64,000 bases of DNA from an uncultured beta proteobacterium (GCA_963841815.1 CAWJEE010000027.1:52800-116799); one strand, 5' to 3'. Positions 1 through 64,000 are shown, counted from the stretch's first letter. Numbers and translations are program-made. The notes: generated by a model from the sequence alone, not told the origin.

Positions 1-723
1 CTCTTCCTTCCCGAGGCCGATGCCGCGCGACTCGAGGCGCTGGGCCAGATGACGCGGCGCTCGGTGCAGTTCCACTGGTTCAACCGCGGCTACGCGGCGT
101 TCGACGACTACCTCGCGGCGCTGACGCAGCCGAAGCGCAAGAAGGTGCGCGCGGAGCGCCGGAAGGTCGCGGACGCTGGCGTGATGTTCGTCCGCAAGGT
201 CGGTCCGGAGATCGGCGAGGCCGACTGGGCGTTCTTCGCGCGCTGCTACGCGCGCACGTACGCCGCGCATCACTCGACGCCGTACCTGACGCACGCCTTC
301 TTCCTCGAACTGGCGCAGACGATGCCCGAGACGCTGCTGCTCGTCGTCGCGCAGCGTGACGGCCGCCCGATCGCCTCCGCGCTCGCGCTGTTCGACGCCG
401 AACGCCTGTACGGACGTTACTGGGGCGCCGTCGAGACGGTCCCGTGCCTGCACTTCGAGACCAGCTACTACCAGATGATCGAGTTCGCGATCGAGCGCAG
501 GCTCGCCGTCTTCGAAGGCGGCGCGCAGGGGGAGCACAAGCTCGCCCGCGGCTTCGAACCCGTCACGACCTTCTCGTCGCACTGGCTGTCGCACCCGGCC
601 TTCAACGAGGCGGTGCAGCGCTACCTCGAGCGCGAGCACGGCGGCATCGAGGCCTATGTCGACGAGCTGAACGAACGCAGTGCGCTCAGGCGGGATGCGA
701 CGAGCGCAAAGGATGGCGAGTGA
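1..723 (+). CDS. FemAB-like / GNAT-fold protein of the DUF482 family; 5' end lies outside the window
   Basis: Frame 1 is open from base 1 into track ORF 49..723. The translation has family-typical blocks (YLAALTQPKRKKVRAERRKV, GRYWG, HFETSYYQMIEFAIE, FEGGAQGEHKLARGFEP). The family was assigned from memory, not searched. Confidence 0.75.
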   Translation, partial: LFLPEADAARLEALGQMTRRSVQFHWFNRGYAAFDDYLAALTQPKRKKVRAERRKVADAGVMFVRKVGPEIGEADWAFFARCYARTYAAHHSTPYLTHAFFLELAQTMPETLLLVVAQRDGRPIASALALFDAERLYGRYWGAVETVPCLHFETSYYQMIEFAIERRLAVFEGGAQGEHKLARGFEPVTTFSSHWLSHPAFNEAVQRYLEREHGGIEAYVDELNERSALRRDATSAKDGE

Positions 724-895
724 CGCCGACCCATCTCGCTGCTGCCCTCCTGATGGTCACCATCTGGGGCGCGGCACTACGTGCCGGCCCCCGCGGGGAT
801 CATGTGGAAAGCCCCTACCCTGCGTTCGAACGCGGCGCGCTCGCATGACGCCGACCCATCTCGCGGCTGCCCTCCTGATGGTCACCATCTGGGGC
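720..895 (+). repeat. Direct duplication of the EamA gene's 5' end: two 51-bp copies (720..770 and 845..895) flanking a 74-bp unique insert
   Basis: Copy 1 is gtgacgccgacccatctcgctgctgccctcctgatggtcaccatctggggc. Copy 2 is atgacgccgacccatctcgcggctgccctcctgatggtcaccatctggggc. They differ at 2 of 51 positions. Confidence 0.9.
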
Positions 896-1702
896 TTTAA
901 CTTCGTCGTCATCCGCTGGGGCCTGGACAGCGTGTCGCCGTACACGCTGAACCTGCTGCGCTTCGTGCTCGCGGCGTTTCCGGCGCTGCTGTTCGTTCGC
1001 CCGCCGCGCGCTCCGTGGCACCTGGTCGCGGGCTACGGGCTGTTCGCCTTCACGCTGCAGTTCTGCCTGCTGTTCGCCGGGATGGCCGCCGGCATGCCGA
1101 CCGGGCTGGCGTCCCTCGTGATCCAGATGCAGGTGTTCTTCACGATCGGGCTGGTCACGCTGCTGACCCACGAACGCGCGCGGCGCGCGCAACTGTTCGG
1201 GGCGGTCGTGGCAGGCGCGGGCATCGTGTTGGTGGCGCTGCACCTGCCACCGTCCACCCTGCTCGGCTTCGCGCTCACTCTCGGGGCGGCCGCCTCGTGG
1301 GCCGTCGCGAACGTGATCGTGAAGCGGATTCCGGGCGAGCGGCCGCTGGCCGTCGTCGTGTGGGCCAGCGCGGTCGCGGCCGTTGCGCTGGTGCCGATCG
1401 CCGTGCTGGCGGACGGCCCGGCCTATGTCTGGGCGGCGATCCGGGCCATGCCCGCCACGGCTTGGCTGGGAGTCGCCTTCCAGGCGTGGCCGACGACCCT
1501 GCTCGCGTTCGGCATCTGGGCGTGGCTGCTGCGCCGTCACCCGGCGGCGCTCGTCGCGCCCTTCACGCTGCTGGTGCCGATCGTCGGCATGACCTGCGCC
1601 GTGCTGCTGCTCGGCGAACCGATCACGTGGTGGAAACTCGCCGGCGCCGCGCTCGTGCTCGGCGGACTGGGGTTGAACGTGCTCGCAAGTCGCGCGCGGT
1701 AG
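845..1702 (+). CDS. EamA/DMT-family transporter
   Basis: ATG at 845 within track ORF 680..1702. The product is a polytopic membrane protein (MTPTHLAAALLMVTIWGFNFVVIRWGL...) about 285 aa long, with the typical two-EamA-repeat length. Confidence 0.8.
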   Translation: MTPTHLAAALLMVTIWGFNFVVIRWGLDSVSPYTLNLLRFVLAAFPALLFVRPPRAPWHLVAGYGLFAFTLQFCLLFAGMAAGMPTGLASLVIQMQVFFTIGLVTLLTHERARRAQLFGAVVAGAGIVLVALHLPPSTLLGFALTLGAAASWAVANVIVKRIPGERPLAVVVWASAVAAVALVPIAVLADGPAYVWAAIRAMPATAWLGVAFQAWPTTLLAFGIWAWLLRRHPAALVAPFTLLVPIVGMTCAVLLLGEPITWWKLAGAALVLGGLGLNVLASRAR

Positions 1703-1726
1703 GCGCGCGCGGCGACGTCAGGTCGC

Positions 1727-2275
1727 TCAGAACGCCGGCTTGGGCGACGCCGTTTCGTACGCCCGGACCGCGTCGACGATGTCCTTGCGCGCCGACTCCG
1801 GCCCTTCCCAGCCGATCACCTTGACCCACTTGCCGCTCTCGAGGTCCTTGTAGTGCTCGAAGAAGTGCTGGATCTGCGCGAGCCTCTCGGGCGCGATGTC
1901 CGACCACTGCTGCCAGTGCCTGTACCAGGGCAGGACCTTGTCGATCGGCACCGCGAGCAGCTTCGAATCGCCGCCGGCTTCGTCTTCCATCTTCAGCACG
2001 CCCAGCGGGCGGCAGCGCACGACGACGCCGGGCTGCAGCGGGAACGGCGTGATCACCAGCACGTCGAGCGGGTCGCCGTCGTCGGCCAGCGACTTCGGCA
2101 CGTAGCCGTAGTTGCACGGGTAGTGCATCGACGTGCCGATGAAGCGATCGACGAACACCGCGCCGGTCTCCTTGTCGACCTCGTACTTGATCGGGTCCGC
2201 GTGCGCGGGGATTTCGATGATGACGTTGAACTCATCGGGAACGTTGCGGCCGGCGGGTACGTTGTCGAGGCTCAT
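1727..2275 (-). CDS. ppa: Inorganic pyrophosphatase (family I)
   Basis: The 182-aa ORF has [30 protein letters not shown] and DGDPLDVLV motifs. Confidence 0.95.
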
Positions 2276-2393
2276 GACGATGGTCCTGAATGGAGACGCG
2301 ATTCTACTGACCGCGGGTCGCGTGCCGCGAACGGGTTTGAGCGAGCCCCGGTTTGCTCAATAATCGGGTGACAGGGGCACACGGAGACGCGCC

Positions 2394-3867
2394 ATGGAAG
2401 GCGGCTGGACGGCGACCAAGGGGTCGCACCACTTCATCGACAACCGCTGGGTCGCGTCGGCGACCGGACAGACGATCGACGTGGTCGATCCCTCGGACGG
2501 CAAGGCTTTCGCCCGCATCGCGCGCGGCACCGCCGCGGACATCGACGCGGCCGTGACCGCGGCGCGCCGCGCCGTCGGCGACGCGCTCGACGGGCCGTGG
2601 GGCCGCATGACCGCCACCGAGCGCGGGCGGCTGCTGATGCAACTGGCGCAGGCCGTCGCCGCGCACCACGAAGAACTCGCGCAGTTCGAGTCGCGCACGA
2701 CCGGCAAGCCGCTGAAGCAGGGGCGAGCCGATGCGACCGCCATCGCGCGCTACTTCGAGTACTACGCCGGCGCGGCCGACAAGCTGCACGGCGAGACCAT
2801 CCCGTACCAGGCCGGCATGACGGTGCTCACGATCCGCGAGCCGCACGGCGTGACCGGGCACATCGTGCCGTGGAACTACCCGATGCAGATCTTCGGCCGC
2901 AGCGTCGGCGCCGCCCTCGCCGCAGGCAACGCCTGCGTGGTCAAGCCCGCGGAGGACGCGTGCCTGTCGTTGCTGCGCGTCGCCGAACTCGCGGCCGAGG
3001 TCGGCTTTCCGGAAGGCGCGCTGAACGTCGTCACGGGGTACGGCGCCGAGGCCGGCGCGGCGCTGTCCGCGCATCCCGGCATCGATCACATCTCGTTCAC
3101 CGGTTCCCCCGTTACCGGCACCGCGGTCGCGCAGGCGGCCGCGAAGCACCACTGCCCGGTCACGCTCGAACTCGGCGGCAAGTCGCCGCAGATCGTGTTC
3201 GACGACGCGAGCCTCGAAGACGTGGCCCCGGTCGTGCTGAACGCCATCGTGCAGAACGCCGGGCAGACCTGCTCCGCCGGCAGCCGCCTGCTGGTTCACC
3301 GGCCCGTCTACGAGGCGCTCCTCGAGCGCGTCGGCAAGGCGATGTCGGCGCTGCGCGTGGGTCCCGCCCTCGCCGACCTCGACGTCGGCCCGCTGATCCG
3401 CCAGAAGCCAGCTGCAGCGCGTCTGGGACTTCCTGAGCCAGGCGCAGCGCGACGGCATCCCGATGGCGGCCCAGGGCCACGTCGACGAAGACGCCCCGCA
3501 GACCGGCTTCTACCAGGCGCCGACCCTGTTGCGCGACGTGCCGGCGAGCCATCCGCTCGCGCAGGACGAGATCTTCGGCCCGGTGCTCGTCGCCATGCCG
3601 TTCGAAAGCGAGGAGCAGGCCATCGCGCTCGCCAACGGCACGCACTTTGGCCTGGTCGCCGGCGTCTGGACGCGCGACGGCGCACGGCAGATGCGGATGG
3701 CGCGCAGGCTGCGTTCCGGCCAGGTCTTCGTCAACAACTACGGCGCGGGCGGCGGCGTCGAGTTGCCGTTCGGCGGCGTGAAGTCGAGCGGCTACGGACG
3801 CGAAAAGGGCTTCGAGGCGCTGCTCGGCTTCACCACGCTGAAGACCATCGCGATCAGGCACGGATAG
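2394..3867 (+). pseudogene. NAD(P)-dependent aldehyde dehydrogenase with one frame disruption near 3408
   Basis: The N-terminal two thirds lie in the frame of ORF 2394.. (VTLELGGKSP, NAGQTCSAGSR). The C-terminal third lies in ORF 3463..3867 (EIFGPV, FGGVKSSGYGRE). The join reads ...IRQK|QLQRVWDFLSQAQRDGIPMAAQG if one base (c at about 3408) is removed. Confidence 0.9.
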
Positions 3868-3896
3868 TCGAGGTCGACGGCGGGCGCCGCGCCCGA

Positions 3897-5588
3897 TCAG
3901 CGCGCGCCCGACGACAGCCGCAGGCCGACGCGGCGCACGACGCCGTGGCCGGCCTGCCGCACCGTCAGCGTGAGGCCGCTCACGTCGAGGACGTCGCCCG
4001 CCGCGGCGCGGCGGTGCAGGCGGCGCGACACGAATTCGGTGAGCTTCGTCGCGGGATCGGCTTCCGCCGGCAGCATCGCGCCGTAATACTCGAACAGGTC
4101 GCCGACCGACGCGGACGGGTCGAGCGTCAGCTCGCCGACCGCTGCCGGCGGACCGAACAGGACTTCCAGTTCCGGCAGCGCCGCCTCGGTTGCGACAACG
4201 GTGACGAGGTCGCCCGCACGCAGCCGCTCGACCGCGACGATGCGATCGTCGCGGCACACCTCGACCAGGCTGACCTCCTCCGGCCACTCGATGACCGCCA
4301 GCGGCCCCATCGTCGCCTGCGAAGCCTCGGCCACGCGGAGCTGCACCACCTCGCGCGGCGGCTCGCCGCCTTCGAGGGTGGCGCTCGACAGCGCGACCGA
4401 TCCCGGCGGACGCTGCACGCCGGCCAGTCGCGCCGCCGCGCCCAGCGTGCTTCCCTGCAGCAGCAGCGACATCAGCGTGATCAGGAACGCGATGTGGAAC
4501 AGCGACGAGGCCTGCGGCAGCCCGGCGAGCAGCGGGAACAACGCGAGCACGATCGGCACCGCGCCGCGCATGCCGACCCAGCCGATGAAGGCGACTTCCC
4601 TGCGCGGATAGCGGAAGGGCAGCAGGCAGATCGCGGCGGCGAGCGGACGCGCGACCAGCATCAGCGCCAGCACGACGACCAGCACCTTGCCGGTCACGAC
4701 CGTCAGGAGTTCGGCGACGTCGGTGATCACGCCCAGCAGCAGGAACATCGCGGCCTGCGCGAGCCAGGCGAAGCCGTCGCTGACCCGGAGCACGTCGACG
4801 GTCACGTGGCGCCGCTGGTTGGCGACGATCATTCCGGCGAGGTAGATCGCCAGGAAGCCGCTGCCGCCGAGCACGCTCGCCACCGCGAACACGCCGAGGC
4901 CGCCCGACTGGATCAGCAGCACGTACAGGCCCTCGCCCAGCCGGATGCGCGCCACCACGCGGCCGAGCAAGTGGCCCAGCGCCCACCCAACGGCGAGGCC
5001 GACCAGCAACTGCTGCGCGAACATGGGGGCGATCGTTGCGAAACCGCTGCCCGGCACGCGGATCAGTTCGATCATCGCGACCGTCAGGAAGACCGCCATC
5101 GGATCGTTCAGGCCGGACTCCACTTCCAGCGTCGCCTCGACGCGCTCGTTGAGTCTCAGCCCGCCTCCGCCGAGCAGCGCGAACACCGCCGCGGCATCGG
5201 TCGATCCGACGATCGCCCCGAGCAGCAGTCCGTACCGCCAGTCCAGCCCGAGCAGCGCAACCGCGATGGCGCCGACAGCCGACGCGGTGATGAAGACGCC
5301 GAGGGTGGCCAGCGTCAGCGCCGGCCCCGCGACCATCCGCAGCGTGCCGAACCGCGTGCGCAGCCCGCCATCGAGCAGGATGACGGCAAGCGCCAGGTTG
5401 CCGATCAGCGCCGCGGTCGCGACCGGAACGTCGACGACCGGGGCGCCGGGCAGCTCGGTCGCGAAGAGTCCGACGGCCAGGAAGACCAGCAGCGACGGCA
5501 CGCCCAGGCGCGTCGAGGCCGCGGACAATGCCACCGCCGCGAACAGCAGCAATGAAGCGACGAGCAGCGCGTGACTGATCTGTTCCAC
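3897..5588 (-). CDS. K+/H+ (cation/proton) antiporter of the NhaP2/CvrA type with a C-terminal TrkA-C-like domain
   Basis: The 563-aa ORF has a polytopic N-terminal CPA1-like domain (GLNDPMAVFL, GMRGAVPIVLA) followed by a soluble C-terminal domain. Confidence 0.85.
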   Translation of the reverse strand: MEQISHALLVASLLLFAAVALSAASTRLGVPSLLVFLAVGLFATELPGAPVVDVPVATAALIGNLALAVILLDGGLRTRFGTLRMVAGPALTLATLGVFITASAVGAIAVALLGLDWRYGLLLGAIVGSTDAAAVFALLGGGGLRLNERVEATLEVESGLNDPMAVFLTVAMIELIRVPGSGFATIAPMFAQQLLVGLAVGWALGHLLGRVVARIRLGEGLYVLLIQSGGLGVFAVASVLGGSGFLAIYLAGMIVANQRRHVTVDVLRVSDGFAWLAQAAMFLLLGVITDVAELLTVVTGKVLVVVLALMLVARPLAAAICLLPFRYPRREVAFIGWVGMRGAVPIVLALFPLLAGLPQASSLFHIAFLITLMSLLLQGSTLGAAARLAGVQRPPGSVALSSATLEGGEPPREVVQLRVAEASQATMGPLAVIEWPEEVSLVEVCRDDRIVAVERLRAGDLVTVVATEAALPELEVLFGPPAAVGELTLDPSASVGDLFEYYGAMLPAEADPATKLTEFVSRRLHRRAAAGDVLDVSGLTLTVRQAGHGVVRRVGLRLSSGAR

Positions 5589-5642
5589 GGCCGCATTTCA
5601 GCACGACCGCGAGGCAGGCGCGGACGGGACGAACCCGGAAAA

Positions 5643-7109
5643 TCAGCGGTACACGAGATCGCGCAGGCCGAGCGACAAGGTCGGCACGTAGGTGATGATC
5701 ATCAGGCACGCCAGCACGACAGCCACGAAGGGCAACAAGCGCGGCACGATCTGGTCGAGCGAGATCTTCGCGACGGTGCAGGCCGCGAAGAGGTTGACGC
5801 CGAACGGCGGCGTGATCATGCCGAGCGCCAGGTTGACCACCATCACCATCCCGAAGTGCACCGGATCGATGCCGAAGTGCATCGCGACCGGGACGAGGAT
5901 CGGTGCGAGCACGATGATCGAAGCCGAGGTTTCGATGAACATGCCGATGACGAACAGCGCCGCGTTGACGCCGAGCAGGAAGAACTCGGGCGTCTTCAGG
6001 GTCTCCTTGAGGAAGGCGCCGATCTGCTCGGGGATGCCGGCCCGCGTGATCAGGTACGCGAACAGCCCCGCGTTCGCGATGATGAACATGATCACGGCCG
6101 CCGAGATCGTCGAGCGCTTCAGCGCCTGCCAGACCTCCTTCACACCGACTTCGCGGTACACGAACATGCCGACGACGAGCGCGTAGAACACCGCGACCAC
6201 GGACGCCTCGGTCGGCGTGAAGACGCCGCCATAGATGCCGCCGAGAATGATCACGGGCATCATCAACGCGAACGTCGCCCGCTCGAGCAAGGCCCGGCGC
6301 ACGCGAGGGATGGCGACCAGCGCGACGAAGTACAGGACGCCGAACACGAGCCCGACCAGGTCGGTCACCCGGTCGAACGCGTCCCCCGCCCCCGATCCGG
6401 CGAACAGCGGCCCGACCACGCGATTGCCCAGGTAGAACGCCAACAGGGCGCCGGCCAGTGCCGCGATGTCGATTGCGGCGGTGCGCCACGGCAGCCGGCC
6501 GTCGCCGTCATTGCGACCCCACCCCTGGATCCTGCAGTAGACGAACACGAACAGCATCAGCGCGCCGCCGATCAGCAGGCCGGGGCCGAAGCCGGCGATG
6601 AAGAGCTCGCCGATCGAAACCTCCGCCGCGACGCCATACAGGATCATCGGGATCGACGGCGGGATGACGACGCCCAGTTCCGCGCTGGTCGCCTGCAGCG
6701 CCGCCGCCCACGGTTTCGGGTACCCGTGACGGATCAGCGCGGGTATCAGGATCGCGCCGATCGCGAACGTCGTGGCCACGGACGAGCCGGACACCGCGGC
6801 GAAGATCATGCAGGTCAGCACGCAGGTCATCGGAAGACCGCCCTGCACTCCGCCGACGATCGACTTCGCGAAGTCGACCAGCCGCCGCGAGATGCCGCCG
6901 GTCTCCATCAGGTTGCCGGCGAGGATGAAGAACGGGATCGCCGCCAGCGGGAACCGGTCGATCGCCGAGAACATTTCCTTCGGCATCGCCAGCCACGGCA
7001 GGTCGGTGAAGCCGGCGATCCCGACCCAGGCGGCGAAGCCGATCGCGACGGCGACCGAGATGCTGAAGGCGAAGCACAGCAGCATCGTGACGAGGAGCGC
7101 GATCGACAT
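5643..7109 (-). CDS. TRAP transporter large permease (DctM family)
   Basis: The 488-aa polytopic ORF has DctM-typical blocks (IPFFILAGNLME, GSSVATTFAIG, GMITPPFGVNLF). It carries an extra hydrophobic insert of about 60 aa mid-protein. Confidence 0.9.
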   Translation of the reverse strand: MSIALLVTMLLCFAFSISVAVAIGFAAWVGIAGFTDLPWLAMPKEMFSAIDRFPLAAIPFFILAGNLMETGGISRRLVDFAKSIVGGVQGGLPMTCVLTCMIFAAVSGSSVATTFAIGAILIPALIRHGYPKPWAAALQATSAELGVVIPPSIPMILYGVAAEVSIGELFIAGFGPGLLIGGALMLFVFVYCRIQGWGRNDGDGRLPWRTAAIDIAALAGALLAFYLGNRVVGPLFAGSGAGDAFDRVTDLVGLVFGVLYFVALVAIPRVRRALLERATFALMMPVIILGGIYGGVFTPTEASVVAVFYALVVGMFVYREVGVKEVWQALKRSTISAAVIMFIIANAGLFAYLITRAGIPEQIGAFLKETLKTPEFFLLGVNAALFVIGMFIETSASIIVLAPILVPVAMHFGIDPVHFGMVMVVNLALGMITPPFGVNLFAACTVAKISLDQIVPRLLPFVAVVLACLMIITYVPTLSLGLRDLVYR

Positions 7110-7118
7110 GGCGGCCCG

Positions 7119-7610
7119 TTACTGCTGGGTTTCGAGTTCCCGGTTGATGGGATCGAAGTAGTGAGCGAGCACGGCCAGCAGCGAGAACGTCGCCCCGATC
7201 GGCAGCGCAAGGTACGCCCAGCTGATCGAGATCGGCATGCTCGCGAACGTCTGGAAGCGGATACGCCAGGCCAGGTCGTAGCCGAGCCAGGCAAGCAAGC
7301 CGAGGAAGGCGGCGGTCACGACCAGGATGATCAGACGGACGACCTGCCGCCAGCGGCCGCGCGACCAGCGCAACATGACATCGACCGACACCAGCGCTCC
7401 CTGGCGGAACGCGGCGACGACACCGAGCGCGACAGTCCAGATGAGCAGGCGTCCGATGACTTCCTCGGTCCACGGACTCGGCTGGTTGAACACGAAGCGG
7501 ATCAGCACCTGGTAGAGGCCGAGCACCGAGATCGACGCCAGGAGCACGGCCGCAAGGGCCCAGACGGCGTTCGTCACGACCCGGTCAATCGCGAGGATCC
7601 ACTTCACCAT
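7119..7610 (-). CDS. TRAP transporter small permease (DctQ family)
   Basis: The 163-aa, 4-TM ORF lies immediately upstream of dctM with a 9-nt gap. Confidence 0.85.
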   Translation of the reverse strand: MVKWILAIDRVVTNAVWALAAVLLASISVLGLYQVLIRFVFNQPSPWTEEVIGRLLIWTVALGVVAAFRQGALVSVDVMLRWSRGRWRQVVRLIILVVTAAFLGLLAWLGYDLAWRIRFQTFASMPISISWAYLALPIGATFSLLAVLAHYFDPINRELETQQ

Positions 7611-7620
7611 GTCGGCACGC

Positions 7621-7654
7621 AGTAAAAAGGGCCCCGGGGGTTCCCACGGGGCCC
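7621..7654 (-). terminator. Intercistronic hairpin plus T-tract between dctP and dctQ (partial terminator or mRNA stabiliser)
   Basis: On the minus strand the sequence reads gggccccg-tgggaacccc-cggggccc followed by ttttt. The stem is 8 bp and fully G/C. Confidence 0.6.
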
Positions 7655-7676
7655 GCGTTCGAAGACCGCCTGGACC

Positions 7677-8655
7677 TTACTTGACGTCCTGGATGCGCTG
7701 ATGTTCTCGGCCCCGTACTGCTTCGCGAACTCGCTCCACACCGGGGTCATCGCGGTGCGGAAGGCCTGGCCGTCGACGTTGGTCACGACCTCCATGCCGC
7801 CGCGCGCAGTTGCGCGATGCCGTCGCGTTCGTCGTCGTTGACCTTCTTGCGCTGCGCCGCCGAGCCGGCCTTGCGCCGCTTCGCGGAATGCGGCCTTGTC
7901 GGCGTCCGACAGCTTGTTCCACAGCGCCGGCGACATCGATCAGCAGCGCCGGCGAGTACACGTGACCGGTCAGCGACAGGTGCTTCTGCACCTGCGACGA
8001 ACTTGGCCGACAGGATCACCGGGATCGGGTTCTCCTGGCCGTCGACCGTGCCCTGCTGCAAGCGCGTGAACAGTTCCGAGAACGCCATCGGCGTCGGCTG
8101 GATGCCGATCGACTGGAAGGCCTGGATGTGCACCTTGTTCTGCATGCTGCGGATCTTCAGGCCCTTGACGTCGTCCGGCTTGATGATCGGCGCGCTGCTG
8201 TTCGTCAGGTGGCGGAATCCGTTCTCGGTCCAGGCGAGCGCGATCAGCCCCTTGGACGGGAACTTGGCCAGGAGTCTCCTGGCCGATCGGGCCGTCGAGC
8301 ACGCGCGCGCGTGATCGTAGTCGCGGAACAGGAACGGGATGTCGACGATGTTCGACCTCCGGCACGAAGTTGCCGACCGGGTCCGGTCGAGGTGTTCGAC
8401 GACGTCGAGCGTGCCGAGCTGCACGGCCTCGATCATCTCGCGCTCGCCGCCCAGCGCCGAATTCGCGAACATCTGGCACTTGTAGCGGCCGGACGTGCGC
8501 TTCTCGAGATCCTCGCAGAAGGCTGCCGATCCGACCCCGTAGTGCGAGGTCGGCGCGGTGGCGTAGCCGATCTCGATGGTCGTCTGCGCGACGACCGGCA
8601 CGGAGACGAATGCCCCCGCAAACGCAATCGCACCTACCAGTTTCATCAGCTTCAT
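7677..8655 (-). pseudogene. TRAP substrate-binding protein (DctP family) with about 9 frame switches in under 1 kb
   Basis: The start MKLMKLVGAIAFAGAFVSVPVVAQ has an AGGAGA Shine-Dalgarno. A DctP-like sequence can be followed only by hopping among three frames (segments ...TLDVV / DPVGNFVPEVE / IVDIPFLFRDYDHARA / VLDGPIGQE / LLAKFPSKGLIALAWTENGFRH...ILSAKF / QKHLSLTGHVYSPALLI / MSPALWNKLSDADKAAFREAA / KAGSAAQRKKVNDDERDGIAQLRA / GGMEVVTNVDGQAF...AENISA / IQDVK*). Confidence 0.85.
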
Positions 8656-8807
8656 CGCAGTGTCTCCTGCCTCTTGTTTGATCGTTCGCCCGGAGGGTCC
8701 GCGGTCGGGTTCGCAAGTATGCGGGCGCGGACATCGTCTGTCAAGCGAAGCAGGGCCTGGCACGCTAGGCTCGCGCAGCGCCGGGTTGGCACGCCTAGTG
8801 CGTAATG

Positions 8808-10066
8808 TCACGCATGCTCGCGCGTCATGGAGCGATCGCTCTTCGGTGAAGGCGCCGGCAGGTTGGCGAAGCCGAGCGCCGCCTCGCGGTACTGGCGCGC
8901 CGCCTCGGCTTCGTCGCCCACGGTCTCGGCGAGCCGCGCGAGCGCGAGGAACGTCGACGGGTGACTCGCCTCCGTGAGGCTGTCCTGGAGGTAACCCTTC
9001 GACTTGCCCCACAACTGCTCGCGCAGGCAGATCAATCCCCGCCGTGCGAAGCAGGGCCGCGCGGATCGGGCCGCGCGGCGGCGCCTGCGCCAGCCACGCC
9101 TCCGCGCGCTCCAGCTGGCCGCGCGCGGGAAAGGCCTGCGCCCGTGCGTATTCGTCGAGCAGCCGCTCCGCCATGTCGTCCCACGCGACCGGCGACTTGC
9201 CGAGGGCGGTCTCGATGACTCTCTGCGGCGAGGTGGCCGCGTCCCGCGATGTTCAGCAGCCGCGCGCCGTCCAGCGCGATCTCGGGCAGTCTCGCGATCG
9301 GCCTGCGGCAGGCGCGCGCCACGATGCTTCGAGCGCGACGGGATCGTGGCGCTGCGCCAGCATCAACTCCCGGTAGATCGCGTGCTTCAGCTTGCGGGCG
9401 AGGATCGGATGCAGCGCGTTGCGCTTCTCGAGCAGGCGCACGGCCTTCAGCGCGTCGTCCCAGCGGCCGGATTGCAGGTTGGCATTGAGCGCGATCCGCG
9501 TGGCATGGATATGGCGCGCGCCGGAGCCATGGAGACGATCGATGGCGTCGAGCGCCGAGTCGTTCTCGCGCTGCTCGGTCCACATCTCGGCGCTGGTCAC
9601 GAGACGCGCGGTCTGCATCGCCTGATCGCCCTCGGCCCGGTGCAGCCACTCGTCGCGCCGCTCGTATTCCTGCATCCGGTGCGCGGCGCGCGCGCCGATC
9701 AGCGCCGCCACGCCGGCAGTCGTGTCGGACGACTGCGCCGCGCGCGCGGCCTTCTCGGCCCGCGCAAAGCGCCCTTCGAGCAGGCTTCTCACGGCTTCGA
9801 CCAGCGCCTGCTGGCCGCCGATCTCCTCGCGGCGCGTGCGATACAGCCGCACCTGCTCCGGAAAGTCCACCACCTTCTGGATCGCGCGGGCGACCCAGTA
9901 CACGACGGCCAGCAGGACCATCAGCACGACGATGAACAGGTTCAGCGAAACGTCGATCGCGGTACGGATGCACCAGGAACGCGACGTTGCCGGCATTGAT
10001 CTGCAGGATCAGCGCGACGACTGCCGCCAGCACCGCGAGCAGCAACGCCGACGTCAGCCAGCGCAT
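8808..10066 (-). pseudogene. hemY: HemY-like protein (haem biosynthesis-associated, TPR) with about 4 frame switches
   Basis: The N-terminus MRWLTSALLLAVLAAVVALILQ... continues in ORF 9253..9996, then in two other frames (LPEIALDGARLLNIAG / DAATSPQRVIETALGKSPVAWDDMAERLLDEYARAQ... / ICLREQLWGKSKGYLQ...). The switches are at about 9960, 9295, 9240 and 9035. The gene lies downstream of hemX. Confidence 0.8.
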
Positions 10067-10068
10067 CG

Positions 10069-11145
10069 CTATCGGCCCGGGGCGGTTCGCACGGCGCGCA
10101 CCGCGGACACGCTGTCGTTGATGTTCGGCGTTTCGACCGAAAGCGGCGCCGAGGCGAGTTGCTTCATCGACGCGAGCGCCGCCGCGGTGTCGCGCTGGCG
10201 CACGTCGAAGTAGCGGTTCACGAGCGCCTGCGCCTCGGCGAGGTCCGCGCGGTACAGGCGGTCGTTGCGCGCGAGCAGCGCCTGGCGGGCGTTGAGCAGC
10301 CGCAACCGCAGCTGCAGGCGGACGAGCGCTGCTGTTGCTGCCCCAGCAGCATCGCGTCGGGCGCGTCGACGGCACGGATGCGGATCAGGTCCCGGTACTC
10401 GCCGAGTTCACGCTGGATCGACTCCCACGTGCGCTCCCACCACGCGACCTGGCGCGGCGGTTGCGGCGGCCTGGCGCGACGCAGCCGTCGCGGGCGCCGT
10501 CGGACTCGCGTCCGCGAGCAGCGGCCAGTTCTCCGAACTCGTCATGAGCTGGTCGATCTTCAGCGCGATGCCGGTGACATCGACGGTCGGCGCGGCCCGG
10601 AGCCGCTCGATGTCGCGCGCGAGCACGCGCCGCAGCGGCAGGAAGCGCGGCGACTCGAGACGGGCCAGGCGCGTGTCGGCAGTCTGCAGCGCGGCGAGCG
10701 CGGTGGGCACGTTGCCGGTGAGCTGGAGTTCCTGCGCGCCGAGCGTGATCAGCCGCTCCACCTCGACGAGCACGGCCTCGTCACGGCCGCGCGACAGGTC
10801 CGCGTACAGCTGCTCGAGCGCCTCGCGCTGGCTCTCGACTTCGGCGAGGCGCGCTTCGAGCACGGCGGACTGCTGTCGCGCCGCGCGCGCTTCCGCGTCG
10901 GCGCGCGTGGCGGTCTCGGTGGCAGCGGCCGCGGCCTGCTGCAGTTCCGCCAGACGGCGCGCCGTCTCGCGCTTGACCGCAGCGAGCTGGCTGTACGACA
11001 ACGCGCCGACGGCGACGACGAGCAGCAGCGCGAGCAGCGCCAGCCACGGCACGCCGGCGCGAGCGGTCGGCGCGACGCCAGCGGACTCGACGACCGCGGT
11101 TGGCGCAACCGCCGATTCCGGGCTCGTGGTCGGTTCGGTGCTCAC
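10069..11145 (-). pseudogene. hemX: HemX-like membrane protein (the so-called uroporphyrinogen-III C-methyltransferase family) with about 2 frame switches
   Basis: ORF 10408..11145 carries a TM helix and a coiled-coil region. The sequence continues as AWWERTWESIQRELGEYRDLIRIRAVDAPDAMLLGQQQQ in a second frame, then in ORF 10069..10305. The switches are at about 10450 and 10320. Confidence 0.75.
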
Positions 11146-11214
11146 GTTGGACGACAGGGCAGCAGTAAAGGGTGCGACGTCACGGTCGCGGCGCGGGCCA
11201 CCGGAAGGCGGTGA

Positions 11215-11992
11215 TCAACCCTGGATCGATTCTAGCTTGCCGATCACCGCCGAGTCGTCCGATGCGGCAGCCTCGACATTCGCGAATCCCGCCGCGTGCA
11301 GTCTCTGCGCCACACGCGGATGGGTGGCGATGGCGAGGCCGCGTCGCAGCCACTCGGCGGCACCCTCGACCCGCTCCACCTGCTCCAGGATCGCGCCGAC
11401 CGCTTCGGCACTGCTGACGATCGTGATCGGCGAGGACACCGCCGCCCATCCACCCGAGCAATCGGCTCCGCTCGCCCTCCGGCAGGGCATGCGGTGAACG
11501 GTCGTAGACCGCCAGCACGTCCACCTCGGCATCGGCAGAACGGAACTGGTCGATGATCCAGTCGCGCCCGGTGGCCGCGCGCAGCACCAGCACGCGACGC
11601 GCCCGCCGTCCTGTCGCTCACCACGCACGCCAGAAACCCTCGGAGCCGGACTCGTCGCCGTCGTCCGGTGCCACGATGGACGCCGCACCGCCACCCGGCA
11701 ATTCGGCGGCCGCGGCGTCGCGCGTGCTCGCGCCGACCGCGCCGATCACGGTCGATGCCGGCCAGTCTGCGGAAAGGCGCTCCGCGGTCGCGTGGACGGC
11801 GTTCGGGCTGACGAACAGCGCGAGGTCGTAGTCGGCCAGGTGGTCGAGCGCCCGTCGCACCGCTGCCTCGTTCGCGGGCGGCGCAATGTCGAAAGCAGGC
11901 CACCACGCGACCTCGCCGCCGCGTCGTCGAAGCGCGGCCACCAGCCGCCGGCCGGGCGCGGCCGGACGGGTGACGATGACCGGAGCGCGCAT
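11215..11992 (-). pseudogene. hemD: Uroporphyrinogen-III synthase with at least 2 frame switches
   Basis: MRAPVIVTRPAAPGRRL... (ORF 11618..11992) continues in ORF 11180..11593 (VLVLRAATGRDWIIDQF...) and then in ORF 11215..11694 (ITIVSSAEAVGAILEQV...ATHPRVAQRL...). It sits between hemC and hemX. Confidence 0.8.
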
Positions 11993-12005
11993 CGGCCGGG
12001 CAGGA

Positions 12006-12923
12006 TCAGGCGGTGCCGAGCAGCTGCAGCGCGCCGTCGGCCTTCAGGCGTGCGACCGCCTCCGCCGCGATCGCATCCACGTCGGTCATCGGTCCGCGGA
12101 CCTCGGTTTCGACGAACTCGCCGGTGGCCGCGTTGCCGACCAGGGCGCGCAGGCGCAGGTCGCTGCCTTCGACCTCGGCATACGCCGCCAGCGGCACCTG
12201 GCAACTGCCGCCCAGCCCGCGCGACACGCCGCGCTCGGCGGCCGTCGCCGCGCGCGTCGACGGGTCGTCGAGCGGCGCAAGCAGCGACCGGACGGTGGGA
12301 TGCGCGCGCAGCACTTCGATGCCGAGCGCGCCTTGTCCCGGCGCCGGCAGCGACACCGTGGTCGGGATGATCTGGCGGATGCGATCGGCGAGGCCGAGGC
12401 GCTTCAGTCCGGCCGCGGCCATCACGAGCGCGTCGAATTCGGCGCGGTCGAGCTTCGCCAGCCGGGTGCCGACGTTGCCGCGGATCGACTGGATCGCGAG
12501 GTGCGGAAAGCGCGCGCGCAGCATCAGTTCGCGACGCAGGCTCGAGGTGCCGATGCGGGCGCCCGCCGGCATCTCCTCGAGCGCCGCGTAGCGAGTGGAC
12601 ACGACGCAATCGCGCGGATCCTCGCGGGTCATGACCGCCGCTAGCTCGAACTCCGGCGGCAGTTCCATTGGCACGTCCTTCAGCGAGTGGACGGCGAGGT
12701 CCGCGCGGCCTTCGAGGAGCGCGACCTCGAGTTCCTTGACGAACAGGCCCTTGCCGCCGACCTTCGACAGCGTGCGATCGAGGATCTGGTCGCCGCGCGT
12801 GGTCATGCCGAGCAGGTCGACCTCGGCGCCCTGCTGGCGCAGCAGGGCCTGGACGTGCTCGGCCTGCCACAGCGCCAGCGGACTCTCGCGGGTCGCGATG
12901 ACGACCCGTTGCGGTGCATTCAT
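12006..12923 (-). CDS. hemC: Porphobilinogen deaminase (hydroxymethylbilane synthase)
   Basis: The internal ATG at 12923 gives [24 protein letters not shown]... and includes [12 protein letters not shown]. The product is about 305 aa and the reading frame is intact. Confidence 0.95.
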
Positions 12924-12970
12924 GGAGTCGCTTCCGATGCGTCGAAGGCGACGAAGTCTACCGGGGCCGA

Positions 12971-13320
12971 TGCCTCGACTTCGGCCGGGCCAGGTGCGTC
13001 GCGCGAACTGCGGCGGGTGGGCTGCGCCAGGCGCGACTTTCCGGGGTGGCGAGCAGCGCAGGCGAGGGGCGGCGCGCGCCAGCGCGCTCGTCATCAAACT
13101 TGCCACCTCCTGTGTGAGCGCAGTGAGCGCAGCGAACGAAGCGAGTCAGGCGGCACGCCCCTCGCCGAGCAGCGCAGTGAAGTCGGCGCGTCAGCGCCGA
13201 CCACCCCGGAGGAGCGCCTGGCGCAGCCCGCCCGCCGCAGTTCTGGCACACACGTTGACGACGGTCGGAAAGTCGGGAGAAGACGCAAGCGACAGCGAGC
13301 ATGCCGTCGCTCGGGAAGGC
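12971..13320 (+). repeat. Short copy (C) of a GC-rich intergenic repeat family, containing a 43-45-nt inverted repeat
   Basis: The left end, tgcctcgacttcgg, matches the left ends of the copies at 41584 and 51771. The motif gaactgcggcggg(t/c)gggctgcgccaggcgc...ccggggtgg occurs forward at 13005..13049 and reverse-complemented at 13201..13243. Confidence 0.7.
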
Positions 13321-13330
13321 GCGGCGGAGG

Positions 13331-14105
13331 CTAGACCCTCGCGGCGGCCTTGACCGTCGGCCACTGCCGACGGCTGACCGGAAGGCGCTCCGGAGACTTC
13401 CTTCAGGAGCACTTCCCAGTGGCCCTCGGACGCTTCGCCGTCGTCGTCCACGCTGCCGCGGACGCGCTGGAAGCCGAGGATGGCGTTGCGCGCGACCAGA
13501 GCGTTGCGGTGGATGCGGACGAAGCGATCGCCGAACTCCGCTTCGAGCGAGGTCAGCGATTCCTCGGTGAGGTACTCGCGCGTCGGCGTCTTGATCGTGA
13601 CGTACTTCAGTTCGGCGCGGAGGTAGACGATCTCCTCCACCGCCACGAGGAGCATGCGGCCGCGTTCGGACACGGTCAGGTGCGACCGCACCGCGCCGAT
13701 GGTCTTCGCGAGTTCCTCGATCCGGGGCTCGTTGGTCCGGAAACGTTCGGCGCGCGCGAGGGCGGCCACGAGACGTTCTGCGCGTACGGGTTTCATCAGG
13801 TAGTCGAGCGCCTGCACCTCGAAGGCTTCGAGCGCGTGTTCGTCATAGGCCGTCACGAAGATCACGGCGGGAGGGTTCTGCCGCTGCGCCAGGTGGCGCG
13901 CCACCTCGATGCCGTTCATGTCGGGCATGTTGACGTCGAGCAGCACGACGTCGGGTCGCAACCGGTCCGCCTCCTCGAGGCCGCGAATCCCGCCCTCGGC
14001 CTCCCCGATGAGCTGCAACGACACCTGCTGCGAACAGTCGCGCAGAACCTGGCCGAGGCGCGCCCGGGCCGGAGGTTCGTCGTCGACGATCATCACATTC
14101 AGCAT
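13331..14105 (-). pseudogene. algR: LytTR-family response regulator (AlgR-like) with one frame switch near 13393
   Basis: The REC domain (MIVDDEPPARARL...VLLDVNMPDMNG) and LytTR domain (FVRIHRNALVA) are present. The natural C-terminus ERLPVSRRQWPTVKAAARV* is recovered by a 1-nt shift after ...EVLLKEVS. Confidence 0.85.
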
Positions 14106-14117
14106 CGTTGCTCCATC

Positions 14118-15203
14118 TCAGCTGCGCCGTTCGACCGGCAGAGTCATCGTCAACTCGAACCGGTCACGGTGCATCCGGGTCTCCACCTTGGCCTCGAGGT
14201 CGTAGATCAGCGCCAGGCGGCCCCTGATGTTGGCGAGGCCCATCTGGTTGCCCTCCCGCTCCGGTCGATCCGGGGCGATCGGGTTGCTGACGAAGATCTC
14301 CAGCGTGAATCCATGCTGGCGAACGCGCACCACGATGTCGGCATTGCCGGCCAGTTTCTCCGCGCCGTACCGGATCGCGTTCTCGATGACCGGCTGCAGG
14401 AGTAACTGTGGCACCTTTGCCCGGGGGTGGTATGCCCCGATTTGCCAGTCGACAGCCAGCCTATTTCCCAACCTCGTCTGCTCGATCTCCACGTAGTTCC
14501 GGCAAAGCTCGATTTCCTGCTGCAAAGGCACCAACTTCCGCGTATCGGCCATCACCGCCCGGAACAGCTCGGCGATGCTCTCCAGCATCCGCTCGGCCTT
14601 GGCCGGCTCCGTGCGGATCACCGACAGCACCGCATTCAGGCTGTTGAACAGGAAGTGCGGCCGTATGCGCGACTGCAGCGCCTGGTACTTCGCCTCGACC
14701 ACGGCCGGAGAGAACGCGCGCTCGCGCAGCTCGTAGTAGTGCTGGAACCCGGCGCCGAGCACGAAGGCGGCCGCGAAGTGCGCCGGGGCCGCCCACGGCC
14801 CGCCCGGCGCGGAAGACAGGAGCGCGAGGGCGGCGGCGACGAGTCCGGGGATGAACCAGGCGATCGCGCGCTGGACCGCCATGCCGAAGTCCGGCAGCGC
14901 GCGGCGCGCCGCGCACCAGAGCATCAGCGTCCAGAGCGTGCCAGGCACGGCGAACGACATCGCGTGCAGGAGGGAATCGACCGCCTCGTTCGCCGAAGCA
15001 GAAGCGCCGAGCGCCGCGCAGGCCGTCAGAGCGAACACGAAGCTGATCGCGCGCAGCAGGACGCCCAGGTTGCAGCCGTCCGGAATCACGCGCCTTGGCG
15101 TCGGCACCGCGGTCTCGTCGCGCGCCAGCGGTCCCTTCAGTGCGGGTGGCGATGTCTTCAAACCTATAATCCCCGCAAACGACAACCACACGGCGCCAGT
15201 CAA
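14118..15203 (-). CDS. algZ: Sensor histidine kinase of the LytS/AlgZ(FimS) type
   Basis: The 361-aa ORF has N-terminal TM helices and the His_kinase signature [15 protein letters not shown]. It lies directly upstream of algR with a 12-nt gap. The start codon is uncertain. Confidence 0.8.
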
Positions 15204-15236
15204 GGCCTCTCGAGAGCGCCGACCCTCGAATCGATT

Positions 15237-16663
15237 ATGTCAGAGCACCCTGCGCAACCCGCGAATCCGCTGGCTTCGAAAAGCAGTGCCTGGTCGGGTC
15301 GATTCGACGAACCGGTGGCCGACTTCGTGCTGCGCTACACCGCGTCGGTCGGGTTCGACCGCCGGCTCGCGTTCGCCGACATCGAAGGGTCGCTCGCCCA
15401 CGCCGCGATGCTCGCGCGGGCCGGCATCATCTCGGCGGCGGACCTCGCCGACATCGAGCGCGGACTCGAAGCAGGTCCGCGGCGAGATCGAGCAGGGAAC
15501 GTTCGAGTGGCGCCTCGACCTCGAGGACGTGCACCTGAACATCGAGAAGCGGCTGACCGACCTCGTCGGCGACGCCGGCAAGCGCCTTCACACCGGACGC
15601 TCGCGCAACGACCAGGTCGCGACCGACATCCGGCTGTGGTTGCGCGGCGAGCTGGACGGCATCGTCGCCCTGCTCGATGCGCGTGCAGGTCGTCGCTCGT
15701 CGAGCAGGCCTCGCATCACGCCGCGACGGTGATGCCCGGATTCACGCACCTGCAGGTGGCGCAGCCCGTGACCTTCGGCCATCACCTGCTCGCCTACGTC
15801 GAGATGTTCGAACGCGACCGCGAGCGCTTCGTCGACGCGCGCCGGCGGATCAACCGGCTGCCGCTCGGCGCGGCGGCGCTCGCCGGAACGACGTTTCCGA
15901 TCGACCGCGCCTTCGTCGCCGAGCGGCTCGGCTTCGAGGCCGTGGCCGCCAATTCGCTCGACGCCGTCAGCGACCGCGACTTCGCCATCGAGTTCTGCGC
16001 GGCGGCGGCGATCGCGATGATGCACGTGTCGCGGCTGTCCGAGGAACTGGTGCTGTGGATGAGCCAGCGCTACGGCTTCGTGCGCCTGCCCGACCGGTTC
16101 ACGACCGGCTCGTCGATCATGCCGCAGAAGAAGAACCCGGACGTCGCCGAACTCGCGCGGGGCAAGACCGGCCGCGTGTACGGCAGCCTGACGGCGCTGC
16201 TCGACGCTGATGAAGGGCCAGCCGCTCGCCTACAACAAGGACAACCAGGAAGACAAGGAACCGGTGTTCGACACGGTCGACACGCTGGCGGACACGCTGC
16301 GCGCGTTCGCCGAGATGCTGCCCGGCCTCGAAGTGAACGCCGCCACGATGGAGCAGGCGGCCAGCGAGGGCTACTCGACGGCGACCGACCTCGCCGACTA
16401 CCTGGTGCGCAAGGGCGTGGCCTTCCGCGACGCGCACGAGGCTGTGGCCCGCGCGGTGCGCCTCGCCGTGGAACGCGGCTGCGCGCTCGACGCCCTGCCC
16501 CTCGCCGACCTGCAGCGGCTCGCGCCGCAGGTCGGCGACGACGTGCGCGCGGCGCTGACGGCCGCGGGTTCGCTCGCCGCGCGCGACCACGTCGGCGGCA
16601 CCGCGCCTGCCGCAGGTGCAGGCGCAGGTCGCGCAGTGGCGCGCTCGCCTCGCCGGATCCTGA
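15237..16663 (+). pseudogene. argH: Argininosuccinate lyase with about 4 frame switches
   Basis: The sequence MSEHPAQ...[11 protein letters not shown], then [14 protein letters not shown]...[11 protein letters not shown], then [18 protein letters not shown]...[16 protein letters not shown], then [17 protein letters not shown], then the tail [16 protein letters not shown] can be followed across frames. The switches are at about 15467, 15690, 16203 and 16610. Confidence 0.9.
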
Positions 16664-16748
16664 GAGTCCTGCGAAGGCGAAAGCTAGAATGACCTGCGCC
16701 CCGCCGAGCCACGGTGACCTGAGGCGCGGCGTCATCAGGGAGGACTTC

Positions 16749-17330
16749 ATGCAGTTCCTGCTCCGCCTGTCACGCGGAATGGACGCGATCAGCGAGTGGG
16801 TCGGGCGCATCCTGATCTGGGCGCTGTTCTCGACGGTCATCGTCAGCGCCGCCAACGCGATCGTGCGCAAGGTGTTCAGCGTGGGCTCGAACGCCTGGCT
16901 GGAGCTGCAGTGGTACCTGTTCGCGGCGGTGTTCCTGCTCGGCGCCGGCTACGCCTTCCTGCACAACGCGCACGTGCGCATCGACTTCATCTCGGGCCGA
17001 CTGAGCGCGCGGACCCGCAACATCATCGACATCGTCGGAATCGTCGTGTTCCTGACGCCGCTCGCCTGGATCCTGCTGCAGCTGTCCTGGCCGTTGTTCG
17101 TGAAGGCGTGGCAGTCCGGCGAGATGTCGCAGAACGCCGGCGGCCTGATCCGCTGGCCGGTGCTCGCGCTGGTGCCGCTCGGCATGGCGCTGCTGCTCGC
17201 GCAGGGCGCATCCGAACTGATCAAGCGCGTCGCCTTCCTCAAGGGGCTGATTCCCGACCCGCTGGCGCATGCGGAGACACCGCAGTCGCAGGCCATCGTC
17301 GAGGAGCCCGCGGAGGCGGCGCGCCAATGA
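16749..17330 (+). CDS. TRAP transporter small permease (DctQ family)
   Basis: The 193-aa, 4-TM protein has a stop codon that overlaps the start of the next gene (ATGA). Confidence 0.8.
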
Positions 17331-19179
17331 CCCAGTTCATCGCCGCGAACTTCGTGCCGTTGCTGTTCGGCGGCCTGCTGGTGTTCCTGCTGACCGGCTT
17401 CCCGGTCGCCTTCGCGCTGGCGGCCACCGGGCTGGCGTTCGGCTTCATCGGGATGGAGATCGGCCTGTTCCCCGCGACGCTGTTCCAGGCGCTGCCGCTG
17501 CGCGTGCAGGGCATCATGCAGAACGACACGCTGCTCGCGGTGCCGTTCTTCACGCTGATGGGCATCATCCTCGAGAAGAGCGGCATGGCGGAGGACCTGC
17601 TCGAAACGGTCGGCCAGGTCTTCGGCCCGATCCGCGGCGGCCTGGCGCTGGCGGTGATCTTCGTCGGCGCCCTGCTCGCCGCGACGACCGGGCGTGGTGG
17701 CCGCCGCGGTGATCTCGATGGGCCTGATCTCGCTGCCGATCATGCTGCGCTACGGCTACAACCGGACGATCGCCACCGGCGTGATCACCGCCTCGGGCAC
17801 GCTCGCGCAGGCGATCCCGCCGTCGCTCGTGCTGATCGTGCTCGCCGACCAGCTCGGCCGCTCGGTCGGCGACATGTACGCGGGCGCGATCCTGCCCGCG
17901 CTGCTGCTGGTGGGCTGCTATGCGCTGTACGTGATCGTGATCTCGATCGTCAAGCCGTCGTGGGCGCCGGCGCTTCCCGCCGGAGGCGCGCATCTATCGG
18001 CGAGGCGAACGGGTCGAGCGGCCACAAGTCGCTGCTGGTCCTGCTCGCGATCGCCGCCGCGGCCGGATTCGCATGGGCGCAGGTGCACGAACGCGTGATC
18101 AATCCGCTGGTGGAACGCCAGTTGCCGGCACCCGGCGACGAAGTGCTGATCCTGTCGATGACGATCGCCTCGCTCACGGCCCTGGCCCTCGCGCTGCTCA
18201 ACCGGCTGTTCCGGCTGAACCTCGTGTCGAAACTGTCGGAGCGCGTGACCTTCGTGCTGATCCCGCCGCTGGTGCTGATCTTCCTCGTCCTCGGCACGAT
18301 CTTCCTCGGCGTCGCCACGCCCACCGAAGGCGGCGCGATGGGCGCCGTCGGCGCGCTGCTGATGGCGGTCGCCCATCGCCGCCTGTCGATGTCGCTGCTG
18401 AAGCAGGCGCTGGTGAACACGACGCGGCTGTCGTGCTTCGTGATGTTCATCCTGATCGGCTCCACGGTGTTCAGCTTCACGTTCAACGCGGCCGAAGGCC
18501 ACATACTTCGTCGAGTCGCTGTTCAGGGACATGCCGGGCGGAGCGCTCGGCTTCCTCATCATCGTCAACGTCCTGATCTTCATCCTCGGCTGCTTCATCG
18601 ACTTCTTCGAGATCGCGTTCATCGTGATCCCGCTGCTGGCGCCGGTCGCCGACAAGATCCTCCCGGAACTGCTGCCGGCCGGCACACAGGCGCACTGGGC
18701 GCTGATCTGGTTCGGCGTCATCGTGGCGATGAACCTGCAGACGTCGTTCCTGCACGCCGCCGTTCGGCTTCGCGCTGTTCTACCTGCGCAGCGTGGCGCC
18801 GCGCAACGACTATCCTGATCGCGTCACCGGCAGGAAGATCGCGGCGGTGTCGACGACCGAGATCTACAAGGGCGGCCTGGCCTTCATCGGCATCCAGCTC
18901 TTCATGGTCGTGATGGTCGTCGTCTTCCCGGGACTCGTGGTGGGCGACAGCCAGACGGCGCCGGTCGACCTGGACAAGATTCAGCTGGAAGCCGCACCGG
19001 GCGGCTACGGCGAAGAACCCTCCCCGCAAGACACATCGGCCGAGCCGACGGCCGACGACAGGAAGGCCCCTGGCAGTGGCGAGATCCGACCGACTCCGCC
19101 GGCCGGCGAGCCGGCGCAGGAGGACCCGATGGAGGCCGTGCGGCGCGCGCTCCGGAGCGATGCCGACAAGATGAAGTAG
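17327..19179 (+). pseudogene. TRAP transporter large permease (long DctM form with a Pro/Glu-rich tail) with 4-5 frame switches
   Basis: [16 protein letters not shown]...LLAATTG, then [14 protein letters not shown]..., then [14 protein letters not shown]...FNAAEGH, then FVESLFRDMPGGALGF...LQTSFL, then PPFGFALFYLRSVAPRNDYPDRV...DADKMK*. The switches are at about 17690, 17975-18000, 18500 and 18757. Confidence 0.85.
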
Positions 19180-19197
19180 CGGACGGCGCCACAGATG

Positions 19198-19223
19198 GAA
19201 ACGGGCCGCGATTGCGGCCCGTT
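19198..19223. terminator. Bidirectional hairpin between the convergent dctM and dctP genes
   Basis: The sequence aaacgggccgc-gatt-gcggcccgttt forms a perfect 11-bp stem. It has A/T runs on both sides. Confidence 0.55.
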
Positions 19224-19257
19224 TCAAATGCGCGACGCGGGTCGCGCGCTACGGCGC

Positions 19258-20412
19258 CTACAGCTTCTGCGACTGCATGTAGTTGTCGAACGAGGCCTCG
19301 GAGAAGCGGAACCACAGGTTCTGGTCGCGGCGGAATGCGATGTAGTCGTCGTAGACCTTCTTCCACGTCGGGTTCTTGGCGCTGATCTCCGCGTAGATGT
19401 CCTGGGAGTGCTTGAACGCCGCATCCATCACGTCCTTCGGGAAGCGGTGCAGCTTGGTGCCATCGGCGACCAGCTGCTTCAGCGCACCCGGGTTGCGCGC
19501 GTCGTACTTCGCCTGCAGGTCGATGCCCGCGTAGGCCGCGGCGGCCTGGACGATCGCCTTGTTCTCGGCCGACAGCGCTTCATACGACTTGGTGTTGATG
19601 TACAGCGACAGCTGCGGTCCACCTTCCCACCAGCCGGGGTAGTAGTAGTTCGGCGCGACCTTGTTGAAGCCCAGCTTCAGGTCGTCGTACGGGCCGACCC
19701 ACTCGGCCGCGTCGATCGTGCCCTTCTCGAGCGCCGTGTAGATCTCGCCGCCCGGCAGGGTCTGCGGAACCACCCCCATGCGCGTGCAGACCGCGCCGGC
19801 CAGGTTGGAAATCCGCATCTTCAGGCCCTTCATGTCGGCGACCGACCTGATCTCCTTGCGGTACCAGCCGCCCATCTGCGCGCCCGTGTTGCCCATCGGG
19901 AAATTGACGATGTTGTACTTGGCGTAGAACTCGCGCAGCAGCTTCAGGCCGTTGCCCTCGTACATCCACGCCGCCATCTGCCGCGCGTTCAGGCCGAAGG
20001 GAATCGCGCAGTCGATCGAGAACGTCTCGTCCTTGCCGAAGAAGTAGTACGGCGCGGTGTGCGCGCACTCGACGGTGCCGTTCTGCACGGCGTCGACCAC
20101 GCCGAAGGGCGGCACCAGCTCACCCGCCGCGTGGGCCGTGACGGTGAACTTGCCTCCACTCGCTGTCGTGACGGCCTTGGCAAAGGTCTCGGCCGCGCCG
20201 AACAGTGTGTCGAGCGACTTCGGGAAGCTCGACGCGAGGCGCCAGCGGACCTCGCCGGTCGCGACCGCGGGGGCCCCGGCCTTCGCGGCGTCGGCCTTGG
20301 CCGGCTCGGCCTTCGCCGGTTCCTCCTTCTTGCCGCACGCCGCCATCAGCGCCGCCGCGGCGACCCCCACTCCGACCGTTCCCGAACCTGCCAAAAACTT
20401 GCGCCGCTCCAT
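19258..20412 (-). CDS. TRAP substrate-binding protein with a twin-arginine signal peptide
   Basis: The 384-aa ORF starts MERRKFLAGSGTVGVGVAAAALMAACG. The mature part is DctP-like (periplasmic-binding fold length). The reading frame is intact. Confidence 0.8.
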   Translation of the reverse strand: MERRKFLAGSGTVGVGVAAAALMAACGKKEEPAKAEPAKADAAKAGAPAVATGEVRWRLASSFPKSLDTLFGAAETFAKAVTTASGGKFTVTAHAAGELVPPFGVVDAVQNGTVECAHTAPYYFFGKDETFSIDCAIPFGLNARQMAAWMYEGNGLKLLREFYAKYNIVNFPMGNTGAQMGGWYRKEIRSVADMKGLKMRISNLAGAVCTRMGVVPQTLPGGEIYTALEKGTIDAAEWVGPYDDLKLGFNKVAPNYYYPGWWEGGPQLSLYINTKSYEALSAENKAIVQAAAAYAGIDLQAKYDARNPGALKQLVADGTKLHRFPKDVMDAAFKHSQDIYAEISAKNPTWKKVYDDYIAFRRDQNLWFRFSEASFDNYMQSQKL

Positions 20413-20540
20413 GACTTCTCCTCGTCCCGACGGGACTGCTCGTTGGTGTTCTCAAGGGGTGGCTCCCCCGGCTTCTGTCTCGCGCCAACCGAATTCTAGC
20501 GACGAGGATCACGGGGGCAAGACGGCGATACGGCCACCGC

Positions 20541-21887
20541 TCAGGCTCCACCGACCTTCATGCCGTCGATCAGCACCGAGCCGGCGACCTTGCTGCCACG
20601 CACGACCTGGTCCGTGCCGACCCCCGCGATGTTGCGGAACATGTCGCGCAGGTTGCCCGCGATCGTGATCTCCTCGACCGGGTAGCGGATCTCGCCCTTC
20701 TCCACCCAGAACCCGCTCGCGCCGCGCGAGTAGTCACCGGTCACGTAATTGACGCCCTGCCCGATCAGGTCCGTGACCAGAAGCCCGGTGCCCAACCGGC
20801 GCAGCATGACCTCGAAGTCGTCCTCGGCCTCGGTGGCCTTCGAGCGCAACTCGAGGTTGTAGGCGCCGCCGGCGTTGCCGGTGGACTTCATTCCGAGCTT
20901 GCGCGCCGAGTACGTCGACAGGAAGTAGCCGTTCAGCACCCCGCCCTGGACGACGTCGCGTTTCATGCCGCGCACGCCTTCCTCGTCGAACGGGCTGGAG
21001 CCGGCGCCCTGCGGGATGAAGGGATCCTCGTGCAGCGAGACGTGGTCGGCGAAGACTTTCTTGCCGAGCGAGTCGACGAGGAACGACGCCTTGCGGTAGA
21101 GCGATCCGCCGCTCGCCGCCTGCACGAAGCTGCCGAGCAGGCCGCACGCGAGCGGTGCCTCGAACAGCACCGGGCACCGGCGCGTCTTGAGCTTCCGGGC
21201 GGAGAGCCGCGCGAGCGCGCGCCGCGCCGCGTAGTCGCCGACGGCCTCCGGCGAGGCGAGCTCCGCGTGGATGCGCGACGACGAATGCCAGTCGTCGCGC
21301 TGCATCCCGTGCGCGTTGCGTGCGATCGGCGACACCGAGATCGAGTGGCGCGAGTACGGGTAGCCGCCGACGAATTCGCGCGTGTTGGCCAGCACGAAGT
21401 GCCCGGACGACGTGTAGACGTTCGCGCCCTCCGAGTTGACGATCTGCGGGCTCACCGCGAACGCCGCGCCCTCGCAGCGCTTCGCGAGGCGGATCGCCTC
21501 CTCCGTGTCGAGCAGCCACGGATGGAACAGATCGAGGTCCGGCGGGTTTCGCTGCAACGTGTCCGGCTCCGGCAGTCCCGCGGCATCGTCCTCGGCGGTG
21601 AAGCGCGCGATGTTGTACGCCGCCTCCACCGCCTGCCGGATCGCGGCCTTCGAGAAATCCGACGTCGACGCGTGGCCGCGCCTCTGGCCGATGTACACGG
21701 TGACGGCCAGCCCCTTGTCGCGGGTGCGCTCGATCGTCTCCACCTGCCGGTGGCGCACGGTGACCGACAGCCCGGTCGACTCGCTGGCCTCGCACGACGT
21801 GTCGCTCGCGCCGAGCGCGCGCGCGTGCTTCAACGCGTCCTGCGCGAGATCGGTGAGGCGGTCGTCGGAGATCGAGAAGATGGTCAT
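20541..21887 (-). CDS. pmbA: Metalloprotease PmbA (TldE)
   Basis: The 448-aa ORF has the PmbA/TldD family length and blocks. It is divergent from yjgA, as in enterobacteria. Confidence 0.85.
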   Translation of the reverse strand: MTIFSISDDRLTDLAQDALKHARALGASDTSCEASESTGLSVTVRHRQVETIERTRDKGLAVTVYIGQRRGHASTSDFSKAAIRQAVEAAYNIARFTAEDDAAGLPEPDTLQRNPPDLDLFHPWLLDTEEAIRLAKRCEGAAFAVSPQIVNSEGANVYTSSGHFVLANTREFVGGYPYSRHSISVSPIARNAHGMQRDDWHSSSRIHAELASPEAVGDYAARRALARLSARKLKTRRCPVLFEAPLACGLLGSFVQAASGGSLYRKASFLVDSLGKKVFADHVSLHEDPFIPQGAGSSPFDEEGVRGMKRDVVQGGVLNGYFLSTYSARKLGMKSTGNAGGAYNLELRSKATEAEDDFEVMLRRLGTGLLVTDLIGQGVNYVTGDYSRGASGFWVEKGEIRYPVEEITIAGNLRDMFRNIAGVGTDQVVRGSKVAGSVLIDGMKVGGA

Positions 21888-21977
21888 GGGCTGGACGGCG
21901 TCGCTTGTGCAGGAGGGGGGAGGCGCCGAGGTTCGGCGACCGAGGCGCTGCGATGGTGGCCGGTATCATAAACAACG

Positions 21978-22541
21978 ATGATCGAAGCCCCCGACAAGAC
22001 CGATCGGCAGCCCGACGAGGAGGCCACCGACGGCAGCGAACGCCCGAGCAAGACGCAGCGCAAGAAGGAGATGCACGCGCTGCAGGCGCTCGGACAGCAG
22101 CTGGTGGACCTGAGCCGCGACCAGCTGGCGCAGGTCGACCTTCCGCAGGAACTGCGCGAAGCGATCGACTTCGCGCATCGCGTCACCAGTCACGAAGGCC
22201 GGCGGCGGCACATGCAGTACATCGGCAAGCTGATGCGGCAGGTCGACGCCGACGAGGTCCGCGCCGCCATCGGACGCGCCACCGGCGAGTCGCGCGCGGC
22301 GGTCGCGCTGATGCACCTGGCGGAGCGCTGGCGCGACCGGCTGCTCGCCGACGACGAGGCGCTGACCGCGTTCATGTCCGAACGGCCCGGCGCCGACGTG
22401 CAGTGGCTGCGCGCGGCGATCCGCGCCGCCCGCCGTGAGCACGCGGCCGGCCAGCCCCCGAAGCACGCGCGCGCGCTGTACCGCTGGCTGCACGATCAAC
22501 TGTCACCCCAAACTTCCAGCGACGACACGCATGAAGGCTGA
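21978..22541 (+). CDS. yjgA: Ribosome-associated protein YjgA (DUF615)
   Basis: The 187-aa ORF contains SKTQRKKEMHALQALGQQLVDL and ...HMQYIGKLMR. Confidence 0.8.
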   Translation: MIEAPDKTDRQPDEEATDGSERPSKTQRKKEMHALQALGQQLVDLSRDQLAQVDLPQELREAIDFAHRVTSHEGRRRHMQYIGKLMRQVDADEVRAAIGRATGESRAAVALMHLAERWRDRLLADDEALTAFMSERPGADVQWLRAAIRAARREHAAGQPPKHARALYRWLHDQLSPQTSSDDTHEG

Positions 22542-23148
22542 ACGCTCGCATCCCGATGAACTGATCCTCGGTCTCGTGTCCATTTCCGACCGTGCCTCGC
22601 GCGGCGTGTACGAAGACCAGGGTCTGCCCGCGCTGAAAGCGTGGTTCGAACGCGCACTGAAGAGCCCGTTCCGGGCCCACGAGCGACTGATCGCCGACGA
22701 ACGGTCCGCGATCGAGGCCGCGCTCATCGACCTCGTCGACGAGGTCGGCTGCGACCTGGTGCTGACCACCGGCGGCACCGGCCCCGCGCGCCGCGACGTG
22801 ACTCCCGAAGCGACGCTCGCCGTCGCGACGCGCGAGATGCCGGGCTTCGGCGAACAGATGCGCCGTATCTCGCTCGAGTTCGTGCCGACCGCGATCCTGT
22901 CGCGCCAGGTCGGCGTGCTGCGCGAAGTCGCCGGCCACGCCGCGCTGATCCTCAACCTGCCGGGACAGCCGAAGGCGATCGCCGAAACGCTCGAAGGGCT
23001 GAAGGCGCCCGACGGCCGGGCCGTGGCGCACGGGATCTTCGGCGCCGTGCCCTACTGCATCGACCTGATCGGCGGCCCGTACATCGAGACGCACGACGCC
23101 GTGGTCAAGGCGTTTCGCCCGAAGAACGCACAGCGGAAACCCGAATGA
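22531..23148 (+). CDS. mogA: Molybdopterin adenylyltransferase MogA
   Basis: The internal ATG at 22531 gives MKAERSHPDELILGLVSISDRASRGVYEDQG...LVLTTGGTGPARRDVTPEAT. It overlaps yjgA by 11 nt. Confidence 0.85.
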   Translation: MKAERSHPDELILGLVSISDRASRGVYEDQGLPALKAWFERALKSPFRAHERLIADERSAIEAALIDLVDEVGCDLVLTTGGTGPARRDVTPEATLAVATREMPGFGEQMRRISLEFVPTAILSRQVGVLREVAGHAALILNLPGQPKAIAETLEGLKAPDGRAVAHGIFGAVPYCIDLIGGPYIETHDAVVKAFRPKNAQRKPE

Positions 23149-23217
23149 GCGCCGCCCGGCCGCTCCGAAGGCGCTCGCTCCCCCTGGGGCGACGGCACGC
23201 AGTGCCAAGGGGGCACG

Positions 23218-23886
23218 ATGAGCGAACTGCTGCAGTGTGTCGAAGTCCAGACCAGCCCGTCGCCGGGCGCGACCGTGATCCTGCTGCACGGCCTCGGCGC
23301 CGACGGCTACGACTTCGTTCCGGTCGTGCGCGAACTCGAGACCCACGGCGCTCCGGCCGCGCGCTACGTGTTTCCGCACGCGCCGACGATGCCGGTGACG
23401 ATCAACGGCGGCTACGTGATGCGCGCCTGGTACGACATCCTCGGCACCGACCTCGTGCGGCGCGAGGACGAGCGAGGCATCCGGGCGTCGCAGGGCATGG
23501 TCGAGGCGCTGATCGAGCGCGAGGTGGCGCGCGGCGTCGCGCGCTCGCGCATCGTGCTCGCCGGCTTCTCGCAAGGGGGCGCGATCACGCTGCACACCGG
23601 CCTGCGCCAGCCGCAGCCGCTAGCGGGCCTGATCGCACTGTCGTGCTACCTGCCGCTCGCCGAGTCGTTTTCGAAGGAAGCGTCGGCAGGGAGCAAGGCG
23701 GTGCCGGTGTTCCTCGCCCACGGCACGCAGGATCCCGTGGTGCCACACGCCCGCGGGGCCGCCTCGCGCGACGCGCTGAAGGCGGCCGGGTACGCCGTCG
23801 AATGGCACGACTACCCGATGCCGCACTCCGTGAGCGCCGAGGAGATCCGCGACATCGCCGCGTTCATGCAGCGCGTCCTCGCCTGA
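23218..23886 (+). CDS. Phospholipase/carboxylesterase-family alpha/beta hydrolase
   Basis: The 222-aa ORF has the nucleophile elbow GFSQGG and a late HG/His consistent with the family. Confidence 0.8.
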   Translation: MSELLQCVEVQTSPSPGATVILLHGLGADGYDFVPVVRELETHGAPAARYVFPHAPTMPVTINGGYVMRAWYDILGTDLVRREDERGIRASQGMVEALIEREVARGVARSRIVLAGFSQGGAITLHTGLRQPQPLAGLIALSCYLPLAESFSKEASAGSKAVPVFLAHGTQDPVVPHARGAASRDALKAAGYAVEWHDYPMPHSVSAEEIRDIAAFMQRVLA

Positions 23887-23895
23887 CCCCGCGGC

Positions 23896-24297
23896 TCAGC
23901 GCCGGTCGACGCTCCAGCGTCCGGCGCCGAACGCCACGATCATCAGGAGGCCCCCGGTGATCGCCATGTTCTTCAGGAAGAACAGCTGCTGCGTCCGGAA
24001 CTCGGCCGCCGGGAAGGCCCAGAAGTTGTGGAACAGCACGCTCGCGGCGACCGTGAACAGCGCCAGGGCAAAGGCGGCCCAGCGCGCCTTCCAGCCGGCG
24101 ACCAGCATCACGCCGGCGACGATCTCGAGCGCGATGGTGCCCGCCGCCAGCAGCTGCGACAGCGGCAGTCCCTTCGACGCGATGTAGCCCGCCGTGCCCT
24201 CGAATCCGCCGATCTTCCCGTAGCCGGCGTACACGAACATCGCTGCAATCAAGACGCGGCCGACGAACGCGAACGCGTCGGTCATCGTTGTTCTCAT
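23896..24297 (-). CDS. DoxX-family membrane protein
   Basis: An AGGAGA Shine-Dalgarno precedes the ATG at 24297. The product is about 133 aa, has 4 TM helices and includes VYAGYGKIGGFEGTAGYIASKGLP. Confidence 0.8.
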   Translation of the reverse strand: MRTTMTDAFAFVGRVLIAAMFVYAGYGKIGGFEGTAGYIASKGLPLSQLLAAGTIALEIVAGVMLVAGWKARWAAFALALFTVAASVLFHNFWAFPAAEFRTQQLFFLKNMAITGGLLMIVAFGAGRWSVDRR

Positions 24298-24334
24298 TCC
24301 CCTTTTCTCCTGTCGTTGCTGTTCCGGAAAGCAG

Positions 24335-25033
24335 TCATGGAAGGTCGAACGCCAGCACCTCGGCATTCCCGCCACCGGCGAGTTCGACACGGCCGGCGTC
24401 CGTGATCATCGCGGCATCGCCCGCGACGAGCCTCTGCCCATCGACGTCGATCTCGCCGCGAGCCACGTACACGTAAGCGCGCCGGCCGGGAGCGACGGCG
24501 AGCGTCGCACGCTCGTCGCCGTCGAACAGCCCCGCGTATACCCGGGCGTCCTGGTGGATCGTCACCGAGCCCTCGGCGCCGTCGGACGATGCCACGAGGC
24601 GCAGTCGGCCGCGCTTGTCCGCGGCCTCGAACCGCTTCTCCTCGTAGCCCGGCGCGATGCCCTGCACGTTCGGCTCGATCCAGATCTGCAGGAAGTGAGT
24701 GACCTGCGCGGACGAGTGATTGAACTCCGAGTGCCGCACGCCGGTGCCCGCGCTCATGCGCTGCACGTCGCCCGGACGGATCACCGAGCCATTGCCCAGG
24801 CTGTCCTTGTGCGCCAGTTCGCCATCGAGCACGTAGCTGATGATCTCCATGTCGCGGTGACCGTGCGTGCCGAATCCCATGCCCGGCGCGACGCGGTCCT
24901 CGTTGATGACACGCAGCGGTCCGAAGCCCATGTGCCGCGGGTCGTGGTAGTCCGCGAACGAAAAGCTGTGAAACGACTTCAGCCAGCCGTGGTCCGCGTA
25001 CCCGCGTTCGGCACTGCGTCTGGTGACAAGCAT
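24335..25033 (-). CDS. Pirin-family protein
   Basis: The ATG at 25033 has a GGGAGG Shine-Dalgarno. The product contains HGWLKSFHSFSFADYHDP...GFGTHGHRDMEIISYVLDGEL. Confidence 0.9.
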   Translation of the reverse strand: MLVTRRSAERGYADHGWLKSFHSFSFADYHDPRHMGFGPLRVINEDRVAPGMGFGTHGHRDMEIISYVLDGELAHKDSLGNGSVIRPGDVQRMSAGTGVRHSEFNHSSAQVTHFLQIWIEPNVQGIAPGYEEKRFEAADKRGRLRLVASSDGAEGSVTIHQDARVYAGLFDGDERATLAVAPGRRAYVYVARGEIDVDGQRLVAGDAAMITDAGRVELAGGGNAEVLAFDLP

Positions 25034-25157
25034 GAGGAACCTCCCTGTTCGTCCCGTTCCGCCCGAGGGCGGGCGAGCCGAATCGTGCCGGCATTCCCGA
25101 CCAAAGACATCGGGTATAGACTCACGATCTCGTTCAAACACTTTCACTTAGCTTCCC

Positions 25158-26072
25158 GTGGCCAAGCTGAGCCTGGAGTCGCTGGAACTGGTCGACGCGA
25201 TCGCGCGGCGTGGCAGCTTCGCGGCCGCCGCCGAAGAACTCGGCCGCGTGCCGTCGGCGGTGACCTACGCCGCGCGTCGCCTCGAGCAAGACCTGGATGC
25301 GCTGCTGTTCGACCGCGCCGGCTACCGGGCCCGGCTGACGCCGGCCGGCGAGGAACTGCTGCGCGAAGGGCGGCACCTGATCGCCGCCGCCGACGAACTC
25401 GCGCGCCGGGTCCAGCGCGTGGCCGCCGGCTGGGAGCGTGAGTTGCGAATCGCGCTCGACACGATCATTCCATTTGATCGATTCCTGCCGCTGCTGGACG
25501 ACTTCTGCGCGGTCGCGCCGACGCAGGTCCGCGTGATCGAGGAAGTCCTCGGCGGGACCTGGGACGCGCTGCTGACGGGTCGGGCGGACATCGCGGTCGG
25601 TGCGTCCGAGGAAGGCCCCGCGCCACATCGGCTGAGCGTCGGCTACCGCTCCGAGCCGCTCGGCGCGGTCGACCTCGTGTTCGCCGTTGCGCCCTTCCAC
25701 CCGCTCGCTGCGCTGCCGTCGCCGCTCGACACTGCCGAGATCCGACGGCACCGCCAGGTCGTCGTCGGCGACACCTCGCAGCAGCTCGCACCGCGCACGA
25801 CCGGCTTCACGGGCGCGATCGACGTGCTCACCGTGCCGACGATGGCCGCCAAGATCGAAGCGCAGAAAGCCGGCCTCGGCTGCGGCTACCTGCCGCGCGG
25901 ACGCGTCGCGGACGTGGTCGCGCGCGGCGAACTGGTGATCAGGGAAACGGACCAGGGCGAGCGCAGCAGCGCGCTGAAGGCCGCCTGGCGCCAGGACGCG
26001 CGCGGCAAGGCCGTGGCCTGGTGGATCGAGAAGCTCAGGAAACCCGAGACGCGCGCGGCACTAACGGCGTGA
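25158..26072 (+). CDS. LysR-family transcriptional regulator, divergent from pirin-doxX
   Basis: The 304-aa ORF has an N-terminal HTH (LVDAIARRGSFAAAAEELGRVPSAVTYAARRLEQDL). Confidence 0.9.
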   Translation: MAKLSLESLELVDAIARRGSFAAAAEELGRVPSAVTYAARRLEQDLDALLFDRAGYRARLTPAGEELLREGRHLIAAADELARRVQRVAAGWERELRIALDTIIPFDRFLPLLDDFCAVAPTQVRVIEEVLGGTWDALLTGRADIAVGASEEGPAPHRLSVGYRSEPLGAVDLVFAVAPFHPLAALPSPLDTAEIRRHRQVVVGDTSQQLAPRTTGFTGAIDVLTVPTMAAKIEAQKAGLGCGYLPRGRVADVVARGELVIRETDQGERSSALKAAWRQDARGKAVAWWIEKLRKPETRAALTA

Positions 26073-29000
26073 CGTTGGCCGGCATGCTCGCGCCGTGCGC
26101 GAAGGCGTAGCGGTTCTTGCCTTTCAGCTTGGCGTCGTACATCGCGAGGTCCGCCAGCTGCAGCAGCCGCTCGAGGTCGCGCCCCTGCTCCGGCGCCAGG
26201 GCGATGCCGATGCTCGCCGACACCCGCAGGTCGGCGACGCCTTCGGCGAGCGTCGCCGGCTGCGCGACCGCGCCGAGCAGCCGCTCGGCGATCTTCTCGA
26301 CTTCCATCATCGAGCCGACATCGGGCACGAGCACGGCGAACTCGTCGCCGCCGCGACGTGCAACCGTGTCCTGCGGGCGCATCACGCGCGTGAGCCGCGC
26401 CGCGATCTCGCGCAGCATCCGGTCGCCGGCTTCGTGGCCGTGCCGGTCGTTGATCTCCTTGAACCCGTCGAGGTCGATGGCGAGCACCGCGCAGCTGACC
26501 TGCCGCAGTTCCGACGTGGCCAGCGCGGCTGCGGCGCGTTCCGCCAGCAGGCGGCGGTTCGGCAGCCCGGTCAGCTCGTCGTGGTGCGCCTCGTGCACCG
26601 CGTTGGCCTCGCGCTGCTTCAGCGTGTCGATGTCCGCGATCACGAACACGTACTCGCCGGCCGCGATGGAGCGCGCCGTGACCTGGCACCACGCGGCGTC
26701 GTCCACGCCGAGGATCGTGCCGCGCCTGACGCGCAACTCGCGCACCACCGCCTGGTCGCGCGACCGCGCTTCGTCGGCGGCTCCCGTCACATCGGCCCAG
26801 TCTTCCTGCTCGAGCAGCGTGCCGGCGACCGGCACCTTCGCGAGCTCGTCGGGCGGCAAGCCGGCCATGCGCAGGAACGCGTCGTTGCAGCGCTGCACCA
26901 TGCCTTGCTTCACGACGGCGATGGCCTGCCCGGCGGAGTCGAGCACGGTGCGCTCGACCCGCAAGGCTTCGGACAGCCGCCGTTCGCGCGACTTCAGCGC
27001 GGTGAGGTCGGCGTTCATGCCGATGAGCCCGGCGAAACTCCCGTCGCGCTGGCGCATCGGCACCGCGCTGATCGACACGATGACGCGGCGCCCGTCCTGC
27101 GTGAGGTGGACCGCCTCGAGGTCGCGGATCGGCTTGCCCTCGCGCAGCGCCGCGAACGCGTTCCGCACCGCCGGTTGCTCGACGTCCTTCGGCAGCAGCA
27201 CGTCGACCGGGCGACCCAGCAGGTCGCGCGGCTCGTAGCCGTAGATCTCGCGCGCAGCACGGCGGCTGACGAAGGTCAGCGTCAGGGTGTGGTCGCAGGC
27301 CCAGATGAGGCTGGCGGACGCTTCCACCAGCGACTTGTACAGCGCCTTGCTGCGCTTGAGCTTGTCGAGCTCGAGCAGTTCGGTCGGCGACGCGATCGTG
27401 TCGAGGACCATCACCGCATTGCTCTTCGCCCCGGTGTACGGGATGAAGTGGCTGCGCAGGTGAAGTCGCCCACCGGAACGGCTCGTGCGGGCGTTGACGA
27501 CATCGAATACGGCCTCGCCGCGCAAGGCCTTCTGGATGCCGTTCATCACCGCGAGCCGCGACTCGGACTTGAACTCGAACGCCTCGTCCCACTGGGGCCG
27601 CAGGCTCGGCGCCGCCCGCACGCCCCAGCGGCGCGGCTCGTTGCCTTGCGCGTGCACGACACGACCCTGGTCGTCGACGATCCAGACGAGCACCGGAAGC
27701 CGCGCCAGCAGGTCGCCGGCGGACTCGCGGACCGCGGACGCGGCGCTGGCGCGCGCTTCGGCGATCGTGCCGATGATCATGTGCACGGCGCCGGAACCAC
27801 GCGGCGCGCGCGTCATGCACACGACGCGCACGTTGCGCAGCGCGCCGGTCGCGTCGCGCAGCTGCATGCAGTCGTCGAACACGCCGCCGCCCCGGAGCGC
27901 GGCGCGGTACTGGCCGTTGATGCGCGCGCGGTCGGCCTCCGGGATCAGGTAGGCCAGCGGGAAGGCGTGCGGATCGGCCAGGAGCCGGCCATCCTCGGCA
28001 GCGGGGAACTCACGCGGCACGACGAGGCGGCCGCGCTCGTCGCGGTACCACGGCAGGCCCTGCAGGCCGCCGATCCAGTCGGCCAGCCGCAGCGCGTCCT
28101 CGAGCAGGCGCTGCTGCCTGGGCTGCGACTTCTTCTCCTCGGTCAGCGCGATCACCAGCACCGAACTCGCCCGCCCCGGTTCCATGAAGCGGACGCGCCC
28201 CTTCCACGTCGGCCCGGGCGACGAGGGGTGCGCCGCGCGCACCTCGACGTCGACGCTCGCCGCGGTACGGTGCCTGGTCGGATCGAGCGCCGACGCCGGC
28301 TCGGCGACGATCGACTGGTCGATCGAATTGCCGACGATGGACCGCTCGCTGCGGCCGATGAATTCGCTCGCCGCTCCGTTGACGTCGATGACGCGGTTGT
28401 CGCGCGCGACGATGACAGGCGTGGGCATCGCGTGGACCGCGGCCTGCCAGCCGAACTTCGTCGGGTTGCTGACCAGCGTTGGCGGCGGCTTCCTCTCGCC
28501 GTGCCGCGCGAGCGGTTGCTGGCGTCCGATCCACCAGGCGGCGAGCAGCCAGAGCGGAAACGCGAGCGCGAACACGACATGGTCGGGCACCCGCACCAGG
28601 CCGATCGCCGAGATGGCGATCCACGCCGCGATGTAGAGCGTCCAGACGCGCGGCCAGCCACCGTAGCTCAGGGCCCCGAACAGCACGGCGCCGCTCGCGG
28701 CGTAGGCGCCCGAACCGCCGAGGAAGATCGCCGGCTTCGGAATCAGCGCGAACATCGCGGCCCACAGCGCGAGGTCGACGACCGCCGTGCCGAGGTAGGC
28801 GCGGCCAGGCGTCGAATCCGGCGCCACGGCGATCCTGGAGTCGACGTGCGACGTCGCGACCATGAAGCGGACGGCCGCGTTCACGGCGGCGAGCGCGAGC
28901 CAGGCGAAGGCCCAGGCGCCGGCGCCCGCGCTCAACGCGACGAACGTGGTCAGGACCGCGAGCAGCAGCAGCGCCGGCAGCAGGCGCCGCTCGACGGCGA

Positions 29001-29085
29001 ACGCGGCGCGGAGATCGAACGAGTGGGACGTGATGGATCGCGGCGGCGCTCTTCGCGCAGTGGGAACGGCTCCGCTCGGCTCCAT
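26035..29085 (-). CDS. Membrane-anchored multi-PAS diguanylate cyclase (GGDEF)
   Basis: The 1016-aa intact ORF has about 6-7 N-terminal TM helices and several PAS-like segments. The C-terminal GGDEF domain has RGGDEF and an RPQD I-site exactly 5 residues upstream. Confidence 0.85.
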   Translation of the reverse strand: MEPSGAVPTARRAPPRSITSHSFDLRAAFAVERRLLPALLLLAVLTTFVALSAGAGAWAFAWLALAAVNAAVRFMVATSHVDSRIAVAPDSTPGRAYLGTAVVDLALWAAMFALIPKPAIFLGGSGAYAASGAVLFGALSYGGWPRVWTLYIAAWIAISAIGLVRVPDHVVFALAFPLWLLAAWWIGRQQPLARHGERKPPPTLVSNPTKFGWQAAVHAMPTPVIVARDNRVIDVNGAASEFIGRSERSIVGNSIDQSIVAEPASALDPTRHRTAASVDVEVRAAHPSSPGPTWKGRVRFMEPGRASSVLVIALTEEKKSQPRQQRLLEDALRLADWIGGLQGLPWYRDERGRLVVPREFPAAEDGRLLADPHAFPLAYLIPEADRARINGQYRAALRGGGVFDDCMQLRDATGALRNVRVVCMTRAPRGSGAVHMIIGTIAEARASAASAVRESAGDLLARLPVLVWIVDDQGRVVHAQGNEPRRWGVRAAPSLRPQWDEAFEFKSESRLAVMNGIQKALRGEAVFDVVNARTSRSGGRLHLRSHFIPYTGAKSNAVMVLDTIASPTELLELDKLKRSKALYKSLVEASASLIWACDHTLTLTFVSRRAAREIYGYEPRDLLGRPVDVLLPKDVEQPAVRNAFAALREGKPIRDLEAVHLTQDGRRVIVSISAVPMRQRDGSFAGLIGMNADLTALKSRERRLSEALRVERTVLDSAGQAIAVVKQGMVQRCNDAFLRMAGLPPDELAKVPVAGTLLEQEDWADVTGAADEARSRDQAVVRELRVRRGTILGVDDAAWCQVTARSIAAGEYVFVIADIDTLKQREANAVHEAHHDELTGLPNRRLLAERAAAALATSELRQVSCAVLAIDLDGFKEINDRHGHEAGDRMLREIAARLTRVMRPQDTVARRGGDEFAVLVPDVGSMMEVEKIAERLLGAVAQPATLAEGVADLRVSASIGIALAPEQGRDLERLLQLADLAMYDAKLKGKNRYAFAHGASMPANVTPLVPRASRVS

Positions 29086-29329
29086 CGTGGCGTGTCGGTA
29101 GGTGCTTCTGATGCGCAGCGCGTTGTCGGCGAAACCGCCTGCGCCTTCACGTCAAGGACGCATCGTAGCTGGCGCCCAATGCGCGCAGCAATCGCCGGCT
29201 GTCGGGAAACGCCGCGCCGCGCTGGAAATGCGAGCCTTCCCGGATAATCGCAGCGACGGGCGATGCGAGCGCCCGACGACTCGCCGCGTGCTCCCGCACC
29301 GTCGCCACAACCTCTTCCGAGCCTGATCG

Positions 29330-30200
29330 ATGGCCTACCGGGGCCGGTTTGCCCCTTCGCCCACCGGCCCGCTGCACGCGGGCTCCCTCGTCGCGGCGCT
29401 CGCGAGCTGGCTCGACGCGCGCGCGGCTGGCGGCACGTGGATCGTCCGCATCGAGGACCTCGACCCGCCGCGCGAGGTGGCCGGGGCCGAGCGAGGAGAT
29501 CCTGCGCCAGCTCGCCGCCTGCGGACTCGAGTCCGACGAACCGGTCCTGTTCCAGAGCCGCCGTTCGGACGCCTACGAGAATGCGTTCCTGCCGCTGGCC
29601 GAGCAGGGGCTCGTTTACGGATGTGCCTGCTCGCGCAAGGACGTCGAGGCGGCGATCGCCGCGCGGCCGGGCTGGCCGGACGGCGTCTATCCCGGCACGT
29701 GCTCGCGAGCCGCGGTCGTACCGGCGAAAGTGCGCGCCTGGCGCATCCGGGTGCCCGACGTGCGGGTGTCCTTCGTCGACCGCGCGGTCGGTCCGTACGC
29801 GCAGTCACTCGCGCGCGACGTCGGCGACTTCGTGATCCGGCGCGCGGACGGGCTGTGGGCGTACCAGCTGGCGGTCGTCGTGGACGACGCGCACCAGCGC
29901 ATCACCGACGTCGTCCGCGGGGCGGACCTGCTCGACAACACGCCGCGACAGATCCACCTGCAGCGCGCACTCGGCCTGCCGCTGCCGCGCTACCTGCACG
30001 TCCCCGTGGTGGTCGATGGGCGGGGCGAGAAACTGTCGAAGCAGACGCTAGCACCCGCGCTGGACAGACACGCCCCGCTGCCCGCGCTCGAAGCCGCCGC
30101 GCGGCACCTCGGCCTTCCGCGCATCGGCGCGGACGACGTTGCGGCGTTCCTGCGCGTTGCCACCACGGAGTGGAAGGAAAGCCATCCGCTGCCGCGGTAG
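29330..30200 (+). pseudogene. gluQ: Glutamyl-Q tRNA(Asp) synthetase with one frame switch near 29487
   Basis: [20 protein letters not shown]...[13 protein letters not shown], then [13 protein letters not shown]...[24 protein letters not shown]...KLSKQ. Confidence 0.85.
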
Positions 30201-30206
30201 CGGTCG

Positions 30207-31646
30207 TCATCGCACCGCGGCGACCACGCTAGCGACCGCCGCGGTCAGCTTCTTCGCGTACGGCACGTGCAGGAATTCATTGGGGCCGTGCGCGTTCGAG
30301 TGGGGTCCGAGCACGCCGGTGATGAAGAACTGCGCGCGCGGGAATTTCGCGCCCAGCATGCTCATGAAGGGAATCGTGCCGCCCTCGCCGATCCACGCAA
30401 CGTCGCGCCGGTAGACGGTGCGCGACGCCGCCTCGAACGCCTGTTTCAGCCACGGCGCCGTGTCCGGCGCGTTCCATCCGGTCGCGCCGTGGTCCGCTTC
30501 GAAGGTCACCCGCGCGCTGTACGGCGGATTGTCGGTCAGCGCCTTGCGCAGCGCCCACGTCGCCCGCTCGCCGTCGACCGTCGGCGGAATCCGCATGCTC
30601 AGCTTGAAGGTCGTCTTCGGCCGCAGCACGTTGCCGGCGGAGTCGATCGCCGGGAAGCCCGCCGCGCCGGTCACCGACAGCGCCGGCCGCCACGTGCGGT
30701 TCAGGATCGCCTCGACGGGATCCGTCGTCGTCGGCATCGCGTGCGCCTGGGCGTCGGGCCCGTGGTTGCACGTGATCCACGGGAACTCCTTCCACACCTG
30801 GTCGCCGAGGATCGCGCCGGCCGCGTGCGCCTGCTCGACGCGCTCCGCCGGGATCTCCGCGTGCAGCTCCGGCAGCAGGACGTGGCCGGTCTGCGCGTCG
30901 TCGATGCGGTTCAGCAACTGGCGCGCGATGCGGAACGACGACGGCACGATCCCGCTCGCATGGCCCGAGTGCACGCCCTCGGACAGGATCTCGACGGTCA
31001 GCGTGCCACCCACCAGCCCGCGCAGCGACGTGGTGACCCACAGCTGCTCGTAGTTGCGGCAGCCGGAGTCGAGACCGACGAGCAGCTGCACGTCGCCGAG
31101 CCGCGGCGCCAGCAGCTCGAGATAGGCGGGCAGGTCCGGGCTGCCGCTTTCCTCGCAGGTCTCGATCAGGCCGACGCAGCGCGGACGCGGCGCGCCCTGG
31201 GCGTCGATCGCGGCGATCGTCGTCAGCGCGCAGTACACGGCGTAGCCGTCGTCGCCGCTGCCGCGCCCGTAGAGCTTGCCGTCCTCGTAGACAGGCTTCC
31301 ACGGGCCGAGGTCGTCGCGCCATCCGACCATTTCCGGCTGCTTGTCGAGGTGGCCATAGAACAGCACGGTGCGGTCGTCGCCGAGGCCCGCGGTCGCCGG
31401 AACGTCGAAGAAGAGGCAGGGCGTCAGCCCGTCGATCGTCACGATCTCGAGCTTCAACCCGGCGATCGGCTGGGCGCGGCACCACTGCTCGGCCGCCTGG
31501 ATCACCGCTTTCAGGTGCCCGTGCGCCTCCCAACTCGCGTCGAACGCGGGCGACTTCGCGGGCACGCGCACGTAGTCGATCAGCTGCGGCAGCAGGTCCT
31601 CGTCCCAGCGGCGAGTGACGAAACGATCGAGGTCGGCGAGGTTCAT
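30207..31646 (-). CDS. M20-family metallopeptidase (dipeptidase-like)
   Basis: The ATG at 31646 has a GGAGA Shine-Dalgarno. The 479-aa product contains [10 protein letters not shown] and [11 protein letters not shown]. Confidence 0.8.
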
Positions 31647-31705
31647 CGGGGCATCTCCAGGCGACGGAACGGTCGAGTTTATCGCCGCGGACAAGTCCGG
31701 CTCCC

Positions 31706-31738
31706 GGCAAACGAAACGGCCGCCCGAGGGCGGCCGTT
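31706..31738 (-). terminator. Rho-independent terminator after the cytochrome cluster
   Basis: On the minus strand the sequence reads acggccgcc-ctcg-ggcggccgt followed by ttcgtttg. It lies 20 nt past the stop codon at 31757. Confidence 0.6.
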
Positions 31739-31756
31739 CGATGGGAGCGCGTCCCG

Positions 31757-33201
31757 CTACTTCTTCTCGGCCTTGGCCTTTTCGGGCTTGGCGGGCGCCG
31801 ACGTCTTGGTCGCCGCGGCCGCGGGGACCGCCGCCGGAGCCGGCGTGGCCGCCTTCGTTTCGACGTTCAGGTTGACCGCGGGCCACTGGCGCCCGTGGCA
31901 CGCCGGATTGGCGCAGAAGTTGCCGCCTTCACGCCCGAACTCCAGCTTGCCGTGGCACATCGAGCACGTGTCGTCGAGCTTGAAGCGGTGCTCGTGCATG
32001 AAGTTGGGCTCGTTGTGGCTGTCCGGCGGGGTCACGCCGGCGACGATCGTCGACGGCACGGTGCTCTTGCCGTTCTCGAGCTTCACCTGCGGCAGGTTGT
32101 GGCACAGCGTGCACTGTAGCCGGATCGCCTCGCCCTTGTCGTTCATGTGCTTGCCGTCGTGGCAACGGAAGCAACCGGGAAAGTCCTTGTGCTGGCCGTG
32201 ATTGGGGAACGACTTCCAGGTGACGCCCTTCTCGTCGAAGGTGCCGGCGAGCAGGATTTCCCTCATGACCTTCTGGAACTGCGCGTCCTTTTCCTTCAGG
32301 TTCGCCGCAACCAGGCGACTTCGCCGCGTTCTCGGCGATGATCTTGTCGATCGCCTTGGAGCGCTCTTCCTGGGGGCCGCTCAGGTCGCCGACGGCCTTG
32401 ATCAGCTCGACGGCGCGCGCCTTCACGCCGGGCAGTTCGCGGTCGATCTTGCCCGCCGCGATGGCCGCGTCCACGCGGTCGGCCGGGTTCGGGAACGGAT
32501 GGCCCACCGCGTTGTGGCAGTTGAAGCACTCCATCCGGCGCGGCTCGAGCTTCGCGAGGTCGTCCTTCGAGAGCTTCGACTCGGCATCCGTATAGACGAT
32601 CTTCGTGCCGTCGGGCTTCGTGATCTGGACCCAGGGAATCTCGCGTCCCTGCACGTCCGGGCTCTTGTACTGCACGTCGTTTGCGATGTGCCAGTGGATG
32701 CCGGAAACCTTCCAGGACACGTCGCGCGGCGCATCGGCACTCGTGTGCAGCGTCAGCCGGTATTCGATCTCGCTGCTCTTCGGATCGGTGTCGTAGCGCT
32801 TGTTGACCACGATGCTGTCGTGATGCTCGGTCTGCGGGTAGTGGCAGGCCTCGCAGGCCTCGCGCGCCGGGCGCAATCCGGATGCGTGCAGCGGACGCTC
32901 GTAACCGGCGATCATGCCCCACAGTTCCTTGAGGTGCGTGGGCTTCATCGCGATGAGCTTCAGGGTCGAATTGCGGCCCATGTGGCACTCGACGCAGTGG
33001 ACCCGGGCGTGGGCCGCGGTCTTGTGCGACGTCGATCTCCTCCGGGTGCACCGCGTGGCACGTGCTCTCGCAGAACTGGTCGCTGTTCGTGTACTCCCAG
33101 CCCGCGATGCCGACGGCGCCCAGCACCATCAGCCCGATGCCGATCGCGATGAACGTGCCGATCGCCCCCACCATGGTCTTGCGACCGAAGCTCATCTTCA
33201 T
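31757..33201 (-). pseudogene. Membrane-anchored NapC/NirT-like multihaem cytochrome c (6 CxxCH plus 2 atypical motifs) with two frame switches
   Basis: The N-terminal TM helix is followed by CESTCH. Frame hops at about 33030 and 32315 then join HKTAAHARVHCVECHMGRNSTLKL...CEACH...CFNCH... to LVAANLKEKDAQFQKVMREILL...CFRCH...CTLCH...CSMCH...CANPACH. Confidence 0.75.
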
Positions 33202-33281
33202 TGCTCGTTCTCCTCCCCCCAGATTGTCACGAGGGCTCCGTCCTTTCGGACGGAGCCCTCATCGCAATGCTACCGCCAACC

Positions 33282-34151
33282 CTAGAAGACGACGCCGAAC
33301 AGGATCAGGCCGATCGTGATCAGGCCGAGCACCACGCCCGCCGTGCCGAGGATCCGGCCGAACAGCAGGCTTTCGCGCTTCGGCGCCGGCGCCTCCAGCT
33401 GCTGCAATCGGCCCTGCTCGACCAGGCGCGCGTACTCGACCGGACGCTCGTCCTTCAGCTCGTGCTCCGAGACAACGCCGGTGAAGAACACCATGTCCAT
33501 CGGGAACTTCTCCGGCCGCAGGTGGCCGTTGAAGAAGTGGATCGTGAAGATGAAGCCCACCGCCAGCAGCGCCTCTTCGCCGTGGACGATCATCGCGATG
33601 TTGAACACCCAGCCCGGCAGGAACTGCGAGAAGAACATCGGGAACCACAGCATGAAGCCCGAGCCGCCGATGATGAACATGCCCCAGAAGACCGCCCAGT
33701 AATCGAACTTCTCCCAGTAGGTGTAGCGGTCGAACTGCGGGCGCGGCCCCTTGCCGAAGAACCACTTGAACATCCCGACGATGTCCTGCCCGTCCTTCAG
33801 GTTGGGCACCATCGAGTACGGGCCCCAGAAGTACGCGAGCCAGTCCTCGGCGAGGAAGGCGCGGACGAAGACCCGGACGACGTGGCCGACGAAGAGCACC
33901 GTCATGATGACCGCGGAGATGCGGTGGATCAGCGCGGCGCCCTGGAAGCCGCCCATCGCCTTGACGAGAGTAACGGCCCAGTCGTGGTCGGAAAACAGCA
34001 GCGGCACGCCGGTCAGCGCGAGGCCGATGAACGAGATCATCATGAACGCGTGCATCACGATCTCGACCGGGCCGAAGCGGCGGTAGTGGGGCCCTGCCGC
34101 GTGGGAGCGCGCGACCGGCACCGAGGTGTTCAAAGCCATCGAACTAGACAT
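33282..34151 (-). CDS. Integral-membrane cytochrome b-like subunit (putative quinol-interacting)
   Basis: The 289-aa ORF has about 5 TM helices with conserved-looking His in the helices (IHRISAVIMTVLFVGHVV, IVHGEEALLAVGFIFTIHFFNGH). It lies between two c-type cytochrome genes. The family was not verified. Confidence 0.6.
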   Translation of the reverse strand: MSSSMALNTSVPVARSHAAGPHYRRFGPVEIVMHAFMMISFIGLALTGVPLLFSDHDWAVTLVKAMGGFQGAALIHRISAVIMTVLFVGHVVRVFVRAFLAEDWLAYFWGPYSMVPNLKDGQDIVGMFKWFFGKGPRPQFDRYTYWEKFDYWAVFWGMFIIGGSGFMLWFPMFFSQFLPGWVFNIAMIVHGEEALLAVGFIFTIHFFNGHLRPEKFPMDMVFFTGVVSEHELKDERPVEYARLVEQGRLQQLEAPAPKRESLLFGRILGTAGVVLGLITIGLILFGVVF

Positions 34152-34163
34152 TTCCCGTTCCTT

Positions 34164-35421
34164 TCAACGACCGCGGCGCCGTTCGCGCACTTCCTTCAGC
34201 TCGCGCAGCATCCACAGCAAGGTGTGCAGGCCAAAGAAGGAGAACACCCCGATCAGCAGCCACACCATGAACAGCCGCGTGTAGTACAGGATGGGCTCGC
34301 CCTCGCGGTCGCGCGGGTTGCCGTGAGGCTTGAAGGCGGCGAAGTTGGCGTTCGCGCCCGGGTGGCAGCTGCGGCAGGTGCTGACGCGGTTTTCCGGCGA
34401 GATCATCGACTTCGGGTTCGATGCCGGCAGCACTTCGTGCGCGCCGTGGCAGCTGTTGCAGGTCGCGACGCGCGTGAAGCCGAGGTTCGTCACCTGACCG
34501 TGGTAGGTGTCGCGGTACGTCGTCAGCAGGCCGCCGTGGCAGTTGCCGCACTCCTTGATGACGTCGACCTGCCATTGCGCCGAGGTGTGCGACTGGATCC
34601 CGTGCGCGCTGTGGCAGTCGATGCAGGTCGGCGCAGCCGAGTTGCCGGCCTGGCGCATCTGCCCGTGCATGCTGTTGGTGAAACGGCTGTACACCTGCTG
34701 GTGGCAACTGCCGCACATGCCCGCTATGTTCTCGCGGCTGACCCGGCTGTCGGCGTCCATCTTGCCGCGGATCTTGTGAGCGCCGTGGCAACCCGTGCAG
34801 GTCGGCGCCTTGCCGGCGTCGGCGGTGCCGCCATTGGTCTTCTTGCCGTGGATGCTGTCGTGGTACATCGCCACGATGTTGCCGCCGGGGAGATGGGCCT
34901 TCTGGACCACGGCGTCGTTGCCGTGGCACGAACCGCAGGTCGCCTCCTGCTTCGCCACGTGCGTGCGCGACGCGGGATCGGTGGACTTGAGGATGTCGTG
35001 CTTGCCGTGGCAGTCGGTGCAGGTGGCCGCCACCATGTTGCCGACCTTGCGCGCCTTCGCGTGCGCGGTCGACTCGTACTCCTTCACGGCCGCGTCGTGG
35101 CAGGCCGCGCAGTTGGCCGGTTTCAGCTTGGGCTCGTGCGGCAGCTTCTCGGCCGACACGTCGCTGTGGCAGTCGGTGCACTTGAACTGCATCTGCCCGT
35201 GCACGGAACCGGCGAAGGCCTTGGCATCCACGGCAATCGACTTGCCGCTCTCGGACTTCGCTGCCGGGTCCGAGTGGCACATCATGCAGCTCTCGTTGGG
35301 ATCCGGAGGCGGAGCGGCGGCGGCGGCGGCGGGCAGGCTTGGCGTCGAGCGAAAGAGAGAAGGACAGAGCGGCCAGCGCCACCAGGCCAGGCAGAAGGCG
35401 AGACAGACGGATTTTCAGCAT
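34164..35421 (-). pseudogene. Periplasmic undecahaem cytochrome c with a C-terminal TM anchor; one frame switch in a GCC run near 35335
   Basis: The signal peptide is MLKIRLSRLLPGLVALAALSFSLSLDA. There are 11 CxxCH motifs (CMMCH, CTDCH, CAACH, CTDCH, CGSCH, CTGCH, CGSCH, CIDCH, CGNCH, CNSCH, CRSCH). The C-terminal helix is ILYYTRLFMVWLLIGVFSFFGL. Confidence 0.8.
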
Positions 35422-35535
35422 GTTGGGCCCGCGCATCGAATCACTCGGCATTCAACGGCGGCGCGCGGAGAATGCGCATCAGGGCGCGCTGCTTGGTCAT
35501 GGCGCGGGCAGTGTTGCATGCGACTCCCGTGCTCC

Positions 35536-35549
35536 GTTGATTCACGTCA
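35536..35549. promoter_or_regulatory. FNR/Anr/Dnr-type box TTGATTCACGTCAA upstream of the cytochrome cluster
   Basis: The left half-site is perfect and the right half-site is GTCAA (consensus TTGAT-N4-ATCAA/GTCAA). It lies 115 nt upstream of the start codon at 35421. Confidence 0.55.
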
Positions 35550-35750
35550 AGGCGATCACCGTGCCGTCCCCTTGATGCACGTGGGTTTCGATGCCGTCAA
35601 ACGAATCGATCTCTTCGATCGCTTCGGGCCACGTCCTGACTCGGTCGACGTTGCGCCTCGTCAAACGCGCCGTCGCGCCGCTGCTACGCTGAACAGGCGT
35701 TTCATGCGCAACCCGCATCACCTGCCTCGCATCGACAGCACGGAGACCTC

Positions 35751-36251
35751 ATGAAAGCCCGTTGCACGCTCATCGCGGCGCTTGCCGCCATCGCCATGCC
35801 CGCGCTCGCGCTTGCGCAGAGCGGCACATTCAACGTCCGCCAGCTCACGCCCGAGACGGCCGCCAAGGCCACGCGCGCGGCGCTCGACGACTGCCGCAAG
35901 CGCGGCTACCAGGTGGCCGTCGCCGTCGTCGACCGCGCCGGCGTCGCGCAGGCCCTGATGCGCGACCGCTTTGCCGGTCCGCACACCGTCAGCACCGCGA
36001 TCAACAAGGGCTGGACAGCGATCAGCTTCCGCACCGACACGCTCGAGTTCGGCCGGGCGACCGCCGGGGCCAGCGAGAGCGCCGGCATCCGCCACCTGCC
36101 GAACGTCGTCGCGGTCGGCGGCGGCGTGAACATCCAGGCCGGTGGAACGACCGTCGGCGCGATCGGCGTCTCGGGCGCGCCGACCGGCGAGGCGGACGAG
36201 GCCTGCGCAAAGGCCGGCATCGCCGCGATCCGCGACGAACTGGACTTCTAG
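35751..36251 (+). CDS. GlcG/HbpS-like (DUF336) haem-binding-type protein with a signal peptide
   Basis: The 166-aa ORF contains AVAVVDRAG...GPHTVSTAINKGWTA...GGGV...GAIGVSGAP. Confidence 0.8.
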   Translation: MKARCTLIAALAAIAMPALALAQSGTFNVRQLTPETAAKATRAALDDCRKRGYQVAVAVVDRAGVAQALMRDRFAGPHTVSTAINKGWTAISFRTDTLEFGRATAGASESAGIRHLPNVVAVGGGVNIQAGGTTVGAIGVSGAPTGEADEACAKAGIAAIRDELDF

Positions 36252-36335
36252 GGCCCGGTTCGTCCCTGGGTCGCGCATGCGCGACCCAGGCGGCCCGCGC
36301 GCGACCGCGGGGGTGCCCGCGATACCATCGACGGC

Positions 36336-37232
36336 GTGACCTCCCGTCTCACGCCGTCGACGGCAGTGCTGCTCGTGCTGCCGCCGTTGTTCTGGGCCGG
36401 CAACGCCGTCGTCGGGCGCGCGCTCGTCGGCGACTTCCCCCCGCTGGCCCTGTCGTTCTGGCGCTGGGCACTGGCGTTCGCGATCCTCGCGCCCTTCGCC
36501 GCGCGATCGATCCGGGCTCATCGCGACACGATTCGCTCGCACTGGCAGGTTCTCGCCGTCCTCAGCTTCCTCGGCGTGGCCTGCTACAACTCCCTGCAGT
36601 ACCTCGCGCTGCAGACATCGGGCGCCGTCAACGCGACCCTCATCGGCGCCTCCGGGCCGGTGGCCGGCCTGCTGATCGGCGCGGCGTTCTATCAAACCCG
36701 AGTGACCCACCGACAATGGATCGGCGCCGCGCTGTCGGTTGCCGGCGTCCTGTGGGTGATCACGCGCGGCGACCCGGCGAACCTGCTCGGCTTCCGGTTC
36801 GCGATGGGCGACCTGATCATGCTGGTCGCGACCGTGCTGTGGAGCTTCTACACGTGGATGCTGCGGCGCCAGCGACCGCCGCTGCCGATGACTGCGTTCC
36901 TGGCAGTGCAGATCGGGCTCGGCGCACTGATGATCCTCCCCGTGTTCCTGATCGAACTCGCCGTCACCCAGCGCGTCCCGGAAGCCACGGCGACCAACGT
37001 CGCGGCCCTCCTCTACGTAGCCGTGCTGCCGTCGATCGTTGCCTACTACTGCTGGGACCGCGGCGTGGCACAGGCCGGCGCCGTCCTGCCGCTGTACTTC
37101 GTCAACCTCACCCCGGTCTTCACGGCCCTCCTCGCCACGTCCTTCCTCGCCGAGCCGATCGGCCTGTATCACGTCGTGGGCGGGGCCCTGATCCTGGTCG
37201 GGATCCACCTCGCGAACCGGCCAGTCGCCTGA
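36336..37232 (+). CDS. EamA/DMT-family transporter
   Basis: The 298-aa, 10-TM-like ORF has a GTG start according to the track. Confidence 0.75.
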   Translation: MTSRLTPSTAVLLVLPPLFWAGNAVVGRALVGDFPPLALSFWRWALAFAILAPFAARSIRAHRDTIRSHWQVLAVLSFLGVACYNSLQYLALQTSGAVNATLIGASGPVAGLLIGAAFYQTRVTHRQWIGAALSVAGVLWVITRGDPANLLGFRFAMGDLIMLVATVLWSFYTWMLRRQRPPLPMTAFLAVQIGLGALMILPVFLIELAVTQRVPEATATNVAALLYVAVLPSIVAYYCWDRGVAQAGAVLPLYFVNLTPVFTALLATSFLAEPIGLYHVVGGALILVGIHLANRPVA

Positions 37233-37326
37233 TCCGCCCGGCCTGGGACACGCGCAGGCGCGCAAGAGGCGTTGGCTACAATGCCGCGTTCCGCCGATCC
37301 ACCCCAGCCCGGGCGAAGGCCAAGCG

Positions 37327-40009
37327 ATGCCGATGCGTAACGACCAGGTCGTCACCGTGCGACGCACCGACTATCGGCCACCCGCGTTCCTGCTCGACCG
37401 CGTCGAGCTCGAGTTCGATCTCGACCCCGCGTCGACGCGCGTCGCGTGCGACCCTCGAAGTGCGTCGCAACCACGCCCTTCCAGGCAACAGCGGCCCGCT
37501 GGTCCTCGACGGCGAAGACCTCGAACTCGAGTCGGTGGCGGTCGATGGCACGGCACTGGCGCGCTCAAGCTACGAGTTGATCGCCGGGGCGCTGCGCATC
37601 CCGGCGCCATCCGATCGCTTCACCGTCCGGACCGTCAACCGCATCTGCCCGGAGGCGAACACCGAGCTGATGGGCCTGTTCGTGTCGAACGGCAATTACT
37701 TCAGCCAGTGCGAGGCCGAGGGCTTCCGCCGCATCACGTTCTTCCCGGATCGACCCGACGTGATGGCACCGTACCGCGTGACCGTGCGCGCGGACGAAGG
37801 CCGCTATCCGGTGCTGCTGTCGAACGGCAACCTGGTCGAGCAGGGCCGGCTCGACGGCGGCCGCCATTACGCGGTGTGGGACGACCCGTTCGCCAAGCCG
37901 AGCTACCTGTTCGCGCTGGTCGCCGGCCGCTTCGACGTGCACGAGGAGCGCGTCGTGCGCGCCAGCGGCCGCGAAGCGCTGCTGCAGATCTACGTCGAGC
38001 CCGGCAACCTCGACAAGACCGCCCACGCGATGGCGAGCCTGAAGCGCGCGATCGCGTGGGACGAAGCGCCGGTTCGGGCTGGAACTCGACCTCGACCGCT
38101 TCATGATCGTCGCCACCAACCACTTCAACATGGGGGCGATGGAGAACAAGGGCCTCAACATCTTCAACGCGAAGTACGTGCTGGCGAATCCGAAGGTGGC
38201 CACCGACGCTCGACTACGCCGGCATCGAGTCGATCGTCGGCCACGAGTACTTCCACAACTGGACCGGCAACCGGGTCACCTGCCGCGACTGGTTCCAGTT
38301 GAGCCTGAAGGAAGGCCTGACCGTGTTCCGCGACCAGGAGTTCGCCGCCGACATGATGGGCGACACCGCCAGCCGCGCGGTCAAGCGCATCGAGGACGTG
38401 CGGCTGCTGCGCGCGGTGCAGTTTCCCGAGGACAGCGGCCCGATGTCGCATCCGGTGCGGCCCGACAGCTACCAGGAGATCGGCAACTTCTACACGGCCA
38501 CGGTCTACGAGAAAGGCGCCGAGGTCGTCCGCATGATGCAGACGCTGGTCGGCGTCGACGGCTTCCGGCGCGGCATGGATCTCTACTTCAAGCGTCACGA
38601 CGGCCAGGCCGTCACGTGCGACGACTTCGTCGCCGCCATCGCGGACGCCAACGGCCGCGACCTGACGCAGTTCAAGCGGTGGTACGCGCAGGCGGGCACG
38701 CCGCTCGTCACGGCCGCCACCCGCCACGACCCGGCCGCCGGGATGCTCGAGCTCACGCTGTCGCAGTCCACGGCGCCGACGCCGGGGCAGCCGTCGAAGG
38801 AACCCTTGCACATTCCGATCGCCGTCGGCCTGGTCGGCGGCGACGGCGTCGACATCCCGCTGCAACTGGAGGGCGAGACGTCCGCGCGGGGAACGACGCG
38901 GGTCCTCGACCTGACCCAGCCGAGCACAGACGTTTCGCTTCGTCCATGTGAAGTCCCCGGTCGTGCCGTCGCTGCTGCGCGGCTTCTCGGCGCCGGTGAC
39001 CGTCGACGCGCAGTTCGACGATCGCGACCTCGCGTTCCTCGCCGCGCACGACTCCGATCCGTTCAACCGCTGGGAAGCCGGCCAGAAGATGGCGATCGCG
39101 CGCCTGATGGCGCTGACCGACGCGGTCGAGGCCGGCCGGCCGCTCGCGCTCGACGAATCGTTCGTCGACGTCGTGCGGAGCACGCTGGCGGACCCGGGCC
39201 TGTCGCCGTCGTTCAAGGAACAGGCGCTGACGCTGCCGGCCGAGGGCTTCATCGGCGAGCAGCGCGCCGTGATCGAGCCCGGAGCGATCCGCGCCGCGCG
39301 CCGCTTCGTGCACGGGGAACTGGGTCGTCGCCTGGCAACGGAGTGGAAGGCCGTCTACGACGCGCTGGCGGTCCCGGGTCCGTACTCGCCGGACCACGCC
39401 TCGGCCGGCAAGCGCGGACTGCGCAATCTCGCGCTCGCCTACCTGGTCGACGCCGACGTGCCCGGCGCGCTCGAACTCGCGCGCGCTCAGCTGGTGGCGG
39501 CCGAGAACATGACCGAGGTGCAGGGCGCGCTGATCGCGATCGTGAACAGCGCCGCACCCTGGAAGGCGGACGTCCTCGCGCAACTGGCGCGGGCCTGGTC
39601 GAGCGAACCGCTGCTGATGACCAAGTGGCTGCAGGTCCAGGCGACCGCGATGGCGCAACCCGGAGAGCCGCCGGGCGTCGAGCGCGTCCGCATCCTGATG
39701 CGACATCCGGCGTTCTCGATGGACAACCCGAACGCCGTGTTCGCGCTGTTGCGCGCGTTCTGCGCGCTGAACGAAGCCGAGTTCCACCGCCGCGGCGCCG
39801 ACGGCTATTCACTCTGGGTCGACGCGGTGCTGGCGCTCGACCGCATCAATCCGACGGTGGCCGCGCGCATCGCGCGCGCGCTCGATCGCTGGCGCCGGTT
39901 CGCCACCGACCGGCAGCACGCGATGCGCGAAGCGCTGGAGCGGGTCGCCGCCGCCGATCACCTGTCGCGCGACGTGCGCGAAATCGTCACCAAGTCGCTG
40001 GAGAACTGA
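37327..40009 (+). pseudogene. pepN: Aminopeptidase N with about 4 frame switches
   Basis: GAMENKG and [13 protein letters not shown] are present. The sequence can be followed across frames with switches at about 37445, 38065, 38205 and 38915. The C-terminal third (ORF 38948..40009) is intact. Confidence 0.9.
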
Positions 40010-40013
40010 ACCG

Positions 40014-41012
40014 ATGGCCCGCCTGTCCCTGACACACCACCTGATCCGCTGCGAACGCGAGCACGGACTCGACCCCGACCTGCGGTTGCTGCTCGAGGTG
40101 ATCGCGCGCGCGGTCAAGGCGATCAGCCACGCGGTCGGCAAGGGGGCCCTCGGCGGCGTGCTCGGCCACGCGGGCACGACGAACGTCCAGGGCGAGGCGC
40201 AGAAGAAGCTCGACGTGCTGTCCAACGAGATCCTGGTCGAGGCGAACAGCTGGGGCGGCTACCTGGCCGGCATGGCTTCGGAGGAAATGGACGGCCCGGT
40301 CGGCATTCCGGTGGCCTACCCGCGCGGCAAGTACCTGCTGCTGTACGACCCGCTCGACGGCTCGAGCAACATCGACGTCAACGTGTCGGTCGGCACGATC
40401 TTCTCGGTGCTGAAATGCCCGGACGGCGTCACCGAACCCGACGAGAGCGCCTTCCTGCAGCCGGGCACCGAGCAGGTGTGCGCCGGCTATGCCGTGTACG
40501 GACCGCAGACGCTGCTGATGCTGACCATCGGCCACGGGGTCGTCGGCTTCACGCTCGACCGCGACACCGGCTCGTTCCTGCTGACCCACGAGAACGTGCG
40601 GATTCCCGAGGACACCGGCGAGTTCGCGATCAACGCCTCCAACGCGCGGCACTGGGAGCCGCCGGTCCGGCGCTACATCGACGAGCTGCTGGCCGGGAAG
40701 ACGGGGCCGCGCGGACGCGACTTCAACATGCGCTGGGTCGCCTCGATGGTGGCCGACGTGCACCGGATCATGTCGCGCGGCGGGATCTTCATGTATCCCC
40801 GCGACGCCCGCGACCCGGGCAAGCCGGGCCGGCTCCGCCTGCTGTACGAAGGCAACCCGATGGCGTTGCTGGTCGAGCAGGCGGGCGGCGCGGCGACCAA
40901 CGGCGACAAGCGCATCCTCGAGGTGCGGCCGTCGAAACTGCACGAGCGGGTCGCCGTGTTCCTCGGCTCGAAGAACGAGGTCGACCTCGTCACGTCCTAC
41001 CACCGCGAATGA
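40014..41012 (+). CDS. fbp: Fructose-1,6-bisphosphatase class 1
   Basis: The 332-aa ORF contains [20 protein letters not shown] and GGIFMYP. Confidence 0.95.
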
Positions 41013-41464
41013 CGCCGACGCGGCGCGTGCCGTCGACGGTCCTCGTCGCGCTGCAGTTCGCCCTGGTCCTCGCGCTCGTCTTCGCCACGCGCTGGCCGGT
41101 GCCGACCCGGGCGTGGCCGGCGACCCTCTTCCTGCTCGCGGTCGCGATCGTGCTCGGCGTGTGGACGCTCGGCTACAACCGCTGGGGCAACTTCAACATC
41201 CGTCCGGAGCTCAGGCGCGGCGCGCGGCTGGTGACCGGCGGGCCTTACCGCCACATCCGGCACCCGATGTACGCCTCGGTGCTGCTCGGCACGGGCGCAC
41301 TCGTCGTCGCCGACGCGCGGCCGTGGCGCATCGCGCTGCTGGTCGCCCTGCTGGTCGTTCTGATGCTGAAGGCCGCACGCGAGGAGGAGTACCTGCGAGC
41401 GGCGTTCCCGGAATACGCCGCCTACGCGTCTCGCACGTGGCGGCTGGTTCCGTTCGTCTACTAG
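41009..41464 (+). CDS. Isoprenylcysteine carboxyl methyltransferase-like membrane methyltransferase
   Basis: It has an ATGA overlap with fbp. The 151-aa product has 4 TM helices and contains [15 protein letters not shown] and EEEYL. Confidence 0.75.
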
Positions 41465-41583
41465 GTTCGACGCTCCGATGGGACGCTCCGTGTCTTCGGG
41501 TGACCGAAGAGCCGAGCACTCGATTTCCTTCGGCCCCGGCCTCGAATCGGCAAGCAGCCATCTGCGCCTGGGCGGGCTGCGGG

Positions 41584-42110
41584 GTGCCTCGACTCCGCGC
41601 GCGTCGACGCAGGCGTCATTCGGCGGATGGCGCGCCATGCGGGCTCCCAGCTTTCGGGCTCGCGAAGTCATCGAACGCCGCATCGTGCCTCGCGGCTGCG
41701 ACGCGCTGGCCCGCCGGACTCACGCCAATGGCACGCCCGCTGTCTGACGCGCGCTGCGCGAGGCGCCCCACACCCCGCCCAGACGCCATCCCTTGTGGCG
41801 AGTGAAGAGCGCGCCGCGCTCCAGCCTGTCCACGACGCTCGGCGCGTCGATCGCGGCGTGGGGTGCCTCGCGCAGCGCGACGCCGTGCGGCGGGCGTCGC
41901 ATTCCAGAAACTGCGGCGGGCCGGGACCAACACTGGCCGGAAGGCACGACCGCCGGAACCGCAAGCTCTCACTCCGAAAGCCGCCCGCCCGCAGGGAACC
42001 ACTTGAACCCCGTGTCGCCCGCCGCGCGTCGCGCGGAGTCGAGACGCCCCGCAGCGCGGTCGGCGCGCAAGGAACGCGGTCGGCGCACTCGGGACTCCGC
42101 GCTCAAGTCC
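41584..42110 (+). repeat. Copy A of the GC-rich intergenic repeat family
   Basis: It aligns with 51771..52370 from gt(g/a)cctcgact...ggcgtcattcggc through a core of about 212 nt (41859..42069 vs 52061..52271, roughly 80% identical by eye). A 58-nt 3' block differs at only 2 positions. An internal 20-nt inverted repeat is at 41751..41770 / 41859..41878. Confidence 0.8.
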
Positions 42111-42137
42111 GTGTATCGCGCCTCTACAACCCGCGCG

Positions 42138-43115
42138 CTACGGCAGGATCACCGTCGAACCGACCGTCTTGCGCGACGCGAGGTCCGACTGCGCCTTCGC
42201 GGCGTCGGCGAGCGAGTAGCGCTGCTCGATGTCGACCTTGAGCTTGCCACCCGCCATCATGTCGAACAGTTCTTCCGAGGACGCTTCGAGGCGCGACCGC
42301 GGAACGATGTGCGTGGCGAGCGTCGGACGGGTCACGAACAGCGAGCCCTTGGCGGCGAGGATGCCGAGGTTGACGCCTGTCACCGCGCCCGAGGCATTGC
42401 CGAAGCTCACCATCAGGCCGCGCGGCTGGATGCAGTCGAGCGACCCTTCCCACGTGTCCTTGCCCACGCTGTCGTAGACCACCGGCAGCTTCGCGCCCTT
42501 CGTCAGCTGCATCACGCGCTCGACGAAGTTCTCCTTCGTGTAGTCGATCGTCTCCCACGCGCCGTGCTTCTTCGCCAGCGCGGCCTTCTCGGGCGAGCTG
42601 ACCGTGCCGATCAGCTTCACGCCCAGCGCCTTCGCCCACTGGCACGCGATCAGTCCGACGCCGCCGGCAGCCGCGTGGAACAGGATCGTCTCGGTGCCCT
42701 GCAGCCGGTAGGTCTGGCGGAACAGGTACTGCACCGTCAGTCCCTTCAGCATCACGGCGGCCGCTTCGTCGAAGCCGATCTTCTTCGGCAGCTTCACGAC
42801 CGTGGCGACCGGCATGGTCCGCATTTCCGAGTACGCGCCGATCGGCCCCTGCGGATAGGCGACGCGGTCGCCTGCCTTCAGGAACTTCACGTTCGAGCCG
42901 ACCGCTTCCACGACACCGGCGCCCTCGAAGCCGAGGCCGTGCGGCAGCGCGGTCGCATACAGCCCGGTGCGGTAGTAGATGTCGATGAAGTTCAGGCCGA
43001 TCGCATGCTGCCGGATGCGGACCTCGTCCGGGCCCGGGTCCTTCACATCCACCTCGGCCAGTTCCAGCACTTCCGGACCGCCGTGCGCGCGAATCATCAC
43101 CGCCTTGGTCTTCAT
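42138..43115 (-). CDS. qor: NADPH:quinone oxidoreductase (zeta-crystallin-type MDR)
   Basis: MKTKAVMIRAHGGPEVLELAEVDV...HAAAGGVGLIACQWAKALG. The product is 325 aa and has an ATGA overlap with the upstream EamA gene. Confidence 0.85.
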   Translation of the reverse strand: MKTKAVMIRAHGGPEVLELAEVDVKDPGPDEVRIRQHAIGLNFIDIYYRTGLYATALPHGLGFEGAGVVEAVGSNVKFLKAGDRVAYPQGPIGAYSEMRTMPVATVVKLPKKIGFDEAAAVMLKGLTVQYLFRQTYRLQGTETILFHAAAGGVGLIACQWAKALGVKLIGTVSSPEKAALAKKHGAWETIDYTKENFVERVMQLTKGAKLPVVYDSVGKDTWEGSLDCIQPRGLMVSFGNASGAVTGVNLGILAAKGSLFVTRPTLATHIVPRSRLEASSEELFDMMAGGKLKVDIEQRYSLADAAKAQSDLASRKTVGSTVILP

Positions 43116-44047
43116 GACGCCTCCTTGGGAGTTGAGCCCGCCGCCGCCTTCGCCCTCGGCGAAAGCGTCAGCACATAAACGCCGGCGAGGACCAGCCCGG
43201 TGCCGGCCAGCTGCCAGCCCGATACCGGTTCGCCGAGAAAGACGAACGCCAGCCCGATCGTCGCGATCGGACCCACCATCGCCGCCATCGACGTGCGGCC
43301 CGCGCCGATGCGCTCGATCGCGAGCATGGTCGCGAACACGGGCAGCACCGTGCACAGTGTGGCATTGAGCAGGGACAGCCAGTACACCGGCGCCGGCTGC
43401 GCGAGCGAGCTCACCGGGTTCACCAGCAGGAAGTGCAGCATCACGGCCACGCTGGAGACGCACATCGCATACGACGTCAGGCGGATTGCGCCGAGCCGCT
43501 TCACGAGTTCGCCTCCGATCACGAGATAGAGCGCGTAGCAAAGCGCGCTGCCGAACACCAGCAGGCTGCCGAGCGCGAGGCGCCCGCCCTCGAGCCGCAC
43601 GTCGTGCCAGAACGCGAGCACGATGCCGGCGTAGGACAGCGCGAGCGCGATCCACTCGAGCCGTCGAATCCGCTTCGCCAGGAAGAATGCGGAGAGCAGC
43701 AGCACGATGGTGGGATTCAGGAACAGGATGAGACGCTCGAGCGCCGCGCTGACGTGCTGCAGCCCGAGGAAGTCCAGGTAGCTGGCCAGATAGTAGCCGA
43801 GCACCCCGAGCGCGATCAGCCGGCCGTGGTCGCGGCGCGCGAGCGGTTGGGCACCGCGCGATGCCCACCAGTACGACACGACGAAGAACGGCGCGGCGAA
43901 CGCCATGCGCAGCGCGATCAGCGTGAGCGGATCGACGTTGTAACGGTAGGCCAGCTTGACGACGATCGCCTTGCCGGAGAACAGCACGCTGCCGGCCACC
44001 GCGAGCGCGAGGCCGGGCAGGAGCGTGCGGCGCTGGGAGGAATGCAC
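43112..44047 (-). CDS. EamA/DMT-family transporter
   Basis: The ORF encodes a 311-aa, 10-TM-like protein. Confidence 0.75.
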   Translation of the reverse strand: MHSSQRRTLLPGLALAVAGSVLFSGKAIVVKLAYRYNVDPLTLIALRMAFAAPFFVVSYWWASRGAQPLARRDHGRLIALGVLGYYLASYLDFLGLQHVSAALERLILFLNPTIVLLLSAFFLAKRIRRLEWIALALSYAGIVLAFWHDVRLEGGRLALGSLLVFGSALCYALYLVIGGELVKRLGAIRLTSYAMCVSSVAVMLHFLLVNPVSSLAQPAPVYWLSLLNATLCTVLPVFATMLAIERIGAGRTSMAAMVGPIATIGLAFVFLGEPVSGWQLAGTGLVLAGVYVLTLSPRAKAAAGSTPKEAS

Positions 44048-44070
44048 GCGCCGATTCTACGGAGCGCCGT

Positions 44071-44460
44071 TCAGCGTCCCGCGCGCCACGCGCTCCACCC
44101 CAGCAGCGCCCAGCCCAGGAGGAACGCGACGCCGCCGAGAGGCGTGATCGCGCCGAGGCCGCGCACGCCGCTCAGGGCAAGCGCATACAGGCTGCCGGAG
44201 AAGAGGACGGTACCGGCGACGAAGCACCAGCCGGCCCAGCGGGCCGCCGGCCCGCGCCAGCGGTCGCAGGCCCACGCGACGGCCAGCAGGCCGAGCGCGT
44301 GGATGACCTGGTAGCGCGCGCCGGTGTCGAAGATGGCCAGCAGGTCGGGCGCAAGCCGCGCCTTCAACGCGTGGGCGGCAAACGCGCCGGCGCCCACGCC
44401 GATGAAGGCGGAGGCCGAACCGAGGATGACGAACAGGCGTTCGTGGCCGTCGCGGGTCAT
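44071..44460 (-). CDS. DUF423 membrane protein
   Basis: The internal ATG at 44460 gives a 129-aa, 4-TM protein (GAFAAHAL...ARYQVIHALGLL...LFSGSLY). Confidence 0.75.
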   Translation of the reverse strand: MTRDGHERLFVILGSASAFIGVGAGAFAAHALKARLAPDLLAIFDTGARYQVIHALGLLAVAWACDRWRGPAARWAGWCFVAGTVLFSGSLYALALSGVRGLGAITPLGGVAFLLGWALLGWSAWRAGR

Positions 44461-44659
44461 GGAGCGCGTCACCGTTGCCGTGCGGGAGGGACGGCAAGGG
44501 TAGCGCGACCATGGCGCAGCCCTTGCTGGCCCCGCCGGATGACGAGTTCCGCTCCGGCATCGATGCGACGATCCCTCCCCGAGGCGACGGCACGGCCGAG
44601 TTGTGCGCAAGGCCGTGCCTTTGCCATGCTCCGTCCAGCTCTTCTTTCCGGGAACCACC

Positions 44660-45007
44660 ATGAGTTCGTTCGCACCGTCCACGGCGCAGGCCTGGGCACT
44701 GCTCCTCGTCGCCGGCCTGCTCGAGATCGGCTGGGCCGTCGGCATGAAGAGCACCGAAGGCTTCACGCGCTGGGGACCGAGCGTCGCGGTGCTGGTCACG
44801 GCGCTGCTGTCGTTCTACCTGCTCGCGCTCGCGATGAAGACGCTGCCTGTCGGCACCGCGTATGCGGTGTGGGTCGGCATCGGCGCCGCGGGAGCGGCGG
44901 TGCTCGGCATTGCGTTGCTCGGCGAGACGCCCTCGCCGCCGCGCATCGCGAGCATCCTGCTGATCGTCGCCGGGGTCATCGGACTGCGCCTGTTCTCCGG
45001 CCCTTGA
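44660..45007 (+). CDS. sugE: SMR-family exporter of the SugE/Gdx type
   Basis: The internal ATG at 44660 gives a 115-aa, 4-TM protein containing LLEIGWAVGMK and VGTAYAVWVGIGA. Confidence 0.85.
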   Translation: MSSFAPSTAQAWALLLVAGLLEIGWAVGMKSTEGFTRWGPSVAVLVTALLSFYLLALAMKTLPVGTAYAVWVGIGAAGAAVLGIALLGETPSPPRIASILLIVAGVIGLRLFSGP

Positions 45008-45035
45008 TCGGCGCGGGGAGGCGCCTTCGCACCCG

Positions 45036-46582
45036 TTGCTATGCTCCCGCGTGCAGCGCAACCGCTGCGCCGTCCATCCATTGAAGAACCACCTCCGCAC
45101 GATCCTCCGACGCCTGCTCGTCGGCGCCATCGCCACCGCGGCGCTCGCCGCGTGCCGCCCCGGCGGCAGCGACGCCGCCGCGCAACTCGAAGGTTGCCGG
45201 ATCCCGGGTGTCGACCGCGAAGTCCGCTGCGGCACGGTGTCGATGCCGGAGGACCCGGACCAGCCGCAAGGCAAGACCATCGAGATCCGCTTCGCGGTGG
45301 TCCCGGCGGTCGCTCGCAACAAGCAGCCCGACCCGGTGTTCGTCCTCGCGGGAGGCCCCGGCCAGGCCGCCACCCGCACCGGGCGGCAGATGCTGGCGGT
45401 TCTGAACGAGGTGAACGCGCGGCGCGACATCGTGTTCATCGACCAGCGCGGCACCGGCGGCTCGCACCCGCTCGAGTGCAAGGTGGAGGAAACGTCGATC
45501 AGCGCCACGTTCGAGCAGTCGCAGCAGATCGAGCGGCTCGGCGCCTGCCTGAAGGAACTCCGCGGCGATCTCCGGCAATACGCCACCTGGATCGCGGTCC
45601 GGGACTTCGACGCCGTGCGGGCGCGCCTGGGCGCCGAGCAGGTCAACCTCTGGGGCGGCTCGTACGGAACGCGCGCCGCGCTCGAGTACATGCGGCAGTA
45701 CCCGCAGCGCGTGCGCAGCACGGTGCTCGACGGCGTCGCACCGCCCGACATGGTGCTGCCGGCGTCCTTCGCGCTCGACGCCGACGCCGCGCTGTCGGCG
45801 CTCGTCGATGCGTGCGCGCGCGACGAACGCTGCCTTCAGCGTTACCCCGGGATGACGAAACGCATCGACGAACCTGCTCGCGCGGGCCGACCTCGGCATC
45901 GACGTGCGCGTGCCGCATCCGCTGACCGGGTTGCCGGAGCCGATCAGGATCGATCGCCGCGTGCTGTCGTCGCTGCTGCGGGTGCCGCTGTACTCGCCGC
46001 AGCTGTCGGCCGTGCTGCCATACGCGCTCGCGCAGGCCACGGACGGCGACTTCACGCCGCTGGTCGCCCTGAGCGCCGCCGTCGCGGGCGGCATCAACGA
46101 GAACTTCGCGGCCGGCATGCACTTCGCCGTGGTGTGCGCGGAGGACATGCCGCGGGTCGACGCCGGGCAGCGCGCGAAGATCGCGGCCACCCGCTTCGGC
46201 AACGCCTTCCTCGACGTCTACGAGCGCGCCTGCAAGGGCGTCCCGTCGCGCCCGGTGCCGTCCGGGTTCTACGAGATCCCGGCCAGCCGAACGCCGGTGC
46301 TGGTGCTGTCCGGCGGGCTCGATCCCGGCGACTCCGCCGCGCCACGGCGCCCGCGTCGCGGAGCAACTCGGCAACGCGCGCCACATCGTGGCCCCGTATC
46401 TCGGTCACGGCATCAGCACGAACGGCTGCGCGCCGACGCAGCTGGCGCGCTTCATCCGCGACGCCGGCTTCGACAAGGTCGACGCCGCCTGCCTGACCCG
46501 CCTGCCGGCCGCGACGTTCTTCGAGCCGATCGACCCCGTGCGCGCCGCGGCATCGGCGACAGCGAAGCAACCGGCGCGATGA
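45036..46582 (+). pseudogene. Alpha/beta hydrolase with a TAP-like C-terminal domain, probable lipoprotein; two frame switches
   Basis: The signal sequence has a lipobox (LLVGAIATAALAAC). PVFVLAGGPGQA and WGGSYGT (nucleophile) are present. The switches are at about 45868 and 46328. The start codon is uncertain (TTG/GTG candidates between 45036 and 45081). Confidence 0.75.
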
Positions 46583-47340
46583 TCGAAGTCGAACACCTCG
46601 CCAAGCAGTTCGACGCGCGCGTCGAGGGACGGCGCGCGCGCGTCGTCGCGGTCGAGGACATCGGATTCACGGCGCTCGACGGCCGCATCACCGCGCTGCT
46701 CGGCCCCAACGGCGCTGGCAAGACCACCACGATGCGCGTCGTCGCCGGCCTCGTCCGCGCCGACCGCGGCCACGCGCGCGTCGGCGGCGTCGACGTCGCG
46801 GCCGACCCGCACGCGGTGCGGGCGCAGCTCGGCATGCTGTCGGACGCACGCGGGCTCTACGCGCGGCTCACCGCGCGCGAAAACGTCCACTACTACGCGG
46901 ACCTGCGGCAGGTGCCGCGCGCCGACGGCGACCAGCGCCTGGCGATGATCGCCGACCTGCTGGACATGGGCGCCCTGCTCGATCGCCGCATCGAAGGCTT
47001 CTCGACCGGCGAGCGGATGAAGGTCGCCCTCGCCCGCGCGCTGATCCACGATCCGCAGCACCTGATCCTCGACGAGCCGACCAACGGCCTCGACGTCGTG
47101 TCCACGCGCGCGCTGCGCCGGCTGCTCCAGCACCTGCGCGCAGCGGGCAAGTGCATCGTCGTCTCGACCCACATCATGCAGGAGGTCGAGCAGCTCGCCG
47201 ACGAGATCGTGATCGTGGCGCACGGACGCACGGTGGCGCGCGGCACCGCCGAGATGATCCGGGCGACGGCCGGGACGGCGACGCTCGAGGACGCGTTCGT
47301 CGCCCTCGCGTACCCGGCGCACGGGGAACCGACCGCATGA
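46579..47340 (+). CDS. ABC transporter ATP-binding protein (NatA-like)
   Basis: Walker A (GPNGAGKTT), the signature (FSTGERMK) and Walker B (LILDEPTNGLD) are present. There are ATGA overlaps at both ends. Confidence 0.9.
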   Translation: MIEVEHLAKQFDARVEGRRARVVAVEDIGFTALDGRITALLGPNGAGKTTTMRVVAGLVRADRGHARVGGVDVAADPHAVRAQLGMLSDARGLYARLTARENVHYYADLRQVPRADGDQRLAMIADLLDMGALLDRRIEGFSTGERMKVALARALIHDPQHLILDEPTNGLDVVSTRALRRLLQHLRAAGKCIVVSTHIMQEVEQLADEIVIVAHGRTVARGTAEMIRATAGTATLEDAFVALAYPAHGEPTA

Positions 47341-48508
47341 CCGCGTGGATCGTCTTCCGCAAGGAACTCACCGACGCGTTGCGCGACCGGCGGACGTGGA
47401 TGGTCGTCCTGGTCAGCTCGATCCTCGCCGGGCCGATCTCGCTGCTGCTGCTGTCGAAGTTCGTGGCGAGCGTCGAGGAGAACGTCGCCCGGCGCGAAGT
47501 CTTTCTCGCCGGCGGCGCTGCGGCGCCGACGCTGGCCAACTTCATCCAGCGCGCGGGCGGGACCGTGAAGGAGGCTCCCGCCGACTTCCGCGAACTGGTG
47601 CGCTCGGGCGAACTGCAGAACGCGGTCGTCGTCGTGCCGCCGGACTTCGAAGCGAGGCTCGGGCGCGGGGAGTCCGATCCGCCTCGACGTGGTGTTCGAC
47701 GACACGTCGAGCCGCAGCCAGGGCCCGGCGCGCGCAACGGTCGGCATGCTGCGCGCGTTCGGCCGCGAACTCGGCAGCCAGCGCCTGATCGCGCGCGGCG
47801 TCGGGCTGCAGGTGCTCAGTCCGGTGGATGTCGAGGAGATCAACCTGGCGGCCGGCAAGTCGCGCGGCGCGCAGCTGCTGTTCCTCGTCCCGTGGCTCGC
47901 GCTGCTCGGCGCGGTGGTCGGGCGCGATCAGCGTCGCCATCGACGTCACGGCGGGCGAGCGCGAGCGCGGATCGCTGGAGCCGCTGCTGATGAACCCGGT
48001 GTCGACGCCGGCGATCGTGCTCGGCAAGTGGGCCGTGGTTGCCGCGTGTTCGGCCGCGGTGGTCGTGCTGACGCTGGTCGGCTTTCGCGGCGCGATGGTG
48101 TTCATCCCGAGCGAGAGCCTGTCGGCTCTGATGCAGTTCGGCGCGGCGGAGTCCGCGCTGTTCCTGGCGATGCTGCTGCCGTTCGCCGCCATGATCGCCG
48201 CGGTCAACATGTTCGCCGCCACGTACGGCCGCAGTCACAAGGAAGCGCAGACCTACGCCAGTTACCTGACGATGCTGGTGAACTTCGCGCCGGTGATCCC
48301 GCTGTTCCTGTCGGTGCGCGACGCCGCCTGGCAGCTCTTCGTTCCGGCGATGGCGCAGCAGGTGGTGATGATGCGGGCGCTGCGCGGCGAAGCCGTCGGC
48401 GCCGTCGACGTCCTGGTGCCGGCGGCCGTGGCGATCGGCATCACGGCGCTTGCGCTGGGTGCGCAGGCCCGCCTGTTGCGCAACGAGCGGATCGTCTTCT
48501 CGCGCTGA
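47337..48508 (+). pseudogene. ABC-2-type permease (NatB-like) with two frame switches
   Basis: MTAWIVFRKELTDALRDRRTW..., then RLDVVFDDTSSRSQ..., then SVAIDVTAGERERGSLEPLLMNPVS.... The switches are at about 47672 and 47925. Confidence 0.8.
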
Positions 48509-48582
48509 CGCTCCGCGTCGCGGAGCAACGCGCCTTTTCGGGCGATCGGCGCCCGCGCACCGAGTGACATAATCGTTGGCCC

Positions 48583-49983
48583 ATGTCCGAGCCGATGACC
48601 GCCACCATCCCGCAGGCCGCGCCGCCCGTGCCGGCGCCGCCGCAGACGATCGGCCGCTTCACGGTGCTCAACGAGATCGGGCGCGGCTCGTACGGCGTCG
48701 TCTACTCGGCGCACGATCCCGTCCTCGGACGCGAAGTCGCGATCAAGATCATCCCCCTGGCGAGCGAGGAGCGGTTCCGCACCCAGGTCGAAGCGAGCTT
48801 CCTGCGGGAAGCCAAGTCGGCCGGCGGGATGAGCCACCCCGGCATCGTGACGATCTACGACGCCGACAAGACGGACGAACTGGCGTACATCGCGATGGAA
48901 CGCCTGCACGGCCAGGACCTGCACGAGTACCTGGCGAGCGGCAGCCGGCTGAACCCGCGGCAGGCAGCCGCGATGATGATGCGCGTCGCGGATGCCATCC
49001 ACTACGCCAACAAGCGCGGACTGGTGCATCGCGACATCAAGCCCAGCAACATCTTCCTGTCGCGCGACCTGAAGCCGAAGCTGCTCGACTTCGGCACAGC
49101 GCTCGCGCCGGTTTCCGAGCCGATGCCGAAGGGCACCCGGCAGCTGGTCGGCACGCCGAACTACATGTCGCCGGAGCAGGCCAGGGGCGAGTCGCTCGAC
49201 GCCCGCAGCGACATCTTCTCGCTCGGCACGATCCTCTACGAGCTGCTCGCGGGCCGGCGCGCCTTCGACGGCCGCACCGTCGACGAGACGCTCGACCGGG
49301 TCATGGACGGCGTGCCAAAACCCGTGGAGAAGATTCGCCCCGACACGCCGCCGGCGCTCGCGCAGATCGTCCGCAAGGCGATGTCTCCGAACCCGGCCGA
49401 TCGCTACCAGAAGGCGTCGGAGCTGCGCAACGCGCTGGCCGAGTTCGTCGACGGCTCGCGTCCCGCGTCGGTCGATTCCACCCGGGCCGCGTCAACGCCG
49501 CCCGCGGCGGCGCCCGCGCCGTCGCGCGGCCCGCTCTTCTTCGGTGTCGCGCTGCTCGCGCTGCTGGGCGTTGGCGGCGTCGCGTTGTTCATGCCGCAGC
49601 GCGGGCCGGCACCGGCCGCGACCGAAACGGCGACGCCGGTGCCGATCGTCCCGCCGATGGTGCCACCGCCGCCGGCCGTCGACGCCGCGCCCTCGCCGCC
49701 CGCGACGAACAGTGCGGACGCGACGAAGGCGGAAAGCAAGGCCGCCGCGCGCAAGCGGGTCGAACCCATCCCTGTCCGCGATGGCACGGTGACAGTCGCC
49801 GTCGCGCCGTGGGGCGAAGTCGTGGTCGACGGCTCCGCGCAGGGCGTGTCGCCGCCGCTGACCCAGATCTCGCTGCCGCCAGGGCTGCACACGATCGAGA
49901 TCCGCAACGGCTCGTTCGAGCCCTTCGTCGCCCGCATCGAGCTGAAGCCGGGCGAGAAGGTCCACCTGCAGCACCGCTTCTAG
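48583..49983 (+). CDS. Ser/Thr protein kinase with a TM helix and a C-terminal PEGA-like domain
   Basis: GRGSYGVVY, AIK, HRDIKPSNIF, DFGTA and GTPNYMSPE are present. The TM helix is LFFGVALLALLGVGGVALF. The C-terminus is GTVTVAVAPWGEVVVDG...LPPGLHTIEIRN. Confidence 0.85.
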   Translation: MSEPMTATIPQAAPPVPAPPQTIGRFTVLNEIGRGSYGVVYSAHDPVLGREVAIKIIPLASEERFRTQVEASFLREAKSAGGMSHPGIVTIYDADKTDELAYIAMERLHGQDLHEYLASGSRLNPRQAAAMMMRVADAIHYANKRGLVHRDIKPSNIFLSRDLKPKLLDFGTALAPVSEPMPKGTRQLVGTPNYMSPEQARGESLDARSDIFSLGTILYELLAGRRAFDGRTVDETLDRVMDGVPKPVEKIRPDTPPALAQIVRKAMSPNPADRYQKASELRNALAEFVDGSRPASVDSTRAASTPPAAAPAPSRGPLFFGVALLALLGVGGVALFMPQRGPAPAATETATPVPIVPPMVPPPPAVDAAPSPPATNSADATKAESKAAARKRVEPIPVRDGTVTVAVAPWGEVVVDGSAQGVSPPLTQISLPPGLHTIEIRNGSFEPFVARIELKPGEKVHLQHRF

Positions 49984-50050
49984 CGCGGCATGCTGCACCG
50001 GTGGCGGCAGGCGCCGCCGGCGCCGTTTCCAGCGCCGTAGCGCTCGCGGC

Positions 50051-50486
50051 ATGGCGCGCACCCGAGTCCTCCTGGCTTGCGCAGCCGCGACGCTGGTCGC
50101 GGCCTGCGCGACCACGCCCCCTTCGCCGCCTCCCGCAGCCCACGGTGAGCATCGCCCGACTCTACGAGCAGCCCGCCGCGCGAGCCTTCCTGGACGCGAT
50201 GCGCCTGTACGAGGAAGGCCAGCACGAGCAGGCCGAGGGGCTGTTCCGACGCGCGCTGTCCGACGGCCTCGCGGACCACCACGACATCGCGATGGCGAAC
50301 AAGCACCTGGCGTTCATCACCTGCGCCTACAACCGGCCCGTCGATTGCGAAGCCGCATTCCGCGCGGCCTTTGCCGCGGATCCGGGCTTCCGGCTGACCG
50401 ATGCGGAGGTCGGCCACCCCATCTGGGGGCCGGTGTACAAGCGCGTTGCCGCCGAGGAAGCGACCAGGCGTCCGCCCGCGAAGTAG
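50051..50486 (+). pseudogene. Small lipoprotein with a TPR-like helical region; one frame switch near 50140
   Basis: The lipobox is in MARTRVLLACAAATLVAAC. The sequence continues in another frame as PTVSIARLYEQPAARAFLDAMRLYEEGQHEQAEGLFRRAL.... Confidence 0.6.
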
Positions 50487-50534
50487 CGCCGCGGCAAGGT
50501 GCGGTCCGCACCACGCGCGGGCGAGCGTGCCCCT

Positions 50535-51528
50535 TCAGAAGCCGATCCGGACCTTCTTCGCCGCCCGGTCGTCGGCGATGTCCTCGGGCAGCACCTCGTT
50601 GCGTCCCGCGAGCTTCGCGTTGCCGAACGCCGCCAGCATCATGCGGCGCATCTCGCGCGGCTTCATGCGCCCGAGCCGGTCGAGGCTCTCGCCGCCGAGT
50701 TCCTGGGGGAACGCGCGGCCCCACGCGTGCTCGTTGCGTAGTTCGTCGTAGATGCTCCGCGCGATCCGCCGCGCGCCCTCCTCGTCCGGTGCGTCGATCG
50801 CGTAGACGTTCATCCGGTTGAGGATGGGCTCCGGAATCGAGCGCGCGTCGTTCGCCGTCGCGATCCAGACCACGTCGGAAGCGTCGATCGGCACCTCGGC
50901 GAACTCGTCGATGAACTCCGTCGCCGTGTCGTGCTCGAGCAGCGTGTACAGGCTGCCCAGCGGGTCGTACTGCCCGTCGCCGCCGGCCTTGTCGATCTCG
51001 TCGACCACGATCACCGGGTTGGCGTAGTCGCCGTTGACGAGGGCGTCGAACACCTTGCCCGGCTTCGCGTTCTTCCACTGCGCCGATGCGCCGGACAGGA
51101 TCCAGCCCGCCGTCAGCGAACTCATCCCGATGAAGTTGTAGCCGGTGCCGAGCAGCTTCGACAGGCGCCGCGCGAAGTGGGTCTTGCCGATGCCTGGATC
51201 GCCGAGCAGGAGGATCGGCTCGAGTTCGAGCGGATCGTCCGACGACAGGCAGAGCGCGAGTTGCTTGCGGATGTCCTCCAGCGGCTCCTCGAAGTTCGGA
51301 AGCTCGCCGATCAGCGCGTCGATGTCGGGCAACGCCGACGGCTTGATCACGAAGCGCTGCCCGCCGGTGCGGATCATGCGGACGTAGGTCGCGCGCAGCG
51401 CCTCGCTGGCGCCCGTCGCCGAGTTCCTGCAACTCGTTCAGCGCTTCCTCGACGCGCGGAACGCGATAGACATCCTTGAAACCGGCGATGGAAATCTGCG
51501 GTGCGGGAATCGTCGCTGGCAGGCTCAT
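50535..51528 (-). pseudogene. Stand-alone AAA+ ATPase resembling the Lon ATPase module (no protease domain); one frame switch near 51412
   Basis: Walker A (LLGDPGIGKTHFARRL), Walker B (VIVVDEIDKAG) and sensor region (IATANDARSIPEPILNRM) are present. The N-terminus MSLPATIPAPQISIAGFKDVYRVPRVEEALNELQE lies in a second frame. Confidence 0.75.
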
Positions 51529-51588
51529 GGAACCCTCCGTTGGTCGGTCATGTGGCGTTCAAACGTCGCAGATGGCCAAAGGTATACA

Positions 51589-51604
51589 AGCAAGTCGCTT
51601 GCCA
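51589..51604 (-). promoter_or_regulatory. Candidate sigma-54 (-24/-12) promoter TGGCAAGCGACTTGCT
   Basis: On the minus strand it reads TGGCAA-GCGAC-TTGCT against the consensus TGGCAC-N5-TTGCW, with GG and GC correctly spaced. It lies about 60 nt upstream of the AAA+ ATG at 51528. Confidence 0.55.
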
Positions 51605-51692
51605 GATTCTGCAAAAAGCCGGACGAAAGACAAAAGCACTCGCGGGTGGAGAGTGCCAACGCTGCCGCTCCTGGGCGTGACAGATGGACTCC

Positions 51693-51762
51693 TCTCCTGC
51701 GCCTGGTCGGTCGTGTCGTCTCTTGCGCCTGATCGGCCAGATCCTCTCCTGCGCCTGATCGG
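51693..51762. repeat. Three direct copies of an 18-bp motif with an exact 26-bp period
   Basis: The copies are tctcctgcgcctggtcgg (51693), tctcttgcgcctgatcgg (51719) and tctcctgcgcctgatcgg (51745). Confidence 0.85.
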
Positions 51763-51770
51763 CCGCCGGC

Positions 51771-52370
51771 GTACCTCGACTTCGCGGGCATCGCGGCGGG
51801 CGTCATTCGGCTGAGATCGCTCTCTGCGGGCACGCAGCTTTCGGGCTGGTAGCGGCAGGAACGGGTGTGGCGTGCCTTCCGGCCGTTCGCTTCCCGGCCC
51901 GCCACCCTGGCGCGCCTGGCACGCCCGCCGCCTGACGCCCGCTGCGCGAGGCACACCGCCGTCCGCCCAGGCGCCTCGCGTATGCGGACAGAAGGAAGGC
52001 GAGCTGTGGCTCGGGTGAATGCACGGCGCATCCGTATCGCGCGGCGCGCCGAGCGCGCTGTGGGGTGTCTCGCGCAGCGCGGCGCCGTGCGGCGGGCTTC
52101 GCACTCACGAAGCTGCGGCGGGCCAAGACGAACACCTGCCGGAAGGCACGACCGTCGGAACGGCGAGGACTCACGCCGAAAGCTGCCGGCCCGCGGGGAG
52201 CACCCTCGGCCCAGTGTCGCCCGCCGCGCGTCGCGCGGAGTCGAGGCACCCCGCAGCGCGGTCGGCGCGCAGGAGGCTAATCGCACGACGCTCCATGAAG
52301 CGCGCGCAGCCACAGCGCCCGGTCGCGCGGTCGGCGACTGCCGCGCCACTCACGCAGCGGACTTGAAGCA
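51771..52370 (+). repeat. Copy B of the GC-rich intergenic repeat family
   Basis: See copy A. It shares the left end, the ggcgtcattcggc and cagctttcgggct blocks, the internal inverted repeat (51941..51957 / 52063..52077) and the near-identical 58-nt block at 52214..52271. Confidence 0.8.
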
Positions 52371-52374
52371 CGTC

Positions 52375-53029
52375 TCAGGCCGCCGCGCGCAGCCCCTGTT
52401 CGGAGGCCCAGACCGCGGCCTCGACGCGCGAGCGGAAGCCGAGCTTCTTCAGCAGGTGCTTCACGTGCACCTTCACCGTGCCCTCGGTGATCGACAGGTT
52501 GCGCGCGATCACCTTGTTGCTCTGTCCGCCCGCCAGGCACTTCAGCACGGCGAGCTCGCGGTCGGTGAGGTCGCGCACGTCGCGGCGCTCGCCGCGGGCT
52601 TCGTCGCGCAAGGCGCTGGCGAGCGCCGCCGTCAGCGTGTCGCTGATGACGGTCCGGCCCTCGAGCGCGTCGCGCACGCGGCCGAGCAGCTGCTCCGGGT
52701 TCCATGTCCTTCAGCAGGTAACCGTCGGCGCCCGCGCGGATGGCCGCCATCAGGTCCTCCGGCGCGTCGGAGACGGTCAGCATCACCACGCGGCGCGACG
52801 GATCCTCTTCCTTCAGGGCCGACAGGATCTCGAGGCCGCCGCTGCCCTTCAGGTTGAGGTCGAGCAGCGTGAGGTCCGGCTCCTTCTCCGCCGCGAGCCG
52901 GATCGCGGCCTCGTAGTCGCCGGCCTCGCCGACGACGTCGAAGCTCGGCTCGAGCTGCAGCAGCTGGATCACTCCACGGCGGAACAGCGGGTGGTCGTCG
53001 ACCACGAGGATGGTGTGGCGGGTCGTCAT
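52375..53029 (-). pseudogene. narL: Nitrate/nitrite response regulator NarL with one frame switch near 52697
   Basis: The REC domain is MTTRHTILVVDDHPLFRRG...LLDLNL.... It continues as EQLLGRVRDALEGR into a LuxR HTH (LTDRELAVLKCLAGGQSNKVIARNLSITEGTVKVHVKHLLKKLG). Confidence 0.9.
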
Positions 53030-54935
53030 TGCGGACGTCTCGACGGATGTGGCGGATTCGGCTGCGCGGCCGGGCCGAAGGCGGTCTGCGCGATGAAGAC
53101 GAGGCGGACGCGGGTGCCGGTCGGCTGGCGGCGCTCGATTCACCAGTTGTCCACCCACGGACTGGGCGCGGTCGCGCATGATCGACAGTCCGAAGTGGCC
53201 GCGCGGCGACTGCTCGTGCCCTGATCCCGACGCCGTCGTCCTCGATCGTCACCTCGATGGCCTGCCCGGCGCCGCGCTTGAGCGACACCCAGGCGTGGCG
53301 CGCGTGCGCGTGGTGCTCGATGTTGGTCAGCGCCTCGCGCACGACCTGCAGCACGTGCACCTGTTCGTTGGCGGACAGCTCGACCTTGAGCAGGTCGTTG
53401 TCCAGCGTCGCGTGCACGCCCGATCGACGCTCGAACTCGGCCACCGTGTCGCGCAGCGCACCGGCAAAGCCTTCTTCGCCCAGCCCCAGCCGGAACGTGG
53501 TGAGCAGTTCACGCAGTTCGCGGTAGGCGCTGTTGATGCCTTCGCGCAGTTCCATCAGCACGTTCATCGACTGCAGCGAGTGTCCCTCGTGCTCGATGGA
53601 CGCCGCCAGCCGGGCGAGCTGGATCTTCGTGTACGACAGCGACTGCGCCAGCGAGTCGTGCAGTTCGCGGGCGATCGCCGCGCGCTCCTCGAGAACGCCG
53701 AGGCGGCGGTGCTCGTCGCGGCGCTCGGCCGACGCGAGCGCTCCGCCGATGTGCCGCCCCATCGTCTCGGCCAGTTCGAGCTGCCACACCTCGAGCCCCT
53801 TGCCCGGCGGCAGCACCAGCGGCATCACCCCGTACGACACGCCGCCTTCCACCAGCGGGATGCCGAGGATGCGCCGCTCGCCGGTCTCGCCGGGCTCGGT
53901 GCGCCAGGTGACGCGCCCGCCGTCCGCGCAGTTGCGGCAGTCGACGCCGCGGCAGGCCTTCACCGTCGACTCGTCGCGCGCGAGCGGCATGCCGCGCGTG
54001 CTGTCGCCGTGGATCGAACAGATCGCGCCGCTTTCGACGCCGAGCGCCTGCCGCACCATCGACAGCACCCGCGTCAGCGACTCGGCGTCGACCGGCTTCT
54101 CGGCCAGCATCCGGGTCGTCTCGTACAGCAGCCCGAGCGAATCGTTGCGTCGCTCGAGGTCGCGCGTCTTCTCCGCGACCTGCTTCTCGAGCGAGCCGTA
54201 GAGCCGCGCCAGGTCGTCGACCATGAAGTTGAACGCCTGCCCGAGCTGGCCGATCTCGTCCGGGCCGGCGCTCTCCGCGCGGACGTGGAAGTCTCCGGTG
54301 CGCACGCGCTTCGCCGCCTCGGCCAGGCGCGCGATGGGCTGGAACACCTCGACGTTCAGCAGGAACAGCGCCGCCACCACCAGCATCATCATCACGAAGA
54401 AGCCGACGCCGAGCAGCAGCCGCAGCTTCTGGATGCGGCCCTCGAGATCGGTCTCGATCTGCCGCACGAGGACGTCGACCTTCGAGACGAAATTCGGGAT
54501 CGTCGTCAGGAACTCCGCGCGCGCGGTCTCGTCGTCGATCGCGCGACGCGCGAGCGGCGCGATGCGCGACTCCCAGTCGATGACGATGCCCGAGTAGATG
54601 CGGTGCACCGGATTCGCGCCGTCGTCCGGGATGCCGCCCAGCAGCGACGGGCTCTTCAGCCGTCGCTCGAACTCCTTGATCGCGTCCTCGGCGGCCTTCT
54701 GACGGTCCTCGGCGGCGCCGCGCGTGTCGGCCACCCGCGTCGACAGCGCGTAGGACTGCATCCGCAGCGAGCCGGCGACGTTGATCGCGCTCGCCTTGCC
54801 GGTCGACTGCTCGGTGAAAACCGTGGCGGCGACGATCACCGACAGCGCCAGCAGCGCGACGACCGACAGCACGATCCCGACGCGGACCAGCGTCGAGTCG
54901 GACCACACGCGCCGCAGGGCAATCAGCGGATTCAT
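53026..54935 (-). pseudogene. narX: Nitrate/nitrite sensor kinase NarX with two frame switches near the 3' end
   Basis: It has two TM helices around a periplasmic domain with a P-box-like AINVAGSLRMQSYAL. HAMP, a Cys-containing central module and HisKA_3 (ELHDSLAQSLS) are present. The ATPase tail is recovered as GHEQSPRGHFGLSIMRDRAQSVGGQLV and IERRQPTGTRVRLVF...RRPQ* after shifts at about 53215 and 53135. The stop codon overlaps the narL ATG. Confidence 0.88.
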
Positions 54936-55045
54936 GCGGTCATTTTCCCACCGAAGTTCGCCGCGCGCAGCCGTTGAGCCAAATGGCGCCGGACGGGCTG
55001 CTACCTCTCGGCGATGTCGGATCCGCCCCCTCTGTGCTCCTCGCC

Positions 55046-55061
55046 TACCCCCGTGTGAGTA
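55046..55061. promoter_or_regulatory. Candidate NarL 7-2-7 site TACCCCC-GT-GTGAGTA
   Basis: Two inverted heptamers each match TACYYMT at 6 of 7 positions, with a 2-bp spacer. The site is in the narX/narK1 divergent region. Confidence 0.5.
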
Positions 55062-55099
55062 GCGGCGGTTTCCTCTGACGAACAAACGTCCGGTGCGGC

Positions 55100-55113
55100 T
55101 TGATGTGGGTCAT
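55100..55113. promoter_or_regulatory. FNR/Anr-like half-good box TTGATGTGGGTCAT
   Basis: The left half-site is perfect and the right half-site is degenerate. The box is centred about 67 nt upstream of the narK1 ATG, and a TAGCTT hexamer sits where a -10 element would be for a class II arrangement. Confidence 0.4.
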
Positions 55114-55173
55114 GGAAAAGACCCTTTTGGCATCTAGCTTGCACGCCAGCGCAGAGTTCTCGAGGAGATCGCG

Positions 55174-56458
55174 ATGGCGGCAGTGGGGGGCAGCAACGCA
55201 CAGCCAGGCACCAGCCTGCGGGCGCGGCAGTGGTCCGTGGTCGTCATGAGCACGCTGGCGTTCACGGTGTGCTTCGCGATCTGGATGATGTTCGCGGTGA
55301 TCGGCATCCCGATCAAGAAGATGCTCGACCTGAACGCCACGCAGTTCGGGCTGCTCACCGCGACTCCGGTGCTGACCGGCTCGCTGATCCGCGTGCCGCT
55401 GGGCATGTGGACCGACAAGTACGGCGGCCGGATCGTCTTCTTCCTGCTGATGATCGCCACCGTCGTCCCGATCTGGCTGCTCGACGTACGCGACCGAATA
55501 CTGGCACTTCCTGGTGCTGGGACTGTTCGTCGGCCTGGCCGGCGGCTCGTTCTCGGTCGGCACGCCGTACGTCGCGCGCTGGTTCGACAAGAAGCACCAG
55601 GGCTTCGCGATGGGCGTGTTCGGCGCCGGCAACTCCGGCGCGGCGGTGACGAAGTTCGTCGCGCCGGCGCTCGTGGTCGCGTTCGGCTGGGCGATGGTGC
55701 CGCAGGTCTACGCCGTGGCGATGCTGGTCACCGCGATCGCGTTCTGGTTCTTCACGTACAGCGACCCGAAGCACCTGGTCCCCGGACACGTCACCTACCG
55801 GCGCCAGCTCGAGGTGCTGCGCGATCCGGCCGTCTGGAAGTACTGCCAGTACTACTCGATCGTGTTCGGCGGCTACGTCGCGCTGTCGCTGTGGATGGTC
55901 AACTACTACGTCGGCGAATTCGGCCTCGACATCCGCATCGCCGCCCTGCTCGCCGCGTGTTTCTCGCTGCCGGGCGGCGTGCTGCGCGCCATCGGCGGCT
56001 GGATGTCGGACAAGTGGGGCGCGCACAAGGTGACCTGGTGGGTCTTGTGGGTGAGCTGGATCTGCCTGTTCCTGCTGTCGTATCCCACGACCAGCTACAC
56101 GATCACCACGGTCAACGGACCGTACACGTTCACGCTGGCGCACAACGTCTGGACCTTCACGATCCTGATGGGGGTGCTCGGCGTGGCGTGGGCCTTCGGC
56201 AAGGCGAGCGTGTTCAAGTACATCGCCGACGACTACCCGACCAACATCGGGACGATCTCCGGGATCGTCGGCCTGGCCGGCGGCCTCGGCGGTTTCGTCC
56301 TGCCCGTGATGTTCGGCGCGCTGCTCGACCTCACCGGCGTGCGCTCCAGCGCCTTCATGCTGATGTACGGCGTGGTCTGGGTGTCGCTGATCTGGATGTA
56401 CCGCACCGAGGTCAGCACGCGCGACGTCGTCGGCCGCGCGCCGAAGCCTGCCGCCTGA
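55174..56458 (+). pseudogene. narK: MFS nitrate/nitrite transporter NarK1 with one frame switch near 55481
   Basis: A GAGGAG Shine-Dalgarno precedes the start. The sequence runs ...PIWLL | TYATEYWHFLVLGLFVGLAGGSFSVGTPYVARWF... and continues in ORF 55514..56458. Confidence 0.88.
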
Positions 56459-56488
56459 TCCAAGAGAACGAGAAGAGGGAAACTCACG

Positions 56489-58135
56489 ATGTCAGCCAAC
56501 GCGTCCGCCGCCGCTCCGCGGCCCACCAGCCGGGTCGACATCGTCGACTGGCGCCCCGAGGACAACGCGTTCTGGGAGTCCACGGGCAAGAAGGTCGCCA
56601 ACCGCAACCTGTGGATCAGCGTCCCGAGCCTGCTGTGCGGCTTCGCGGTCTGGCTGATGTGGGGAATCATCACGGTGCAGATGGCGAACCTCGGGTTCCC
56701 GTTCTCGCAGGCGGAGCTGTTCACGCTGGCGGCGATCTCGGGGCTGTCCGGCGCCACGCTGCGCATCCCGGCCTCGTTCTTCATCCGCATCTCGGGCGGC
56801 CGCAACACGATCTTCCTGACGACGGCGCTGCTGATGATTCCGGCGCTCGGCACCGGGATCGCGCTCAGCGACAAGAACACGCCGCTGTGGGTGTTCCAGT
56901 TCATGGCGCTGCTGTCGGGCGTCGGCGGCGGCAACTTCGCCTGCTCGATGTCGAACATCAACACGTTCTTCCCGAAGCGGCTGCAGGGCACGGCGCTCGG
57001 CATCAACGCCGGGCTCGGCAACTTCGGCGTGACCACGATGCAGATCCTGATCCCGCTGGTGATGACCGCGGCGGTGTTCATGTCGCTCGGCGGCGACCCG
57101 ATGACTCTGGTGAAGCCCTCGGGCACGCTGATCGGGAAGATCCCGGCGGGAACGCCCACCTACATCCAGAACGCCGGCTACATCTGGCTGGTGCTGCTGG
57201 TGCCGCTGGCGTTCGCCGGCTGGTTCGGCATGAACAACCTGCTGACCGTGTCGCCGAACATCGGCTCGACGGCCGCGGCGCTCGGCAAGATCCTGCTGCT
57301 GTACGGCGTCGCGCTGGTCACGGCCGCGGTCGGCCTGTACCTGTACCTGCCGAAGCCCACGGGCCTCGGGCTGCTGAACATGTGGATCGCGATGCCGCTG
57401 ATCATCGTCGGCACGCTGCTGGCGATGAAGCTGGTGGCGTTCGGCGACATGAAGCCGAACCTGAAGAAGCAGTTCGAGATCTTCCGGGACAAGCACACCT
57501 GGTCGATGACGCTGCTGTACATCGTCACCTTCGGCTCGTTCATCGGCTTTTCCAACGCGCTGCCGCTGTCGATCAACGTGATCTTCGGCCAGAGCCACGT
57601 CCTGGGACCCGACGGCGTGCTGAAGCACATGCCGAACCCGAACGCGCCGTCGGCGCTGACCTACGCGTGGATCGGCCCCTTCGTCGGCGCGCTGATCCGT
57701 CCGGTGGGCGGCTGGATCTCCGACAAGGTCGGCGGCTCGATCGTCACGCAGGTCATCTCGGTGGTCATGGTGGGAGCGTCGGCCGCCGTGGGCTACGTGA
57801 TGATGCTCGCGTACGCCTCGGCCACGCCCGAGCAGTACTTCCTCCCGTTCATCGGCCTGTTCATCGTGCTGTTCGCCGCCAGCGGCATCGGCAACGGCTC
57901 GACGTTCCGCACGATCGGCGTGATCTACGACCGGACGCAGGCCGGCCCGGTGCTGGGGTGGACCTCCGCGGTCGCCGCCTACGGTTCGTTCATCGCGCCG
58001 ATCGTCATCGGCGAGCAGATCAAGGCCGGCACGCCGCAGTACGCGATGTACGGCTTCGCGATCTTCTATGCCCTGTGCCTGATCCTGAACTGGTGGTTCT
58101 ACCTGCGCCGCAACGCGTACGTGAAGAACCCCTGA
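56489..58135 (+). CDS. narK: MFS nitrate/nitrite antiporter NarK2-type
   Basis: The 548-aa intact ORF contains DWRPEDNAFWESTGKKVANRNLWISVPSLL. It is the second narK paralogue, directly upstream of narG. Confidence 0.88.
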   Translation: MSANASAAAPRPTSRVDIVDWRPEDNAFWESTGKKVANRNLWISVPSLLCGFAVWLMWGIITVQMANLGFPFSQAELFTLAAISGLSGATLRIPASFFIRISGGRNTIFLTTALLMIPALGTGIALSDKNTPLWVFQFMALLSGVGGGNFACSMSNINTFFPKRLQGTALGINAGLGNFGVTTMQILIPLVMTAAVFMSLGGDPMTLVKPSGTLIGKIPAGTPTYIQNAGYIWLVLLVPLAFAGWFGMNNLLTVSPNIGSTAAALGKILLLYGVALVTAAVGLYLYLPKPTGLGLLNMWIAMPLIIVGTLLAMKLVAFGDMKPNLKKQFEIFRDKHTWSMTLLYIVTFGSFIGFSNALPLSINVIFGQSHVLGPDGVLKHMPNPNAPSALTYAWIGPFVGALIRPVGGWISDKVGGSIVTQVISVVMVGASAAVGYVMMLAYASATPEQYFLPFIGLFIVLFAASGIGNGSTFRTIGVIYDRTQAGPVLGWTSAVAAYGSFIAPIVIGEQIKAGTPQYAMYGFAIFYALCLILNWWFYLRRNAYVKNP

Positions 58136-58160
58136 AATCCCCCGCTGCGGAGACAACCCG

Positions 58161-61100
58161 ATGAGTCACTTTCTCGACCGACTGACGCACTTCACGCTGC
58201 CGAAGGAATCGTTCGCCAACGGCCACGGCGTGGTTACCGGCGAAGACCGCACCTGGGAGGACGCCTACCGGAACCGCTGGTCGCACGACAAGATCGTGCG
58301 CAGCACGCACGGCGTGAACTGCACCGGCTCCTGCTCCTGGAAGATCTACGTCAAGGGCGGCATCGTCACCTGGGAGACGCAGCAGACCGACTACCCGCGC
58401 ACGCGCGCCGACCTGCCCAACCACGAGCCGCGCGGCTGCGCCCGCGGCGCGTCGTACTCCTGGTACCTGTACAGCGCCAACCGGCTCAAGTACCCGATGG
58501 TGCGCGGGCGGCTGCTCGAGCGCTGGCGGACCGCGCTGAAGACGGCGAAGGACTCCGGCAAGGGCGCGGTCGAAGCCTGGGCGACCATCGTCGAGGACCC
58601 GGCCGCGCGGCGCGATTACCAGAAGGTCCGCGGGATGGGCGGCTTCGTGCGCAGTTCGTGGGACGAGGTCAACCAGCTGATCGCCGCGGCCAACGTCTAC
58701 ACGATCAAGACGCACGGTCCCGACCGCGTCATCGGCTTCTCGCCGATCCCGGCCATGAGCATGGTCAGCTACGCCGCCGGCAGCCGCTACCTGTCGCTGA
58801 TCGGCGGCGTCTGCATGAGCTTCTACGACTGGTACTGCGACCTGCCGCCCGCCAGCCCCCAGGTGTGGGGCGAGCAGACCGACGTGCCCGAGAGCGCCGA
58901 CTGGTACAACAGCACGTACCTGATCGCGTGGGGCAGCAACGTCCCGCAGACGCGCACGCCGGACGCGCACTTCTTCACCGAGGTCCGCTACAAGGGCGCG
59001 AAGACGGTGGCCGTCACGCCCGACTACTCCGAGGTCGCGAAGCTCGCCGACCTCTGGATGCACCCGAAGCAAGGCACCGACGCCGCGCTCGCGATGGCGA
59101 TGGGCCACGTGGTGCTGAAGGAGTTCTATTTCAACAAGCGTTCCGCGTACTTCGACGACTACGCGCGCCGCTACACCGACCTGCCGCTGCTGCTGCGGCT
59201 CGACGAGACGACGCTGGCGGACGGCCGCAAGGTCCTGGCGCCGGGCCGCTACGTGCGCGCAAGCGACTTCGCCGACAAGCTCGGCCAGGACAACAACCCC
59301 GAGTGGAAGTCGGTCGCCTTCGACGCCGCCGGCCAGGCGATCGTGCCCAACGGCTCGATCGGCTTCCGCTGGGGCGCCGAAGGCCGTGCCGACGTGGGCA
59401 AGTGGAACCTCGAGGCCAGGGAAGGTCGCACCGACGCGGACGTGAAGCTCAAGCTCTCGTTGCTCGAGGAGGAGCAGCAGCACGAGATCGTCGAGGTCGC
59501 GTTCCCCTACTTCGCCGGCGCCACGACGCCGCACTTCCCGAACAACGAGCAGCAGGGCGAGCTGAACCGCGCAAGGGTGCCCGCGATGCGGCTGCGCCTG
59601 GCCGACGGCACCGAAGCGCTGGTCGCGACCGTGTTCGACCTGCAGGTCGCGCAGTACGGCATCGACCGCGGGCTGGGCAGCGGCGCGGCCGACTACAACG
59701 ACAACGCGCCGTACACGCCGGCATGGCAGGAGAGGATCACCGGCGTGCCGCGCGACCAGGTCATCACGGTCGCCCGCCAGTTCGCCGACAACGCCGACAA
59801 GACGCACGGCAAGTCGATGATCATCATCGGCGCGGCGATGAACCACTGGTACCACGCTGACATGAACTACCGCGGCGTGATCAACCTGCTGATGATGTGC
59901 GGCTGCATCGGCCAGAGCGGCGGCGGCTGGGCGCACTACGTCGGGCAGGAGAAGCTGCGCCCGCAGACCGGCTGGACCGCGCTCGCCTTCGCCCTCGACT
60001 GGATCCGGCCGCCGCGCCAGCAGAACTCGACTTCGTTCTTCTACGCGCACACGGACCAGTGGCGCTACGAGAAGCTCGGCGTCGAGGAAGTGCTGTCGCC
60101 GCTCGCCGACCCGAAGAAGTTCGGCGGCAGCCTGATCGACTACAACGTGCGCGCCGAGCGGATGGGCTGGCTGCCGAGCGCGCCGCAGCTCACGACCAAT
60201 CCGCTCAAGGTGGTGAAGGACGCGGCCGCCGCCGGCATGGACCCGAAGGACTACGTCGTGCGGGCGCTCAGGGACGGCAGCCTGCAGATGAGCTGCGAGG
60301 ATCCGGACGCGCCGCAGAACTGGCCGCGCAACCTGTTCGTCTGGCGCTCGAACCTGCTGGGCTCCAGCGGCAAGGGCCACGAGTACTTCTGCAAGCACCT
60401 GCTCGGCACCGAGAACGGCGTGCAGGGCAAGGACCTGGGCCGCGACGACGCGAAGCCCACCGAGGTCGCGTGGCACGACCAGGCCCCCGAAGGCAAGCTC
60501 GACCTGCTCGTGACGCTCGACTTCCGCATGAGCACGACCTGCCTGTACAGCGACATCGTGCTGCCGACCGCGAGTTGGTACGAAAAGAACGACCTCAACA
60601 CCAGCGACATGCACCCGTTCATCCACCCGCTGTCCGCGGCGGTGGACCCGGTGTGGCAGGCGCGCTCCGACTGGGAGATCTACAAGGGATTCGCGAAAGC
60701 GTTCAGCGAGGTCTGCGTCGGCCACCTCGGCGTCGAGAAGGAAGTGGTGCTGACGCCACTGATGCACGACACGCCGGCCGAGCTGGCGCAGCCGCTCGAC
60801 GTGAAGGAGTGGAAGAAGGGCCAGTGCGAGCTGGTCCCGGGCAAGACCGCGCCGCAGATCGCCGTGGTCGAGCGCGATTTCCCGAACGTCTACAAGCGCT
60901 TCACCTCGCTCGGCCCGCTGATGGCCAAGGCCGGCAACGGCGGCAAGGGCATCGGCTGGAACACCCAGACCGAGGTCCAGCAGTTGGGCGAGCTGAACGG
61001 CGTCGACGACGACGGCCGCCCGCGGATCGTCAGCGACGTCGACGCCTGCGAGGTGATCCTGCAGCTGGCCCCGGAGACGAACGGGCACGTGGCGGTGAAG

Positions 61101-61952
61101 GCCTGGGAGGCGCTGTCGAAGATCACCGGGCGCGAGCACGCGCACCTCGCGCTGCACCGCGAGGACGAGAAGATCCGCTACCGCGACGTGCTGGCGCAGC
61201 CGCGCAAGATCATCAGCTCGCCCACCTGGTCGGGGCTCGAGAGCGAGAAGGTCTCGTACAACGCCGGCTACACCAACGTGCACGAGCTGATCCCGTGGCG
61301 CACGCTGACGGGACGCCAGCAGTTCTACCAGGACCACCCCTGGATGATCGCCTTCGGCGAGGGCTTCTCGAGCTACCGGCCGCCGGTCGACCTCAAGACC
61401 ACGGAGGGCATCCACAACATCAAGCCCAACGGCAATCCGGAGATCCTGCTGAACTTCATCACGCCGCACCAGAAGTGGGGCATCCACTCCACGTACAGCG
61501 ACAACCTGATGATGCTGACGCTGAACCGCGGCGGCCCGGTGATCTGGCTGTCGGAGGACGACGCGAGGACGGCCGGCATCGAGGACAACGACTGGGTGGA
61601 GCTCTTCAACATCAACGGCGCGATCGCGGCGCGCGCGGTGGTCAGCCAGCGCGTGAACCCGGGCATGACGATGATGTACCACGCGCAGGAGAAGATCATC
61701 AACACGCCGGGCTCGGAGATCACCGGCGTGCGCGGCGGCATCCACAACTCGGTCACGCGCATCGTGACCAAGCCGACGCACATGATCGGCGGCTACGCGC
61801 AGCTCTCCTACGGCTTCAACTACTACGGGACCATCGGAACCAACCGCGACGAGTTCGTCGTCGTGCGGAAGATGAAGAAGGTCGACTGGCTGGACACGCC
61901 GCGCGACGACCACCTCGCGAAGGCCTACCAGTCGCAGGGCGAGAACCCGTAA
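58161..61952 (+). CDS. narG: Respiratory nitrate reductase alpha subunit
   Basis: The 1263-aa intact ORF has the N-terminal FS0 motif HGVNCTGSCSW and typical NarG blocks throughout. Confidence 0.97.
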   Translation: MSHFLDRLTHFTLPKESFANGHGVVTGEDRTWEDAYRNRWSHDKIVRSTHGVNCTGSCSWKIYVKGGIVTWETQQTDYPRTRADLPNHEPRGCARGASYSWYLYSANRLKYPMVRGRLLERWRTALKTAKDSGKGAVEAWATIVEDPAARRDYQKVRGMGGFVRSSWDEVNQLIAAANVYTIKTHGPDRVIGFSPIPAMSMVSYAAGSRYLSLIGGVCMSFYDWYCDLPPASPQVWGEQTDVPESADWYNSTYLIAWGSNVPQTRTPDAHFFTEVRYKGAKTVAVTPDYSEVAKLADLWMHPKQGTDAALAMAMGHVVLKEFYFNKRSAYFDDYARRYTDLPLLLRLDETTLADGRKVLAPGRYVRASDFADKLGQDNNPEWKSVAFDAAGQAIVPNGSIGFRWGAEGRADVGKWNLEAREGRTDADVKLKLSLLEEEQQHEIVEVAFPYFAGATTPHFPNNEQQGELNRARVPAMRLRLADGTEALVATVFDLQVAQYGIDRGLGSGAADYNDNAPYTPAWQERITGVPRDQVITVARQFADNADKTHGKSMIIIGAAMNHWYHADMNYRGVINLLMMCGCIGQSGGGWAHYVGQEKLRPQTGWTALAFALDWIRPPRQQNSTSFFYAHTDQWRYEKLGVEEVLSPLADPKKFGGSLIDYNVRAERMGWLPSAPQLTTNPLKVVKDAAAAGMDPKDYVVRALRDGSLQMSCEDPDAPQNWPRNLFVWRSNLLGSSGKGHEYFCKHLLGTENGVQGKDLGRDDAKPTEVAWHDQAPEGKLDLLVTLDFRMSTTCLYSDIVLPTASWYEKNDLNTSDMHPFIHPLSAAVDPVWQARSDWEIYKGFAKAFSEVCVGHLGVEKEVVLTPLMHDTPAELAQPLDVKEWKKGQCELVPGKTAPQIAVVERDFPNVYKRFTSLGPLMAKAGNGGKGIGWNTQTEVQQLGELNGVDDDGRPRIVSDVDACEVILQLAPETNGHVAVKAWEALSKITGREHAHLALHREDEKIRYRDVLAQPRKIISSPTWSGLESEKVSYNAGYTNVHELIPWRTLTGRQQFYQDHPWMIAFGEGFSSYRPPVDLKTTEGIHNIKPNGNPEILLNFITPHQKWGIHSTYSDNLMMLTLNRGGPVIWLSEDDARTAGIEDNDWVELFNINGAIAARAVVSQRVNPGMTMMYHAQEKIINTPGSEITGVRGGIHNSVTRIVTKPTHMIGGYAQLSYGFNYYGTIGTNRDEFVVVRKMKKVDWLDTPRDDHLAKAYQSQGENP

Positions 61953-61978
61953 CCCAACGCCGATCGGAGAGGAAATCC

Positions 61979-62062
61979 ATGTACCCCCACGTTCACATTC
62001 GTTCTCTGCCCCCCGAGGGGGCGCACGCCTCCCTTGAGGCGGCTCGGCGGGAGGCGCCATGA
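61979..62062 (+). other. 27-codon ORF in the narG-narH spacer (MYPHVHIRSLPPEGAHASLEAARREAP*); coding status unknown
   Basis: The ATG lies 7 nt after GGAGAGG. The stop TGA overlaps the narH ATG (ATGA). The region also forms two hairpins. Confidence 0.3.
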
Positions 62063-63582
62063 AAGTACGCGCACAGATCGGCATGGTGCTGAATCTCGAC
62101 AAGTGCATCGGCTGCCACACCTGCAGCGTCACCTGCAAGAACGTCTGGACCAGCCGGCCGGGCGTGGAGTACGCCTGGTTCAACAACGTCGAGACCAAGC
62201 CCGGCATCGGCTATCCGAAGGAGTGGGAAAACCAGGACAAGTGGAACGGCGGCTGGGTGCGCCGGCCCGACGGCTCGATCGTCCCGCGCCAGGGCGGCAG
62301 GTGGCAGCTTCTGATGAAGATCTTCGCCAACCCGAACCTGCCGGAAATCGACGACTACTACGAGCCGTTCACGTTCGACTACGACCACCTGCACTCGGCG
62401 CCCGAGATGAAGGCCGCGCCGACGGCGCGTCCGCGCTCGCTGATCACGGGCCAGCGGATGGAGAAGATCGTGTGGGGCCCGAACTGGGAGGAGATCCTCG
62501 GCGGCGAGTTCGCCAAGCGCAGCAAGGACCGCAACTTCGACGACATCCAGAAGGACATCTACGGGCAGTTCGAGAACACCTTCATGATGTACCTGCCGCG
62601 GCTGTGCGAGCACTGCCTGAACCCGGCGTGCGTCGCGAGCTGCCCCTCGGGCTCGATCTACAAGCGCGAGGAAGACGGCATCGTGCTGATCGACCAGGAC
62701 AAGTGCCGCGGCTGGCGCATGTGCGTGTCCGGCTGCCCGTACAAGAAGATCTACTACAACTGGAAGAGCGGCAAGGCGGAGAAGTGCATCTTCTGCTATC
62801 CGCGCATCGAGGCCGGCCAGCCGACGGTCTGCAGCGAGACCTGTGTCGGGCGCATCCGCTACCTCGGCGTGCTTCTGTATGACGCCGACCGCATCGCGGA
62901 GGCCGCGAGCACCGAGCACGACAGCAACCTGTACTCGGCGCAGCTCGGCATCTTCCTCGACCCGAACGACCCGGCCGTGATCGAGCAGGCGCGGGCCGAC
63001 GGCATCCCGGAAGCGTGGCTGGCGGCGGCGAGGACCTCGCCGGTCTACAAGATGGCCGTCGACTGGCGCGTCGCCCTGCCGCTGCACCCGGAGTACCGCA
63101 CGCTGCCGATGGTCTGGTACATCCCGCCGCTGTCGCCGGTGCAGTCGCGCGCGCAGGCCGGCGAGATCGGCATGAACGGCGAGTTGCCCGACGTGCGCAG
63201 CCTGCGCATCCCGCTGAAGTACCTCGCCAACCTGCTGACCGCCGGCGACGAGGAGCCGGTGGCGCGCGCGCTGGAACGCATGATGGCGATGCGCGTGTTC
63301 ATGCGCAGCCGCCACGTCGACGGCGTCGACAAGCCCGCCGTGCTCGAGCGCGTCGGCCTGACCCGGGCCGAGGTCGAGGACATGTACCGCGTCATGGCAA
63401 TCGCCAACTACGAGGACCGGTTCGTCATCCCGACCACGCACCGCGAGTACGCCGAGAACGCGTTCAACGTGCGCGGCGGCTGCGGCTTCTCGTTCGGCAA
63501 TGGCTGCAGCGAGGGCGTGTCCGAGACGAGCCTGTTCGGCAGCGAGAAGAAACGCACGATCCCCATCAAGGCGACGGTGTAG
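62059..63582 (+). CDS. narH: Respiratory nitrate reductase beta subunit
   Basis: The 507-aa ORF has the Fe-S motifs CIGCHTCSVTC, CEHCLNPACVASCPSG, CRGWRMCVSGCPY and CIFCYPR. Confidence 0.97.
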   Translation: MKVRAQIGMVLNLDKCIGCHTCSVTCKNVWTSRPGVEYAWFNNVETKPGIGYPKEWENQDKWNGGWVRRPDGSIVPRQGGRWQLLMKIFANPNLPEIDDYYEPFTFDYDHLHSAPEMKAAPTARPRSLITGQRMEKIVWGPNWEEILGGEFAKRSKDRNFDDIQKDIYGQFENTFMMYLPRLCEHCLNPACVASCPSGSIYKREEDGIVLIDQDKCRGWRMCVSGCPYKKIYYNWKSGKAEKCIFCYPRIEAGQPTVCSETCVGRIRYLGVLLYDADRIAEAASTEHDSNLYSAQLGIFLDPNDPAVIEQARADGIPEAWLAAARTSPVYKMAVDWRVALPLHPEYRTLPMVWYIPPLSPVQSRAQAGEIGMNGELPDVRSLRIPLKYLANLLTAGDEEPVARALERMMAMRVFMRSRHVDGVDKPAVLERVGLTRAEVEDMYRVMAIANYEDRFVIPTTHREYAENAFNVRGGCGFSFGNGCSEGVSETSLFGSEKKRTIPIKATV

Positions 63583-63584
63583 CC

Positions 63585-64000
63585 ATGGCACGATTCGATT
63601 CGAGAACACCGAAGATGGCGCACTCGCTGCGCGCGCTCGCCTGGCTGCTGCGCTACCCGGACGCGGAGCTGCGCGCGGCCGCCGGCGAGCTCGGCGCCGC
63701 CCTGCACGACGAGGGCGCGCTCGCGGCGGGCCGGCTGGCCGAGCTCGACGCCCTGGTCCGGCGGCTGGTCGCCGCGCCGGGCCTGCGCGTCGAGGCCGAG
63801 TACGTGGAACTGTTCGACCGCGGCCGGCGCACCGCCCTGCACCTGTTCGAGCACGTCCACGGCGACAGCCGCGACCGCGGACCGGCGATGGTCGACCTGG
63901 CCCAGACCTACGACCGCGCCGGCCTGCAGCTCGTGCCCGGCGAACTGCCCGACTACCTGCCGGTGGTGCTGGAGTTCGCCAGCACGCAGCCGCCGGCGCA
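63585..64000 (+). CDS. narJ: Nitrate reductase Mo-cofactor assembly chaperone NarJ; 3' end lies outside the window
   Basis: The ATG is at 63585, 2 nt after the narH stop. The product contains EYVELFDRGRRTALHLFEHVHGDSRDRGPAMVDL...LPDYLPVVLEF. Confidence 0.9.
   Translation, partial: MARFDSRTPKMAHSLRALAWLLRYPDAELRAAAGELGAALHDEGALAAGRLAELDALVRRLVAAPGLRVEAEYVELFDRGRRTALHLFEHVHGDSRDRGPAMVDLAQTYDRAGLQLVPGELPDYLPVVLEFASTQPPA

What the first reader, a model, noticed from the sequence alone, without database searches (positions are those of the whole stretch)
31706..35549. Orphan three-gene multihaem module (11-haem cytochrome c, cytochrome b-like membrane protein, NapC-like multihaem protein) with no catalytic partner
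Three co-directional minus-strand genes are separated by 12 and 80 nt.
- Gene 1 (34164..35421) has a signal peptide, 11 CxxCH motifs and a C-terminal TM helix.
- Gene 2 (33282..34151) is a His-rich membrane protein of about 5 TM helices.
- Gene 3 (31757..33201) has an N-terminal TM anchor and a NapC/NirT-like start, then a long extension with six CxxCH motifs and two atypical motifs.

The unit is bracketed by an Anr/Dnr-type box upstream and a hairpin with a T-tract downstream, so it looks like a self-contained operon carrying up to 19 c-haems plus b-haems. Nothing in or next to it encodes a terminal reductase or oxidase: there is no molybdopterin, Fe-S, copper, NrfA/HAO-type or porin gene.

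The layout recalls the quinol:cytochrome c 'Cbc'-type modules of metal reducers. That comparison is from memory and is not verified. It would be unusual next to housekeeping genes in a nitrate respirer. The electron donor and acceptor are not deducible from the sequence.
Basis: partly seen in the sequence, partly recalled or inferred. Interest (0 to 1): 0.7.

Follow-up and report, generated by a model that had tools for sequence, protein, structure and literature searches.

The report
Split CbcL plus ImcH quinol module

Summary
An FNR/Anr-type box lies upstream and a hairpin with a T-tract downstream.

Genes 1 and 2 are a split version of the fused CbcL/MtrH/MtoC cytochromes. A fused Rhodoferax homologue aligns across both genes in one stretch, and the six-helix, invariant-histidine pattern is kept. 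Gene 3 belongs to the ImcH family: it matches a published ImcH homologue at E 7e-55 and has the same motif spacing, but one membrane helix instead of three.

The gene 1-gene 2 pair occurs at 593 or more places in species-representative genomes. About half of the 84 loci examined carry gene 3. About 29% of long loci have MtrA/MtrB-type outer-membrane conduits alongside, and 45% have small monohaem cytochromes.

The three frameshifts are most likely assembly indels. Neighbouring housekeeping genes are also broken, and each trio gene is intact in at least one near-identical assembly.

Verdict: an anaerobically induced quinol-to-periplasmic-cytochrome module; a new variant of a known kind. Direction and final acceptor remain open.

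The parts
35537..35550 (-). FNR/Anr/Dnr-type box TTGACGTGAATCAA, about 100 nt upstream of the gene 1 start
   Evidence: It is the only match in the 64-kb window (0.06 expected). The half-sites are conserved and the spacer varies in L001-L006. The same box type lies upstream of the homologous gene in 14 of 70 loci, all proteobacterial, against 0.7 expected.
34164..35436 (-). Gene 1: periplasmic 11-haem cytochrome c with a signal peptide and a C-terminal TM helix carrying an invariant His. It corresponds to the c-domain plus TM1 of fused CbcL/MtrH/MtoC proteins. The start is ambiguous (35451, 35436 or 35421).
   Evidence: It has 11 CxxCH motifs and Pfam multihaem families. Homologues of 425-427 aa are intact in L001, L003, L004 and L085. 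It is collinear with the fused Rhodoferax protein.
35322..35340 (-). Frame switch 1, in a (GCC)n tract between the signal peptide and the first haem motif
   Evidence: The window lacks 5 nt relative to L001, where the gene is intact. Inserting 2 nt restores a 429-aa protein.
34209..34277 (-). C-terminal TM helix of gene 1 with His410 (codon at 34226)
   Evidence: The helix is seen in the hydropathy profile. His410 is invariant in 73 split and fused homologues.
33282..34151 (-). Gene 2: FdnI-like, probably dihaem, cytochrome b with five TM helices. It is in the same frame as gene 1, 12 nt after its TGA stop.
   Evidence: PF01292. The AF2 model (pLDDT 73) has FdnI 1kqf_C as its best and only significant PDB match (E 7e-5, target TM-score 0.72). 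His34, 76, 90, 190, 205 and 210 are 96-100% conserved.
33231..33260 (-). Stable hairpin GAGGGCTCCGTCC-GAAA-GGACGGAGCCCTC in the gene 2-gene 3 spacer
   Evidence: The spacer folds at -39.7 kcal/mol with z -4.65, and 0 of 200 shuffles fold as well. The stem is conserved while the loop varies in L001, L003, L005, L006 and L007. Its function was not determined.
31757..33201 (-). Gene 3: ImcH-family multihaem cytochrome. It has a single TM anchor, a NrfH/NapC-like quinol module, CX3CH plus six CxxCH plus CX4CH, and an Ala/Pro/Lys-rich tail.
   Evidence: PF03264, E 2e-9. NrfH 2j7a_C, E 2.8e-8. E 7e-55 to the L017 ORF, which equals OFW24447.1, listed as an ImcH homologue in PMC6295460 Table S3. Homologues of 478-482 aa are intact in L003, L004, L007 and L085.
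33028..33034 (-). Frame switch 2: one extra base, GATCGA[C]GTCGCAC
   Evidence: Seen in the alignment with L001. Deleting the base restores the frame and the conserved sequence.
32309..32315 (-). Frame switch 3: one extra base, CGCCTG[G]TTGCGG
   Evidence: Seen in the alignment with L001. Deleting the base restores the frame.
31709..31736 (-). Terminator-like hairpin CGGCCGCC-CTCG-GGCGGCCG followed by TTTCGTTT
   Evidence: The RNA fold is -35.6 kcal/mol, z -3.1. The simple scanner missed it, probably because its stem extension absorbs the T-run; this is my reading and was not tested.

Best explanation
The trio is an anaerobically induced inner-membrane module that connects the quinone pool to periplasmic c-type cytochromes. 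It contains two quinol dehydrogenases of the kinds known from extracellular electron transfer.

**Genes 1 and 2** form an obligate two-subunit 'split CbcL/MtrH/MtoC' bc cytochrome.
- Quinol is oxidised at the FdnI-like b subunit.
- The C-terminal helix of gene 1 contributes the sixth helix and an invariant histidine.
- Electrons then pass through the b haems to the chain of 11 c haems in the periplasm.

**Gene 3** is an ImcH-type cytochrome. [quoted passage not shown] It passes them along up to eight c haems.

Both proteins would hand electrons to soluble periplasmic cytochromes. From there the electrons would go to acceptors outside the cytoplasmic membrane, most likely chelated or insoluble metals, humics or similar, through an outer-membrane conduit encoded elsewhere in the genome.

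**Shown:** the family assignments, the architecture, the conservation of the gene pair, its genomic association with Mtr-type conduits and small cytochromes in relatives, and the conserved FNR-type box.

**Inferred:** complex formation, haem occupancy, the direction of electron flow, and the final acceptor in this organism.
For: **Genes 1+2 as a split CbcL/MtrH/MtoC**
- A fused 663-aa Rhodoferax protein lies next to an MtrA-like decahaem gene, an MtrB_PioB porin gene (PF11854, E 7.6e-150) and an MtrC-like gene. It aligns across gene 1, the stop codon and gene 2 in one HSP: 38.8% identity over 688 aa, E 4.6e-150.
- The TM spacing of gene 1 plus gene 2 reproduces that listed for MtrH Rfer_4073.
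- Histidines are invariant in gene 1's TM helix, in TM1 and TM2 of gene 2, and twice in its TM4. This is the pattern described for CbcL (10.1101/2021.04.15.440034).
- The gene 2 model matches the FdnI fold.
- Gene 1 lies directly upstream of gene 2 in 82 of 84 loci.

**Gene 3 as ImcH family**
- Its motif spacing matches GSU3259 with an offset of 88 residues.
- It matches a published ImcH homologue at E 7e-55, with all six shared motifs aligned.
- Its N-terminus matches NrfH.

**Genomic context in relatives**
- Gene 3 homologues accompany the pair in 43 of 84 loci by tblastn; ORF clustering gives 45.
- Of 49 loci of 15 kb or more, 14 have an MtrA-like decahaem gene, 11 an MtrB-type or associated large protein, and 22 a small monohaem cytochrome.
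- Those small cytochromes match c551 (E 1.7e-16) and MtoD 4xxl (E 4.8e-13).
- Some gene 3 homologues are fused to class-I cytochrome c domains.

**Regulation and published function**
- The FNR-type box is conserved and enriched upstream of the gene.
- ImcH and CbcL are required for extracellular respiration in Geobacter, and the CbcL periplasmic domain reduces PpcA (PMC4251993, PMC9129911, PMC6295460).
Against: - No outer-membrane conduit, small cytochrome or other multihaem gene lies in the 64-kb window or in the syntenic 20 kb of the closest relatives. The sink is therefore unknown.
- From general knowledge, not tested here, Burkholderiales usually have only ubiquinone. That would limit quinol-driven reduction to fairly high-potential acceptors.
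- Named reference proteins (GSU0274, GSU3259, Rfer_4073) could not be aligned directly. Membership rests on a Rhodoferax homologue, a published homologue list and motif tables.
- Three frameshifts are present in this sequence.
- The stable hairpin between genes 2 and 3 could uncouple their expression.
Confidence: 0.6

Rival explanations
1. Periplasmic bc1 bypass. The module oxidises ubiquinol and reduces soluble class-I cytochromes of the c551/c552 type. These feed denitrification enzymes or cbb3 oxidase inside the periplasm, with no extracellular step.
For: - An FNR/Anr/Dnr-type box lies upstream.
- narK-narGH in the same window shows a nitrate-respiring lifestyle.
- c551-like monohaem cytochromes lie next to gene 3 homologues in Burkholderiales and Casimicrobiaceae loci.
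- Natural fusions of gene 3 homologues to class-I cytochrome c domains exist.
- No conduit genes lie near the trio in the closest relatives.
Against: - Both families are so far linked genetically only to extracellular electron transfer (PMC6295460, PMC4251993).
- 19 c haems is far more than is needed to reduce a c551.
- MtrAB-type conduits sit beside the module in about 29% of long loci.
- The c551-like proteins also resemble MtoD, a shuttle in an extracellular pathway (PMC4412085).
Confidence: 0.15
2. Reverse operation. The module is a quinone reductase that takes electrons from periplasmic cytochromes, ultimately from Fe(II), reduced humics or a cathode, into the quinone pool. NarGHI then uses them for nitrate reduction, as proposed for MtoC in Fe(II) oxidisers.
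For: - CbcL/MtrH/MtoC homologues occur in Fe(II) oxidisers, and both directions have been proposed (PMC6295460).
- narGH lies in the window.
- Several relatives have only MtrA plus MtrB without an MtrC-like protein next to the trio (L012, L023, L029, L044), sometimes followed by FeoB.
- MtoD-like small cytochromes are nearby in relatives.
Against: - ImcH homologues have so far been tied only to quinol oxidation (PMC6295460).
- No conduit or Cyc2-type gene is visible here.
- Direction cannot be read from the sequence.
Confidence: 0.15
3. Dead locus. The three frameshifts are real, and genes 1 and 3 are pseudogenes.
For: - There are three frame switches in 2.7 kb of coding sequence in genes 1 and 3.
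- dN/dS for gene 3 against L003 is fairly high, at 0.50.
Against: - The same stretch of the window has at least 4 frame switches in pepN and 1 in the gluQ-like gene.
- The near-identical assemblies L001 and L085 carry frameshifts at other places (gene 2, the gene 3 C-terminus, M20, ADH) and are intact at the window's three sites.
- After 1-2 nt repairs all 19 haem motifs, the TM helices and the invariant His are intact, with no internal stops.
Confidence: 0.05
4. Membrane anchor and electron-input unit of an unidentified catalytic reductase or oxidase encoded elsewhere.
For: - NapC/NrfH and FdnI relatives often serve dedicated enzymes (NrfA, Fdn); this rests on general knowledge and on the top PDB matches.
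- Some distant loci have Rieske, FrdAB or radical-SAM neighbours.
Against: - No catalytic subunit is conserved next to the pair across 84 loci. The only recurrent neighbours are cytochromes and Mtr-type conduit genes.
- NCBIfam scores for FdnI, NrfH, NapC and TorC equivalogs are far below their cut-offs.
Confidence: 0.05

Closest known systems
CbcL (G. sulfurreducens GSU0274) / MtrH (R. ferrireducens Rfer_4073) / MtoC (D. aromatica, Gallionella) family of inner-membrane bc cytochromes
   Same: - A periplasmic multihaem c domain followed by an FdnI-like b domain.
- Six TM helices in all, with His in the first three helices and two in the fifth.
- Sequence homology along the whole length to a fused Rhodoferax member next to mtrABC-like genes.
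- Frequent genomic association with MtrAB/MtoAB conduits and MtoD-like cytochromes.
   Different: - Here the protein is split by a TGA and a 12-nt spacer into an 11-haem subunit with one TM helix and a five-helix b subunit. About 47 of 72 classifiable loci are split in the same way, while about 85 of the best 150 library representatives are fused.
- It has 11 haem motifs rather than 9.
- No conduit genes are nearby.
ImcH (G. sulfurreducens GSU3259) family
   Same: - A NapC/NirT/NrfH-like region.
- A first haem motif of CX3CH immediately after the membrane anchor.
- Six CxxCH motifs with the family's spacing.
- A similar length.
   Different: - One TM helix instead of three, as in the Anaerolinea and Intrasporangium homologues.
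- An additional C-terminal CX4CH motif and an Ala/Pro/Lys-rich tail.
- Co-operonic with a CbcL-type pair rather than monocistronic.
CbcBA (Cbc5) of Geobacter
   Same: - A two-gene bc cytochrome.
- The multihaem subunit is anchored by a C-terminal helix that is proposed to supply a histidine to the b subunit.
   Different: - CbcB is described as a four-helix protein of the PhsC/hydrogenase type with no sequence homology to CbcL (10.1101/2021.04.15.440034). The b subunit here has five helices and the CbcL His pattern.
- 11 haems rather than 7.
- FNR-type control rather than sigma-54/BccR control.
NrfH / NapC / CymA tetrahaem quinol dehydrogenases and FdnI
   Same: - The N-terminus of gene 3 matches NrfH (2j7a_C).
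- Gene 2 has the FdnI fold (1kqf_C).
   Different: - Gene 3 is 480 aa with eight motifs, and it has no NrfA, Nap or Tor partner.
- Gene 2 has an extra helix and no FdnGH partner.
- All NCBIfam equivalog scores are far below their cut-offs.

Membership tests
CbcL/MtrH/MtoC | N-terminal periplasmic domain with multiple (3-23) CxxCH motifs | tested here: met
   Gene 1 has 11 CxxCH motifs and 15 further periplasmic His residues available as distal ligands.
CbcL/MtrH/MtoC | FdnI/HydC-like cytochrome b membrane domain | tested here: met
   PF01292, E 8e-8. The AF2 model has 1kqf_C as its best Foldseek match (E 7e-5, target TM-score 0.72).
CbcL/MtrH/MtoC | Six TM helices, with conserved His in TM1-3 and two in TM5 | tested here: met
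   Gene 1 has one helix with His410 and gene 2 has five. His34, His76/90 and His190/205 are 96-100% conserved in 73 homologues. The helix spacing equals that tabulated for Rfer_4073.
CbcL/MtrH/MtoC | c and b domains fused in one polypeptide | tested here: not met
   A TGA stop and a 12-nt spacer containing AAGGAA precede the gene 2 ATG. The split recurs in 47 of 72 classifiable loci.
CbcL/MtrH/MtoC | Sequence homology to a recognised member | tested here: met
   38.8% identity over 688 aa, E 4.6e-150, to the fused L035 protein, which lies next to MtrA/B/C-like genes. GSU0274 and Rfer_4073 themselves were not available for alignment.
CbcL/MtrH/MtoC | Required for extracellular electron transfer | not testable with these tools
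   This needs genetics and electrochemistry.
ImcH | Region of NapC/NirT (NrfH) homology after the membrane anchor | tested here: met
   PF03264, E 2.3e-9. NrfH 2j7a_C, E 2.8e-8, over residues 22-140.
ImcH | First haem motif is an atypical CX3CH next to the TM region, followed by 5-9 CxxCH | tested here: met
   CESTCH lies at residue 44, after the TM helix at 14-32, followed by six CxxCH motifs. The spacings 25/47/109/118/20/49 compare with 24/49/106/117/20/38 in GSU3259. The CX3CH is conserved in all clade members.
ImcH | Three N-terminal TM helices | tested here: not met
   There is one helix only. All Burkholderiales and Casimicrobiaceae homologues have one. PMC6295460 still counts single-helix proteins (Anaerolinea, Intrasporangium) as ImcH homologues.
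ImcH | Sequence homology to a recognised member | tested here: met
   E 7e-55, 31% identity over 366 aa, to L017:10913-12280. That ORF equals OFW24447.1 of Table S3 in length, organism and motif positions.
CbcBA (Cbc5) | Four-helix PhsC/hydrogenase-type b subunit with three His, plus a 7-haem c subunit | tested here: not met
   The b subunit here has five helices and at least five conserved His, the c subunit has 11 haems, and the pattern matches CbcL. The comparison used the published description only, not sequences.
Formate dehydrogenase gamma subunit (FdnI), the source annotation of homologues | Equivalog-level similarity and an adjacent FdnGH | tested here: not met
   TIGR01583 scores 32 bits against a cut-off of 115.85, and NF007924 scores 31 against 341. 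There is no molybdopterin or Fe-S gene next to the pair in any close relative.
NapC/NirT/CymA/NrfH/TorC | Tetra- or pentahaem protein of about 140-390 aa reaching the family cut-off | tested here: not met
   TIGR02161 scores 24 against 310, TIGR03153 23.5 against 134, and TIGR02162 22 against 478. Gene 3 is 480 aa with eight motifs.

The most novel reading that the evidence does not exclude
In most lineages outside Geobacter, the ImcH-type and CbcL-type quinol dehydrogenases may not be independent alternatives. They may instead be one co-transcribed, possibly physically associated, two-entry unit.

In this presumably ubiquinone-based, FNR-controlled nitrate respirer, which lacks a neighbouring conduit, the unit would serve a role not yet described for either family. 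That role could be a bc1-independent ubiquinol:cytochrome c551 route for denitrification, or an electron-uptake route feeding NarGHI.

The conserved hairpin between genes 2 and 3 would then set the ratio of the two parts.
Probability: 0.2. Interest if true: 0.6.

Novelty: new variant of a known kind. Interest (0 to 1): 0.38.

Why it matters
ImcH and CbcL are the two best-studied exits from the quinone pool in metal-respiring Geobacter. There they are encoded apart and are used in different redox-potential windows.

- **A different default arrangement.** The window, and hundreds of public genomes from Acidobacteriota, Burkholderiales, Ignavibacteriota and others, show a split CbcL with an ImcH gene directly behind it. 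The two often sit beside MtrAB-type conduits or MtoD/c551-like cytochromes.
- **Annotation.** Current annotation calls these proteins 'formate dehydrogenase gamma', 'NapC/NirT' or 'hypothetical'. The capacity for extracellular or periplasmic electron exchange in soil and groundwater Burkholderiales is therefore easy to miss.
- **A testable question.** The arrangement makes it possible to ask whether the two proteins work as one unit.
- **This locus.** The finding settles what the trio is and shows that the frameshifts are probably not biology.

Tried and rejected
- **NCBIfam:** no equivalog. Every hit was far below its cut-off.
- **PDB by sequence:** only NrfH, NapB and FdnI fragments matched. 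No ImcH or CbcL structure was found.
- **AlphaFold2 of a 92%-identical gene 3 homologue with 23 sequences:** mean pLDDT 51, and confident only for residues about 175-330. It was not used for fold search.
- **Sigma-70 promoter scan:** nothing found.
- **Terminator scan:** it missed the hairpin after gene 3, so that hairpin was assessed by folding instead.
- **Rfam over 31.0-36.5 kb:** only sub-threshold chance hits.
- **Direct alignment with GSU0274, GSU3259 and Rfer_4073:** not possible.
- **Literature on 'undecahaem + dihaem b + NapC':** nothing relevant.
- **FdnI membrane subunit of a formate dehydrogenase:** rejected. There is no FdnGH and the score is sub-threshold.
- **HAO/c554-type nitrogen module:** rejected. 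There was only a weak PF13435 hit and no HAO gene.
- **Mtr outer-membrane cytochrome:** rejected. The PF22113 hits reflect generic haem packing, and gene 1 has a C-terminal inner-membrane helix that is collinear with CbcL-type proteins.

Full report
**1. The observation**

The window is about 70% G+C. On the minus strand between 35451 and 31757 there are three co-directional genes.

- **Gene 1.** It carries 11 CxxCH motifs in one frame, from 35288 to 34362. It has an N-terminal signal-peptide-like segment and a single C-terminal hydrophobic helix.
- **Gene 2 (34151-33282).** This is an intact 289-aa protein with five hydrophobic helices and a weak but specific Pfam hit to PF01292, Ni_hydr_CYTB.
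- **Gene 3 (33201-31757).** It has one N-terminal helix, then CX3CH, six CxxCH and CX4CH. Once its frame is repaired it matches PF03264, NapC/NirT, at E 2e-9.
- **Spacers.** They are 12 and 80 nt.
- **Upstream box.** TTGACGTGAATCAA lies at 35537-35550. It is the only TTGAY-N4-ATCAA match in 64 kb, with 0.06 expected.
- **Downstream hairpin.** A GC-rich hairpin followed by TTTCGTTT follows gene 3. It folds at -35.6 kcal/mol with z -3.1.

The description is therefore correct in every structural detail, including the three frame switches.

**2. The frameshifts**

The window was compared with a 93%-identical metagenomic contig, L001.

- It lacks 5 nt in a (GCC)n tract between the signal peptide and the first haem motif of gene 1.
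- It has one extra base near 33031 and another near 32312 in gene 3.
- Repairing 1-2 nt at each site gives proteins of 429 and 480 aa with every haem motif intact and no internal stop.

The errors are not specific to this locus.

- In the same 20 kb the window has at least four frame changes in pepN and one in a gluQ-like tRNA-synthetase-family gene. Ten other genes are intact.
- L001 has its own frameshifts in gene 2 and at the C-terminus of gene 3.
- A third near-identical assembly, L085, has genes 1 and 3 intact but gene 2, the M20 peptidase and an alcohol dehydrogenase broken.
- Every gene of the trio is thus intact in at least one of three near-identical assemblies.
- dN/dS against an 85%-identical relative is 0.30, 0.35 and 0.50 for genes 1, 2 and 3.

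I conclude that the frameshifts are most likely assembly indels. Only resequencing can prove it.

**3. Genes 1 and 2 are a split CbcL/MtrH/MtoC-type bc cytochrome**

*Distribution.*
- Gene 2 has more than 6000 close database homologues. Many of those that carry a source name are labelled 'cytochrome b subunit of formate dehydrogenase'.
- It matches 2272 clusters at 50% identity with E up to 0.001, and 446 clusters at E up to 1e-30.
- A scan of species-representative genomes found at least 593 places encoding a relative. They span Burkholderiales, Casimicrobiaceae, many Acidobacteriota, Nitrospirota, Gemmatimonadota, Ignavibacteria, Bacteroidota, Rhodoferax, Ramlibacter and Methylomonas.
- In 82 of the 84 loci examined, a gene 1 homologue lies directly upstream of the gene 2 homologue.

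*Relation to the fused forms.*
- In Rhodoferax, Ramlibacter, Methylomonas and others the two are one protein of about 650-720 aa with 8-9 haem motifs.
- About 85 of the best 150 library representatives are also fused.
- One such fused protein, L035 from Rhodoferax sp., sits next to an MtrA-like decahaem gene, an MtrB_PioB porin gene (PF11854, E 7.6e-150) and an MtrC-like gene. It aligns with the window in a single HSP that runs through gene 1, its TGA stop, the 12-nt spacer and gene 2: 38.8% identity over 688 aa, E 4.6e-150. The two genes are in the same frame.
- That gene arrangement is the one described for MtrH of R. ferrireducens. Zhong & Shi (PMC6295460) group MtrH with MtoC and Geobacter CbcL as one family of fused multihaem-c/dihaem-b quinol oxidases or quinone reductases with six TM helices.

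*Architecture.*
- Gene 1's single helix plus gene 2's five helices reproduce the helix spacing tabulated for Rfer_4073.
- Across 73 split and fused homologues, His410 in gene 1's helix is invariant. In gene 2, His190 and His205 are also invariant, and His34, 76, 90 and 210 are 96-99% conserved.
- An AlphaFold2 model of gene 2 (pLDDT 73) has E. coli FdnI as its only significant PDB match (E 7e-5, target TM-score 0.72).
- The invariant histidine on gene 1's helix implies that the two products form an obligate complex. This is an inference.

**4. Gene 3 is an ImcH-family protein**

ImcH is defined in two papers (PMC4251993 and PMC6295460) by four features:
- N-terminal TM helices;
- a NapC/NirT-like region;
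- a first haem motif that is CX3CH, next to the membrane region;
- 5-9 further CxxCH motifs.

Gene 3 meets these as follows.
- It has CESTCH right after its helix, then six CxxCH motifs. Their spacings are 25/47/109/118/20/49, close to the 24/49/106/117/20/38 of GSU3259 in Table S3. The offset is 88 residues, which corresponds to the two extra N-terminal helices of the Geobacter protein.
- The gene 3 homologue in locus L017 has the length (455 aa), organism and motif positions of OFW24447.1, which that table lists as an ImcH homologue. Gene 3 matches it at E 7e-55 with all six shared motifs aligned.
- Residues 22-140 match the quinol dehydrogenase NrfH (2j7a_C, E 2.8e-8).

The differences are a single TM helix, an added CX4CH motif and a low-complexity tail. 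The single helix is shared by all Burkholderiales and Casimicrobiaceae homologues. The published survey also reports it for Anaerolinea and Intrasporangium.

**5. What travels with the module**

- Gene 3 homologues accompany the pair in 43 of 84 loci by tblastn (45 by ORF clustering), nearly always directly downstream.
- Among 49 loci with at least 15 kb of sequence, 14 have an MtrA-like decahaem cytochrome, 11 an MtrB_PioB porin or an associated large protein, and 22 a small monohaem cytochrome within 10 kb.
- The small cytochromes next to gene 3 homologues in Burkholderiales-type loci match cytochrome c551 (E 1.7e-16) and the electron shuttle MtoD (4xxl, E 4.8e-13; PMC4412085).
- Some gene 3 homologues are fused to class-I cytochrome c domains (P0174 in L086).
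- Other lineage-specific neighbours are Rieske proteins, FrdAB with a UbiE/RquA-like methyltransferase, and a UbiE-like methyltransferase with a B12-radical-SAM protein.
- No catalytic reductase is conserved next to the module.
- In the window and its closest relatives, the neighbours are an HbpS-like gene, EamA, pepN, FBPase, an M20 peptidase, a gluQ-like gene and a PAS-GGDEF gene. None is functionally related to the module.
- No Mtr-type, porin or other multihaem gene occurs anywhere in the 64 kb.
- narK-like genes, narG and narH lie at 55.4-63.6 kb.

**6. Regulation**

- The half-sites of the upstream box are conserved, while the 4-nt spacer varies among relatives of 73-95% identity.
- A TTGAY-N4-RTCAA box lies within 350 nt upstream of the homologous gene in 14 of 70 loci, all proteobacterial, against 0.7 expected.
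- This supports control by an FNR/Anr/Dnr-type regulator and hence expression under low oxygen. That is an inference from a conserved motif, not a demonstration.
- A very stable hairpin in the gene 2-gene 3 spacer has a conserved stem and a variable loop in close relatives (-39.7 kcal/mol, z -4.65). It might modulate gene 3 expression. It matches no Rfam family.

**7. Mechanism and alternatives**

My best reading is as follows.

- Two quinol dehydrogenases are co-expressed under anoxia.
- The split bc cytochrome takes electrons from quinol through b haems into an 11-haem periplasmic chain.
- The ImcH-type protein takes electrons through a NrfH-like site into up to eight haems.
- Both reduce periplasmic carriers.

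In Geobacter, ImcH and CbcL are needed for extracellular acceptors above and below about -0.1 V, respectively (PMC4251993; 10.1101/2021.04.15.440034). The CbcL periplasmic domain reduces PpcA (PMC9129911).

The final sink in this organism is not visible. Three outcomes remain possible:
- extracellular transfer through a conduit encoded elsewhere, which I favour;
- a periplasmic bc1 bypass to c551-type cytochromes for denitrification;
- reverse flow from Fe(II) or humics into the quinone pool and on to NarGHI.

A dead locus and an anchor for an unknown enzyme are unlikely, for the reasons given in sections 2 and 5.

**8. Comparison with the literature, and novelty**

- Both families are known and have been surveyed (PMC6295460).
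- Split b-plus-c clusters 'reminiscent of CbcL' are mentioned for Geobacter (10.1101/2021.04.15.440034).
- Consecutive accession numbers for the ImcH and CbcL homologues of Desulfuromonas acetexigens imply adjacent genes (PMC12133095).
- In the papers I read, I found no description of three things. The first is the split-CbcL-plus-ImcH operon as a widespread unit. The second is the single-helix, eight-motif ImcH clade of Burkholderiales. The third is FNR-type control of it.
- The 2018 survey states that no mtrAB/mtoAB genes were found next to imcH. Loci L012, L023, L029 and L044 here show exactly that adjacency.
- I therefore rate the finding a new variant of a known kind, of moderate interest.

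Noticed in passing
window 55454-63579 (+): Two narK-like MFS transporter genes, narG (molybdopterin, Nitr_red_alph_N) and narH (Fer4_11, Nitr_red_bet_C) lie here. This is a respiratory nitrate reductase cluster about 20 kb from the trio.
   Followed up: partly
window 37327-40029 (+) and 29330-30197 (+): pepN is broken into at least five frame segments, and the gluQ-like tRNA-synt_1c gene into two. Ten neighbouring genes are intact. This points to assembly indel errors across the window.
   Followed up: partly
window about 33031 and about 32312: The two single-base insertions in gene 3 lie in GATCGACG and CCTGG contexts. These resemble common methylation motifs (GATC, CCWGG), where nanopore basecalling is said to err. 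That idea is from memory and was not tested.
   Followed up: no
window 33231-33260 (-): A perfect 13-bp hairpin with a GAAA loop (15 pairs in the predicted fold) sits between genes 2 and 3. The stem is conserved and the loop variable in L001, L003, L005, L006 and L007. It is absent in L009 and L012. Its function is unknown.
   Followed up: partly
window 31757-33201 versus L003 and L006: Gene 3 diverges much faster than its surroundings. It is 68% identical in amino acids to L003, while the flanking M20 peptidase, GGDEF and FBPase genes are 94-97% identical. L006 has the closer gene 3 (80%) but the more distant genes 1 and 2 (73%). This suggests allele exchange or rapid evolution.
   Followed up: no
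L012, L023, L029, L044 (also L010, L018, L026, L028, L032): ImcH-family genes lie within a few kb of MtrA-like decahaem and MtrB_PioB porin genes. In L029, FeoB follows them; L044 has a homologous ORF at the same place. A 2018 survey reported that no mtrAB/mtoAB genes were found next to imcH.
   Followed up: partly
L086:7291-9189 (P0174; also P0175, P0196): ImcH-like proteins of 624-636 aa carry C-terminal class-I cytochrome c domains (PF13442/PF00034), within an otherwise identical trio.
   Followed up: partly
L034, L036, L043, L048, L056, L064; L037, L042, L045, L082: In some Rhodoferax-type loci (L036, L048, L064) the fused form is followed by FrdA/FrdB-like genes; in these and in L034, L043 and L056 a UbiE/RquA-like methyltransferase lies downstream. 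In Nitrospirota the split pair is followed by a UbiE-like methyltransferase, an unknown protein and a B12-binding radical SAM protein. This may be a link to specialised quinones.
   Followed up: partly
window 35751-36251 (+): An HbpS-like (PF03928) gene is transcribed divergently from the trio. The adjacency is conserved in L001, L002, L004, L006 and L085.
   Followed up: no
window 9256-13145 (-): Haem biosynthesis genes lie here: porphobilinogen deaminase at 12009-13145 and a HemY_N protein at 9256-10008.
   Followed up: no
window 34152-34166 (-): Genes 1 and 2 are in the same reading frame, separated only by TGA and 12 nt containing AAGGAA. Stop-codon read-through would recreate a fused CbcL-like protein. 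This was not tested.
   Followed up: no
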